Shown piece by piece: positions 1-64,000 of a stretch of 64,000 nt of DNA; the stretch's first letter is position 1; each line of letters starts with the position of its first letter. The stretch is from Cyanophora paradoxa CCMP329 (lineage: Eukaryota; Plantae; Glaucophyta). The notes under the pieces are model-generated. The model was not told where the DNA came from and made no database searches. It saw nothing but the letters and a program-made list of their open reading frames with translations. The position numbers and the translations under genes are program-made. Location: the NCBI GenBank assembly GCA_004431415.1, contig QPMI01000609.1, positions 161,440 through 225,439 of the forward strand. The letters are read 5' to 3'.

Positions 1-28
1 TAAGCTTAAGTCTATGCGGCCACTGCAG

Positions 29-1078
29 CCGGGAGCGGATCGCGGAGGACCAGCTGGAGGCGCACATGGCGGTGGTGGGGTACGGCAACGGCGGGCGCTC
101 GCCCCTCGAGGGCCTCGCCTTCTACCGCGAGGACGCGCGCGGGGCCCGCGTCCTCGTACCCCACGCCCCCGAGGTCCTCCGCGTCCAGGCGAGCCCGAAT
201 CGTGCGGGATCAAATCTAACTGGAATCGAATTTGATCCGCGGGCACGCGCGCGCAGGAGCCCGTGGCATGGGAGTCCCACACGCTGCGGCTCTACGTATC
301 GAGCCCGCGCCCCTCCGACCTCCAGGCGAGGCCCCCGCCCCCTTTCCTTTCCCTATCTATCTCCTCCCTCTCAGCTTCGGGGCAGGTGCGGGCGGTGCGG
401 GAGGCCTTCGGGGAGGTCCTCAAGTCGGACCCCACCCGCTGGGGCTTCCTCCGCATGGTCGGCGAGGGCCTCTCCCCGGAAGAACCCCTCGACGCCGAGC
501 CGTCCCAGGCCCCGGCCCAAGCAACGGCTGGGCCGCGCGCCTCCTCGTCCTCGTCCTCCTCCGCGCGGCCCTCGCCGGCCGGCGCCGCGATCGACCTCTC
601 CAGCGACGACGAGGAGGGGCGCGCGGGGGCGCGCCGCAGCGGCGGCAGCGCGGAGGACGCGGAGGAGGATGGGGAGGGCGGCTTTGGGGACGAGTTCCCG
701 TGCACGCAGCCGGACCGCTGGCCCGACGAGCTCCTCCCGCCCTCCCAGCAGCCCGAGGAGCCCGCCTCGGACTACTTCTCGAGCCAGGCCTCCTACTCCT
801 CCGGCTCCGGTTCGGGCTCGGGCCCTGGCCCCAGCTCGCAGCAGCAGCATCAGCCGCAGCAGCCAGCTGGCGGCCCCGCGCCCCTCCGCCGCACCGCCAC
901 CGCGGCGGCGGCGCCGGCCGGCGGGCGCCCCGGCGGGAAGCCGACGGTGCAGACGCGAATGGAGGACTACGCGGCGGTCAAGCGCAAGCGGGAGCCCTCA
1001 GACAAGGAGAAAGAGGCGGCGCCCCGCGGGGCGGGCCCCGCCCCCTCCAAGCGGCCCGCCCTCGCCGGGGGCCGGTAG
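29..1078 (+). CDS. 3' part of SAMHD1-like HD-domain dNTP triphosphohydrolase with acidic/low-complexity tail (5' end outside window)
   Basis: Spliced exons (introns 189-256, 326-385) read EDQLEAHMAVVGYGNGGRSPLEGLAFY...EPVAWESHTLRLYV...VRAVREAF, resembling the SAMHD1 C-terminal pattern (DYG..NPIDHVSFY...P.KF.EQLIRVY). The HD core is not in the window. Stop TAG at 1076-1078. Confidence 0.5.
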
Positions 1079-1302
1079 GCGGGTGACCGGCCCCATTCTT
1101 TGAAGAAGAACAGAGAGGGCGCGTGTACAGATCCTTGGCGCGAGAACGAGCCGGGTGGCATGGGGCGGGGAGGGGGGGGGGGGGGGGGGGGGGGGGGCAT
1201 GGCGCCGACGGGTGTGGGACCGCGCCGTGAACTCGAAGGGTACGGGGCCACGGCCGCGGAGCCGAAGCTTGGTAATGCCGAGGAAGGGATGGCGGTGGCG
1301 GG

Positions 1303-2087
1303 TCATGGGGGCAGGGCGCCGGAGCGCGTGAGGAGGAGGCCGACGGGTACGTCGTGCACGAGGACGGGTACAGCGTCCACCACCTGACGTCAGCCCGTCA
1401 GCCCGGCGCACGGCGGGCGCCGTCATTGCGGGCGGCCGCGGGCCGCACCTGCGCTTCCAGGCAGACGGCGATGAAGGGCGGAGGGGGCAATCCAGATCGG
1501 GCCCTGGCTGCCGCGAGCCCAGCCAGGAACCTGCGCGCGCGAGCGATCAGGTCCAGGGACGCAGCGGGCGCCGCCGCGCGCCGCACTTGTCGTAGTAGCG
1601 CTTCCCATGGCCGAGCCTGCAGCAGGAGCGGTCGAAGGCGAGGCCGGGCACGAGCACGAGGTCGAGTTCCGCCGCGGCCGCCCGCTCGCCGTCCAGCGGC
1701 GGCGTCGGGATGCCCCACGAGTCCCGCGGTAGCGCCTCGTACGCCTCGAGCGACGGGACGCGCAGCATGGCGATCTCCCCCGCAGCCGCGTCCACGGCTG
1801 GCAAGAAAAGCCGCCGCCCGGACGAGAGCGCGTCACGGACCACCGCGTCCAGCGAGAGCTCCCCGGCCATTGCGGCGTACGCCGCGACGGATCGCGCTGT
1901 GGCGTACTGCCGGGCGGTCAGCTGGGCTCCCGCGCGAGCGCTGGGGGCTGGCGGGGCGCGCCTCGGTTCGTTGCAGGACGAGCTCGCAAACACGCGCGCT
2001 CTCCTCCGCGACCCTGGCCGGCTCCAGAGCCGCAACTCGCGCGCGGATCTCGCGCCGCAGCGCACGCTTAAGCTCCTGCACCGACAT
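1303..2087 (-). CDS. MTHFS: 5-formyltetrahydrofolate cyclo-ligase (methenyl-THF synthetase), 4 exons
   Basis: MSVQELKRALRREIRAR..., RRLFLPAV, WGIPTP, LDLVLVPGLAFDRSCCRLGHGKRYYDK, VPVLVHDVPV; introns join these into one frame; TGA at 1303-1305. Confidence 0.92.
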
Positions 2088-2331
2088 CGGCTCGCCGCCG
2101 CAGGCGACGGCTGCCTATTGACTGCAACGGTGCTTCTGGTACGAACTTCTGTGGCGGAAATACTGCAATTGCAAGTGCGTCTGAGCGCCAACGCACCGTA
2201 CCCCGGCAGCGCGGCTCGAGCGCGAATTCGAAGCACGCGAAGGCACTGCGGTGTCGGGTTTCGAGCGCAGCAGTAGCGCGGAGTTTGGAGCGTGGAAGTT
2301 GAGCGCCCGGCCAGCGTGAATCGGAGGCGAG
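2088..2331. promoter_or_regulatory. Short divergent (bidirectional) intergenic region
   Basis: 244 bp between the head-to-head start codons of MTHFS (2087, -) and the gene starting at 2332 (+). Confidence 0.55.
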
Positions 2332-5300
2332 ATGGCGAGCCCAGCAGAAGAGCTGGGCCGCAAGTTTGACACGAAGTTCGACAGAGGCGATGACTGCGTC
2401 CAGTTCCGCTCGAGGATGATTGCGGCGCTGCGCGAGCTCGGCCCCGGCACGCACCAGCTCAGCGCTTTTTCGAAGGCCTGGGAAGGAACGGGCGACATCG
2501 CCGACTTCCAGGCGCGTCTCATCGCGAGCTGCTCGCGGCCGGGCGGCTGACGGTCGCCGCGCAGGTCGAGTTCCTGGATCTGCTTCAAACCCTGACGCCT
2601 GGCGCCGAGCCGGTCGAGGAGACCTGCGTGGAGATGGCGCTGCGCGCCTTTGTTCCCGGCTTCGTCGCGGAGTTCAGCGCGAGTGCTGGAACGATCACGG
2701 TCGACGGGCGGATCCAGGAGCTGAGCGACGATGCGGCGCCGCTCGACGCGGCGCGCGCGAAGGAGCTCGTCGGGCTTCTGTGGCCCAAGCTCGCCGCCAG
2801 GCACGGCGGCTCCGTTCCCCTGCGGGCCATGGAGACCGAGTGGCAGCGAGCCTGCGGGAAGACATACGCCGAGAGCGCCGCGGGAAGCAGCAGCGCGCCG
2901 CCTTCCCTCCGCGAGGCCGTCGACGCGGCTCTGGGCCCGGCAATCCACTCGCAGTCCGCCCCGGGTGCCGAGGGCGGGTTGGTCTTTCGCGCCGCCCCCA
3001 GCGGGGCCGCCGCGCCGGCCCCCGCGGCCTCCGGCGCCCCCGCCGCTGCCGCCGCGCCCGCAGCGAAGAAGCGCATGCCCCCGCCGCCCGTCGCGACGCC
3101 GGCCGTAGCAGCCCCTGTCGCCGCAGCGGCGCCCGCTGCCGCCGAGGTCCCCGCGGCGGCAGCCCCTGCAGCAGCCGCGGGAGCCAAGCGCTCCCGGCCC
3201 GCCATTCCCGCCCCAGCGGCGAAGCCGGCCGCTCCTCCTCCGCCCCCGTCGCCCTCGGCCGCGGCGGCGGCGAAGCGAATGAAGACGGCACCCGTCGCTC
3301 CGGCGGCACCCGCGGCGGCGGCGGCAGCAGCAGCAGCAGCGGCGCCGTCGCCGGCAGACGGGGCGGGCGCCCCGAAGAAGCGGATCCTGAAGCTGCCCGT
3401 CTCGTCGTCGCCCTCTTCGTCGTCCACCCCCGCCCCCACCCCGCGCTCGCCGGCCGCGAAGCGCCTCCGCCCCACCCCGGCCCCGGCGGCGCCCGCCTCC
3501 TCCGCCGCCTCCGCCTCCGGCAGCGGGCGGCCGGACCTCCTGGCGGCCGTCCGCCGGCGCCTCTTCGAGACGGCCATCGCCGAGTGGCGGGCCCTCCAGC
3601 GGCCCGAGTGGGTGCGCCTCGCCCCGCCCCGCCCCGCCCGCGGACCGCGCCTGAGAGACCGCGGTCCACAGGTGCCCCTCGAGAAGGTGGCCGCACGCTA
3701 CGCGAAGCTCGTGGGGCACGACCCCCAGCAAGGTGCCCAGCTTTTCTGTCCTTGCTTTGAGGCGCGCGCGCCTCCTTCCAGGCTGACGGACGGTCCCAGA
3801 CCTGGGCGAGGGCGCGCCGACCCTCCACCAGTTCGTGCGGCTCCACCTCGAGCGCTTCCTCGTCCTCAAGCAGGCGCTCTCTCTTGCCTTCTTGACCTCT
3901 ATCTTCTCCTTCTTCGTTCTTAAAGGCGTGCGCAGACGGGGCGCGGGCTGCCGGCCGCCTCGTCCTCCTCGGCGCCCGCGGCGGACCACCAGCTCTTCGC
4001 CGTCTCGCCCCTGACGGAGGCCTCGCCCGAGGCCTTCCCGGCGCCCCCCGCCGCCCCCACGCGGAACCGCCTGCTGCTGCGGGTGCTCGGCGTGCTCCGG
4101 GACCTTCCGCTGCAGCCGCGGGCGCTCCGGGGCGTGCCAGCGGCAGCCATGGCGTACCAGCGCGCGTACGGGGCGCCGCTGGCCTCGCACCTGAACGCCC
4201 CGCCCGAGGCGGAGGCGGGAGGGATCCTGGAGGCGCTGCGGGAGCTGGCGGGGGCCTACGTAGAGTTTCCGGCGGCGTCGGCGGCGGCGGGGGCGGCCGG
4301 GGCCGACTCGCACGCGCTGGCGCGCTTCAAGGGCAAGCGCGGGGCCGCCGCCGTCGACGAGCTCGCGAGGCTCGCAGGTCCGCCCCGCCCGCCCGCCCTC
4401 CTCCCATCCGCTCGCCCGCTCACCCCGCCCGCCTCGCCTGGTCGCAGCCAAGCACGAGGGCCTGACGGTCCCCGCCTTCTCTGCCGGCAAGAAGCCTGCG
4501 GCGGAGGCGCCGCCGACAACCGTGGCGGCGGCCGCCGCCGCGCCGGCGGGCAGGCGGGGCGTCGTCTCGCTGGCGGGGATCGCCCGCGGCTCGCCGGGGC
4601 CGTCCTCCGCGCCCCTCTCGGTCCGCTCCGCCGCGTCCGCCGGCAAAGCCCCCGCCTCGCCCGCCAAGCCGGCCGCCGCCGCGAAGCCCAAGGCCGGGCC
4701 GCGGCCTCGGCCGCGGCCGCGAAGAAGAAGGAGGCCGGCGCCGGCGCCGGCGCCGGGGGCCTCGCGGAGCGCCTGAAGGCCAAAGTTGAGGCGAGGCTGG
4801 GCGGCCGGGCCGCGCCGCGGGCTGTGGCGGCCCGGGCCGAGACCGGGGACGCGGACGGGGACGACGAGGCCCCCGCCCCGCCCCGCGCCCGACCCGCCGC
4901 CGCCCCCACCGCGACCCTCGCCACCCTCGCCGCCCGCCGCCTGGCCGGCGCCGCCCCCGCCGCTCGCGCCTCCCTCCTCCGGCCCGCCTCGGCCGGGTCG
5001 CCCCGTGCGCCGCGTGCGCCCCCGCGCCCCGCCCCGCCGCGGCGCCGTTGACGGTCTCGCGCAGGGGCCATCTCGACCGGTATCGCATCGACGGGCCGCC
5101 TCTCGGCGGACATAGCGGCGCGCCTCTCGCGGCCGCTGCCGCTGCCCCTCCGGCGTGCGGCCGCTGCCGCGCCCTACGAGGAGGAGGATGACGAGGAGGA
5201 GGACGGCGATCTTGCGTACGGGGAAGAGGAGGAGGAGGCCTACGAGGACGAGGAGGAGGCGGGGGCGCTGCGCCCCGGCGAGGTATCCCCCTTCCGCCCG

Positions 5301-6711
5301 CGACGAAGTCGAGAAGCTGACGGGCCGGCAGCTCGTCGTCGTGGGCGAGGACGGACAGGAGTACGTCCTGATGCCCCGCGCCGCCGTCGCCGGCCCCGGC
5401 GGCGGCGCCGCCGCCGTCCGCCGCCCCGCGCCGGCTCCGGCCCTCTACGACGAGGAGGAGGAGGGGTACGGGGACGCCGAGGAGGAGGAGGGGTACGAGG
5501 AAGAAGCGGGCGCCTCCTGGCCCCCCGCCCCGCGCCGGGGCCCGGCCCTGGCCGCCCGCGCGCCCTCCGCCGGCCCGCCTCGGCCCCCGCTCCGGCCCCC
5601 GGCCTCTACGTACCCCCGCCGCCCGCCTCTCCTCAGCCTCTTCCTCCGCCCGCCCGCGGCTCACTGCGACGTCGGCCCTCGCGGCCGCCGCCCGCCGCCG
5701 GGCCGTCTCGGCGACTGCAGCGGCGCCCTACCGGCCCCCCGCCGCCCGCGGGGCCGCCGCCCCCGCCGCCCCGCCACGCCCCGCCGCACCATCCCCGCCC
5801 CCGCCCCCGCCCCGCCCCCGCCCCCGGTCCGTGCCGCCTGGCCACGCCCGGCCGTGCACGCCGCCTGCCCGCTGACGCCCCACGCAGCGGCCAAGGGTCG
5901 GGTGTCGGCTCCCGCAGTGACGGAATTGAAAGCGGCCGCCGCGCCGGCCGGCGGGGCGCGCGCCCGAACCGTCTCACTCGCGCACGTACGCTCGGGCGGG
6001 GCGCCCGCGCCGTCGGCCCGGCCCGTCCCTCGCCGGGCCGGCGCGCCGGGGCCGCCGCCGCCGCCGCCGCCGCCTCGCGGCCGCGCGCGGGGGCGATAAA
6101 GCGGACGGACGAGGCGCGCTGCTTCAGGCGGGACCTCTTCGGTGTCCTCGTCCGCCTCTCGAAGGGCGCCGGCGTGGGGCGGCCCGTACCCTTCCCCGAA
6201 ATCCGCGCCGGCTTCCAGCAGAAGGAGGGGCGCACCCTCGACGCCGCCGCCGCCGCCCTCACCGCCGGCGGCGTCGCGCCCTCCCTCCCCACCCTCCTCA
6301 AGACCCTGTACCCCGCCGGGGCCGTCAGTGTGGACGCTCGGGCGGGGACGGCGGCGCTGCAGACCTTCGTGCTCCCGGACCCGACTTGGACGCAGGGGGG
6401 CAGGGCCTCCAGGGTACACGCCCACAACTTTCTCGAGGTGCGCGCGCATGTGTACCCCGGACGGGGGCGCGACGGCGAGCGACATCGTTGACGTGTTCCG
6501 CGCGCAGGGCCTAGGCGCCGGACTCTTCTTGGCGGGCGGCGAAGCGGAGGCGGAAGCGGAGGCGGAGGAGGCGGGGGCCGGGGACCTGGAGGGGTACGAG
6601 GCGGCCGGGGACGCGTACGGCGATTTCGAAGGGGCGGACGCCGACGGGGCGGACGGGGGGTTGGAGGGCCCCGCCGGGGGGGGCGAGGAGGCGGTCTTGG
6701 AGGAGCACTAG
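2332..6711 (+). CDS. Large multi-exon protein with 4-5 LOTUS/OST-HTH-like winged-helix domains separated by Ala/Pro-rich and acidic linkers
   Basis: Repeated ~70-aa globular blocks: KELVGLLWPKLAARHGGSVPLRAMETEWQRACGKTY..SLREAV; VPLEKVAARYAKLVGHDP; RVLGVLRDL...MAYQRAYGAPL...ILEALREL; VPFPEIRAGFQQKEGRTL...SLPTLLKTL. Several short introns; stop at 6709-6711. The gene is well supported, the domain identity is inferred. Confidence 0.55.
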
Positions 6712-7046
6712 TACTGAGCCCGCGTGCAGCCGTGCGCGATGGCCCCGCCTGCGCCTGCGCCGCGCCGCTGGCCGTCCCCCAGGCCGGGCCCAGCTGGTCC
6801 AAGCGCTTCGAAGCTGTGCGCAATGCAAAAAGTTAATGTGCTTGGCATCCGATGGTAAAAAAGAATCGAACTTCGGAACGCGGCCGTGGAATTGGGGAGC
6901 GTACGTAGACAGTACTACTAAGTAGTACTATATAGCTACGATACCACGAGAAGCCGCACGGCCCGGCGGCCCTGCCAGGCTGATCTAGCCCCGGGCCCCG
7001 CGGCCGGCCCCCGCCGGCCCCCCGGCCCGGAGCCCGGGGCCCTGCG

Positions 7047-7173
7047 TTTTTTTGCAAAAATGGACGTCGCATTGATACACCACGGCACATGTATCAATGT
7101 TCTACGTGACGTGCCCTTCCGACCGGTCATCTATCTAGCCGAAGATGCTAGCTAGGTGCCGGCCATGGGTCGC
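7047..7173 (-). mobile_element. 3' end of poly(A) retroposon family R2 (copy probably extends further right)
   Basis: Near-identical to the reverse complement of 40489-40615; T-run at 7047-7053; hairpin CATTGATACA-N10-TGTATCAATG. Confidence 0.65.
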
Positions 7174-8619
7174 TCAATATGGGAGGTTCGCCTGAGTGGG
7201 GGAGCCATGGTTTTCGGTGATAGCCGTAACCAGACCCGCGCGCCCACCCCTTGATCAACTCCTCCATCCACAGCGAGAATCAGCTCGGGTTGAGCTCGAG
7301 TAAAACCCGAGATAGCATTTTACCGAAAGTGCCATGCAAGGATGAGCCCGAAATACCATCTGAGCTCATCTCGGCAGGCATCTAAGCTTATTTAAGCTTA
7401 TCTCGCAGGCCTGTGACCGGAGCACCCGTGCACCCGTGCCGCGCACCCACCCGGGTGACCAGCGAGCAGCCAATCTCGATTGCACTCACTCTCTAGCTAG
7501 CTAGCTAGCTATCAGATGCCTATGGTCTCGCTAGCTAGCTAGCTACAGCTACATCGCGCCTCGTTGACCAACTCTTAGCGCAGCGCAGCGCCATCGCCCA
7601 CTTGTCCCAGCCGCCGGCGCCGCTCCATGTGCTCCACCACATCCGCGGCGCCTCGTTGCGCGTGCCGCGGTGCCGCCAGGCGCCTGCACGCGCGAAGTCA
7701 AGGCAAGGCGCGGCGCCTAAAGCTCAGCGCGGGACGGGAAGCTATAGGATGGACCGGCCTGGCGCGCTTGCTAGGAAGCATTGCGCATGCTAGCTAACGT
7801 GGCGCAGCCTGGGGCGCGCGCGTACCTGGTGCCAGAGGGACCGCGGAACGCGGAACGCAGGGAGACCAGGGCTCCTGCACGGAGTAGTCAGATCACTTAG
7901 CAAATCCGATGGCAGGACGGTTTCTTGGGCACTTGTTCGAACCTGCCATCGCGTCTCGGTCCAGAGCGTCGGAATTCGCGTCTCGGTGCTCGGAAGGGTT
8001 GCTGTCCGCCCTCAAGAGCTAGTTAGCCAGCGTGGCACCAAGTGGACGGCGGGAGACCGACCGCGGCGGGTGTCCGTTGAAGCCGATGAACGGAAGCCGA
8101 TGAACAAGGACCTGCGCGTGAAGAGGACAAGAATGCGCTACGAGTCGCGGTTCAATGCTGTTGCTCGGGCGGCGGCCAGCGAGGCCTGCGGGACGAAGAC
8201 GTTGACGAAGGCTTTTTGGATGTGTACCCTGTCCAATTGCGTACTGGTACCCCGGTCCCGCAGCTGCATTGCTGCTGCAACCATGTGCAACGGTCCCGCA
8301 GCTGCATCCCATCGTGCAGCTGAGCGCGTGCAAGCATACGTGTGCGAGGATGCCAAGGATGCCAAGAACTGGCGCGGCAACCGATACACAGCCCGAGCAG
8401 CTAGCGAGCGAAAAGCTTCGTGCGTGCCAATTCTAATACAATCTCTCGTGTATAAGTCCCCAGGGCTGAGTACTCCGTGGCGCAGGGCGACTCGGCGACG
8501 CAGCGCAGATGCTGACGCAGCGCGATCCATGCGGGGACCCGCCCCTCCGGCAAGCGATATGAACATTTCGTACCATGCTCAGAAGTTTTCTCATAGACAA
8601 GTCATGGGGCCGCCGCATA

Positions 8620-10300
8620 GGGCCGAGGCGCGGCCAGGCGGAGCGGAGGCGCGGCGGCGCGGCTCGCCGGGCGGGGCAGAGGCGCAGCGGGCGGCTGGGC
8701 ACTCTCGTCGGGCGGCGCGGGAGGTGCGGCGGGAGGCGGCGAGGCTCGCCGCACGCGGCGGAGGCGCGGCGGGCGGCGGCGCGGCTCTCCGGGCGGGGCG
8801 GAGGCGCAGCTGGCGGCGGCGAGGCTCGCCGCACGGAGCGGGAGGTGCGGCGGGAGGCGCTGCGGCTCACGGGGAGAGGCGAAGGCGCGGCGGGCGGCGG
8901 CGAGGCTCTCCGGGCGGGGCGGAGGCGCGGCGGGCGGCGGGGCATCTCGCCGGGCGGGGCGGGAGGCGCGGCGGGCGGCGGGGCATCTTGCCGGGCGGTG
9001 CGGGAGGTGCGGCGGGCGGCGACGAGGCTCGCCGCACGCGGCGGAGGCGCAGCGGGCGGCGGCGAGGCTCACCGGGCGGGGCGGGAGGCGCGGCGGGCGG
9101 CGGGGCATCTTGCCGGGCGGTGCGGGAGGTGCGGCGGGCGGCGACGAGGCTCGCCGCACGCGGCGGAGGCGCGTCGGGCGGCGGAGGCTCTCCGGGCGGG
9201 GCGGAGGCGCGGCGGGCGGCGGGGCATCTCGCCGGGCGGTGCGCGAGGCGCGGCGGGCGGCGACGAGGCTCGCCGCACGCGGCGGAGGCGCGGCGGGCGG
9301 CGGGGCATCTCGCCGGGCGGGGCAGAGGCGCGGCGGGCGGCGGGGCATCTCGGCGGGCGGCGCGGGAGGCGCGGCGGGCGGCGGCGAGGCTCTCCGGGCG
9401 GGGCGGAGGCGCGGCGGGCGGCGGCGAGGCTCACCGGGCGGGGCGGAGGCGAGGCGGGCGGCGGGGCATCTCGGCGGGCGGTGCGGGAGGTGCGGCGGGC
9501 GGCGACGAAGCTCGCCGCACGCGGCGGAGGCGCAGCGGGCGGCGGGGCATCTCGCCGGGCGGGGCGGGAGGCGCGGCGGGCGGCGACGAGGCTCGCCGCA
9601 CGCGGCGGAGGCGCGGCAGGCGGCGGCGAGGCTCACCGGGCGGGGCGGAGGCGAGGCGGGCGGCGGGGCATCTCGCCGGGCGGGGCGGAGGCGAGGCGGG
9701 CGGCGGGGCATCTCGGCGGGCGGCGCGGGAGGCGCGGCGGGCGGCGACGAGGCTCGCCGCACGCGGCGGAGGCGCGGCGGGCGGCGGCGAGGCTCACCGG
9801 GCGGGGCGGAGGCGAGGCGGGCGGCGGGGCATCTCGCCGGGCGGTGCGCGAGGCGCGGCGGGCGGCGACGAGGCTCGCCGCACGCGGCGGAGGCGCGGCG
9901 GGCGGCGGGGCATCTCGCCGGGCGGGGCAGAGGCGCGGCGGGCGGCGGGGCATCTCGCCTGGCGGTGCGCGAGGCGCGGCGGGCGGCGGCGAAGCTCTCC
10001 GGGCGGGGCGGAGGCGCGGCGGGCGGCGACGAGGCTCGCCGCACGCGGCGGAGGCGAGGCGGGCGGCGGGGCATCTCGCCGGGCGGTGCGGGAGGTGCGG
10101 CGGGCGGCGACGAGGCTCGCCGCACGCGGCGGAGGCGCGGCGGGCGGCGGCGAGGCTCACCGGGCGGGGCGGAGGCGAGGCGGGCGGCGGGGCATCTCGC
10201 CGGGCGGTGCGCGAGGCGCGGCGGGCGGCGGCGAGGCTCTCCGGGCGGGGCGGAGGCGCGGCGGGCGGAGGCGCGGCGGGCGGCGGCGGGCGGCCCCGCC
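8620..10300. repeat. GC-rich minisatellite, ~38-bp variant units
   Basis: Recurring GGAGGCGCGGCGGGCGGCG core followed by alternating tails GGGCATCTCGCCGGGC / ACGAGGCTCGCCGCAC / GCGAGGCTCACCGGGC. Confidence 0.9.
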
Positions 10301-10371
10301 TGGCTGCTGCGCCTGCCGCTTGACTGCAGGTATACGCACTTATTTATAATATCAGCTAGCTAGCTGCTAGT

Positions 10372-10632
10372 GGCAGCCGCGGGGCGGGGCGGGGCGGGGC
10401 GGGGCAGCCGCGGGGCGGGGTGGGGCGGGGCGGGGCAGCTGCGGGGCGGGTGGGGCGGGGCGGGGCAGCCGCGGGGCGGGGTGGGCGGGGCGGGCAGCCG
10501 CGGGGCGGGGCGGGGCGGGCGGGGCAGCCGCGGGGCGGGGCGGGGCAGCCGCGGGGCGGGGCGGGGCGGGGCGGGCAGCCGCGGGGCGGGGCGGGGCGGG
10601 GCGGGGCAGCCGCGTGGCGGGGCGGGGCGGCC
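10372..10632 (+). repeat. (GGGGC)n / GGCAGCCGC low-complexity tract, G-quadruplex prone
   Basis: Dozens of GGGG runs separated by single C. Confidence 0.85.
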
Positions 10633-11111
10633 GCGGCGCCGGCCCGGCGACTTTAGCTGCTGGGCTTCCCCGAGGCTCTAGCCGCGTGAAGTCGCATGTT
10701 TTCCTTCTTTCTGTTTTCCGCTTTGGGATCAAGATGTACGCAGTCTAAATACTTCATTTGTATTCAAATACCAAGCCTGAAGCTTCGCCGAACTCGTAAC
10801 GTTCCGGACCGTCGGACGATGAGCAGCGCTGATCGATGTTGAAGTAGAATCGATGATGAACTTAGAGAAGTCAGGTCTAGTACTCTATAGCTAGTCTAAA
10901 GACTCATGTTAACTTGGATCGTCCGGAACGTTCGCGCTCGCCGCGAAAATCGGTGCGCACACTCTTAAGATACTATTCTTTCGGAATGTCACTCATTTAT
11001 ATCGAGATGAAGCTCTGCTGGCTCGCTCTGTGTCGCGATCGATCAGCGTGACCATATGCATCAACCAAGGGGCCCTGGCGAAGGCGCGGCACCCAGGCGC
11101 GCGGCACAGGC

Positions 11112-12257
11112 GGCCCGGCTCACCTTATAGAAACTGAATCCCAATGTAATACATGTTGTTTCTCAGGGCTCGGATGCAGGCGCGGGGCCCGCCCTGGGGA
11201 GGACGGGCGTGGTTCCGCGGGCCCATCATTCTCAGGTGCCCCCGGGCCCCTCACTCCCTCGAGGCGATTCTTCTGTGTCGCGACCGGCGACCCCGGCTCA
11301 CCTTATAGAAACTGAATCCCAATGTAATACATGTTGTTTCTCAGGGCTCGGATGCAGGCGCGGGGCCCGCCCTGGGGAGGACGGGCGTGGTTCCGCGGGC
11401 CCATCATTCTCAGGTGCCCCCGGGCCCCTCACTCCCTCGAGGCGATTCTTCTGTGTCGCGACCGGCGACCCCGGCTCACCTTATAGAAACTGAATCCCAA
11501 TGTAATACATGTTGTTTCTCAGGGCTCGGATGCAGGCGCGGGGCCCGCCCTGGGGAGGACGGGCGTGGTTCCGCGGGCCCATCATTCTCAGGTGCCCCCG
11601 GGCCCCTCACTCCCTCGAGGCGATTCTTCTGTGTCGCGCCCGGCGACCCCGGCTCACCTTATAGAAACTGCATTCCAATGTAATACATGTTGTTTCTCAG
11701 GGCTCGGATGCAGGCGCGGGGCCCGCTTTGGGGAGGACGGGCGTGGTTCCGCGGGCCCATCATTCTCAGGTGCCCCCCTCACTCCCTCGAGGCGATTCTT
11801 CTGTGTCGCGCCCGGCGACCCCGGCTCACCTTATAGAAACTGAATCCCAATGTAATACATGTTGTTTCTCAGGGCTCGGATGCAGGCGCGGGGCCCGCCC
11901 TGGGGAGGACGGGCGTGGTTCCGCGGGCCCATCATTCTCAGGTGCCCCCGGGCCCCTCACTCCCTCGAGGCGATTCTTCTGTGTCGCGCCCGGCGGCCCC
12001 GGCTCACCTTATAGAAACTGAATCCCAATGTAATACATGTTGTTTCTCAGGGCTCGGATGCAGGCGCGGGGCCCGCCCTGGGGAGGACGGGCGTGGTTCC
12101 GCGGGCCCATCATTCTCAGGTGCCCCCGGGCCCCTCACTCCCTCGAGGCGATTCTTCTGTGTCGCGCCCGGCGGCCCCGGCTCACCTTATAGAAACTGCA
12201 TTCCAATGTAATACATGTTGTTTCTCAGGGCTCGGATGCAGGCGCGGGGCCCGCCCT
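11112..12257. repeat. 178-bp tandem satellite, ~6.4 copies
   Basis: CACCTTATAG recurs at 11121, 11299, 11477, 11655, 11827, 12005, 12183 (period 178, one unit of 172). Confidence 0.95.
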
Positions 12258-14733
12258 ACACATATTGAAAAACGAATTTAAATCCCTCCGCTTCGCGCTT
12301 CGCGCTTCGCTCCTGGATCAGGCGAAGCCTCTTTCAGGCGAAGCCTCTTTCTCAAACCCAAAAACCGCCGATATAAATTCCTTTTTTAACCTTTTTTTCC
12401 ACTCAAGATCCCCCCTGCTAAATAATTTCCGCGTCGCACTCCCTCGAGGACGAATTATTAATTCTGCCTCGACACGGACGCGATTGCCGCTAATGACTCA
12501 GCTACCCTAACCCCCACAGACCTCTCTAGATCCATTTTTAGCGTCGTGGCTCCCCTAAGACGACCGCTCGCCCGTGGGCGTCGCGCGAAAATCGAATTTC
12601 CCTCTGGATCAATTCCGGTACTTAACCTCCGACAAATGCAGTCCGAGTCAGAAGGTGGGACCCGGTCCCGCCCGGTCCCGCGACGAAATCGCGCCAGGGA
12701 CGCCCCAGAACGATACAGAATGCCGCGCGAGGGCGAGCGCATCGCCGCAAACTCGATTTCAAGCGCCGTCGACGCTCCAGTGCGAAGAGTCGGCCGAAAA
12801 TTTGATCCAGCGCTAGCCGGTCCCGCCCGGTCCCGCGACGCGCGCAATCGATGCGTACTGGCGCGCATGGACATAGCAGGGCCTGCGCACCCCCGAAATC
12901 CGCTTTTCGGAGCCGGAACAGCGCAGGAAGGTACCCGACGGCCAAAATTCGATCCTGCACGCGCCCTGACATCTTTCCGCGCGCCCACGCCGCGGCGCAT
13001 GCGCGGAACGATAGCATAAGCATTTAAGATGTAGGCAAAGTCTTCCGCACGCTTTGCGTATGCGACGGGCCGCGAGGACCCAGCCGACCCCGAAAATTCG
13101 ATCCTGCATGGACCTGCACATCTTTCCGCGCGCCCTCGCCTCGAGCTCCGCAGCCCCGCACATCGATGCTATAGCTATATGCATTCAAGATTCTGTTTAA
13201 GCGATTCGCAAGCTCTGTGCATGCGCCTGGCCGCGAGAACCTTGCCCTCCCGGGCCTCCCTCTCAACAATATTATATATAATTCATCTCCTCTAATCTCA
13301 ACCTGCTCCGGCCTCCCTTTATTTCCTCAGTACATTAATATTCCTCTAGTTATATTCCTCTAGCCGGCCAGCGGTAGCTGGACTGGCCGTCAGCCGGCCA
13401 GCTTCCAACCAGAAAGCTGTTCGCGATCGGCCAGGCCGCTGGCCAGTGCCCTATAGGCCTACTGTGACAGCCGCGAGGGCGTCCGCGAGGCTTCGCCGTA
13501 CTTAGTGCTCCGCAGGAGCACGGATCTTGTCTCAAACCCAAAAACCGCCGATATAAATTCCTTTTTTAACCTTTTTTTCCACTCAAGATCCCCCTGCTAA
13601 ATAATTTCCGCGTCGCACTCCCTCGAGGACGAATTATTAATTCTGCCTCGACACGGACGCGATTGCCGCTAATGACTCAGCTACCCTAACCCCCACAGAC
13701 CTCTCTAGATCCATTTTTAGCGTCGTGGCTCCCTAAGACGACCGCTCGCCCGTGGGCGTCGCGCGAAAATCGAATTTCCCTCTGGATCAATTCCGGTACT
13801 TAACCTCCGACAAATGCAGTCCGAGTCAGAAGGTGGGACCCGGTCCCGCCCGGTCCCGCGACGAAATCGCGCCAGGGACGCCCCAGAACGATACAGAATG
13901 CCGCGCGAGGGCGAGCGCATCGCCGCAAACTCGATTTCAAGCGCCGTCGACGCTCCAGTGCGAAGAGTCGGCCGAAAATTTGATCCAGCGCTAGCCGGTC
14001 CCGCCCGGTCCCGCGACGCGCGCAATCGATGCGTACTGGCGCGCATGGACATAGCAGGGCCTGCGCACCCCCGAAATCCGCTTTTCGGAGCCGGAACAGC
14101 GCAGGAAGGTACCCGACGGCCAAAATTCGATCCTGCACGCGCCCTGACATCTTTCCGCGCGCCCACGCCGCGGCGCATGCGCGGAACGATAGCATAAGCA
14201 TTTAAGATGTAGGCAAAGTCTTCCGCACGCTTTGCGTATGCGACGGGCCGCGAGGACCCAGCCGACCCCGAAAATTCGATCCTGCATGGACCTGCACATC
14301 TTTCCGCGCGCCCTCGCCTCGAGCTCCGCAGCCCCGCACATCGATGCTATAGCTATATGCATTCAAGATTCTGTTTAAGCGATTCGCAAGCTCTGTGCAT
14401 GCGCCTGGCCGCGAGAACCTTGCCCCTCCCGGGCCTCCCTCTCAACAATATTATATATAATTCATCTCCTCTAATCTCAACCTGCTCCGGCCTCCCTTTA
14501 TTTCCTCAGTACATTAATATTCCTCTAGTTATATTCCTCTAGCCGGCCAGCGGTAGCTGGACTGGCCGTCAGCCGGCCAGCTTCCAACCAGAAAGCTGTT
14601 CGCGATCGGCCAGGCCGCTGGCCAGTGCCCTATAGGCCTACTGTGACAGCCGCGAGGGCGTCCGCGAGGCTTCGCCGTACTTAGTGCTCCGCAGGAGCAC
14701 GGATCTTGTTTAAATTCGTTTTTCAATATGTGT
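12258..14733. repeat. Small 28-bp inverted-repeat element (MITE/foldback-like) split by the Helitron2-like insertion
   Basis: ACACATATTGAAAAACGAATTTAAATCC (12258-12285) is the exact reverse complement of GGA (12315-12317) joined to TTTAAATTCGTTTTTCAATATGTGT (14709-14733). Confidence 0.8.
12318..14708 (+). mobile_element. Nested pair of non-autonomous Helitron2/Helentron-like elements (2 x 16-bp 5' end + 2 type-A bodies)
   Basis: TCAGGCGAAGCCTCTT x2 (12318-12349); bodies 12350-13529 and 13530-14708. Each body ends with subterminal GAGGCTTCGCC (inverted to GGCGAAGCCTC in the 5' end), hairpin GTGCTCC-GCA-GGAGCAC, then GGATCTTG|T. No TSD and no credible ORF. Confidence 0.85.
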
Positions 14734-15049
14734 TAATTTAATACTAAAATACATATTTTTCGATTAATTTCTTTAACTTTTTATGCAAACTTTGTATAAA
14801 ATAATGCAAACTTTGTATTAAAAATGAAAACGCGTTTACCAAAATGCATATTTTCGATTAAACTTCGATAGATTCAATTGATCTTATATCGATTGATTAT
14901 GTACTTTGTTGTTTACATACAAATCTGCGATAGATTAACATTAAACTACTTAAAGAACGATATAATCGCGATTAATTCGCATAAATTCGCATAAACTCGA
15001 TATATCTCTCATGTATTGAAGTAGACCACCGCCCATTCTGTATCGAAAA

Positions 15050-15310
15050 ACGCAAAAAGTGTCACAGAGTTGCATTGTGTCCAATTGAACAATCGATGAG
15101 ATCGCTGATGTACATTTTTGCACCGAAAAAGTGTCACAGAGTTGCATTATGTCCAATTAAACAATTGAGGAGATTGCGCGATTTTCTATTGGAATATATC
15201 GGAACTGCATCACGTCCAATTAAACAATCGATGAGATTCGGTTGTATATTTTAGATCGAAAAAGTGTCACAGAGTTGCATGGTCTCCAATTGAACAATCG
15301 ATTAGATTCC
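15050..15310. repeat. AT-rich degenerate ~70-bp tandem repeat (~4 units)
   Basis: AAAAAGTGTCACAGAGTTGCAT...TCCAATT(G/A)AACAAT recurs near 15054, 15126, 15200 (partial) and 15259. Confidence 0.75.
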
Positions 15311-16727
15311 TCGGCCCGCCGCGCCGGGCCCGGCCGGCCGCGCGGCCCCGCGGCGCGGGCCCCCAGTGGCCCCCCACTGGGCCAGGGCCCAGGCCCCGGC
15401 CCCCGGGCCCCGGCACTGGGTCGGCAGCCGGGGGCTCCCGGTTTCCGGCCCCCCGCGGCCCCGCCGGGGCCCGGGCCGGGCCCTAGGCCCCCTCAGGCTA
15501 GCCAGGCCCCTAGCTAGGGGCTGAGGCGGAGGCTTTTCGAATTCGAATTCGGCGAAAAGGTTTCGCGGAAGGCTCTTTTATCATTGTATACGTATAACTA
15601 TATATATAAACATAACAAAATATCATGATCAGGGGCTCTTTTCTCCACCACACCGGACGAATACAACGAGCACGAAAAAAGATACCGGGTACAAGGTACC
15701 TCGTACATTGCTGGGGCAGCGTCCGAGAAATTAACACTGACTTTATTTCGAATTCGATTTTAATTTGTATGTAGCTATATTATATATATAGCATAGCTAG
15801 ATATATATATCTTAGAAAACTTTTAATATTGCGCGATATTGCGCATTATAATATTCAGATTGCGCGTACGTATATACGTACGTGTACGTATATCACGGTA
15901 TATGTATATAAATCGCAATATTTGCGCATACGAGCTATTTAATTTTCAAAATCAAAAATTATGTGACTTTTGTTCGTCATTTCGATCGCTGTACTTGAGC
16001 GCTAGCTATAGCTTGCCAAGTTCAACGGTTGTCTAAGTACGAACGAGTTGAGACTCCTTGAGAGTCCCTGAGACCCTCGAAACTCCGAAGTTCCAATTGG
16101 GCGCAACAAGTACCCTGTTTTGGTACGCCGGCCGGCGCCCGCCGGCCGGCCCGGCCCGCGCCGGGCCGGCGCGCCGCGGCGCCGGCGCCGGCCGCTGCCG
16201 CGCGCGGCGCTGCGCGCGGCGCCGCCGGGTACCGCGCGCGCGCGTCGCGCGCGTTAACGTTGCAGGCGGGTGCGAGGCGTTTCCTAGGCGACGAATGCCG
16301 TACGCGCGTGGTGCGCAGCCGCTGCAGGCTCCGATCCGATATCGACGGCGATATTCGCGCGCAGTTGCAGCAGCTGCAGCTATAGCTTCATAGCGAGCGA
16401 GCCGCCGCGGAGCAGCAGCCTAGCGCTCTCATATTATGAGTCATATAGTGTAGCGCGAGCAGTGCGCGTACGTATACGACAGCGAGTGTTTGCACGCTGC
16501 AACTGCGGACCAGTGCACGTGAGGGCTTTTCAGGATCTGCGGACGTGAGTGTCAAGCCGCACCCGTGTCAGCCAGCTTAACCTTGAGCTTGCCAGCCGGG
16601 AAATCTTCCGATCCGCCGAATCCACACGCGCAAGCGCACATCGGCCGGCCGATTAGAACAGACTCGGGGAGCAGTACACATAGCGTTCGAAATTTTCGTC
16701 GAAGCTTTGCGGGAGCAGCAACGAAAA

Positions 16728-18350
16728 ATGCGGACACGGGCTCGCGCTGCAGACGCGATGCGAGCGGCCTTGACCATAGAAAGCGAGTTAAAAGCGGCCC
16801 CGGATTGTTTTCATGCAGCAGGGCCCAGCTCTCCGAACATATCCGAAAACGGCTCCAGCTGCCTTTCGTTGATTTCTGCGGAGGAGAGGGCCGAGTCTAT
16901 CTATGGGGAGGCCTGCGGCAGCAGCGCCGGCCGGGCGGGCGTCTCGAGCACGGACGAGGAGCTGGAAGGTGCGCCGCCCGCTGCGCTCAGGCGGCACAGG
17001 GGCGAGAATTACTCACGATCGCACATTAAACAGCATTCGCGTCCTCGCTTGGCCCGCTCGCGCACCACTCGAATTCGAGCCGGTGGCGCTGCGACGAAAT
17101 ACGTTCGTCTCTCTTTCTCCGAGCGCTAGCTTCTGTGCTCGCCATTTTAACGGAGCTCGCAGCTTTCGGCGATACGAATCCTGCGCTGGGCGAAGACGAG
17201 GGCCTGAGGGAATTCTCTGCGCCGCGGGCGAAACGCCCGCGCCTGATGCGCACGCTGCTGGTGCCGTCAAGCCTGGCCGAAAGCCTCCCCCAAGTCCCGC
17301 CGAGCTGCAGCGAGCCTCTAGATCTAGGCGACGTGTGCTCCAACGTGTTTGAGGCCCCGCACTCCTTTTGCCTGCGCTTCGACGTGAGTCACGATTACTA
17401 TTCCCTGCGCATTCATCGCGCGGCCGCTGTTCCGCAGCTGAGACGCGAGCGTGCAGAGCGTGCGGGCCCCCTTCCGAGTGATCCCGCCGGAGGCTGCGGC
17501 GATCATGCGGTCGTTCGCGGAGTGCATCGATATCGAGGCGCCGGCCGAGGGCGGCGCGCCGGCTTCGCCGCCGGCGCCGGGGCCGGATGACGAAGACCAC
17601 AAGGGCGCGGCGCCGGCGCCGGCGCCGCTGCCGACGCCGGCGTCGCTCGAGGCGCACTTGGACGTCGAGCGGCTCGTGCGCGTCCTCTCCGACCCGCGCA
17701 CGACGAACACCCAGCTCTACCGTACCCCGGTGCGCACGCACGCGTACCCGTATCCACGCATGCTGCACGACCGGCCCGTCCCTTGACGCCGTGCGTGCAG
17801 GAGGGCCGGCGCCTGGTGGGCGCCCTGCTCGAGCGCGTGGGCCCACAGGAGTGCGCGGCGGTCACCTCGGCCCTCCTCCTCGCCCTCCTCGCCGCCCCTT
17901 CCGCCTTCTCCGACGCGTCCGAGGCCCACTGGTGCCCCCGCCCCCGCCCCCGCCCCTGCCCCGCTGACCCCCGGACCCCCCACAGCATGGCGGAGGCCTG
18001 CCGGAACGTCGCCCGTGTGCTCTCCCGCGCGGACGAGCCGAGCGCGAGCTCAAGGCCGGCGGAGCGCCCGCGCCCCCTCGCGCCGGCGTGCCAGGTCGTC
18101 TCCCTCCTCAAGAAGGCCCGCTCCGTCTGCAAGTCCGCCTTTGGCAAGGTCCGCCCCATCAAATTCAAAAATCAAAAATTCAAATTCAAACCTTCGTTCG
18201 CAGCTCTCGGAGGAGGTGGCGCGCTGCGACGTGGACCTGGGGTCGCTGAGCCGGCGGGCCGGGGACGTCGTGGCCTCGGTCGGCCACTACGAGAAGGCCC
18301 AGGAGGCCTGCGTCGAGCTCGGCTGCCCCATGCCCCGGCCCTCCTTCTGA
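16728..18350 (+). CDS. Multi-exon hypothetical protein (helical C-terminal half)
   Basis: Exon-like frames linked by introns with CTGAC/CTCAC-type branch sites: ...LVRVLSDPRTTNTQLY / EGRRLVGALLERVG / MAEACRNVARVL...SAFGK / LSEEVARCDVDL...PRPSF*. The start could also be 16758. Confidence 0.6.
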
Positions 18351-19019
18351 GCGGGCGGGCGCGGCGGCCGCGGCCGGCAACCCTCTTTCACATATATCTA
18401 CGAGACTCGACTCTCGAGTCTGGCCCCGCGGCCGCGAGCGCGGGCCGGCCATTTCCGCGTGCAAGATTTACATCCGTACGCGTAGTCCAGGCGCGCATGC
18501 AGCAGTATATATGCGCATGCAGGAGCGCTAGCTCACATTTTTCATATATAGAGTATAATTGCCGGTTACCTGATCATGAACTGCCAGGCTGTGCTTTTCT
18601 CTTTTTGAGGCTCATTCATTCACATATAACGGCCCTGGATCGGGCCATGGCCATGGCATTCCAGTGTCCGACGGTCGAGCCATCATTAGATTTTCCCATC
18701 CATTTCAATTTCAATTCTCCCACCATTCTCCTGTTCAGACTGTTTCGAGCTTGGCGGAGCTAGAGGCGACATTGCACGATATATAGTTTAATTCGTGCAA
18801 TGTCCGGCGACATCAGGTCCGCCGTTGATAATTAATATTAGCTTGACTTAGTAAGCCTATTAGCCCGGTCTAGTACGTTCAAGCAGCGGTGCCTGATAAC
18901 CCCGGTAGCTATAGCTCACAGAAGCGCAGATTCTTCGAAGTATAGACATGCCAGATTCTTCGAAGTTGTCAGTTTGGGTTTTGTGCGTATGACGGCATCA
19001 TGGTATTTCTCAGAGTCTA

Positions 19020-19158
19020 TTTTTTTTTTTGGTGAATTACCGGCCACAGTCTCTAGACACCAGCACTGCGGGGGCTGCCCATGGCCAGGGGGCATAAAGA
19101 CAAAAAAGCAAAATAACTAAGACAAGAGCACGAAGAAAGATAAGACAAAGAGCCAAAA
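19020..19158 (-). mobile_element. Short poly(A) retroposon (family R1) with 10-bp TSD
   Basis: T11 followed by GGTGAATTACCGGCCACAG...; flanked by TCAGAGTCTA at 19010-19019 and 19159-19168. Confidence 0.8.
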
Positions 19159-20911
19159 TCAGAGTCTAATCGTTGATTCATAAATGTTTAATCTCAATAA
19201 ACATCATAGTATGCTCAAAATTTTAAATCGAGCAGTGGCGAATTCAAAAATGATTCGAATTCGAAGGGAGACCCTCGCGCGGCCCCTCAGGTCAAGACTA
19301 GTATTTACGTAGTTATAGGGCCCCGCCAAAGGCTTTCGAATTTCCTTACGGGGCTTTCGAGGCCCTGATCATGAGGGCCAGGTCGCAGTGTGCCTCAGCG
19401 AGTTCTAACCGTTGAACGACTCTCATCAGGGCATGCGTTATGGCATCGGAGATCGACTCAGGGCGGCGATGATCAGGATTCATGATCATCATGATATCGA
19501 TCATCGGATCAGGATGGGAGTCGTCAATGACTCGTCATGATCATGGCATAGACTCATAAGCTTGCAACTTCTAGAAAACTTCAAGGCTTCAAGGCTTGCA
19601 GCCTCAGGCTGCAGCTTCAAGGCTTGAAAAATAAATTGAAGCCTGCAACTAGGCTGCAATTGCAAGTTCTGCAATTTGGCAACAGCGCTAGCAGGCTGCA
19701 AGGAGCCTGTCGACGTCAGGGAACGAAACGCCCGAACTTCGGAGCGTTCACATGCAGAGGGCCATTTCTTGCATTCATTCCCCTGAGCTATATCTGGCGC
19801 CTCCATCTGGCCCCGCTCGCCGCCGCTGTACACGCCGCACATCGCGGCACATGTACAGCTACTGCTATAGGTCCGTGGCTCACTTTGCATCGTGCTCGGT
19901 TCGCTCACCGCGGGCGATCCGGCGCAGCGCATCTGGCGGTTCGTCGCCCTCGCGCCGCCGCCGCATGTCAACGCGATCCCGTGCGCGTGGTTGTGGCGGA
20001 GCGCGCGCGCAGGGCATGGGGGCGGCATGCTGCAGCTCGTCGGCGATAGCGGCGGCGCCTGGGGAGTGCGACGCGCTCGAGCGTTTCGCACACCGGGCGA
20101 TGTGTGGCTGGAGCTGGTGCCTCGTAACGCTGTCCCCCCCGGTTTTGGGCAGCCCCAAAACCGGCGCTGGCGCGGCGGCGGCAGCGCGGAGGACCCGAAG
20201 CGGTACACAGCGCAATCGGCGCTCTGTACTGCGCATGCATAACGCGACCAGAGCGCTAGCAGCGCGGACTGCATGACGGAATCGCTGCCCCCCCCCTCCG
20301 CAAGCGGGCGCGCGGGACCTTGGCGCGCGGGCGCGCAGCGCGGATCCGCTAGCAAAAAGGACCTATGCGCGCCGATTCCCTAGCACTCGTGTAGCTGTCT
20401 TGTCGATCCCGCGCCGCGAATCCCGCGCCCGCAGTGGTCGAAAATCGATGGTAACGGCGCTAGACGCCGCATAACGTATGATGATCAGCATCCCGCAATC
20501 TTTATTTATGCCAGCTGGCGCGTAGCGCGCTGCCCCCCTCGCCCCGCCATGCCACAACACACACTCCCCAACCGAGTGATGCAATTAACTTTCTAGCAGA
20601 ATGCGCTCTTGTGTCCCTGATACTACCATAGCTATAGGCCTCGCTATAGACTCATTAATATATTGGGAATGACATACTGTAAAGCAGGAAATATTTAAGA
20701 GCCCAAAATGTTTAGTAATTCCGGGGTTCGGCCGGTTTAGTAGGCCTAGAATAAATAAGAGTGGTACAGTGGTACTACGGTCCGCCGGCCCGGCGCCGGG
20801 CCGGTACGAATTGAAGAATTTGGCCTACTAGTAGTACGTATCGCACGGTATCGGCAGTACCACGGTAACATGATTTGGTACACGTACTAAAACCGCAACC
20901 CTCTCTACCGC

Positions 20912-22516
20912 CTACCGCCGCACCGCGACCCTCTCTCCTTCGGGGAGCACGCTCCAGTTGGGGCTCTGTACCCCCCTTAGCGCCACGGGGGGTGGACAGG
21001 GGGGGGAAGAACCTGCTGGGTACGGAGCCATCGGAAGTCCTCCACGGCCGCCCACCGGTTCTCGACTCCCTCGAATCCCGCCTCCTGCGCGCGCGCCCAG
21101 CCGCCCGCATCGGCGCAGGCTCCGTGTACCCCCTTGTACCCGGTTGCCGCACCCTGGACTGGGACGGAAGCTCGGGGTACGAGAGGTTGTAGGGGGCGAA
21201 TCGGAGCCCCGAGCAGTGCTCGATGATGGGGCCGCTCCGCACGTGCACGTAGAAGTCGCACCCCTTCGCGTCGTGGATCCGGATCTGCTCATTCAGGTGA
21301 GGCTCAGATGAGCGGGGGCGACGTCGAGGAGGGGGCGGGGGCGGGGGCGGGGGCGGGGGCGGGCCTGGCGGCTCATAAGGGAGAAGGAGCAGCGCTCGGC
21401 GCCCTCGATGCGGACGGACCCGTCCACAGGCCCCGCGTGTACCCGGCAGTTCTCCACCCTGCGCGCCCGCCAAAAGTGAGCCAGAGCTGAGCGATCCAAG
21501 ACGAGGAAGGCCCCAATCAAAGCGCCTGTGGATGTGCAGGGCGGAGGTGCGCTGGAGGAGGAAGACGTCGCAGTCCTTCAGGTCCCGCAGGATGACGTCA
21601 CGCCCGGGCTCCAGCTCCCCGGCGCCCCGCACCAGGACCTGGCCGGCTAGCCCCGCGATGCAGACCGTCCGCTCGTCCAGTGGCCCTGCGACGACGACCT
21701 TGGGTCGGGGGGCGAGGGAGGGGAGGGGCCCGCGTCCGCGGGCGGGGGCGTCGTCGGCCCCGCGCACCGCCGGCGGGCTGGGACGCAGCCGGCGCAGGCG
21801 GCTCCTCTCTGGAGGCCTCCGGCGGCTGCTGCGGCGCGCGTCGGCGGGGCCGGCTTGCGCCCCTCTCGCGCGGCGCGCGCGCGCACCGTGGGGGCGGGCG
21901 CGGCGGCCGAAGCCGACGTGCCGGGGGACGGCGTGCGGCGGCTGCTGAAGGCGAACTTCTTCTTGGGGGCGACGGCCGCCTTGAGGGTCGCGTGCTCCTT
22001 CTCCAGCCTCGCCAGAACCTGAAGGCGTCGTCGGCGCCGCGCGGGGCTCGCTCGGGGTTCGGTTCGCGGGCGGGCCGGCGCACGTCCTGGGACTGGCGCA
22101 GGTCGTACGGGGGAAGGAACCGCGCCGCCCTCGTCACGCTCGCCTGCAGCTCCGCGACCCTCGCCGCGAGCTCGTCCAGCCTCGCCGACGCCTCCTCGCC
22201 CTGCAGCGCCTTCGCCGCGCCCAGTGCTTCCGCGATGGCTGCGCGCCGCGCGGGTCGGGCACCCAGCGCGGCCACTGGCGGAGCGAGCGCACCGTTCTTC
22301 TCCTTCGTGAATGTCTGGTGGAACGCGGCGGCGCTCTCGCCGGGGTCCTGGTGCTCCTCGCGCTGCGCCTGCTTTAGCTCCCGCTGAACCGCGCGGCTCG
22401 CCTCGGCGGCGGCCAGACGCTCCTCGAACGCCGCGCGCTTGTCCTGCGCGCGCGTCAGCCGGCACGATGGCGCTGGCAGAGCTGGCGGCGCTGGCATGGG
22501 CTCGCACATCGCTCAT
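20912..22516 (-). CDS. TBCC: Tubulin-specific chaperone C (tubulin-binding cofactor C)
   Basis: N-terminal helical domain (FLPPYDLRQSQ, APKKKFAF) and C-CAP beta-helix (DVILRDLKDCDVFL, GPVDGSVRIE, QIRIHDAKGCDFYVHVRSGPIIEHCSGLRFAPY, NRWAAVEDFRWLR, SPNWSVL). Confidence 0.93.
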
Positions 22517-22676
22517 TGCGGGTGCGAGCGGCGCGCTGGCCCGAGATTCCGCGCTGCTCTACAAGAGTACGTCGACAGCGACAGCAGAGGCCAGAGGAAC
22601 CAGAACAAGCTCAAACGGGGCCGGGGGTTAGTCTGAGCAGGGTACAGTTGCCGCGCCGCCTCACCAGCAGAGCGCG
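22517..22676. promoter_or_regulatory. 160-bp divergent (bidirectional) intergenic region
   Basis: Head-to-head ATGs at 22516 (-) and 22677 (+). Confidence 0.55.
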
Positions 22677-25600
22677 ATGCGGGCCACCGTCGTCGCCCTC
22701 GTGGCGATGCTGGCGGTGTTAGCGCCGCTTGCAATCGGTGAGCCCAGTCGAGCTAGACACGCCGCTCGCGCGCCGGTTACCAGAGTTCTGTCAACCTCCG
22801 ACCGGGCCCCACTCGCCCGCGCGATGCTCCTGTGCATATTTCCGACCCGTCGGTGTGCTGATATCGCCCCGCGCCCCCGCCCATCGCAGCAGCTGGCCCT
22901 CCAACGGCCTCGACCGGCAAAACCTTCGTCGGCGCGTTCTCAGGCGTCCAGACTCGCACTTTCCTCGGCCAGGCGGCGGGAGGGTCGGGCGGCTACTCGT
23001 TCCATTGGCGGCAGACCGGCGGGCCGCAGGCTGATATGCACGGCGCGGAGTCGTCCATCGTGTCCGTCGACTTCCACAGTGCTGGCGCCTATTCGTTCTT
23101 GTTCACTGTGCGGGATAGCTCCGGTGAGTGGCATAGCATAGCCGCTTCGCGCTGGCGCCGCAGATTTGAAACTCCGTTGAGCAGGTCAGGAGGCATCATC
23201 CACTGTGTTGGCGTTTCTCGCCGATGGTGAGGGAATCCAAAGCGCGTTGCTGTGCCAGACACTAACAAGATTCGCAGCTGGCACCATGCCCGAAGTCCCG
23301 GTTGGCAAGGACATCGAAGTCCGCCTGCCTCAGACCGCGGTCCGCCTCGTGGCGCCCGACGCGTCCGCCTCGACTACGTGCGCAGTCCTATCTGCTTGCA
23401 TTCCCGGTTGCTAACGCCGGTTGCAGCTACTCCTGGGCAGTGAAATCGGGCCAGGCTGGCCTCACGAAGGATGGCGCGAACTCACCAGCTTTCACCGTCT
23501 CGGACCTCATGCCCGGCTCGTATGTCTTCGAGCTCACGACCCGTGACTCCGCGGCCGGCACCTCGCGCCGCACGGTCAACCTCTACGTCCGCCAGGGTGC
23601 GCGAGTGCCTTGAAAGCTGCCGCGCCCGGCCCATGCGGCGCCGCTGACGCGAGGGCGTAGCGGAGAACGCGCTTCCGTCCGTCCAGGCGCCGGCCGAGGT
23701 CTCGGTGTACGCCCCGGCGAGCGGCACCGAGATCGCGGCGACCGCGTGGGACAACGACGGCAGCGTCTTCTCGTACCAGTGGAAGCAGGCGAGCGACCGC
23801 ACGCGCGACCTGGCCGGCGCTTGCTGCCGCGCCGTCTGACGCGACGCGCGCACGCCGCCCCGCAGGAGACCGGCCCTACGACGCTCGAGCTGACGAACGT
23901 GAACGCACCGAACCTCCAGATTCTGGGAGGCCTTGTGGTCGGCGAGTACAAGTGCGTGCGGGGCGGGGCGGGCGGGGCGGCGGGGCGGCGGGCGGGCGGG
24001 CGGGCGTGGCGCCGGGGCTCACGCGGGGCGCGGCAGGCTCGCCCTGACCGTCACGGATGACGACGGCGGCGTTACGACCGAGTACACCCGCGTCGTCGTC
24101 AAGCGTGCGCCCGCACGCTTTCTCTCCCCGCGGCGCGCCCGCCCACGCGCGCCCCGCAGGCGAGCCGGAGGCCCCGACGCTCTCGCTGGTGCCGCCGGTG
24201 CAGACCGTGCAGCTGCCCGTCCCGGGCGGCGTCTCCTTCGCTGCCGTCGTCGGCAACGCGGACCCGTCGCGCGTCGCCCTCTCGTGGAAGGTCGCGCAGG
24301 GCTCGCCCCTGCGGCTCACGTCCCGCGGCCTCAACGTGACCTGCTCCGAGATCCTGCACCCCGGCACCTACGTCATCGCCGCCATGATGCCCGGACCCCA
24401 GGGCTCCACCATCACGGCCACCGCCACCCTCGTCGGTCCGCCCCCTCCTCCTCGCGCCGCCGGCCCCGCCCCGCCCCGCCGCGCCCCGCCGCGCCGCGTT
24501 GACGCCAGCGCGCGCAGTGGAGGCGCCGGCGGCGTCGCAGGCGGTGGCGCACGTGATGCTGCCGGTGAAGGGCGAGCTCGCGCTCTCTGCCGCCGGCGGC
24601 GCGCACACGGGCGACATGCTCTTCCACTGGGAGCAGGTCGACGGGCCGGCCCAAGTCACGTGCGCCCTCTCGGCCCGCCCCCCGCGCCTCTCCCCGTGCA
24701 CGCCTCGCCGACCCCGCCGCGCACGCAGGCTGCTGGGCGGCTCGAGCCCGCGCGTGGTCCTCTCCGGCCTGAACAAGGACGGCGTCTACGTCTTCCGCTG
24801 CTCAGTCTCGAACAGCATCGGCCAGGCCGCCGTCACCGTCGTGACCCTCTACGCCTCCTTCCGTCCGCCCTTCCCGCCCGCCTTCCCGGCCGGTCGGGCC
24901 GCCCTCTGACTTGGACCGCAGCGCCGAAGCTCGTGGACGGGGCCGACGGCGAGGGCGCCCGCAAGGTGGAGATCCCGTACGAGGACGTGACCGTGGAGAT
25001 CACGCCCCAGGGCGAGCGCCGCCTCTCCTTCCGCCCCATGTCGGTGCGCGCCGCTCTGTTTGTGAGTGTGTGTGCGGCTCTGACGCATCCGTGACGCGCA
25101 GATGACGCTGCGCGCCGACGCGAGCAACGTGGTCTGGCCGAACACGAAGCTCACGTGGGTGCAGTCGGCGGGCCCCGAGCTGGCGCCCAAGCAGGTCTCC
25201 GGCAACGACACGAGCGAGCTGACGCTCCAGAACCTGCTGCCCGGTTCCTACGTCATCGACGCCGTCGCCTACTCCGACTCGATCAAGGCGCGGCTGGAGC
25301 GGCCTGTGTCCTTCACCGTCAACGTCGTCCCGCGGGCCATCGTCCCCGCCGACGTCACCCTCACGGCCCCCAACAGCAGCCTCGTCCTCTCCGGCTCGGC
25401 CGACGACCTCGGCGGCTCCATCGTCTCGTACAGTGCGCCGCGCCGCGCCGCTCGTCGTCGCCGCCGCCGCCGACCGACAGCACCGCGCCGCAGAGTGGGA
25501 GCTGGTGGAGGGCCCCGCGTCGGGATCGAGCCGCATGAGCGGCGTGAACACGGCGACGCTCGCCCTGCGCGACCTGGAGCCCGGCGCCTACCGCTTCCGC

Positions 25601-28600
25601 CTCCGCGTCGTGGACGACCTCGGCGGCGTCGGCACGCAGACCGTCGCCGTGACCATCCACCCGGCCCCGGAGGCGCCCCCGGCCCCGCCCCCCAAGTTGG
25701 TCGAGACGCCGGCGCCCGAGACGCCGAGCCCGAGCCCGAGCCCGAGCCCGACGCCCGTGCCGCCGCCGACGGAGGTCGTGGCGCGCGGCCTGCCGATCTC
25801 GTCGGTGAGCGCCGGCGGGAGGACCGTCGTGGCCGTCGAGGGCGACGCGAGCGCGACGCTCCGCGCGACGGTCGTTGCGGAGGACCCGTCGCAGGTCCGC
25901 TACATGTGGGCGCAGGTCGCCGGCCCCAACGAGGCAGAGCTCGCCGGCGACTCGACGAGCGAGCTCACCGTCTCCAACCTCAAGATGGGCACGTACGCCT
26001 TCAAGGTCGTCGCCAGCGTCGGCGCCGCCGCCGCCGAGGACACCGCCACCCTCGTCGTCTCCTCCAGTGCGCCCGCCCGCCTCCCCTTCCGGCCTGCCAC
26101 GGTGTCCCTGACCCCTCCGCAGCGCCCTCGCTGAGCGTCTCGTCGGCGTCGGCCGTCGCGCTCTCGGGCGATGAGGCGACCGTCTCCGCGCGCGCCTTCT
26201 CCGCCGACGGCTCTCCCATTACCTACAAGTGGGCCCAGGCCGACTCGAACCCCGCCCTCATCCTCCTCCGTGCGCCCGCGCGCGCGCGCCGGCCCCCCAC
26301 CCCGCCCACCCACCCGCCCGCCCCTAACTAACAACAACAGCCGATGCGGACGGAACGGTGCGGGTGCGCGGGGCGGGCCCGTACGCCTACGACCTGGCCG
26401 TGACGGCGACCAACGAGGCCGGCATCTCCACCACCGCCACGCACCGCCTCCTCGTCGAGGGCGGTCCGTCCGCTTCCTCGCTCACGAAGCTCACGAGGCT
26501 GACGCCCTGCAGACCCGTGGTACCGCAAGCTGGGCCTCTGGGCCTCCCTCGGCTCGCTGGCCGCCCTCGGCTGCTACGCGGTCGCCTCGGGCCTCGGCTT
26601 CCCCGGCGGCTACCCCCTCGTCCGCCCCGACCTTCTCCTCATCTTGAAGAAGAAGCTTACGCGCCCGCCCCGCCCCGCCCCGCAGACGTACACGAACCAC
26701 CTGCAGTTCGTCGGCTCGCTCCTCTTCGTGCGCGCGGACTTCGCGCTGCCGGCGTGGGAGTACGCCAAGGCCTTTGGCTGGTCCCTCCTCCACTTCGCGC
26801 CCCCGGCCACCATCGCCGCCACGGGCGCCGTCAGCGCCCCGAACGCCTACATCGCCCGGCGCCTCCTCCAGGTCGTCGAGTCCGACCCGATGGGCCTCGT
26901 CGTGCCGGCGCAGGCGGCCGTGCCCGCCCGTCAGTACGTCGACGGCAACCTCCTCTGGTCCCTCGTCGCCCTCGCCGTCGCCTTCGTTCTCCACGTCGTC
27001 TTCTTCGTCATCTGTCCGCCCGCCCGCCCGCCCCCGCTCGCTCGCTCGCTTCTTTCTTTCTAACGGTGTCCGCACAGGCAACGTGGCGCGGAAGGGCAAG
27101 GGCCTCCCGTCCTCGCTCACCTTCCCCAAGGTCGAGCACTTCGTCCTCCACTTCCTCTACGCGGGTCTCTGCCTCAACGCCTGCTCCCTCGTCAACGCCG
27201 TCCGGAGCGGGCAGGCCACCCACCTCGCCATCGGCGTCCGCGCCGTCCTGGTCAGCTAGCCCTTGTCTTTCGCCTCTTCTTCTTCTTTCTCCTACGGGCG
27301 CGACTGACGTCCCGGTCCGCTTAGCTCGTGGTCCTCGTCATCTACGCGCTCGTCGTGCTCTTCCGCCCGATGACCGGCGCCAAGAGCCTCCTGCACTACA
27401 ACGACCCGGCGCGCATGGGCCCCGAGAGCGACAAGCGTCCCTTTATGTCCCTCGAGGCCGGCGGCCGCTCCGACTCTGCCATCCACTCGACCCCGACTCT
27501 GGACCCGTCCCTGGGCCTCTGGCGGACGCAGGGGAGCCTGGCCTCGGAGCAGTACGCCAACCATTGGACCTACTTCTTCAAGCGCTTCGGCGGGGAGCGC
27601 GGGGGGTACCTCTTCATCGGGCTCGAGCACGTCGAGAAGCTCGCCCGCGCCTTCATCCTGGGCGCCTTCCTGCTCTCGGACGGGCCGGCCGCCGCCCGCT
27701 TCCAGGCCCGCCCCGCCCCGCCCCACGCGTACGGCCCTCCGCCTAAGCGCTGGCGCGCAGGTCGGCGCGCTCGTTGTGATGGCGGTGGCAAAGATCATCC
27801 ACCTGGCCATCGCCCGTCCCTTCGCCGTCGACCGCGTGGAGACCTTCATCCAGGCGCGCCGCCGCTTTTCGCTGTGCTAAGCTGTACTCCGTTGCTGACG
27901 GGCGGCGCGGCGCGGCGGCAGATCATCATCGCGGTGCTCGAGGCGATCATCGCCGGCGTCGTCGCGCTCTTCATCGGGGGCACCGACTTCCAGCGCCGAG
28001 CGCTCCTCGCCCTGCCCTCGGCCGCCACCGGCGCCAAGGCCTTCGTCGGCCTCTCCGCCGCCGCCCTCGTCCTCGCCCTCTTCGACTCCGTCCGCGTCCT
28101 CCTCGCCGCCGTCGCGGTCCGCCCGCCCCCGCTCCGCACACCTGTGTTTGGCGCCGCTCACGGCCCCTCCACCCCAGCGCACGATCGTGGGCCCGAAGTC
28201 GGCGCGGCGCGGCCTGCAGACGCGCCCCTCGTTCGATTCGGGCAAGGTCCTCGACGTCAAGCGCAAGAACGAGGTGGCCCGCCGCGAGCACAACGCCGCC
28301 GTCTCCGCCTCCCTTCGCTCCGTGCGCCTCGCCCCCGCCCCCGCCCCCGCCCCGCCCCCGCCGGCCTGACGCCCCCGAAGCTGCCGGGCGATCCGAAGCG
28401 GCTGCGGCCCGAGGAGCGCGCCGACTGGCTCTTCAAGACGGCGCTCCACGTCCCGCAGCTCGCCCGCACCTTCAACGTCTTCGTGGTCCGTCCCTTTCGC
28501 TTCCTTCCTCTCTTACTCTCTTTCTTACTCACGTTCGGTCGCGCAGCCGGACAGGGCCCCGGCGCCCTTCCAGCAGCGCTTCGCGGGGCTCACGAAGACG

Positions 28601-30408
28601 CTGGAGCGCGGCTACCTCGTGGACGTCGACCCGGCCAACGGCAACGTCTTCTTCTGGTTCGACACGTCGCGCCCGGCGGCGGTCGTGCACTCGGACTGGT
28701 GCAAGCGGCGCGTGCACAAGCTGCTCAACCGCCGCAAGCAGGTCAGAAGAAGGAAGACTAGTGCTCTGCGTTACCACTCTCACCCACCCTAACCGGCGCC
28801 GGCGAGCAGGAGATGCTCGACGCCGGGGACTTCGTCACGGGGGAGACCACCTTCTGGGACGACCCCGACGTCTCGCTCGTCGCCGCCCGCGAAGAGTGCT
28901 TCCCCGAGTTCGGGACGACGGGGAAGGAGCGCTTCCCGCAGTACAGCATGGCCGAGTACGCGCGGGAGATCTGCGCGCCCAACGGGGACTACCAGGAGGG
29001 CATCTGGCGGGGGTACGGCTTCGAGCTCGTCGGCTTCGAGTTCGACCTGCCGATCAAGCCCGTCTACTTCGGGTCGGCGCGCATCGCCGCCACCCTCGAC
29101 CGCGCCTGCAACGTCGCGAAGACGGCGGCGCCCAACTTCCTCCGCGTCTACGACTTCTTCGCGCTCCGCAACTTCTCGGAGACGAACCGCAACCACATCC
29201 GCGTCGTCTCCGTCGTCGAGCCGACGGACATGGACCTCGAGAGCTTCCTGGGCGGCATCCGCGTCGCCGCGTACCCCAACGAGTTCGAGGAGCTCATGCG
29301 GGCCACCCTGCTGCAGGCCCGCCCCGCCCCGCCCCGCTCAGATCTGATCTGATCTGATCTGATCTGAGCTGAACGCCCCCTCAGATCGTGACGGCCATCC
29401 ACTCGGCCCAGAACACTTCGTTCGACGGCAAGGCCCTCAACTTCCGTGCGCCCCGCCCCGCCCGGCCCCTGAGCGGCCAACTCCTCCCAAAGCTGAGCGG
29501 TGCGGCGCCCGCCCGCCCGCGCGCAGGCCACAACGACCTCTCGCCCTCGAACGTCGCCGTCTCGATCTCGGAGGCGCTCCGCCGCCGCCTCGACACGCTC
29601 GCGATGACCCCGCCCAACGACCGCCGGCCCCTCGCCGACCTCGAGCGCGCCCCCGAGAACACCGACCCCACCGTCCGCCGCTACGTCTTCTACGGTCCGT
29701 CCTAATCTCTTTACCCCTCTCCTTCCTCTTTTTTCTCACGCGGGGGGTACAGAGGTGGCGGAGCGGTACCTGGTGGGCCCCGGTGGCGGCCCCTCGCCGA
29801 GCCCGGCGACCCTCGGGGCCGGCATCTCGGCGGGAGACGCGGTGGACCACGAGGGGCGGCAGTACCTCCCGGGGGCGCAGTTCGCCGTGGACCTGCACCG
29901 CGCGCCCCTCGCCAAGATCGTCAACTTCGCCAAGTCCGCCTGCCGCGTCCTCGACTCCAAGGGTCGCCTCCGCGACGTGCGTACCCCCCCCACACTCCCC
30001 CCCCCGCCCCCGCCTTCCCTCATTCTCTCCCAGGACCCCGTGCGGGGCCACGAGTGCCCGCGCGTGCTCCACTCCGAGTCGTACGACCTCAAGTATCTTG
30101 CCGTGCGCCTCTGGATCACGCTGGAGCGCTTCCGCGAGAACCTCGGGCCCTGCCCGCCCGGCCTCGCCGACGTGCTCAGCTACATGGCGGGGACGGACCT
30201 CTCGCACATCGCGCACCAGTTCCGCGACCCGTCCGTCACCATCGACATCACGGACAACTTCGTGGCTCTCCCCCGGTCCATCCTCGACCACCCCTTCTTC
30301 GCCCCGCTCCGCTCCGCCCCGCGCAACGCCCCGCCCCCGACCATCGCCAACACGTACTACTACGTCGAGCACCCGCACGACCGCCCCGTTCCCGCCGCCT
30401 CTCTCTAG
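22677..30408 (+). CDS. Signal peptide + tandem PKD (KIAA0319-type Ig-like) repeats + TRP/PKD2-like multi-pass membrane domain + C-terminal atypical protein-kinase-like domain
   Basis: Signal MRATVVALVAMLAVLAPLA; repeats such as DNDGSVFSYQWKQ..GP, LEPGAYRFRLRVVDD, YMWAQVAGPN..LKMGTYAFKV; membrane block HLQFVGSL...YAKAFGWSLLHF, LAIARPF; kinase-like PNFLRVYDFF, EPTDMDLESFL, LLQIVTAIH, FRHNDLSPSNV, AKIVNFAKS, SYDL, ILDHPFF. More than 20 short introns. Confidence 0.8.
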
Positions 30409-31284
30409 AGGGGCACGCGCGCCGCGCCGCAGCGCGGTCGCAGTGCGAGGGTGCAATGCCCGTAGTTTGTAGGCCCGTTTGAAGTCTGCCTAATCGCAAT
30501 GCAGTCGTATAGTGATAAAAGGGCCACTGACTTGCCGTGCGCGTCAGTTGGGTCCGGGGAAGGGAATTTAAAACTTTGAAACTTGGCGAATCCAAATTAT
30601 TGAAGATGTACATGTATACGTAGATATATCGATCTAGATCTAGAGAGCAGATACTAAGTTATAACTTATTACTTATGACGCATGCGGACACCCGTAAAAA
30701 AACTCAGTTCTCACGGAACGGTCGAGCCAAAAATCCTCGGTAGTTTGATTGAGGTCAGAAAACTTACCTTAGGGTTGTGTTAACGCATATGAGAACACAG
30801 TGTGGCATAGTCGACGTCGGAAGTCCGACCGTCGGACGGTCGACGTCCGACGTTGCGACGGGCGAGTCCGGGGCGACTCCCGGACCCGGGAGTCCGTTCA
30901 GCGACTCCGGAGTCCGCGCGCGTTAACGTTGCTGCACCGTACTACTTTTAGTACGGTACGCGCCGGCCGGGCGCGTGGCGCCGCAGTACCGTAGTACTAC
31001 CGGTCACCGGGTAGTACCGACTCCGAAGTTCGAGTCCGAACACGGTCTGCTGCACATGTACAGCGGCACTACAGCCGCTGAGCCTGCATGGCAGAGCGTT
31101 TGGCCCAGACTCCGCCGCCCAGTGGCCCGGCGGCGGCGGGGCGCCGGCCCGGCGGCCGGCGCCGGCGCCTCTAATATGGCCCGCTATAGCGCTAGGCTAA
31201 ATAATACTGTAGAACTAGAAATATTAAGTGGGCTGCATATATATTTGTAGTACTTAAAAAGTTTTGGGCAATTTCCTAAATATT

Positions 31285-31346
31285 ACACGCCCCCACAGTG
31301 CTGGAGTAGACTGGAGGCTGTGGCCGGTAATTCACCAAAAACAAAC
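31285..31346 (+). mobile_element. Ultra-short retroposon (family R1 variant) with 14-bp TSD
   Basis: ...CTGTGGCCGGTAATTCACCAAAAACAAAC flanked by ATTTCCTAAATATT at 31271-31284 and 31347-31360. Confidence 0.8.
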
Positions 31347-31675
31347 ATTTCCTAAATATTTCTCGCCTGCTAAAGCCGAGATTTCTCAGGGGTACTCCTT
31401 TCTTCGCCATACAAAAGCCCTGCGAAGACCGACCTACCAATAGCTAAAAAAAAGCTTAGGGCCGCGGGGATGTATAAACAGTCCTGCCCCAGGGGCAGTG
31501 CAACCTCTGGTCTGAAGACTGGTATAGTGAGTCAGGTCCTCGGTTGAACGGGTAACATTTCAAAAAGTTTACTTGGGTAACATTTACTTCTCGAATAAAC
31601 AGGTATTAATTAAACAGGTCACGGTACTGGGTACGTAGTGACAAGAACTAGTTAGTACTGCAGTACTACAAGTAC

Positions 31676-31900
31676 TTCGAATTCGAACACAAAACGGGAT
31701 CCCCTACAGTACTACGTAGCTACGGCACTACAAGTACTCAGTCGCATCGAATTCGAACACAAAACGGGATCCCCTGCAGTACTACAAGGACTTAGTCGCT
31801 TCGAATTCGAACACAAAACGGGATCCCCTACAGTACTACAAGTACTTATAATTACTCGCTTCGAATTCGAACACAAAACGTTGAATTTAACGGGATCCCA
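31676..31900. repeat. Four copies of TCGAATTCGAACACAAAACG(GGATCCC) with 50-70-bp spacing
   Basis: Motif near 31677, 31748, 31801, 31861; intervening DNA built from AGTACT/ACTACAAG words. Confidence 0.8.
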
Positions 31901-32403
31901 TGCCCAGCTGCAGGCCCGGTCTAGAATCTAGATCTAGATCTAGATCTAGCTATGCTACTATATTACCGCCACCCCGCCAATATTAATTACCCGGTTAGAA
32001 AGCGCTCGTTAGACGACTAGCAGGGCTGACCGGCACGGGGGGCGGAGAAATGAAACGGGTACCGGTACACACGTAATAATATAATAAACTTAGCAACTTG
32101 ATTATATATTAAGCATATTAAACATGACATTTAATATAAATAGGTTTATTATTATATAATAAGAATATTATTAAGTATATATATAATACAGCAATTATAT
32201 CATATTAATAAATTGTAGCAACATTAACGTACCCCCAGAGAATCTTTAACAATCATTTACACTATACCTAATAGCCAAACCTAGCTCGAGAGGAACCTCG
32301 ATGTGACGGACATCTAAGCAGTGAATAGTAGAATAAACATTCCTGCCCCGGGGCAGTGCAGCCTCTGGTCTGTATCAGGTCTCCGCCGGCACGGAAATGT
32401 TTA

Positions 32404-35400
32404 CAAGATCCGTGCTCCTGCGGAGCACTAAGTACGGCGAAGCCTCGCGGACGCCCTCGCGGCTGTCACAGTAGGCCTATAGGGCACTGGCCAGCGGCCT
32501 GGCCGATCGCGAACAGCTTTCTGGTTGGAAGCTGGCCGGCTGACGGCCAGTCCAGCTACCGCTGGCCGGCTAGAGGAATATAACTAGAGGAATATTAATG
32601 TACTGAGGAAATAAAGGGAGGCCGGAGCAGGTTGAGATTAGAGGAGATGAATTATATATAATATTGTTGAGAGGGAGGCCCGGGAGGGGCAAGGTTCTCG
32701 CGGCCAGGCGCATGCACAGAGCTTGCGAATCGCTTAAACAGAATCTTGAATGCATATAGCTATAGCATCGATGTGCGGGGCTGCGGAGCTCGAGGCGAGG
32801 GCGCGCGGAAAGATGTGCAGGTCCATGCAGGATCGAATTTTCGGGTCGGCTGGGTCCTCGCGGCCCGTCGCATACGCAAAGCGTGCGGAAGACTTTGCCT
32901 ACATCTTAAATGCTTATGCTATCGTTCCGCGCATGCGCCGCGGCGTGGGCGCGCGGAAAGATGTCAGGGCGCGTGCAGGATCGAATTTTGGCCGTCGGGT
33001 ACCTTCCTGCGCTGTTCCGGCTCCGAAAAGCGGATTTCGGGGGTGCGCAGGCCCTGCTATGTCCATGCGCGCCAGTACGCATCGATTGCGCGCGTCGCGG
33101 GACCGGGCGGGACCGGCTAGCGCTGGATCAAATTTTCGGCCGACTCTTCGCACTGGAGCGTCGACGGCGCTTGAAATCGAGCTTGCGGCGATGCGCTCGC
33201 CCTCGCGCGGCATTCTGTATCGTTCTGGGGCGTCCCTGGCGCGATTTCGTCGCGGGACGGGCGGGACCGGGTCCCACCTTCTGACTCGGACTGCATTTGT
33301 CGGAGGTTAAGTACCGGAATTGATCCAGAGGGAAATTCGATTTTCGCGCGACGCCCACGGGCGAGCGGTCGTCTTAGGGGAGCCACGACGCTAAAAATGG
33401 ATCTAGAGAGGTCTGTGGGGGTTAGGGTAGCTGAGTCATTAGCGGCAATCGCGTCCGTGTCGAGGCAGAATTAATAATTCGTCCTCGAGGGAGTGCGACG
33501 CGGAAATTATTTAGCAGGGGGGATCTTGAGTGGAAAAAAAGGTTAAAAAAGGAATTTATATCGGCGGTTTTTGGGTTTGAGACAAGATCCGTGCTCCTGC
33601 GGAGCACTAAGTACGGCGAAGCCTCGCGGACGCCCTCGCGGCTGTCACAGTAGGCCTATAGGGCACTGGCCAGCGGCCTGGCCGATCGCGAACAGCTTTC
33701 TGGCTAGAAGCTGGCTGGCTGACGGCCAGTCCAGCTAGCGCTGGTCGGCTAGAGGAATATTAATGCCATGATGTACTGAGCGAGGAAATAATTAAAGGGT
33801 GGAGCAGATCGATCTAGATTGAGCCCCATGAGAGTATTCATTTGAGCTCTTAATTATCGAACTTTCGCTAAAGGGTGGAGCAGATCGATCTAGATTGAGC
33901 CCCATTCTCTTCAAAGAGGGTGGAGCAGATCGATCTAGATTGAGCCCCATTCTCTTCAAAGAGCTACGGGAAATAATTAAAGGGTGGAGCTGAGTACCGT
34001 AGCGATGCCCATGCGTGAGCATGCGAGGGCGTGCGGAAAGCTGTGCAGGTCCGTGCAAGATCGAACTTTCGGGGTTGGCTGGGTTCTCGCGGCCCGGCGC
34101 ATCTGTAAAGCATGCGGAAGGCTTTGTCTACATCTCACATGCATATGCTATTGTCCCGCGCATGTGCCGCGGCGTGGGCGCGCAGAAAGATGTCCAGGTC
34201 CGTGCAGGATCGAATTTTTGCCGTCGGCTGGGTTCTCGTGGTCTTCGGCGTGTTCGAAGCTTGTCGAAGGCTTTGATAAAATCTCAAATGAATATTGTAG
34301 CGATGCGCATGCGCGAGGATGCGAGGGCGCGCGGAAAGATGTGCAGGTCTGTAGAGGATCGAATTTTCGGGGTGGGCTGGGTCCCCGCGGCCCCGCGCAT
34401 CTGTAAAGCGTGCGGAAGGCTTCTTCTACATCTCAAATGCGTATGCTATCGTTCCGCGCATGCGCCGCGGCGTGGGCGCGCGGAAAGGTGCCCAGGACCG
34501 TGCAGGTTCGAATTTTTGCTGCCGGGAGCCTTCCTGCACTGTTCGGCCTCCGAAAAGTGGATTTCGGGGGTGGGCAGGCCGTGCTATGTCTATGCGCGCC
34601 AGTACGCATGGATTGCGCGCGTCGCGGGACCGGCCGGAACCGGCCGGATCAAATTTTCGGCCGACTCTTCGCACTGGAGCGTCGACGGCGCCCGAAATCG
34701 AGTTTGCGGCGATGCGCTCGCCCTCGCGCGTCATTCTGTATCGTTCTGGGGCGTCCCTGGCGCGATTTCGTCGCGGGACCGGGCGGGACCGGGTCCCACC
34801 TTCTGACTCGGACTGCATTTGTCGGAGGTTAAGTACCGGAATTGATCCAGAGGGAAATTCGATTTTCGCGCGACGCCCACGGGCGAGCGGTCGTCTTAGG
34901 GGAGTCACGACGCTAAAAATGGATCTAGAGAGGTCTGTGGGGGTTCGGGCAGCCGTGTAATGTCTATCAATCGCGTCCGTGTCGAGGCAGAATTAATAAT
35001 TCTGCCTCGAGGGAGTGTGACACGGGAATTATTTAGCAGGGGGGATCTGGAGTGGAAAAAAAGGTTAAAAAAGGAATTTCGGTCGGCGGTTTTTGGGTTT
35101 GAGACAAGATCCGTGCTCCTGCGGAGCACTAAGTACGGCGAAGCCTCGCGGACGCCCTCGCGGCTGTCACAGTAGGCCTATAGGGCACTGGCCAGCGGCC
35201 TGGCCGATCGCGAACAGCTTTCTGGTTGGAAGCTGGCCGGCTGACGGCCAGTCCAGCTACCGCTGGCCGGCTAGAGGAATATAACTAGAGGAATATTAAT
35301 GTACTGAGGAAATAAAGGGAGGCCGGAGCAGGTTGAGATTAGAGGAGATGAATTATATATAATATTGTTGAGAGGGAGGCCCGGGAGGGGCAAGGTTCTC

Positions 35401-38400
35401 GCGGCCAGGCGCATGCACAGAGCTTGCGAATCGCTTAAACAGAATCTCGAATGCATATAGCATCGATGTGCGGGGCTGCGGAGGCGAGCGCGTGCGGAAA
35501 GATGTGCAGGCGTGGCCAGGATCGAATTTTTGCGTCGGCTGGGTTCTCGTGCCCTGTCGCGCCTGCAGAGCTTGCGAAAAGCTTTAAAAAGGAGTCAACT
35601 GAAAATTGTAGCGATGCGCTCGCGTGAGGATGCGAGGGCGCGCGGAAAGTTGTGCAGGTCCGTCGAGGATCGAATTTCCGGGGTCGGGTGGGTCCTCGCG
35701 GCCTGGTGCATTTAGAGACCGTGCGGAAGGCTTCTTCTACATCTCAAATGCTTATGCTATCGTTCCGCGCATGCGCCGCGGCGTGGGCGCGCGGAAAGAT
35801 CTCCGGGCCTGTCTAGGATCGAATTTTTGCCGTCGGGTATGTCCAGGATCGAATTTTTGCGTCGGCTGGGTTCTCGTGCCGTGTCGCGCCTGCAGACCTT
35901 GCGAAAAGCTTTAAAAAGGAGTCAACTGAAAATTGTAGCGAAGCGCTCGCGTGAGGATGCGAGGGCGCGCGGAAAGTTGTGCAGGTCCGTCCAGGATCGA
36001 ATTTCCGGGGTCGGCTGGGTCCTCGCGGCCCGGCGCATTTAGAGACCGTGCGGAAGGCTTCTTCTACATCTCAAATGTTTATACTATTGCTCCGCGCATG
36101 CGCCGCGGCGTGGGCGCGCGGAAAGATCTCCGGGCCTGTCTAGGATCGAATTTTTGCCGTCGGGTACCTTCCTGCGCTCTTCCGGCTCCGAAAAGCGGAT
36201 TTCGGGGTGCGCAGGCGCTGCTATGTCTATGCGCGCCCGTAGGCATGCATTGCGCGCGTCGGGGGACCGGGCGGAACCGGCCGGATCAAATTTCGGCCGA
36301 CTGTTCGCACTGGAGCGCCGACGGCGCTTGAAATCGAGCTTGCGGCGATGCGCTCGCCCTCGCGCGGCATTCTGTATCGTTCTGGGGTCTCTCTGGCGCG
36401 ATTTCGTCGCGGGACCGGGCGGGACCGGGTCCCACCTTCTGACTCGGACTGCATTTGTCGGAGGTTAAGTACCGGAATTGATCCAGAGGGAAATTCGATT
36501 TCGCGCGACGCCCACGGGCGAGCGGTCGTCTTAGGGGAGCCAGGACGCTAAAAATGGATCTAGAGGGGTCTGTGGGGGTTCGGGCAACTGTGTAATGTCC
36601 ATTAATCGCGTCCGTGTCGAGGCAGAATTAATAATTCTGCCTCGAGGGAGTGTGACACGGAAATTATTTAGCAGGGGGGATCTTGAGTGGAAAAAAAGGT
36701 TAAAAAAGGAATTTCGCTCGGCGGTTTTTGGGTTTGAGACAAGATCCGTGCTCCTGCGGAGCACTAAGTACGGCGAAGCCTCGCGGACGCCCTCGCGGCT
36801 GTCACAGTAGGCCTATAGGGCACTGGCCAGCGGCCTGGCCGATCGCGAACAGCTTTCTGGTTGGAAGCTGGCCGGCTGACGGCCAGTCCAGCTACCGCTG
36901 GCCGGCTAGAGGAATATAACTAGAGGAATATTAATGTACTGAGGAAATAAAGGGAGGCCGGAGCAGGTTGAGATTAGAGGAGATGAATTATATATAATAT
37001 TGTTGAGAGGGAGGCCCGGGAGGGGCAAGGTTCTCGCGGCCAGGCGCATGCACAGAGCTTGCGAATCGCTTAAACAGAATCTCGAATGCATATAGGATCG
37101 ATGTGCGGGGCTGCGGAGGCGAGCGCGTGCGGAAAGATGTGCAGGCGTGGCCAGGATCGAATTTTTGCGTCGGCTGGGTTCTCGTGCCCTGTCGCGCCTG
37201 CAGAGCTTGCGAAAAGCTTTAAAAAGGAGTCAACTGAAAATTGTAGCGATGCGCTCGCGTGAGGATGCGAGGCGCGCGGAAAGTTGTGCAGGTCCGTCGA
37301 GGATCGAATTTCCGGGTCGGGTGGGTCCTCGCGGCCTGGTGCATTTAGAGACCGTGCGGAAGGCTTCTTCTACATCTCAAATGCTTATGCTATCGTTCCG
37401 CGCATGCGCCGCGGCGTGGGCGCGCGGAAAGATCTCCGGCCTGTCTAGGATCGAATTTTTGCCGTCGGGTATGTCCAGGATCGAATTTTTGCGTCGGCTG
37501 GGTTCTCGTGCCGTGTCGCGCCTGCAGACCTTGCGAAAAGCTTTAAAAAGGAGTCAACTGAAAATTGTAGCGAAGCGCTCGCGTGAGGATGCGAGGGCGC
37601 GCGGAAAGTTGTGCAGGTCCGTCCAGGATCGAATTTCCGGGTCGGCTGGGTCCTCGCGGCCCGGCGCATTTAGAGACCGTGCGGAAGGCTTCTTCTACAT
37701 CTCAAATGTTTATACTATTGCTCCGCGCATGCGCCGCGGCGTGGGCGCGCGGAAAGATCTCCGGGCCTGTCTAGGATCGAATTTTTGCCGTCGGTACCTT
37801 CCTGCGCTCTTCCGGCTCCGAAAAGCGGATTTCGGGGTGCGCAGGCGCTGCTATGTCTATGCGCGCCCGTAGGCATGCATTGCGCGCGTCGGGGACCGGG
37901 CGGAACCGGCCGGATCAAATTTCGGCCGACTGTTCGCACTGGAGCGCCGACGGCGCTTGAAATCGAGCTTGCGGCGATGCGCTCGCCCTCGCGCGGCATT
38001 CTGTATCGTTCTGGGGTCTCTCTGGCGCGATTTCGTCGCGGGACCGGGCGGGACCGGGTCCCACCTTCTGACTCGGACTGCATTTGTCGGAGGTTAAGTA
38101 CCGGAATTGATCCAGAGGGAAATTCGATTTCGCGCGACGCCCACGGGCGAGCGGTCGTCTTAGGGGAGCCAGGACGCTAAAAATGGATCTAGAGGGGTCT
38201 GTGGGGGTTCGGGCAACTGTGTAATGTCCATTAATCGCGTCCGTGTCGAGGCAGAATTAATAATTCTGCCTCGAGGGAGTGTGACACGGAAATTATTTAG
38301 CAGGGGGGATCTTGAGTGGAAAAAAAGGTTAAAAAAGGAATTTCGCTCGGCGGTTTTTGGGTTTGAGACAAGATCCGTGCTCCTGCGGAGCACTAAGTAC

Positions 38401-39968
38401 GGCGAAGCCTCGCGGACGCCCTCGCGGCTGTCACAGTAGGCCTATAGGGCACTGGCCAGCGGCCTGGCCGATCGCGAACAGCTTTCTGGCTAGAAGCTGG
38501 CTGGCTGACGGCCAGTCCAGCTAGCGCTGGTCGGCTAGAGGAATATTAATGCCATGATGTACTGAGCGAGGAAATAATTAAAGGGTGGAGCAGATCGATC
38601 TAGATTGAGCCCCATGAGAGTATTCATTTGAGCTCTTAATTATCGAACTTTCGCTAAAGGGTGGAGCAGATCGATCTAGATTGAGCCCCATTCTCTTCAA
38701 AGAGGGTGGAGCAGATCGATCTAGATTGAGCCCCATTCTCTTCAAAGAGCTACGGGAAATAATTAAAGGGTGGAGCTGAGTACCGTAGCGATGCCCATGC
38801 GTGAGCATGCGAGGGCGTGCGGAAAGCTGTGCAGGTCCGTGCAAGATCGAACTTTCGGGGTTGGCTGGGTTCTCGCGGCCCGGCGCATCTGTAAAGCATG
38901 CGGAAGGCTTTGTCTACATCTCACATGCATATGCTATTGTCCGCGCATGTGCCGCGGCGTGGGCGCGCAGAAAGATGTCCAGGTCCGTGCAGGATCGAAT
39001 TTTTGCCGTCGGCTGGGTTCTCGTGGTCTTCGGCGTGTTCGAAGCTTGTCGAAGGCTTTGATAAAATCTCAAATGAATATTGTAGCGATGCGCATGCGCG
39101 AGGATGCGAGGGCGCGCGGAAAGATGTGCAGGTCTGTAGAGGATCGAATTTTCGGGGTGGGCTGGGTCCCCGCGGCCCCGCGCATCTGTAAAGCGTGCGG
39201 AAGGCTTCTTCTACATCTCAAATGCGTATGCTATCGTTCCGCGCATGCGCCGCGGCGTGGGCGCGCGGAAAGGTGCCCGGGACCGTGCAGGTTCGAATTT
39301 TTGCTGCCGGGAGCCTTCCTGCACTGTTCGGCCTCCGAAAAGTGGATTTCGGGGTGGGCAGGCCGTGCTATGTCTATGCGCGCCAGTACGCATGGATTGC
39401 GCGCGTCGCGGGACCGGCCGGAACCGGCCGGATCAAATTTTCGGCCGACTCTTCGCACTGGAGCGTCGACGGCGCCCGAAATCGAGTTTGCGGCGATGCG
39501 CTCGCCCTCGCGCGTCATTCTGTATCGTTCTGGGGCGTCCCTGGCGCGATTTCGTCGCGGGACCGGGCGGGACCGGGTCCCACCTTCTGACTCGGACTGC
39601 ATTTGTCGGAGGTTAAGTACCGGAATTGATCCAGAGGGAAATTCGATTTTCGCGCGACGCCCACGGGCGAGCGGTCGTCTTAGGGGAGTCACGACGCTAA
39701 AAATGGATCTAGAGAGGTCTGTGGGGGTTCGGGCAGCCGTGTAATGTCTATCAATCGCGTCCGTGTCGAGGCAGAATTAATAATTCTGCCTCGAGGGAGT
39801 GTGACACGGGAATTATTTAGCAGGGGGGATCTGGAGTGGAAAAAAAGGTTAAAAAAGGAATTTCGGTCGGCGGTTTTTGGGTTTGAGAAAGAGGCTTCGC
39901 CTGAAAGAGGCTTCGCCTGAAAGAGGCTTCGCCTGAAAGAGGCTTCGCCTGAAAGAGGCTTCGCCTGA
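32404..39968 (-). mobile_element. Five nested non-autonomous Helitron2/Helentron-like elements (5 bodies + 5 x 16-bp 5' ends)
   Basis: Bodies 32404-33582 (A, 1179 bp), 33583-35104 (B, 1522), 35105-36739 (C, 1635), 36740-38368 (C, 1629), 38369-39888 (B, 1520), all joined at TTTGAGA|CAAGATCC; AAGAGGCTTCGCCTGA x5 at 39889-39968. Same family as 12318-14708, opposite strand. Confidence 0.88.
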
Positions 39969-40038
39969 AAATGCCAGAAGGATAGATCGATATCCGGACA
40001 ACATATATAATTTTCACGCAGAATTCAAATATTTAATA

Positions 40039-40113
40039 TTTTTTTTTTTTTTTTTTGGTGAATTACCGGCCACAGTCTCTAGACACCAGCACTGCGGGGG
40101 CTGCCCAGGGGGC
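40039..40113 (-). mobile_element. Short poly(A) retroposon (family R1) with 8-bp TSD
   Basis: T18 followed by GGTGAATTACCGGCCACAGTCTCTAGACACCAGCACTGCGGGGGCTGCCC (identical to 19031-19080); ATTTAATA at 40031-40038 and 40114-40121. Confidence 0.8.
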
Positions 40114-40488
40114 ATTTAATACCTATAGTAGCCGGCGCCCGTAATTTTGAAATATTTCGTATATATCATCAGAATTAAACCGGGTAAATAGGGAGGAGCG
40201 AGAGTGCTGAGGGATGAAAATCGGAAGGGTAGAAGGAATGATGGGGTACGACATCGACCTCCCGGCGGCGGGGGTCTGCAATCGCGAGAGGAGGAGAGTC
40301 GTGAAGAGCGCTATTAATATTGGTAGCTAGCTATATAGCTGTGCTGCATCGATCAGCTGCAGGTAATTCGGATTGTTTGCATGAACGCGCAACAAGTATC
40401 AGTACTAGTACTAGATTTAGCGCCCGCTCGAGCTCCACCTCCTACCCTCGCGCGCCCGCTGCCGGGGACCTCGTACGGCCGCGGCCCG

Positions 40489-40615
40489 CGACCCATGGCC
40501 GGCACCTAGCTAGCACCTTCGGCTAGATAGTTGACCGGTCGGAAGGGCACGTCACGTAGAACATTGATACATGTGCCGTGGTGTATCAATGCGACGTCCA
40601 CTTTTGCAAAAAAAA
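40489..40615 (+). mobile_element. 5'-truncated poly(A) retroposon (family R2) with ~16-bp TSD
   Basis: Ends CTTTTGC(A)8; flanked by GTACGGCCGCGGCCCG (40473-40488) and GTACCGGCCGCGGCCCG (40616-40632); second copy at 7047-7173. Confidence 0.75.
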
Positions 40616-41033
40616 GTACCGGCCGCGGCCCGGATCCGGATCCGGATGCCTAGCTATAGGCCGGCGAGATCTAGAGCACTATTAATATTGGTAGCTAGCT
40701 ATGTTACATCGATCAGCTGCAGGTAATTCGGAGGGTTTGCAGGTCCTCCTCATGCCTTGCTTATTGCCGCAGGCCGGGCGCGGCCCGCCGCCGGCCCGGC
40801 CCGGGTCGGAGGTGCGGCCCGGCGCCGGCCGCAGCGCCGGCGCGGCGATCCACTAGTACTCAGGATCCGGTGTACGTATACGTACGCGTCTGGCGGGTCT
40901 CCGCCCGTATACGTACTACGGTAACTGCGCCCAGCGATCCGGACCTCAGCCGCCTGATCAATCCCCGTGTCGCACCAGGAGCCCAGCCGCCGCCCGTCGA
41001 CGTCGGGCTTCCGAGTATGAGCTTATAATGAAG

Positions 41034-42126
41034 CTAAGGGAGCAGCCGTCCAGGACGGCTGGTCGAAGGGGTACACGTTGGAATAAGCGCGTAAGACGCC
41101 AGGTGCGAGCAGGTAGTACACACGTTCAATTCCAGCGGCTGGGTCATCCTGGTACGTAGTGAATCGGTCGCTTGCTCTGACGAAGATATATGTTCTTCAG
41201 GGAATCTATCGATTCTGGCTCTCACGAGTCGTAGCTCTTGAGCAAGTTGCACTGCAATACCCGCTGAAGTCCCGCGAAAGAAGATGTCGATCGCATCGAT
41301 GACCTCCTTGCGCGCTTCCTGAATTTTCGCGCCAAGCTCTCCTCCTTCCATCATACAGACAAGTACATGCCCCTGTGCCCACGTGTCAGATTCATAGTGT
41401 AGCTATATATTGTAATCACTTGAGGTTTCTTACCACGAAGCCGTTCTCGATGGCGCGAGCAGGGCTCGTTGTGTTCTGGTGGCTCTCCTCGCCGCAGGCG
41501 ATGCAGATGCCGCGGGCGAGCTGAGGCACGAGCATCGAGTCGGTGGGCTTGACCGCCGCTGGCGACTCGTCCGTTTTTACGATGTGGGGTGGTTGAAGGT
41601 GTGCATGCCCACCGACCGTTGTGACTTCTGCAGCCGAGCACATGTGCGTTCGGCCGCTAGCAGCTACGCTACTACTCGCAATGGCCACGCTTGGGCGGGC
41701 CACGGGCGCTGTAGATGTCCCGCTTGTCGCTGCGGTCGCGGCGCCGCTATGCCCAGAGAAGATCCTCCTCCCCTGCGTCTTTTGCTTCCCCCGGCGGCGT
41801 TCTTGTGTCTTCCACATTGCAGCCGGTGGGTGATGATCGACGACGCTGCCTATCTACGAACCACGCCTCAAATTACGCGGCGCAGCGGCGGCCCTCCTCG
41901 CACTGCGCGGCATAAGGCGCACCTCTTGAGCTGCGAGTCGGAACGCTTCAACCTCGTTCTTCTTCTCTGCGTTCCAGTGTGCAAGCGCGTTAGCCTGCCG
42001 CTGCGCGTAGAGGACGCCATATTAGTACAAGTTCCGAAGTTCTGGCTTTGCTTGCACATTTGAGTCACGCAGTGCACACGTGCGACTCACCTGCCGCAAA
42101 GCCAGATATTCATCTTCGTCGGACAT
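41034..42126 (-). CDS. Hypothetical spliced gene with a CxxC..H knuckle-like motif
   Basis: MSDEDEYLALRQ|GTGAGT intron, RQANALAHWNAEKKNEVEAFRLAAQE, ARGICIACGEESH, MEGGELGAKIQEARKEVIDAIDIFF; probable frameshifts. Confidence 0.45.
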
Positions 42127-42225
42127 CGGGATGGCGCGCTCGATAAGGGGAAGTGACCAGCCGCCTCCTCACTATTCGAAGCTCCAAAAAAGGGCTGAAG
42201 CTTGGCTATTAGTTGAAGGGTCGGG

Positions 42226-42400
42226 CTGAAGCTTTGCTATTCGGTACCCGTAGATCTAGACCAGCCGTCCCGGACGGCTGCTCACATCGCTTAGACCCAG
42301 GTTCGAATCCTGGAGTGAGTCTTATTCGACATCTTGCTTTCAGTCCGCGATGCGAAGATCTTTAGCTAGGACATGGACTAGAATATAGTAAGCCACCCGG
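42226..42400 (+). promoter_or_regulatory. tRNA T-arm / Pol III B-box module with upstream hairpin
   Basis: CCAGG-TTCGAAT-CCTGG (perfect T-arm, GGTTCGAATCC B box) preceded by hairpin CAGCCGTCC-C-GGACGGCTG; no complete cloverleaf. Confidence 0.55.
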
Positions 42401-42409
42401 GGCGCAGCC

Positions 42410-43495
42410 TTGGCTCATCTCTCGCTTGGTGCGCGCCTCCACACCCGTCGCCACCGCGCCCCGCGCGACGGGCGGGGCAGGGATCTCGACTCGCGACGCC
42501 CGCGCGGCGGGGTGTCCGGAACGCAGCGGCCGCGGCGGCCCATCTCTCGCTTGGTGCGCGCCTCCCCGCCTTCAGCGCCGCTCCCCGCGCGACGAGCTAG
42601 GTGAACGGAGGCGACCCGATTCGCGGCGCCTTTGCGGCAGGGCCGGCGCGGCCGGTTTGCACCGGCGGCACATGTCTCGCTTGGTGCGGGCCTCCCCGCC
42701 CTTCCTCGCCGCGCCCCGCGCAACGGGCGGGCGAAGGTAGCTCGACTTGCGGCACCTTCGCGGTGGGGGCGGCCGGGTAGCAGCGGCGGCCCATCTATAG
42801 CTTGGTGCGCGCCTCCCCGCCCTTCCCCGCCGTGCCCCGCGCGACAAGCCGAGCGTAGGCGACCCGACTCGCGGGGCTCAGCGGCGGCCCATCTCTCGCT
42901 TGGTGCGGGCCTCCCCGCACTTCGGCGCCGCGCTTCGCGCGACGGGGCGGGCGCAGGGAGGACCTCTCGCGGCGCCCGCGCGGCGACGGCGGCCGGGGCG
43001 CAGCGGCGGTTCATCTCTCGCTTGGTGCGCGCATCCCCGCCCTTCCGCGTCGCGCCCCGCGCGAAGAGGTGAGCACAGGCGACCCGACTCGCGGAGCATT
43101 CGCGGCAGGGCCGGGGCGGCCGGGACGCAGCGGCGGCCCATCTATCGCCTGGTGCGCGCTTCACCGCCCTTCCCCACCACGCCCCGCGCGAGAAGCCGAG
43201 CGCAGGCGCCCCGAATCGCTGCGCCTTCGCGGCGGGGCAGCCGGGGCGCAGCGGCGGCTCATCTCTCGCGTCGTGCGCACCTCCCCGCCCTTCGACGCCG
43301 CGCCCCGCGCGATAGCGCGGATGCAGGGAGCTCGACTCGCAGCGCCCTTGCGGCGGGGGCGGTCGGAACACATCGGCGGCCCATTTCTCACTTCGTGCAC
43401 GCCTCCCCGCCCTTCAACGCCGCGCCCTGCGCGACTAGGTGAGCGCAGGCGACCCTACTCGCGGAGCCTTCGCGGCGGGACCGGGACGGCCGGAG
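42410..43495. repeat. ~122-bp diverged GC-rich tandem repeat, 9 units
   Basis: CATCTCTCGCTTGGTGCGCGCCTCCCC-like anchor at 42416, 42541, 42671, 42792, 42890, 43012, 43139, 43260, 43382. Confidence 0.85.
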
Positions 43496-44845
43496 GATAG
43501 CAAGTGAGAACAGAAATCCCAAGCCCGGGTGCGTCGGCGGCGGTCACAGAGGCCAAGTCCGCAGCTGCAAGCAAGATTCGCAAGTCTCTCTCATGCCAGA
43601 CGCCGACTATATCTAGGCAGCGGGGCCCCATCCCTGGCGGCAGTAAAGATAGATCTATAGATTCCTTGCGGGCGCACACCCCTGAATTTTTTGCAGAGGC
43701 TCAATAAACTAACAGACACTATCAGGCGCCGGCTAGCCCCACAGGCCCGCCCCGCGGTCGCCCTGCCCCGCCCAGCGGCCGCCCTGCCCCATGGCCGCCC
43801 TGACCCGCCCCGCCCCGCCCCGCCCCACCACACCCCGCCCCGCGGTCGGGAAACTAAATTGTACGAATACAAGTGTAATGCTAGCTGGCTTCTCCGAAGT
43901 AAGAGCCGTGCTGGCAGCTATGCAGCCATAGAGCTTAAGATTGCTGAAGCACCCGTACCCCCGCCCAAGCTCAGCCAGTCGATCTGCTCGCAGGCCCCCC
44001 GCCAGCGCCGCACTCTAGCGTCTCTCTCATGCCACCTCCCAGTGCCTTACCCGCGCAATCTGGCTCCTCGGCCCCGGCGCCCTCCGCGCACTATGGCTTC
44101 TCGCGATCGGCCCCCGGCGCCATGTCTTAGCTGCGTGCTCCGGAAGAGAGACGGCGGCGGCCTTCACGTCCAGGGACACGACAGCGGCCCGCACCCGCCG
44201 TCATTCAATGGACATGCCTATGGCGGGCGCCCTGCCCGCACACTACCTCCGTCGCTCTACATCACATCGCCCCGCCACTGGTGCATCGCAAGCGACCCGC
44301 CACCGCCGCCGTCCAGCAGCAGCAAATTGCGAATTGTGTGCTGCGTCCGTTCAGGCTATTCACGATCATTGGATTGTATAATCACTCTTCGATATTTTCT
44401 AACAATCTCGGCTGTACTGCCACGTGCGCTGCAATCGAAAAAGGTGTCGGCATTCCTATGAATCCAGGTCGGGTAATGTCCAAGTGCGCGAGCGTGCACT
44501 TGGTGACTGTAACCGGAGTTGAAAAGCGGCAGCGCTGGGCCCTCGCCAAACGGACAGCGCGGATACGCGCGAGATGTGGTGCGTCTGGAACGTCGTGCAT
44601 GTGTCTGGCCTGAGACGGCGTCAGCAGGGCCGGCGGGATCTGTTAGAGGGCGGGAACAAGGTGTACGGTGGCGAGTTAGAGAGCGCCAGCATGAAGCAAG
44701 CAATGCAAGGGTGCAGCGATTCTAATCTAAACGGGAACTTTTGCGGGGTGTACGCAATTTTGGTTAGTACGCAATCGATACCGCAGTGTTAGAGCAAAGT
44801 TTGAAATTCACCGCGGTCACTCGGGTGTGCACCTCTTCAAGCGTC

Positions 44846-47057
44846 ATGGCCCGTCAACCCAAGACCACGGCCCCTGCCGCGCAAGGTGATAATCCTGAGG
44901 AGGCCAGTGTGAAGACGCCTAAGAAAGCGTCGGCGACAGCTCCACCTGCAAAGGCAAAAGGGAGTGGTAATCCAGCGAAGGGACTGCAGCCGGAAGCCGA
45001 GGCGGAGGAGACAGCGATTGATGTCACTGAGAAGCCGAAGCTTCTGGAAATCCGGTTCCGGCGGCCAGGTGGGTTTTGAAACTTTCAACGCCAGTGGTGT
45101 GTACGGTCCTTGCGCTGTGTCTAATTTTTATTCGTGACAGTGGACATGCCGCGGATGGTGCCGACAAGGTCCTCGATGATCGCAGGATGCGGACGGGCGA
45201 GAGCAGGTTCCCTCGGCTATCGCAGGACAGCCCCCGTCGCATCAGGCAATCAGTAAGTTCACTGTATTGTCGGAATTCAACGCGTATTGAGACAGATAGC
45301 ACAGCTTGCTGGTTAGCCCTACCTCAAAGACAAGTACCGCGCTTGCGCCGATTTCTCCCGCTGCGGTCGGCCCGCGGTTGGCCACACGTTGACCATGATA
45401 TCGTAAGCTCCGCATACAATTTAGACACCTAACCGGCGGAGTCTAATGACCATTACAGCCCTCTCAAGCGGATCACTGTGGCGCGCACCTTCGCGGATTT
45501 GAAGGATGGCAGGGATTTCGAGGGCATCGTTCGAATCGGGAACATGCACAGCATCAACGGACAGAATGGGACTGATTCGAATTCAATCCGAGGCACGTTG
45601 GAGGACGAGGTACGTTGCATCAACATAAGTTCCACGTACAACGCACGCTTACGCCGTCTCCCTCAATGCCTAGGTCGGCGACAAAATCGCAATTCGTATT
45701 TTCACAGGAGCTATCGTGAAGAATGCGGAAAAAATGGCGGCCAAGGGAGATATTGTTCAGCAAGTGAACGCGATCACCGACCAGTTGAGCACCAGCTGCA
45801 GCATTGATGGAATGGTCAGCCATTCCGCTCCATAAGTAGTACGCTCATATCTACGCTCACACAGAAGTTTTTGCGGCAGTATTTGATCATGCGGGCCTCG
45901 AAGGCCCGTTACCTTGTGAAAGGTACGGCCAACGAAAAATTGGCTTGGCAATTTCGCGGGATCGCACAATGCTGAAAGAGATTCAAATCAATTCTGGTAA
46001 CGTTGGGAACATTGCATTTGAGGCCGTACACGAACAGGTACATTCCGCTATAACACTCTGGAAATCTGCTTTAACACGTGTATGTACTTGTGCAGGACCC
46101 TCGACTTTCTAGTCTGCCGCATAAACTGGCGAGCATGGAACACGCGGTGTTTACTATCATGCGTTACGAAATCGTCTCAGACTTCAAGGCTGCAACCGTT
46201 GATTACATGAGTGTGAACAGGCAGTGCGAATCAAATCGGTTCAGCGAATGTGTGCTCCACTATACGTTAATACCCAAGTTAGGCTGATTGCGAGACCACA
46301 GACAATGTGCATTGTGTTATCAAAGAGGACGAGGATGGATATGTTTGCATGGACAAGCACGGATGCAAAGTTTCTGCTCGTTTGGAAAGGATGCCAAGTT
46401 CGACACCCTTGGAGTGCTGTACGACAATTACAGCGTCAACAACGTCGCCGACATCGTCGTATCGTTTGTCGAGGTGCTTCAGTATATCACGATGGTGGTA
46501 TATGCCAAATTCACCCTTCCTTGGCAGTTCAAGTTCGAGAGACCGCAGGCAAGCCGGTGGAAATGTGGTTTGGCTACTTTCTGAGGTCATGGGACTTGCG
46601 GAGTACGAACAGCGGAAGACAAGCCTCCAGACGGGTTTGTGACGAAGTCGCTCAAGACACCCGACGTGCAGGCCCGCATGCATGCGTCCGTTCCGCTTGG
46701 CAACGCTACAATCGGCTCGGTGCAATATTTCTATAAATATGTAGACTCCGGCTAATAACTACAGTCAGGTCTTTTCCCGATCGGGCCAGCTGCAAACAGT
46801 GGCAGTGGTCTAGCCTCAACGGGACCGGAGGACCAGTTACTGGTGGATTCAATGGTATTGGAGGGCTGGATCGATTGGGCACTCGAGCTCGTCGATGGCA
46901 ATGGCGGCAATTGGATCGGGGATGCAGCCGCAGCTACTCACATTCAAGGCAAACCCGTTTGCAGTCTCTCGTGGTGGCAGCGAGGCGTCATTTCACATGG
47001 GCCAGACTGAGCGCGAGGTACGAGTTTACACAGACACCTCCAATTAATACGGCGTAA
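44846..47057 (+). CDS. Putative OB-fold ssDNA-binding (RPA70-like) protein with disordered N-terminus; spliced, frameshifted
   Basis: MARQPKTTAP...; TFADLKDGRDFEGIVRIGNMHSI...IRGTLEDE fits the OB-fold pattern (I.DL....vRV......L.DE); later GLAEYEQRKTSLQT. RPA-like genes are established Helitron cargo. Confidence 0.4.
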
Positions 47058-48040
47058 TCGTAAACACGTCAGCCAACGGGACCAAGCGGAAGTCCGGCGG
47101 AAACGCTCAGGTGACTCCAAGAAGACGCGAAAGACGAAAGACGCCGACGTCACGTCGGATGTCGAGGGACAGGAAGACGCGGGTGAAGAAGATGAGGAAT
47201 ATTAACGTTGGCAAGTCGAGGACATGAACAGGTGGCAAGTCGAGGGCATGAACAATTCTTAGCGAGTAAATAGACGGGAACCGGTGGATATACAGAGATG
47301 TATTGGGGTAGACGGACATGGTTGGGGTAGCAATTGTATTCATGGTCCGTGAGCGTGGATAAAGCAAACTGGTTTTCATTTGCGAGGGTAACGGGCAAGT
47401 GAGTCACTCAGAATCTGCACAAATAACACACAGCAGAACCTCATTTATAGGGGCAGACCAATAAGTGCGGGAGGGGAAAGAGGATTAGGGAGGACCAGCT
47501 GCTCAGGTGGGTTGCTCACAGGGTTCACCCGCTCAAAAACAACGCACACCCCGCTCAAAACAAAAAAGTGCGATTACAGACGCAGCAAGAACTGGTGCTA
47601 AATGATAGAAACGACATACCCACTGCCGCCCCATTGCCACGCCATGACTCCTGAACCAGCATCAGAAATTATATGCATCATCGATTACACGTGTGTATCT
47701 TCGGGATCAGAAAACGTGGGAAAGAAAAGTCCTCTACTAACGACCGAGCCGAAGCGCAAACGCAAGTTCGAAAGCGCCCGTCTACGGACAACTGCTAAGT
47801 CGTCATCATTTGAAAGACTAGCGGTATCTGGGAAGGGAATTTCGGATACATGGATCGCAATTGTATCGCAAACGCCATGTTTGCATGTGCACGACGTCGA
47901 ATGGCAGTCAAGTCATCATCGTATATCAGAGGTTCGTTCTTAAGTTCGGAGAAGGGAGATAAGGTGTCCGGCGCAATATGGGTTCAACATCGGAGCTCGC
48001 GATGAGTGGCGGATTATCTCTTCTTGGAGTACGCAGTTGT

Positions 48041-48900
48041 TTACATAGCTGAACTAGGAGGGCGGGCATAAGCACACAGGTCAGTCAACATCAGACGTCT
48101 GGATAGCAATATTAACAAGAACCTTAACACGTCGCCAAGCTGCAAGGAATTGAAAGCATCTTCCATGCCAGGTTCAGTGGCTAGTTGGAAATATGCAGGG
48201 AGAACCTCATTGTCACAATGGACATACGCTATCATACGAGGCGGCACAAGCAGCCGCGGCAGGTCGTCTTGAGCAACCGTAAAATATTCTTGGATTAACC
48301 GGAATTGTCGAGCGTATCGAATCAAATCCTGAGCACATAAATTACGGGGAGACTCGGTCATCTGTGCATAGCGCCCTAACACTTATTTAGATTAACACTT
48401 ATAGATAACCTCCCTCCTTGCTCCCTATTTAAATATAGTTATACGGTCGGCACATCATGTGACTTACCATCCGGTCCGAATGGGAGTGAGGATGTTCGAG
48501 TCCAGTGCACCAATGCGAGACAAAAATGCTGGACGCGGCTAGCGGGTGTCGTCGCTGACAAGAAGGGTAATGTGCCAAGAACGATGATCATGTGAACAGG
48601 TTTCAAGCGTACCTCATCTGAAGGATACAGCCCATGACGCGTCAATAAATTTGAGCGGCGGATCACTGTACGACCATGCATGTATTCATTGTTAAATTTG
48701 AGAATCCACAAGGAAATGCCCACGTAAATAATGATGCATACGTCAGTTTATCAAGTTGTTGTATATCGGATTCGCCCACGGCTAGTGGATCAGCTGGTAG
48801 GAGAACTCCGACGTCGCCAGCCGAGATGGAACGTTCTCGCGGCACTCCGCGCGCGTAACATACATAGCCGGACACCTGTCGTTCGCATACTATCCACGTC
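48041..48900 (-). CDS. Hypothetical protein fragments in Helentron island
   Basis: Collinear protein-like ORFs (48663-48875, 48041-48382) with splice-like junctions; no family recognised. Confidence 0.3.
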
Positions 48901-49110
48901 AGTCAACCAATGGCATGTTACCATGAGTAGGCTGCATGTATACTTAGCTAGTACATGCACACACTCGTACGCGAACTGTAACATATCCAGGTATCGCGAA
49001 CTTAGCTGTCGACATGAGAGCTAACTGGGTGAGCGGTAGCAAATGACCGGATGCTTGCAACCGGACGAACTAGGCCTGGCCTACGATATGGTAAGCCGCC
49101 GGAAGAGAAT

Positions 49111-49895
49111 CTGACCGGCGCCAACCAAATGGTTCGGGCTGAAGCTTGGCTATTCGGTACCCGTAGACCAGCCGACCCGGACGGCTGCTCGCATCGCTTA
49201 GACCAGGTTCGAATCCTGGGAGTGATCTTTTTCACCATCTTGCTTTCAGTCCGTGTACGAAAATCTTTAGCTAGGACATGGACTACAAAATAGTAAGCCG
49301 CCGAAGATAAGCTGACCCGCGCCAACCAAATGGTTCGGACTGAAGCTTGGCTATTCTGTACCCGTAGATCTAGACCAGCCGTCCGGACGGCTGCTCACAT
49401 CGCTTAAACCCAGGTTCGAATCCTGGGAGTGAGTCTTATTCGCCATCTTGCTTTCAGTCCGCGATGCGAAGATCTTTAGCTAGGACATGGACTAGAATAT
49501 AGTAAGCCACCCGGGGCGCAGCCTCGGCTCATCTCTCGCTTGGTGCGCGCCTCCACACCGTCGCCACCGCGCCCGCGCGACGGAGCGGGGCAGGGGTCTC
49601 GACCGCGACGCCCGCGCGGCGGGGGCGGCCAGAACGTAGAGACGGCCCATCTCTCGCTTGGTGCGCGCCTCCCGCCTTCAGCGCCGCGCCCGCGCGACGA
49701 GCTAGGTGAACGGAGGCGACCCGATTCGCGGCGCCTTCGCGGCAGGGCCGGCGCGGCCGGGTTGCAGCGGCGGCCAATGTCTCGCTTGGTGCGGGCCTCC
49801 CGCCTTCTTCGCCGCGCCCTGCGCGACGGGGCGGGTGCAGGTAGCTCGACTCGTGGCGCCTTCGCGGCGAGGGCAGCCGGGACGCAGCGGCGGCC
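49111..49895 (+). repeat. Two tandem ~201-bp B-box/T-arm modules followed by 3 units of the 122-bp repeat; direct repeat of 42226-42790
   Basis: CTGACC.GCGCCAACCAAATGGTTCGG at 49111 and 49312; CCAGGTTCGAATCCTGG in both; the first is followed by a T-run. Confidence 0.85.
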
Positions 49896-50389
49896 CCGCT
49901 TTCACTCTGGTTCACAGTCCCGCTGCACGCTTTCACTCCGGTTCGCAGCACCGGTGCAAGTTTCGCTCCCACTGTTCGCAATTGCCCGCTTTCACTCCAG
50001 TTCACAGCCCGGCTGCCATGTCTTAGCTGTGACCCCAAGCATGCAAGTACGGCGGCATCCACTGCGAGGGCACGCCACCAGCCACCCGACTCACAACGCC
50101 CCCACTGCCCACCTCCGTGGTTCGGGCCGGTAACATTTGATCACATCGCAGTGCATCCATGGCCCTGCTCCGGCACCAGCCGGCGCCCGCCCACCGGCCA
50201 TCCGGCGCCTCGTATATGCTGCCCCCATCACCTCCAGCGCCCGCGCCGCTGCCACCCAACGCCCTACGGTTCCACTGCAGGCTCCAAGGTAGGAAGGACG
50301 GCGGTCGCAACATTGGAAAGCACGCAAGCGGCCAACATCCGCCCCCACTAGGGCTCAGACACAGCCATCCACAAATATGGACTGTATTC

Positions 50390-51060
50390 AAAATATCACA
50401 TGTTCTTCGGACCAGGACACTGCTCTCTAAACGAGGAAGTAACTGAGTCGCAAGGTCTCTGACGGGCATGGAAGCATCAAGACGAATCACGGGTAAAGTG
50501 CGACTGGACTCGAGAGAGAATATCCAGTCACTATAACGTGCGTGGAGTCCTGGTATAGTACTGAGAGCTTCGTGATTATCTCCCGGGAAAGAGCCTCTCC
50601 ATACAGATGCAGGTGATACATCTAGTGATACGACAGCAAGTGGATCGTGAAATGAAAGAGATGCCTGAATTTCTTGCAGCAAACACGCTCCGCATCCGTG
50701 AGGTAACCACGGGCGTACCAGTACTCTGCAAAGATTTCCTGTGAGGAAAGATGGCAGCGCTCGACGAGACCAACAAGCGGGCGATCGTGATAGGCAGAAC
50801 TACATGCATTCAAAGCTGACAGTTGCTGTAAGTGGGTTGAATGGGAAAGGAACGCTCGAAGTTGCATGCCAAGTACGGCACCAGGTTGCGGGCGCCTTCC
50901 GCAAAATGCCAGTCAACCATGGTTTCCATAGATGCAGAGGCTCGGGAAAGATGCGAAACTTGACCGCGCAGTTTACTTCCGCGGCGACTACCATCAAGTC
51001 GGAAATGAGCGTGCTTTTACCCGCTCCGGAGGCGCTTCGAACGCTATATACGGGGAAGCA
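50390..51060 (-). CDS. Deoxynucleoside kinase (dNK family), frameshifted
   Basis: Collinear motifs across 1-bp shifts: YIAFE(G)ASGAGKSTLI (P-loop, 51010-51050), FPEPLHLWKPWL, QLRAFLS, LVERCHLSSQEIFAEYWYARGYLTDAE, VVSLDVSP, LHARYSDWI, PVIRLDA. Confidence 0.8.
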
Positions 51061-51959
51061 TCGCCTTGCGATCCACGCGTACGGTCGTCGGTGCGGCGTC
51101 TACAGATTGCATGATATAATTATACTACTATGTGATGAAAATGACATTCGAGGGGTACAGTCGCAATTCGAAACTTCGTAACTGAGGACCAAACAGCACC
51201 TGAAGCTGCCTATAGTAGTAACTTCTTGCCATTACAAGACATACGGTACATTGGTTCTCGCAAGACCTTTCAGCTGAAGCGTGGACGGATCATCCACGCA
51301 TCACGTCAGGTGCCATGCATAGCGAGCCGCGCGAGTTGTGATCTGATTCAACTGATCGATAACAGCACAGAACGACAATTCATCCGGCGCATCTGCTCAG
51401 CGTCGTCGAACGACAATTCATCCGCGCATCTGCTCAGCGGATTGTACGGTGTAAGTAGCGGCGCACGCGTAGACAACCCTCGCACGGGAAATGCAGTTTT
51501 TTATCTCTGAACCTTCGGATCATTCAACTGGACGGACCTCTTAATAGCACTGTCGATAGACAGTACGGAGGAGGATGCGGGTTTGGAGCACATGGACAAG
51601 CAAGTGCCCTACGGACGATGGGCCAAACTTGGGCTGTATCCGTGGGCCAGCTTGCAACAAGCCAACAGCACTTTACAACAAACCAATGACACATCAGACA
51701 CCGTCAATCCTGGGCGACTACTGCTAGTATTGAGGATGTGGAAGATATCCCGGCCCTCATACCAGCATCGGTCATAGATCATGTGCATCTTCAAATATGG
51801 ACTTCGTGTGCATTGCAGCGCGAAGAATAAGAATATATATACAGGCACAAACACCTCTAAACTAGCGTAACTGGGTCTGCATTGTAAGCACCGTAGCTGT
51901 AAGTAATTAGGTCTAAGGAACTAGCGCAGAATAGTGGTGGTTTCTGACAGAAAACAGAG

Positions 51960-52260
51960 TACCGTCTACATGAAATATGCCGTGGTATAACAGAAGCAAA
52001 GGACGCATGTACGCACGGCAGGAGGCATGTGATAAGTACCATCCATTCCGGTGTGAATATACGGAAGCGGCGATTGACGCTCCTATCTTCGAAGAATACC
52101 ATTATAGGTCTACCTAGATATGCAGCGCAGAAGGCGACTTCCAGATTTGTGGCTGCGGCGATAACAGTCAATTATGAAACCGAACAGACCGCTGAAGGCA
52201 ATACATTACATCAGTTCTCGGATCTCGCATGCGGCTGCAGTACGAATGCAGAACGGAGGC
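51960..52260 (-). CDS. OTU-like cysteine protease remnant downstream of the helicase
   Basis: Degenerate D(G)N near 52215, ATNLEVAFCAAYLGRPIMVF (compare OTU WG..lEi.a.a..l...I.V), and PLLLLYHG in a shifted frame. OTU domains are known in Helentrons. The catalytic Cys is not readable. Confidence 0.45.
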
Positions 52261-52949
52261 CCAAAATTGTGAGCCGGTTGCCATGGGGTACGTCGGGTAC
52301 GGCAGCTGAGTTGAGTAAAGGAAAAGAGGATGCATCGGATTAATGGACATCATCAGATCAACCACGTCGGAACGCAATCGATCCGCCAATCACATTTATC
52401 ACTATTACGCGTAAAAATAGGAAGGGTCCTTCGCAATCATGCTGTCAATTATTGACAAAAACATGCATCGTCCTGCTCCAGAATTACTGCGTGGAATGCC
52501 GCATCAGCCACTGGGAACTGCATTCTAAATACGAGACATATCAGATATAATAAAGGCGGACCTCACTGGAATTAGTTAGGAGAGACTGTAGCGGAAAGCA
52601 ACACGTTATGCATTCCATGTCGTAGATACGGGCAGACATTACACCAGCTATCGATAGTCGCATATCCGGAGGAACAAGCATGGCGCAGTGGATGCAGGTG
52701 AGGGATGCGACGAGTTACGATCACAGGTTCCTTCAGTGGCAATGAACCCCAAAGCTGCACTACACGACGCCTGCTCAAAGCAGCTGACAAATTCCGTGGT
52801 GGAAGAGCGTGGGTCGTGTGGGTAAGAGAGAAGTCGACGAAGTAGGCGTCGTCCGATCACGAGGTACACTGGAAGGCATCGCTGAAGAGCTCGAGGAAAG
52901 GATGCAGCGGATCGCTTGTTCGTCGACGTTAAGTAGACTCATTGCGCTT

Positions 52950-55900
52950 ACGCTTTGGAGTCTTGGGAGATGCACGCGGTGGGTCGGTGTGAGATACACG
53001 CGGGGGTCGGTAGAAGGAGCATCAATGCGTGTACGAGTACCGCAGCGCCAGACTTGGGAGTCGATGCAAATTTCTCGGCCAAGGTGCGCTGCTCTTCTAC
53101 CACCAGTTGCGGTTTAGCGACTTCAAAAACAGACGTGCCCAAGCGATATGAAGATTGTCTGACGGACACAATCCGCGTGGCCAGTGCACGGAGCCGGGCA
53201 TTCTCCCGTATATCCGACGGATTCGGAGCGAAGTACAACCAGCGGTCGAGTGACGGAGTGCTGCACATTGCAATGTCGGTAACTCGGAGACGTCGCTGTC
53301 GGAATCCATTGTGCCAGTGGGATCGCAGATTGGTGCGCACGTCCTTTGCCTTTCTTCCGTCTAGCCATAGGGTCACGCAGTACATTGGTGAAAATGATGT
53401 CCGCAGATGATCGAACCGACTACATGCGACATACGCCATGTTGTAGGTGAAAGCGCGTGACAAATCAACGACTATCTTGACAGTGTGAGGCCTTGACACT
53501 TGTGAACGGTTACAGCCCACGCCAGACGAAAAGGGAACTGAGTGCGAGAAGGAGCGGAACTTGTAGATTTTGCCGCATTCGTCAAACCAGGAATCACTTC
53601 GTGCTCAGTTTGAGTAGGCAGTGCTGAAGACTTGTCGTGGATAACTGGTTCGTTGATATGTCACGCTCAGACGGCTCAACACGTACGGCCTGGTAATCAA
53701 CACCGGCCAGTGTCACTTTCGTACGTCCGCGCTTCCTGCCGACTTTGTCGTCGTCAAAAGCCACATACATGGCAACTGGAGAATTCTTGTCAAGTAGCCG
53801 AACAGTCGACGAAGCTGTAGGTACTGGACCGTCAAACTCCCATCCAACCAGCGTCCAGCGCGCCATTTACAAGACATCGTGCGTGTCCTCATTGATGATC
53901 ATCATAACCCGCGAGCCAAGCAGAAGGTGAACTTCGCCAATAAGAGGTCGCCATTTTATTCTGCACCACGAACGCACAAGCTTAAAAAACAACTGATACT
54001 CTGGCGGACATGGGTTCGTACCTCAACCGGTTCAGCTGGTTTACACGTTTGGATTTGTGATCATACTCTCCTTCATCGAAAGCTCAAGTGTGATAATCGG
54101 AGCCAAATACCGACGGGACGTTGCAAAGAGACGATCATTGTTGTAATTCAGTACTTCTCTGTTGCAAGGGAAGACTCGCAACGCTGTTTCCCAGGCGGGG
54201 GATGCTAGTTCGCAAGCCAGTGCAGCATACCCCGACGGTTCTCCTCGGGGTTCACAGATCTGCACGGTGCGTTCACAGAAAGGCGAGCGGCGGTGCAATA
54301 CAGGGATGTAATGGTTTCAGAACGTACCTGGACAGAATGAATTGCTTATCACGGTCATCAAATTCTCCGACTCGTAATCGCAAACATGTGTCACGCCACA
54401 TGGTGTCTCCAGCTTGCCTGACGACCTCATCGAGGAAGATAGGGTGAAACAAAGACAGCCACAGGTGAATATCATCAACCAGTTCGCCACTGCGCTTGAA
54501 GGTACGCCACATCCGTCTTTCGAAAATGTTGTAAATCCGTTTCTCCTGCACTGGCGGAAGTTGGAAGAAATCCCGAAGCACAGGATAGATTTCCCTGCGA
54601 ACGGCTCCGCCACCTGGAAGATCTCCTGTAACCGCTGATTGATTCGAGGAAAGTTCTTGCCGCCAACAAAGCTGATCTCGTCAATAATGATAAGTTCGAC
54701 ATCACGGAACCTTGCATTCAATTGGCACGCTCGGGCGCAGATAAAGGATAGAATGTATTTTTTCGCCGTGTTTGGGAGGAGCCCAAAAGCTAGCACAGAT
54801 GACACGGTGCTACCTCGATGTTGAAGGATGCCACGCCAGACCAGGACATGAGTAATATGCCGCCATTGCCACACGGTTGCTGCATGTTTGCGTGGTCACG
54901 ACTCCAGTTGAGCATGTACTTAACAATGGTTTTGATAAGAAAAGATTTGCCAGTCCCGCCTGGACCAACACACGCAATGTGCAGAGGCTGCTTAGGGGAT
55001 ACGACAGGAAGCTCTTTGTGACGACATTCGGCATCCGGAATTAGCGGCCACAATAGATTTGTACCTGTTCATATAGTACAATTAATAAAGATCACCACAC
55101 CATCTAGAGCACGAGCAGCGTACTCAGCTTGGTTGAGTAGTGCTTTTCGAGCCGAGTTGTCATCTGACGAATCGCAACCATCAATTCCGCTGCCTTGGCT
55201 TCAGCTTATCCTCATTTCCGAGAGGCTCATCGAATCGAGGTCATGTAAATCAACTCCCGAAGAGGCGGGGGTCCAGCAGAGGTGCGGTAGGAACATCATC
55301 CGCACCAGAGGGCTGAAGTCATCCGCACCAGAGGGCCGAAATAGATACGTCGGAGTGGGCAGTGCCGACAACGTTGCATCACGCGCTACCGTTGACGTAA
55401 CTCGCGTCGGTACTATCGATGGCTCGTCACGAACGTCGTCGACCCCATTAAAGCCGACTGTTGGCCCAGGCGCAGGTGATGTACAGAAGAAGCAGTGCCA
55501 TTGTGGACCGGTTATCCGGTTTAAATTCTTGCCGGCGACCAAGCGAGCATCACGATCGAACTTCTGGAGGACCGTTCAATCCGGGCAGCCATTTGACAGT
55601 GAGTGAACTGAATATTGTACTCGATAGTAGCACGATGCCGGGTGACGGCAGCAGAAATGACGGCAGGAGTAACTTCATCTCGGACTCAACACCAAGTAAA
55701 TCACGTAGCTCGTTCCGAAATGGTACGTGCATCAACAGCAGACTGTACAGGCCTTCGGGTCACCATCCTTTGGAATTCGCACTCTCACAGTCCTCGGTCG
55801 ACGTCGCTGTTGAAGGATGTGGCGTTGAAAGGGCCTCAACAGAGAAGACCGAGGGCACACACTGCGCAGGCAATAAATGAGATAGAGCTCGAGGGCACGT

Positions 55901-58900
55901 GAGAACAAACGAATTACGACGTAAACGTTCACCTGGATCCCGCCTTCTTTGAGCGCAAGGGTGCAGTACTTTGCGGATGCTGTTTCGAATCTCTGCATTC
56001 GCCCACGCGGGATTAGGCTCCCAATCATTGAGTTCCGCTCATCCTCGTCTCCCTCACAATCAACGTTTTCAGACGTGAGATTTGCGTCTGGCCGCCTCCT
56101 TTTGGTGCATCACCAAGAAATGTAAGTTAAACCAGTTCATGTACTGCATGAAGGTTATAGATTCGAAGACAGGTTCTGCACCTGAGCAAGAAGAAATGTC
56201 AGTCAGTAGCGAGATTTCATTTGTACAATAAAAGACAGATTGGACACCGTCGGGATCCTTACTGCGAGCCATATAGTAATCAACCTGGTCGTCGGCCCAA
56301 GCATCTTGATCGTTCGGATTATGTTGCATTCGAAATTCGAGCTCCCGTTTATGCCGCAGGTGCTTTCCACGTTTACCAGGAGGTAGGCCCCGACAGAGCA
56401 CGATGATCGTGACGAAAAAAACAACGGAATGCCTGGACAGAGTGCCAAGCATGAGCATGCTGCATGGTTACAGGCGATGATATACATAAATGAGGCATAA
56501 TTATAATACTGGCTTACATTGATGCTACGCACCTAGACAATACAACCCAGCTTCCTGCTTGGACATTGTGCGACACCCAACATGGCATTTCGCATCTATT
56601 TCGCAATGCCGGTAGAGTTAATTTAGGGAACCGCGCAGCATCAGAAATGAGAAACATTACTTTTAGGAGGATCTGGTTAGTTGACGCATCCTCTGGTAGG
56701 TCATTTAGGACGTTTTCCACCGCCTTCATCTCCTCCGTCTCGTCTTTGGTCATATACCCTAAAATGTAAGCTGCTATCTTGTACGGATTTGTGACGATTT
56801 GGATATCCATATTAGCTTGCCAGAGCTGGATGATAATGTTGTGGAAATTGTTCGTGTAGCGATCATCCTGTGTGAAGCGCCTAAATATCACTTCCCGGTC
56901 CCCACGACACATAAACGTTCTTCGTGAGAGCTCCGCAGATGCGTTTTGGCGGCAAACACATGTGGAATCCGAAGCGACACTTGCACCGCTCCTTGTACTC
57001 GGCCATAAATTTGGCGATCCGGGCTGAACGAGCCACGTGCTCGTGCGGAGCAGCTTTTTCCATGGCCTGTAGCTGGTCTTCTAGCACGTTCAGCTTCGTG
57101 GCATCAGTGATAGGGTCATGCAACTCGGCGTTTTCGTCGACGTCGCAAGCTTGCGACGGCGACGAAATTTGCCCACTGCGGCGGGATCGATGCGACATGT
57201 GTGAGAGTGTTTATGTCGATTGAATCGTGCCACGTAGTCCTGTAGGCGGGGTGTAGCCCATTCTTGGGCGAAAGGACCTTCCGTCCGAGTTGCTACATTC
57301 AAGATTAATAGTGTGCAGCATCCTGGAAATTAGCAACAACGGTAATGGCTTACCTCGGTCTGAACAACCGTATCCAGCCACGCGCAGACTTGTTCGCCAT
57401 TGAAACCGGGTCTGCGGGGTCTAGGACGGGCGGGGCGTCGTGACACCATCTCGGTGCGCTCGCCCAGCCAATCACCAAATGTGCGTGAAGCGACCCTCGA
57501 CTCTGAACTTCATACCTTTGTAGAAACAGGTAAGACAGCAAATGTGCAGGGTCACAGGATTCAAAAACATCGGCGCACCGGACAAAGAAATCAACAACAG
57601 GCCAACCAAAAAGCACTTCACCAGCCGTAGATTGAAGAGGTCAAGCATGGCGCGAACCGTTCATCAAAATGCTCAGCCACAATGCCAGGATTCTCGTTCA
57701 GCAATTTTACAACATCGTCCCGATTCTTAGTAAATTCGGCGACGGCGGCGCTGACGGGAACTTGACAGGATCGATGGCCCGAAGAAGATCGGGCCAATGT
57801 AGATCATCGCTGACAGCGTCATATAAATATGAGGAAATCCGATTGTCGTAAACATGCTGTGTAATTTATTTCGTGCATTGTTCCAGTATGCGGCGGTTCC
57901 ACGAACCTGTACATGTGGTCTCGGACACATTAGCCCAAGGTCGGAAGTGCAATGAACACAAACATAAATTCACATTACGAGTCATCGTACGATAACACGC
58001 GTGCGAATGGCGAGAGCATCTAAGGAATGATCTTCAACAGTACTGTTGATTAAATTAAAGCGTCAGCAACCGTCATGGTGGTCGTTGACGTGACAGCATG
58101 TGCCTCGCGGTTTTCGCTGAAACAGCATTGACGATATTATCTCTGACAAAGTTAAATCCACGCCACGCATCGTCATCGAGTATAATCGAAATCGAATAAG
58201 AAGAGCGGCCGTCGCGTTGAAATGGCGGATGATGACGCGAGGCAACGGTGGGAAAAATTCACGTGCCGACAGTTGGATCGGTCTAGCTGGTCGTGTAAAC
58301 CATGCGTGCCTGACAATAAATTAGGAATGATATCAAATGTGACATTGGTCGCGGGCGCATCGCACCTGTTGAAAACAGACAGAAGGAGCACACATCTGTT
58401 TCCGGCGAATGGCACGCAGAATACGACCATCGTTCACAGAAGGTGCTGAGGGAAGTCCCTTTAAATTGACGAACCGACGGCAGATAGGACGGTCATGTGA
58501 GCCGAATCAGCATCGTCGTGTTTCCGATGTTGCGCTATCAGATCTCCGTGTCGCGAGGATTAATGACATTATCTGTCGTGCAGCATTCCACTTATCTATT
58601 TCTGCTAACAACTCCGATCGTTGGATCCCGTAGTTGTATGTTCTGATAATATATGTGTTTTGTAGTGTCACGAAGGCACTCAAGAACCTCGAAGCACCGG
58701 TCCAACCTGACACGATTATACCAGTCTCCCCACCTTTCGGCTTTCGCTGGTTGACCAAGCAAACTTTCCTCTAGGTGGCAGAGGAAATATTGATTGATGT
58801 TATTGATGGGATTGCACGGTACAAAGATAACGCGCCCTTGCGAGCCGAGCTGCCTTCACCGATCTCCGACGTTTTTCCTTTCGGCCCGGACGTGAATTAA

Positions 58901-60100
58901 CTGAGAATAGCAGGGCACGTGCAATATGAGCGACAACAAGATGACTCGCATTATACTGACAGACTCCGAACCTGTAATATTAACCCGTTGGCACATCAAT
59001 AATTCGGGTAGGTTAAGTCGGATAGAAGGTACGTGTACGTCATCCACATCCACACAATGCAGACGGTTCTTTGCACCGCTGAATTAGGTATAGTGTAGTG
59101 ACCGAGCAGTCCGAAAATACTTGGAACGCACCAAACTTGAGAGGGCAGAAGGTCGATCGGGGGCACACTTGAAAGCATATACACCGGCTGCAAATTCAAC
59201 TGTAGCTTGTGACGAAGGTATTCCGTGTAGCTTCATAATTGAACAGACATGACATCGCACGTCGCCCGTCACGCACTGACAGTCCTTACTGTACTATACG
59301 AGGTACTAGTACTCTCAGAGGCGATGCACTTGCACCGCAGAATATGTAATTTGTCTGCACGTCGTGATTCGGTGCAGCAACTACAAGTGCCCGATGCAGT
59401 ATAGCTTGAGAAGAACACTCTTGCAGCATCCTTCAGATCGAGATTGAGATTTCATTCCAGAATTGTACAGGTTCATAGCTTGCAGAGTCAGCAACAAACT
59501 AATGCAGGTTATAAGATGCAGAATAAATGCACTTTGCTAAAATGGTTTCAAAGTTGGCATGACGTTCCAGCGACCGATTACGCTGGGTGAAAACTTCGAA
59601 GTGCGCTCCTAGCATGTTCCGCGGTCCAACGAGAGTTAGATGCGTGACGAACTGCAGCACTGATATGTTAAGAATGAGAGAAGGCACGAAATGCAAAATA
59701 AAGAAACTCACCGGTATCGGCAGTCCGCAATGTCTGTCTATCCGCATTCGAATATTCGCTCCGACGGACAGACGCACGATTTTGCCCTACATCCGTACAG
59801 TTCAGGTAAGAGACCCGGAGAACAATCGCATTGAGACCCACACGTACGTAGCCGGCCTACATGATGCACGGACACACGGTGTGCATCCCAAGCTGGACGG
59901 TCGGCGAGGACCATGGCACAATATCCGCATGGGAAAATACCATCACGTGTAGTGTCATGTGCCCCTGCCATATGGTACCGCAAATCATGCTCGGTACGGA
60001 ATGCTGCGGTGCATGACGCAAGGACGGTACATCTATAGAAGAACTGCGACAAAAACTGAATTCAAGAACGAGCAAAAGATGTGCACAGCACATCGCAACG
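52950..60100 (-). CDS. Helentron-type RepHel: N-terminal C2H2 zinc fingers, HUH (Y2) Rep, Pif1-family SF1B helicase; spliced, with many frameshifts
   Basis: Zinc fingers CTVLASC...HMAGAH and CGYC...HRVSVH (~59860-60040); VRGTAAYW..KLHSM..GFPHIYMTLSA; YEVQSRGSLHAH (HUH); HKHSHTC, CRFGF; WQANMDIQ..YKIAAYILGYMTKDE; GPGGTGKS; IIIDEISFVG; DFFQLPPV; LDEVVRQ; TVHKCQGLT; MAYVACSR. Confidence 0.92.
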
Positions 60101-61961
60101 TCACCTCCGCGGATAAACTTGCGCTAGTCCCAGTTAGGTGATGAGCAGGTCGGATATATTACTTGCAATGTACTGAATCGGCGGATTGCAAGGTGCCTGG
60201 TAACAAGGACATCAGCATCCAGTGCACAGCACCCAAGGCAAGAACATTAGATGCGCACAAACGATGGAGCAGGTAATGACATGAAGTGCGAGTGAGAAGA
60301 GGGGAATTCATACATAAATTGCCTAGGAAGTGCAACAAGAGTTGCCATTTGAAAAGCTGTTACTGCTCTCATAATTATAAGTCAAGCTAACAAAGCGTCA
60401 CCATCACGGATTACCTGGCGCGATACAGTGTCTTGCCAGTGGTAGTGATCCTTGAATTAACAACCAGGTGACAAGATATACAGCGACGACGCTTGACAAA
60501 AACAGAGTGTAGGTACAGCGACGACTCTCGACAGAACCAGGTCGTAAGATTCTACGCGCATGCGCCCGATTAAAGCAGAGTAAGGTAGAGGACGCGATGT
60601 TCAACATATGCCAACGCCAATACGCACATGACTTGCTAGCGAAAGTAGTTGGAATCTGGACTCGACGGCGGCAGCTAGCATGCGACCTAAAGTAGCTTTC
60701 AGCGGGAACTGGCGGGTCCCGAGAAAACACGCTGGCACGCACGTGATCAGCCGTACTCCCGCCCTTGCGGCCGCCACCAAGGCGATAGTGCGCACTACGT
60801 ACGCGGTCCACCGATGTACCAGTAGCCGTTCGATGGAACCAAAGCTGATCAATCGGCGAAACTAACAACCTTGCGCCGGTAGCGATGAGAAACCGCTACC
60901 AAGTACTCGTGCAAGCTTGACCCGCGTTCCGGTAGCCGGTCGCAGCAGCTGCAGGTCCCATGCGCGGTAACTAAAGAACGCCGGTGCGGAGGCAATCAGC
61001 TGCAGTCATCCAGGGGGTGCTTCAAACAAAAGACCTGATGACCACGTAATTCATACTGAATCCGATAGCTGGTCGCGCAACGGTAACGGCATTACCAGAA
61101 CGGCCGTCAAAACGGGTACTGTATTACATTGATGCCTGAAGATTGCATAAACGAGAGCACGAAAACGCGCGAACATGAAACCATTACTATAGCTGAAATT
61201 CGTTAGTCGATGAGACAAGTTGATACCAGAGTATACGTAAAGTAGCGCGATCGCAACTCAGAGTCCCACTTGTCGACCTCGGCCGTAGTCTGCCGAAGTG
61301 TAAAAGGGTCCGAATACTTCGTAACATTGGCGTTGGAAAGACTCCCGTAGGTTGGGCAGCTGCAACCCTGAAGCCGGCTAGGGGGCCCGTGTGGGGTAGG
61401 CTCTTCCTCCTTCGCCTCATCGTTTTGACAATATTAATATTGGTACTTTCTCGAAAGGAGGTTGACGTGACCAGCCGTGACCAGCCTGATATCGCACCGC
61501 ATACGGCAATGAAGCGGTCTCGGTGCGCAAATCACGCGCGAAGAGGAAATGCGCGCACGAGAGCTGCTCACTTGGACGCCGAGCCGCGCAGCCCATCGCC
61601 GAACGACAAGGACCGGTACGAAGCTGCACACAGCAACACGCACCGTCCTGGCCTTTCGGACGGCGTGCAGCAGGTGTGCACGCGCTGACGGCTCACAATC
61701 ACGACGAAGATGACGCTCACTCGTAGTGCTGCGGCGCTGCAGCAGGCCTACAGTACCGTGTATAATATGAGCTTAATAGCAAGTTCCAAGGGCAACAGCG
61801 ATCTTCAGGGTATGCCACGGCCGCTAGGCATGGCGGAGTACATCACGAGATACGTCGTCGCCTCCAGTATCCCAAGTACAGTAGCTACAGTACCCGATCT
61901 GGACCTTAAGCCTGCAGCTACAAAAGAATGAGAGTGTGTGCATGTGTGCTACAGACAGCGA

Positions 61962-62027
61962 GTTCGTGTACTCTACAAATCATTTGATCACAATTTCGTG
62001 TACTCTACAAATCAGTTGATCACAATT
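61962..62027. repeat. 32-33-bp tandem duplication
   Basis: TTCGTGTACTCTACAAATCA(T/G)TTGATCACAAT x2. Confidence 0.8.
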
Positions 62028-62361
62028 ACGAAAAGAGACATGCTCAAGAAGTGCAGGTAGCTATATAGATACAGGCTAGACTACAGCCCTGCAGCTTCCG
62101 AGTGCGATGCGCGTGAGGCCCGAGAAGCCTAATCAAGTGCATGGATTGAATCCATGTGCCGGATGAAGAAGTCCTTTGCCTCCTGGCTGCAACTAAAAAA
62201 ATACAGCGGCGGCTGAAGCAGAAGATACCCGAGCTTGAAATGCAAGATGGTCGGACACCCTGGCACCAATTTGCAGGAGGAGTGCGATCAGTGTGGCTTC
62301 ATGAATACCAAAACTAAATTAAAACAGCATCTACATAGCCTATTTGCAGGAAGCATATATA

Positions 62362-64000
62362 TCAGTCATCAATAACAATCACATCATTATCGACGATTTC
62401 GAAGGGACAGAAGGCCTGCTGTATACGGGCAATCTCATCGGCTAGCTCGGAATCGCGAAGCCTGAGCAAGGTGGTCCGCGTCTCTGCCGCCTGAACAGCC
62501 TCATAGGTTGCTTTAGCCTCAACGAGCGGACCACGAAAGCCATCCTCGCCAGGCTGCGAGCATGCCTTGGAGACGCGAGCTCCGGCCGCGGCGATATCAC
62601 GCTTCTCCTTGAGTAGCCGATCGGCGATCGTGCTGCGTTCGTGCAAAGCTGTAATGTAGGCTCGGAAGAAGGCTGCAACCTCGCGGGACACGGTGTTCTC
62701 TTGTGATGGGACATCGAGAAAGACCTCGTTAATGCTGGTGGACGTCTCAAACGCTGCGGCCACCGCAGCGGCCGCATAGCGCGGGACCTGCCTTGGCAAC
62801 GTCAGAATGCCGCCGACGAGACCGAGAGACTCCAGGACACGGCAGTTGCGCGCAAGATTCGCGACGGCATTGACGATAACAAGGCACTCGACCCCCTGGG
62901 GGCATACAACGGGGATCACAATGCGACGAAGGGTAGAAGAAGAGATGGCTGATGCAAAGCGAGCGATGTCTGAGGCCCTATATCTATGGTCGAACAGGGC
63001 TGCAGCAGAGAGATCGAGCGATATGAGATGCGGAAGCAAGGCTATACCAGAGGCTACAGGTTGCAGGCAACAGTCCGAAACGGGACAACGTAGTACAACG
63101 AGGGACCGAGGCAGGGACTGCATCCGCATGCAACCAACAGGCGAAGTTGGGATCTCAATTTCAAGATGCGTTGTCTGGTACGGGCCTTGGAGCTTGCTGC
63201 CGTCACCTACCCAGCGGGGCTCGAGGTTGATGTGCATGTGCGAGGCCATGCAGGTGACACACGTGCGGAGGGAATGATATGAATGTGTGGGACCGCAATG
63301 TGAAGAGTCGTTCCACATGGTAGGTTGTTTCAGTGCACTCAAGCCGCAGAATGACAGGGGGCCGGCCAGCGGCGGCAAGTCCTGTAAGGTGTTGTGGGAT
63401 CCGCGAACGATAACCTCCTGGCTTCAAGCCGGGCGTCGACGAGTTGGCTATAGTTGGTAGCGTAGTGGTACGCGATGGCAGTACCGGAAATGACAAGTTT
63501 ATTGATGCGAAAAGGCCCGGCAGACGGTTTGACAAGCCTGCGCGTAGTGCGAGGATTTGGTAAGTAATTTGGCCGAGCAAAGAAGCAGCGCTGTGGCTGC
63601 GCACGGGAGGCTGCGGTAGATAGGGATGCAGATGCCTGGCGCTGTTGGCATATCCGCGTGAGCAGCGTCTATTACGCCGAGATCTTCGGCCGCAAGGTCG
63701 TCCACAATCAGCGTCTTGGCACTGGTTGTCATTGCAAACGTAGCCATCCTACATGTACTGGGCGAGCATGCTCCACGTCGAGTGAGCTAGTAGACAATGC
63801 AAGAGCACGCCGATCATCGGGGATGGGAGATGATGAAGGTTGGCACGAAAGCCCAGAGGATGAGCGGTGAAGAAAGTCAGCGATGTACGGGCGCCGCCAC
63901 ACAGGATCTGCAAATGCGGTGGACACGATGCGCAAGAAGTTGCTCTCTGGGTGAGGAGGTGGTACACCCAGCGGCAAAGACATCATTAATATCAGACATT
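62362..64000 (-). CDS. RNI-like leucine-rich-repeat protein (5' part frameshifted or outside window)
   Basis: 338-aa ORF with LLPHLISLDLS, STLRRIVI, NCRVLESLGL, TSINEVFL spacing typical of RNI-like LRRs; collinear upstream ORF fragments. Confidence 0.5.

What the first reader, a model, noticed from the sequence alone, without database searches (positions are those of the whole stretch)
32404..39968. Self-targeting rolling-circle element that keeps an ordered, self-counting record of its insertions
Seen: five bodies joined head-to-tail, each lacking the 16-bp 5' end, while exactly five copies of that 16-mer (TCAGGCGAAGCCTCTT on the minus strand) are stacked at one end. The other locus has exactly 2 and 2. 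The bodies are three length variants in the order A-B-C-C-B, so simple rolling-circle overrun of one template cannot explain them. Circle integration by homologous recombination would give (16mer-body)n, which is also not seen. Inference: each new element inserts precisely at the CTT^TCTCAAA site between a resident's innermost 16-mer and its body, giving (16mer)n(body)n. The array is then polarised (A oldest, 38369-39888 newest), the 16-mer count tallies the events, and the element makes its own safe harbour. No insertion lies between two 16-mers, so specificity seems to need body sequence. Established: asymmetric terminal inverted repeats plus a 3' hairpin and no TSD define Helitron2/Helentrons. 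From memory, multiple 5' ends were reported for Fusarium FoHeli elements, but I know of no description of this strict n:n bookkeeping.
Basis: partly seen in the sequence, partly recalled or inferred. Interest (0 to 1): 0.92.

Follow-up and report, generated by a model that had tools for sequence, protein, structure and literature searches.

The report
Self-nesting Helitron2-type transposon arrays
A short non-coding rolling-circle transposon appears to have inserted new copies again and again exactly 16 bases inside the start of a resident copy, which stacks the starts and lines up the bodies; self-insertion is already described in fungal Helitrons, and what stands out here is the single fixed site and the intact nests.

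Summary
Observation confirmed. At 32404-39968 (minus strand), five exact 16-mers are followed by five head-less bodies, B-C-C-B-A from the stack outward. At 12318-14708 there are two 16-mers and two A bodies. No other 16-mer or body head occurs in the window.

One 16-mer plus one body is a non-autonomous Helitron2/HLE2 (HINE-like) element: 11-bp asymmetric inverted repeats, a hairpin at each end, no TSD. Its ends are confirmed by a rebuilt empty site and by a paralogous empty site in read contigs.

Best explanation (0.75): successive insertion of whole elements at T^T just after the innermost 16-mer. Random use of TT sites is excluded (p about 1e-10). The preference for the innermost head rests on p=1/24 only.

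Stacked 5' ends from self-insertion are published for Fusarium FoHeli (up to five), with several different repeat lengths and, as described, one 3' end.

The scan already noted this pattern on other pieces of this genome (probably Cyanophora), and one unchecked note says n:n fails there. New variant of a known kind.

The parts
39889..39968 (-). Stack of five exact 16-nt element heads; each holds the 5' asymmetric inverted repeat (nt 4-14) and a 4-bp stem GAA-loop hairpin (nt 3-13)
38369..39888 (-). Body B (1520 bp); with the innermost head (39904-39889) it forms the only intact element; inferred newest
36740..38368 (-). Body C (1629 bp), lacks its own head
35105..36739 (-). Body C (1635 bp), lacks its own head; one substitution from its neighbour C
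33583..35104 (-). Body B (1522 bp), lacks its own head; one substitution from the other B
32404..33582 (-). Body A (1179 bp), outermost; inferred oldest
32436..32446 (-). 3' subterminal inverted repeat (11 bp, ends 32 nt before the 3' end); the same in all seven bodies
32412..32428 (-). 3' hairpin (7-bp stem, GCA loop), followed by 8 nt ending in CTTG; the same in all seven bodies
12318..12349 (+). Second locus: two exact 16-nt heads
12350..13529 (+). Second locus: inner body A (1180 bp)
13530..14708 (+). Second locus: outer body A (1179 bp); no substitution against the inner A
12258..12285 (+). Left arm of a 28-bp host inverted repeat. Its right arm (12315-12317 joined to 14709-14733) is split by the insertion, which fixes the element's ends and shows there is no TSD
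   Evidence: paralogous empty site in read contigs, table 7

Best explanation
The unit is a non-autonomous Helitron2/HLE2 (HINE-like) element, 16-nt head plus body (1.2-1.65 kb), moved in trans by a RepHel transposase encoded elsewhere. Besides ordinary T-rich targets, it inserts, in the same orientation, into the T-run directly after the 5' hairpin of a resident copy (between nt 16 and 17, or 17 and 18 in the equivalent register). Each arrival pushes the old head outward and recreates one intact left end (head plus body start), which becomes the next target. The result is (head)n(body)n, with the newest copy next to the stack. Shown: anatomy, ends, no TSD, layout, mixed subfamilies. Inferred: nested insertion and its order. 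Proposed: the transposase docks on an intact left end as it does on a donor and uses it as an acceptor. The donor nick (2 nt 5' of the hairpin stem) and the self-target nick (3 nt 3' of it) both lie at the foot of the same hairpin. Outer heads, cut off from the body start, are no longer recognised.
For: Counts of 5:5 and 2:2 with no 3'-end-to-head junction in the window, and none listed among the joints in four runs' contigs (absence in contigs is weak evidence). Three subfamilies about 9% apart in one array exclude copying of one template. The head belongs to the element, as shown by the split host inverted repeat and a paralogous empty site. The resident arrays offer 135-718 TT sites; all five nested events at one site has p=4.7e-13, about 6e-11 if the first event may pick the site. 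Independent head and body counts would give heads of 2 and 5 about 1% of the time under a simple geometric null. The first 22 body nt are invariant across A, B and C. Self-insertion near the 5' end is the published explanation of multiple 5' termini in FoHeli.
Against: Only two loci were examined, with no single-molecule read check. Innermost-head preference rests on p=1/24. No autonomous partner with these ends was found: the HLE2-type RepHel in the window has no matching ends inside it. The 22-nt invariant block is not significant alone (about 10% of the first 250 alignment columns vary). The docking step is untested.
Confidence: 0.75

Rival explanations
1. Same fixed target, but some nests form before they reach the locus or move as blocks: a homodimer made by local re-insertion, or circle into circle, inserts as one unit. 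The heads then count copies and order is kept only between blocks; locus 2 could be three or four events rather than five.
For: Adjacent identical pairs at both loci: A-A with no substitution, while the third A differs at one site; C-C with one substitution. The family has many variants in the genome, so identical neighbours are more than random donors would give. No monomer in the window. An unchecked note reports a window with four dimers out of four copies (s1-512855). Composite transposition is described for Helitrons (PMC4067079).
Against: It needs read-through of the strong first 3' hairpin and initiation at an outer head. A few dominant master copies or local re-insertion explain identical neighbours without block moves.
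Confidence: 0.12
2. Heads and bodies multiply separately: bodies by tandem insertion, read-through or unequal crossing-over, heads by slippage or as FoHeli-like multi-head chimaeras. The equal counts at the two loci are a coincidence.
For: A body alone starts with TC and ends with a hairpin plus CTTG, close to a canonical Helitron outline. Tandem Helitron arrays are known. Multi-head elements transpose as such in Fusarium. One unchecked note reports unequal counts elsewhere in this genome.
Against: Head counts of 2 and 5 matching the bodies has a chance near 1% under a simple null. All seven heads are exact and in register. Mixed subfamilies need repeated arrival of foreign bodies exactly at CTTG^T without their heads, for which no mechanism is known.
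Confidence: 0.08
3. Assembly artefact: a long-read assembler collapsed or expanded near-identical repeats and produced the counts.
For: Homopolymer indels suggest noisy long reads; the family is high-copy; no raw long reads could be checked.
Against: Three distinct subfamilies, a substitution between same-type copies, distinct flanks on the two sides, an array of only 7.6 kb, the same logic at a second locus on the other strand, and an exactly rebuildable empty site.
Confidence: 0.05

Closest known systems
FoHeli1/FoHeli2, Helitron2 elements of Fusarium oxysporum (PMC5148889; PMC13342296)
   Same: Start with TCAG; 5' hairpin with a GAA loop; asymmetric inverted repeats; 3' hairpin; stacked 5' termini (two, three or five) explained by self-insertion.
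   Different: In FoHeli the repeated heads have several lengths (31, 65, 73, 85 nt), are described with a single 3' terminus, and move as chimaeras. Here the site is always nt 16, every head is matched by a complete body in both loci, and the nests are intact.
Non-autonomous Helentrons: HINE and DINE-1 (PMC4067079)
   Same: No coding capacity; palindromic subterminal inverted repeats of at least 11 bp, 2-4 nt from the 5' end; 3' stem-loop; internal tandem repeats; T-rich target; no TSD.
   Different: Nested self-insertion at a fixed terminal site is not described in the passages read; clustering and tandem arrays there are ascribed to bypassed termination. The subTIR here begins 43 nt and ends 32 nt from the 3' end (38-60 bp reported).
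Helitron2 of Chlamydomonas and others (Bao and Jurka 2013, PMC3627910); HLE2 of HELIANO (PMC11417382)
   Same: 8-15 bp ATIRs, hairpins at both ends, 5' T; HelenXT233 also carries two left ends in direct repeat.
   Different: The 5' ATIR starts 3 nt in (0-2 reported) and the 3' ATIR ends 32 nt from the end (20-30 reported). No TSD, unlike CRe-1/2/3. The outer target at locus 1 reads A^T if the element starts with T.
Tandem arrays of canonical Helitrons (cited in PMC5876387 and PMC4067079)
   Same: Head-to-tail bodies of a rolling-circle element.
   Different: Those have complete end-to-start junctions (3' end joined to 5' end); here no such junction exists and the heads are pooled at one end.
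Zepp nested LINE clusters of Coccomyxa/Chlorella (PMC3446292); integron and CRISPR arrays (own knowledge)
   Same: Works like them: an element that targets itself, or an array that grows at one fixed end and so keeps an order of arrival.
   Different: Unrelated chemistry (retrotransposition, tyrosine recombinase, Cas1-2 integrase); an analogy only, no membership.

Membership tests
Helitron2/HLE2 (non-autonomous, HINE-like) | Short asymmetric terminal inverted repeats, 8-15 bp | tested here: met
   11 bp, nt 4-14 against nt -43 to -33; definition from PMC3627910
Helitron2/HLE2 (non-autonomous, HINE-like) | 5' hairpin that includes the 5' ATIR; 5' end begins with T | tested here: met
   4-bp stem with GAA loop at nt 3-13 is the minimum-energy fold, though weak and not better than shuffles; starts with TC
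Helitron2/HLE2 (non-autonomous, HINE-like) | 3' hairpin just downstream of the 3' ATIR | tested here: met
   7-bp stem, 8 nt from the end, in all seven bodies
Helitron2/HLE2 (non-autonomous, HINE-like) | Insertion at T^T or in T-rich sites without TSD | tested here: met
   No TSD at either locus; empty site rebuilt and seen in a paralogue; T^T at locus 2 and at the self site; at locus 1 A^T or T^T depending on which T belongs to the element
Helitron2/HLE2 (non-autonomous, HINE-like) | Ends shared with an autonomous element encoding an HLE2-clade RepHel | tested here: inconclusive
   A frameshifted RepHel lies at about 58000-52950; its nearest fetched relatives carry DUF6570, which HELIANO gives as an HLE2 marker. 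Its ends do not match this family inside the window, and the rest of the genome could not be searched
Helitron2/HLE2 (non-autonomous, HINE-like) | Circular intermediate with joined ends | not testable with these tools
   No joined-end joint listed in the contigs of four runs, but contigs drop rare forms
Canonical Helitron (HLE1) | 5' TC and 3' CTRR, no terminal inverted repeats | tested here: not met
   Ends in CTTG, not CTRR, and carries an 11-bp ATIR and a 5' hairpin; definition
Helentron in the strict sense (endonuclease-encoding) | Autonomous partner with an apurinic/apyrimidinic endonuclease domain | not testable with these tools
   Partner not identified
FoHeli-type multi-5'-terminus chimaera | [quoted passage not shown] | tested here: not met
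   Every head is matched by a body with its own 3' end at both loci, against PMC5148889

The most novel reading that the evidence does not exclude
This family's transposase treats the intact left end of a resident copy as a site-specific target and ignores heads cut off from their body, as both target and origin. Arrays would then grow strictly at one end, one head per event, as a faithful chronological record of rolling-circle transposition and a programmable landing pad for an HLE2 transposase: a site-specific self-homing mode not found described for eukaryotic rolling-circle elements in the papers searched.
Probability: 0.3. Interest if true: 0.72.

Novelty: new variant of a known kind. Interest (0 to 1): 0.46.

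Why it matters
How Helitron-like transposases choose and cut their targets is poorly known; usually only a dinucleotide preference is reported. A family that hits the same bond next to its own 5' hairpin five times out of five gives a defined natural target for testing whether the left end doubles as an acceptor. It also shows the intact nests that were only postulated as precursors of multi-head FoHeli elements. And it offers a route from dispersed element to kilobase satellite that differs from rolling-circle overrun, with arrays that may order the activity of subfamilies in time.

Tried and rejected
Single-template rolling-circle overrun: rejected, because three subfamilies lie in one array. 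Homologous integration of a full circle: rejected, because it predicts 3'-end-to-head junctions and there are none. TSD-forming or cut-and-paste element: rejected.

Coding or structured-RNA element: the 324-aa antisense ORF in body B has no homologues within the tool's length window and is not conserved in A or C; no Rfam match.

Relatives elsewhere: none in viral contigs; four metagenome hits share only the 18-20-nt pattern and look like chance.

More DNA of this genome through protein look-ups: ten window ORFs are not in the collection; the best RepHel relatives are 51% identical or less, and the four contigs fetched share no DNA with the element. The neighbouring RepHel as partner: no matching ends in the window.

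A longer 5' stem pairing nt 1-7 (one bulge) with nt 33-38, like the DINE-1 5' inverted repeat, would put the target in its loop and exist only for the innermost head. The shuffle frequency is 0.002, but the test was chosen after the fact and the fold is weak, so it is kept as a lead only.

A paper on HeT-A 5' tags as an analogue was not found.

Full report
Observation. On the minus strand, five identical 16-nt units (39968-39889) are followed directly by five bodies joined head to tail: B (39888-38369), C (38368-36740), C (36739-35105), B (35104-33583) and A (33582-32404). A second locus on the plus strand has two 16-mers (12318-12349) and two A bodies (12350-13529, 13530-14708). The 64-kb window holds exactly seven 16-mers (no others within two mismatches) and seven body starts. 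It has five junctions of a 3' end to a body start and none of a 3' end to a 16-mer. Copies of one type differ by at most one substitution plus single-base homopolymer indels of the kind noisy long reads leave. The types differ by about 9% over the first 790 bp, in the number of internal ~149-bp units and in a 3' block, but share the last 121 and the first 22 body nucleotides.

What the unit is. One 16-mer plus one body has the terminal anatomy of a non-autonomous Helitron2/HLE2 element. An 11-bp inverted repeat lies at nt 4-14 and again 43-33 nt before the 3' end; no random internal segment pair matched this. The 5' copy folds into a small GAA-loop hairpin, and the 3' copy is followed by a 7-bp hairpin and eight terminal bases ending in CTTG. 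These are the features that Bao and Jurka give for Helitron2 (PMC3627910) and Thomas et al. for HINE/DINE-1 elements (PMC4067079). The 5' end resembles FoHeli1 and FoHeli2, which are described as starting with TCAG and carry a GAA-loop hairpin (PMC5148889). It is not a canonical Helitron: there is no CTRR, and it has ATIRs. No coding or Rfam signal was found.

Ends and target. At locus 1, removing 12318-14708 restores a perfect 28-bp inverted repeat of the host. Contigs from public runs show a paralogue of that host hairpin in which the bases before the insertion join 14709 directly (loose ends at 12288 and 14709). So the outer 16-mer belongs to the insertion and there is no TSD; locus 2 has none either. 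Because a T flanks both ends, two registers fit; in either, the self target is the T-run directly after the 5' hairpin.

Family context. The body is held by 20 runs of one organism and shows very high depth with many variant letters in the four runs laid, so this looks like a large, diverse family in one genome. Earlier notes of the scan name the genome as probably Cyanophora paradoxa; I did not verify this. No relative was found in viral or metagenome contigs. A broken RepHel lies 13-18 kb away. Its closest fetched relatives carry DUF6570, which HELIANO gives as an HLE2 marker, so the genome probably has the right class of enzyme. But this copy has no matching ends in the window, and the partner remains unidentified. 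I searched RepHel pieces one frame at a time by reference and did not join a spliced model.

How the arrays arise. Overrun of one template gives identical bodies, which B-C-C-B-A is not. Homologous integration of an end-joined circle gives head-body repeats with 3'-end-to-head junctions; none exists in the window, and none was listed among the joints in four runs, although contigs cannot prove absence. Insertion of a whole element after the innermost head gives (head)n(body)n directly. The resident arrays offered 135 to 718 TT sites on the two strands; five of five events at the same bond has p=4.7e-13, or about 6e-11 if the first event may choose the site. Unlinked growth of heads and bodies would give the observed head counts about 1% of the time under a simple geometric null. 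The finer claim, that only the innermost head is used, rests on three informative events: p=1/24 if every head were equally good.

Proposed mechanism (inferred). Helraiser nicks its plus strand at the left end and forms end-joined circles that serve as donors (PMC5876387). Here the donor nick and the self-target nick flank the same hairpin, two and three bases from its stem. A transposase docked on a resident's left end could therefore use it as an acceptor, and a need for the invariant body start would restrict this to the innermost head. A possible longer stem (nt 1-7 with nt 33-38) would do the same, but it is a weak, after-the-fact lead. Base pairing of the incoming 3' ATIR with the resident's 5' ATIR is another way to position the cut, but it would not tell the heads apart.

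Limits of the 'record'. The heads count copies. The identical neighbours A-A and C-C may come from local re-insertion, from a few master copies, or from dimers that moved as blocks; in the last case the count of events is lower. The order A oldest, B newest follows from the model and could not be dated independently. Recombination between bodies, suggested by the mosaic pattern, would in time break n:n, and an unchecked note reports such an exception on another piece (s1-515307). A benefit as a safe harbour was not tested.

Comparison and novelty. [quoted passage not shown] In TR4 strains, copies with up to five 5' termini occur (PMC13342296). A frog HLE2 also has two left ends in tandem (PMC11417382). 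So the habit and the route are known. In the papers searched I did not find a single fixed site right after the hairpin, or intact nests with matched counts. The scan has noted the same pattern several times in this genome; these are unchecked notes, not independent evidence. Verdict: a real and unusually clean variant of a known kind; interest 0.46; probability 0.3 that strict site-specific self-homing holds genome-wide, which would merit about 0.72.

Noticed in passing
window 58000-52950 (minus) and about 51060-50390: Frameshifted RepHel gene (Rep motif near 57511, helicase P-loop near 54966). Its nearest fetched relatives carry DUF6570, so it is probably HLE2-type. Its ends were not located.
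   Followed up: partly
window 11114-12317 and 14709-15310: The host of locus 1 is itself a repeat: a 178-bp satellite, a 28-bp-arm hairpin and an AT-rich stretch with 70-135-bp internal repeats. Read contigs show high depth and a paralogue with a different hairpin loop.
   Followed up: partly
window 12290-12310: Three tandem copies of the 7-nt core of the element's inverted repeat (complementary orientation) end 7 nt before the locus-1 insertion point. The locus-2 flank has none, so this may be chance.
   Followed up: partly
bodies A, B, C (alignment): The subfamilies look mosaic: C is closer to B in the first 250 columns but nearly identical to A over the last 450, which suggests recombination or replacement of a 3' block. 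Length differences come from the number of ~149-bp internal repeat units.
   Followed up: partly
window 19020-19084, 40046-40110, 31289-31345: Three short (57-65 bp) related pieces with A-rich tails, probably 5'-truncated retroposon ends.
   Followed up: no
window 7047-7173 and 40488-40614: 127-bp dispersed repeat, 97.6% identical, in inverted orientation, each copy beside a T-run.
   Followed up: no
window 42218-43493 and 49070-49911; 8624-10277: Related arrays of ~121-bp GC-rich units at 42.2-43.5 kb and 49.1-49.9 kb, flanking a lower-GC block, and a 13.5-copy 121-bp array at 8.6-10.3 kb.
   Followed up: no

Follow-up and report, generated by a model that had tools for sequence, protein, structure and literature searches.

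A Helitron-superfamily element of Cyanophora paradoxa that probably carries an intact deoxynucleoside kinase of giant-virus type

The stretch of DNA analysed here, referred to as the window, comprises 64,000 nucleotides of the nuclear genome of the glaucophyte Cyanophora paradoxa. A RepHel gene and a coding region for a deoxynucleoside kinase (dNK) lie about 0.8 kb apart, both on the minus strand (Table 1), so that the kinase is indeed downstream of RepHel and co-oriented with it, as had been proposed in the initial annotation. The same annotation had placed the dNK motifs collinearly at 50390-51060 without stating a strand; the motifs are real and in order, they lie on the minus strand, and the span was nearly exact.

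Table 1. Features in and around the RepHel and dNK genes, in window coordinates.
Feature	Position	Strand	Basis and remarks
GC-rich tandem repeat	49070-49911		Related to 42218-43493 (self-BLAST, GC profile); outside the RepHel/dNK unit, bounds the low-GC stretch downstream of dNK
dNK coding region	50396-51061	-	ATG 51061-51059, TGA 50398-50396; minus-strand frames, frameshift-aware alignment and profile matches
Intron antisense to the dNK 5' end	51091-51160	+	X17 joint 51090/51171; the 11 letters "between" are window 51161-51171; canonical on the plus strand only
Second plus-strand intron, between dNK and RepHel tail	51310-51365	+	X17 joint 51306/51363; reads GT..AG if the cut is moved 3 places to the right
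C-terminal tail of the RepHel gene	51820-52450	-	Spliced RNA-like X17 contig of 1670 nt covers 51820-53591
RepHel gene	~57640-52951	-	Translations, Pfam and PDB matches
PIF1-like helicase part of RepHel	52951-55068	-	Walker A GPGGTGKS in 54793-55068; Walker B IIIDEISF in 54320-54895; TVHKCQGLTL in 53475-53660; AYVACSR in 52951-53604
RepHel intron	53961-54021	-	~61 nt, canonical GT..AG; skipped in the RNA-like run, not in DNA runs
RepHel intron	54260-54327	-	68 nt, canonical GT..AG; joint in RNA-like X17, absent from DNA runs
RepHel intron	55065-55123	-	~59 nt, canonical GT..AG; skipped in the RNA-like run, not in DNA runs
Rep (HUH-type) part of RepHel	56517-57640	-	..SLHAHLVI.. in 57353-57640; Tyr motif QANMDIQ...AAYILGYMTKDE in 56517-57080

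The plus-strand translations of 50300-51200 gave no dNK signal, and the motifs were found only in the three minus-strand frames. Their order there is the ATG at 51061, a P-loop ..SGAGKST, EPLHLWKPWL, GMQLRAFLSH, VERCHLSSQEIF, LHARYSDW and PVIRLDAS. The coding region is intronless and measures 666 nt in the window, or ~675 nt (224 codons) with the nine missing bases added. The window as it stands has nine breaks in the frame, and none of the three frames is open from end to end; the TGA comes into frame through a base that the reads add at 50411.

The catalytic elements of the family can be followed one by one. The P-loop GxxxxGK[ST] reads ..E-X-ASGAGKST at 51033-51010, with the first Gly at an assembly break, and is aligned to EGNIGSGKST of the relatives. 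The catalytic Glu (E-P..W) and the base-binding Gln are present, in FPEPLHLWKPWL and GMQLRA, to be compared with EPLDDWAPWL and GMQLRA of a stand-alone relative, P0002. The E-R-S motif reads VERCHLS, in which Glu and Arg are conserved but Cys stands in place of Ser, the same as in a second Cyanophora copy, P0001, while P0002 has ERS. The ATP lid (RxxxRxRxEE) spans three putative missing bases; its best path, ..CMERLF..REIITKLSVL.., gains 7 bits over the single-frame path, the exact residues being approximate, and LHARYSDW is present after it. The Arg motif of the lid is poor in the window dNK and in P0002 as well. Catalytic activity of the window dNK is thus uncertain, because the Arg motif of the lid is poor and ERS reads ERC.

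A Pfam search had been proposed as a check of family membership. The best match to Pfam dNK (PF01712) of a single piece of the window, 50625-50912, reached E = 7e-4 and 19.8 bits, which is under the gathering cut-off of 27 bits. With single pieces against PDB, the best match of the C-terminal piece was likewise a dNK, at a marginal E = 0.33, and a word search with the C-terminal part of the dNK found no match. A profile built from P0002 and its kin (A2) matched three pieces of the window collinearly, namely at profile positions 3-53 (E = 1.5e-7), 48-108 (E = 4.8e-9) and 145-187 (E = 2.5e-3). This profile matches solved structures of dNK, dGK and dCK at E = 1e-26 to 1e-21, among them 1j90 (E = 1e-26), 2ocp (1.3e-24) and 2a2z (8e-24); P0002 searched as a single sequence against solved structures gave none at E <= 0.01, and an NCBIfam search of P0002 and the middle dNK piece gave nothing useful. 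Frameshift-aware alignment of the window dNK to P0002 and to another relative, P0003, gave ~39% identity (88/225 columns). Furthermore, a read-through of 224 residues, with X at each of the breaks, contains zero stops; blastp gives it an identity of 36% with P0002 across 197 aa and of 56% with the P0001 fragment, and a profile made from virus-context sequences only matches it at 47 bits along positions 3-191 of 212. The region encodes a real gene of the dNK family, whose function is predicted from its sequence. Compared with Drosophila dNK and human dCK, dGK and TK2, the window dNK has the family fold in common, as assigned by profile, with the P-loop, the EP Glu, the Gln and the E-R present, whereas its sequence is very divergent.

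The nine breaks in the frame were traced to the assembly. Public runs were aligned to 49900-55800: X1 and X13 are DNA runs from different studies, available as contigs, while X17 and X19 are RNA-like. The DNA contigs of X1 and X13 align to the window with many gaps but 0 mismatches. In 6 of 6 pieces the contig is longer than the matching window sequence by exactly the number of gaps (10, 20, 73, 21, 9 and 73), so every gap is a base that is in the reads and missing from the window. Missing bases amount to ~1 per 60 nt, or ~1.7% single-base deletions in the repeat region, and among the gaps listed (12 of 104) each is an added C or G. The Cyanophora paradoxa assembly was made from PacBio RSII reads with Canu and Quiver, followed by a final Illumina majority correction in which the PacBio sequence was kept where Illumina coverage was nil (PMC6704402). 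The residual deletions in repeats are explained by such uncorrected PacBio sequence at nil Illumina coverage. Given these single-base deletions, apparent pseudogenes in transposons of this assembly are not to be trusted at face value.

The gaps can be compared with the breaks that homology requires. The contigs show 11 gaps in 50141-50411, 0 in 50412-50553, 6 in 50554-50967, 2 in 50968-51090 and ~1 in 51091-51399. The homology-guided frames need breaks at ~51050 and ~51032, then at ~50907, 50893 and 50684 with three more in the lid (~50612-50555), and finally at 50411, in all of which the window lacks one base; these 2 + 6 + 1 breaks agree with the read-derived counts interval by interval. Since the gap counts and their direction fit the homology-guided breaks, the genomic dNK is probably an intact open frame of ~224 codons and not a pseudogene. 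The initial annotation had spoken of frameshifts, and breaks are present in the window, but they are assembly deletions rather than mutations, the extra bases being found in two DNA runs.

Most genes captured by Helitrons are decayed fragments, and a non-functional captured fragment or pseudogene was our first reading of the dNK, abandoned once the contigs of the DNA runs showed added bases only. It would account for a frame that is broken nine times as given and of which no piece passes the Pfam cut-off, for a degenerate lid motif and an ERS that reads ERC, and for splice joints at the dNK that are antisense only. Decay is hard to reconcile with breaks that all run in one direction, a base missing from the window, and that equal in number and interval the bases added by two independent DNA runs with 0 mismatches. 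The frame is moreover full-length, starting at its own ATG and closing with a stop, and covers profile positions 3-191 of 212, and a copy only 56-62% identical retains the same motifs. We consider decay improbable, and the dNK is taken here as a probably intact gene.

Upstream, the minus strand encodes RepHel, with Rep first, followed by Walker A, Walker B and the C-terminal helicase with motifs V/VI. Its domain matches are weak one by one. Pfam Helitron_like_N on the HUH piece gave E = 0.017, under the cut-off, and a word search with the Rep piece found no match. The helicase pieces matched PIF1 (E = 6e-4 and 6.5e-3) and UvrD_C_2 (E = 0.021), each under the cut-off because assembly errors break the frames, and their top PDB matches, at E = 0.01-0.05, were Pif1 helicases of bacteria and eukaryotes. 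The initial annotation had called the tail OTU-like, and its frames contain strings that are reminiscent of OTU only; neither an OTU nor an Exo_endo_phos domain was found by Pfam on any stop-free piece of 51100-53113, where broken frames limit sensitivity, and a search of the tail in the ESM Atlas gave no OTU match. Three minus-strand GT..AG skips in the RNA-like runs indicate that RepHel is transcribed, with splicing, as far as ~51820.

Contigs of the RNA-like runs also cover the dNK, in 50141-50967 and 50942-51090. The sole splice joints that adjoin it, the two plus-strand introns of Table 1, are antisense to it. It had been suggested that the dNK is fused to RepHel by splicing, and could then supply the final exon or exons of a RepHel-OTU-dNK protein made from a spliced transcript; the two genes are on one strand with only ~0.8 kb between them, RepHel has introns, and RNA-like coverage is thin at 51283-51819, as might be seen over an intron. 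Among the joints listed, none links the RepHel exons at 51820 to the dNK, and both adjoining joints are canonical on the opposite strand only. The dNK has its own ATG 3-4 residues ahead of the first beta-strand, likewise in the stand-alone relatives P0002, P0004 and P0005, and an ATG so sited argues for a separate gene. A fusion protein is, on this evidence, very improbable, and the suggestion was dropped in favour of two separate genes.

Relatives of this kinase are few. An exhaustive HMMER search with the middle dNK piece over 1.84 billion protein representatives (E < 1e-3) returned two only, P0001 and P0002. The first, and nearest, is a Cyanophora paradoxa gene model, tig00000492_g1397.t1 (EukProt EP00741 P001445), located on tig00000492; it is 56-62% identical to the window dNK over the MQLRA..VERCHLS..EIFAEYW core, with 61% in this search. 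Its first ~66 residues are dNK-like and the remainder is unrelated. The model was probably mis-predicted across assembly errors, because it has an internal Met start and runs into unrelated GC-rich sequence. P0002, the second, is a complete protein of 215 aa that passes the Pfam dNK cut-off at E = 8e-12; P0002, P0003 and a viral locus, L005, pass it at 46-121 bits. Close-subfamily motif scans (MQLRA..SH, ER[SC]HLS) of JGI metagenomes and IMG/VR gave no closer relative.

The genomic contexts of these relatives point to giant viruses. P0002 and P0003 lie on metagenomic Logan contigs of 70% GC; that of P0003, 19 kb long, carries Peptidase_C14, DUF5832 and a weak NblA match, with no RepHel within 10 kb. 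The contig of P0004, which is the nearest relative of P0002, has P9_TM, DUF5754, DUF5760, RING and F-box genes, and that of P0005, another relative of P0002, has a fused topoisomerase II and Erv1/Alr; both are giant-virus-like gene contexts. Searched with dNK motif patterns, IMG/VR yielded 29 confirmed loci, of which 10 bear the name GVMAG and three are situated on contigs of 157-198 kb; 185,579 prokaryotic species genomes yielded 1 locus with the same patterns. In the best viral locus, L005 (72.8% GC), the dNK, with a Pfam E = 8e-35, is accompanied by a D12 methyltransferase and a minor capsid P2 of PBCV type. Synteny between L001 and the viral contig L005 was also considered, and was rejected by direct protein comparison.

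By maximum likelihood, the window copy is grouped first with P0001 (99/95), next with P0002 (100/99) and after that with P0005/P0009 (97/91). The tree is unrooted and drawn from a virus-derived sample without cellular dNKs; L005 was lost in trimming, and the near-duplicates L007 and L022 were excluded. Of the phylogeny that had been called for, against host, viral and bacterial kinases, this covers the viral part: the window copy groups with P0002 and P0005/P0009 within the virus-derived sample. The viral flavour that the initial annotation had given to the dNK was borne out, as its non-Cyanophora relatives lead to kinases encoded on giant-virus contigs. Most likely, as judged by sequence relationships, the window dNK belongs to a divergent subfamily otherwise known from giant-virus (Nucleocytoviricota) contigs, P0002 itself being on a metagenomic contig. 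With the giant-virus dNKs (Nucleocytoviricota; IMG/VR GVMAG contigs, PBCV-like algal viruses) it shares the short stand-alone architecture of 183-237 aa and the subfamily signature EP..W.PWL...GAALG.QL and VERS, and the tree puts the Cyanophora pair inside the sampled set. In contrast, the window dNK is only 21-27% identical to them by blastp, its lid motif is weaker, and it is found in a nuclear transposon of ~50% GC rather than in a viral genome.

Whether the kinase is cargo of the Helitron or only its neighbour was approached through composition, recurrence and element ends. The dNK has 51.5% GC, as against 48.8% in the RepHel chunks and 72-75% in the host flanks, and therefore has the composition of the island and not of the host, just as had been noted at the outset. 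Its GC3 is 48%, like that of RepHel, while the P0002 gene has 76% GC and a GC3 of 92%. The low-GC tract extends from 44.5 kb to beyond 64 kb of the window. Since it exceeds the RepHel/dNK pair, composition alone cannot tell cargo from neighbour.

Recurrence is more informative. One diverged contig, found in both DNA runs, aligns to the window only at 50841-50886, 51004-51027, 52128-52156, 53417-53459 and 53877-53917. These sites are collinear and correspond to GMQLRA..SH of the dNK, its P-loop, the tail, AYVACSR and the helicase, the most conserved motifs, which means that the gene order is repeated in a second, diverged element. Linkage in other RepHel copies, proposed earlier as a check, was in this way found once. 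Nor is the dNK single-copy, a state that the initial annotation had named as speaking against cargo, given the second Cyanophora copy P0001. Read depth was tried as an estimate of copy number and rejected, the runs being contigs and the GC bias strong.

Helitron2-type ends, consisting of a hairpin and asymmetric terminal inverted repeats, were found neither in 49880-50450 nor in 50000-64000, and the 5' end may lie beyond. BLAST showed no similarity to the arrays of non-autonomous Helitrons that occupy 12.2-14.7 kb and 32.4-40 kb of the window. With the ends of the element not located, the term cargo rests on recurrence and composition.

Two further explanations bear on this point. The first holds that the dNK was left behind by a giant virus that became endogenous, or by some other mobile element, beside a Helitron in a low-GC tract rich in transposable elements. 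Its closest outside relatives do lead to giant-virus contigs, the tract does reach far past the RepHel/dNK pair, and the element lacks located ends in the intervals searched. Against such a remnant, the ten largest other frames of the tract matched no Pfam family, viral or other, a result weakened by the broken frames; the diverged contig keeps the motifs of dNK, tail and helicase collinear; and the GC3 of the dNK resembles that of RepHel, unlike that of P0002. A remnant of this kind is therefore regarded as unlikely. The second explanation, an ordinary single-copy nucleotide-salvage gene of the host beside which a Helitron inserted, would suit a eukaryote, in which a nuclear dNK is common, and a gene with its own start and stop. 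It is at odds with the GC content of the dNK set against that of host sequence, with at least one more diverged copy and the recurrence of the gene order with RepHel, and with the lack of any cellular dNK near the window dNK in the 1.84e9 representatives. We hold a host gene to be highly unlikely.

The preferred reading is that a Helitron-superfamily element carries an intact dNK of giant-virus type and predicted function, acquired once by its lineage and kept; a probability of about 0.65 is assigned to it. On the minus strand of Cyanophora paradoxa, such an element would consist of an intron-bearing RepHel gene followed by a separate, intronless dNK gene. The dNK was most likely acquired once by the Helitron lineage and then kept, since at least two diverged genomic copies retain it. 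The enzyme is predicted to phosphorylate deoxynucleosides, and by analogy with large DNA viruses, whose dNKs and thymidine kinases serve them in this way, it might raise the local dNTP supply for the rolling-circle DNA synthesis of the element. More tentatively, the Helitron lineage may have acquired the dNK from a giant virus that infects its algal host, or passed one on to that virus, and the gene may have been selected because rolling-circle replication is limited by dNTPs or because a host defence depletes them; this scenario is possible but doubtful.

Under this scenario, a eukaryotic DNA transposon would possess a nucleotide-supply module in the style of a virus. The supply of dNTP limits large DNA viruses as well as retroelements restricted by SAMHD1, and the present element would suggest that it can limit the transposition of a DNA element too. 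Gene flow between a giant virus and a transposon would also be documented in a glaucophyte, a group for which, to our knowledge, almost no mobile-element biology has been described. A full-text literature search found no paper that pairs Helitron with "deoxynucleoside kinase", and among the papers listed by a broader kinase search none contains the word Helitron; among publications that mention both Cyanophora and Helitron, none is about Cyanophora Helitrons, as far as titles and abstracts tell.

Helitrons are known for the pick-up of host gene fragments, and whole accessory genes (RPA-like, Fanzor, TET/JBP, OTU) are known in a few lineages. Cargo of this sort would gain a new functional class with a complete giant-virus-type kinase for nucleotide salvage. 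The dNK would thus be a new type of cargo for a known kind of element. Typical ends of Helitron2, with asymmetric terminal repeats and two hairpins, were not located in the Cyanophora element, nor was a Helentron endonuclease domain seen. In Chlamydomonas, Helitron2-type elements carry whole genes, Fanzor1 and TET/JBP (PMC3627910; bioRxiv 10.1101/2022.06.16.496473). These elements and the plant Helitrons with RPA-like genes likewise combine RepHel (HUH Rep and Pif1-like helicase) with an extra complete protein gene, and the Cyanophora element differs from the Helitron2 and Helentron elements with accessory genes in that its cargo is a nucleotide-salvage kinase.

The 5' end of the deoxynucleoside kinase gene (dNK) that lies downstream of the Helitron-type RepHel gene is crossed by a spliced antisense transcript, as the dNK is encoded on the minus strand while the two introns that the RNA-like contigs show at this place are canonical on the plus strand only. 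The RNA-like contig set shows both introns within window 50942-51365, and RNA-like depth peaks in the GC-rich flank at 49900-50300.

Introns next to the 5' end of the dNK
Feature	Window position	Strand	Source
Intron, canonical on plus strand only	51091-51160	+	RNA-like contig set
Intron, canonical on plus strand only	51310-51365	+	RNA-like contig set

In each of the two DNA runs, the contigs stop at 51399 and resume at 51411 with short loose ends. This break at 51400-51410, which separates the RepHel tail from the dNK, may reflect a minor difference in the local sequence or a branch point of a repeat.

Compared with short-read contigs from two studies, the assembly lacks about 1 base per 60 nt over window 49900-55800, with 0 mismatches, and the absent base was C or G in every displayed case. 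The deficit probably extends over the whole window. Frameshifted "pseudogenes" within repeats of the Cyanophora assembly are therefore suspect and should not be trusted as such. The published model of the second Cyanophora dNK copy (tig00000492_g1397.t1) begins at an internal Met, and what follows its dNK part is unrelated sequence, GC-rich and acidic. The model is probably chimeric as a result of assembly frameshifts.

Giant-virus-like contigs among the fetched loci bearing dNK relatives (L002-L005) have an unusually high GC content of 70-73%, equaled by the locus of the complete metagenomic relative (L001, P0002). This set of giant-virus-like contigs harbours members of the dNK subfamily together with minor capsid genes of PBCV type (P2, P9_TM).

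Elsewhere in the window, nested arrays at 32000-40500, with periods of ~149 nt and ~1520-1635 nt, have no sequence in common with the RepHel/dNK region detectable by BLAST. Another repeat, GC-rich and tandem, flanks the low-GC block at 44.5-49 kb in two places, 42218-43493 and 49070-49911, with units of roughly 120-240 nt that are 72-91% alike. Upstream of the Rep domain and on the same minus strand, a C2H2 zinc-finger-like stretch at 59741-60061, matched by Pfam zf-C2H2_4 under the cut-off (E = 0.002), may belong to the N-terminus of RepHel or to a further gene carried by the element.
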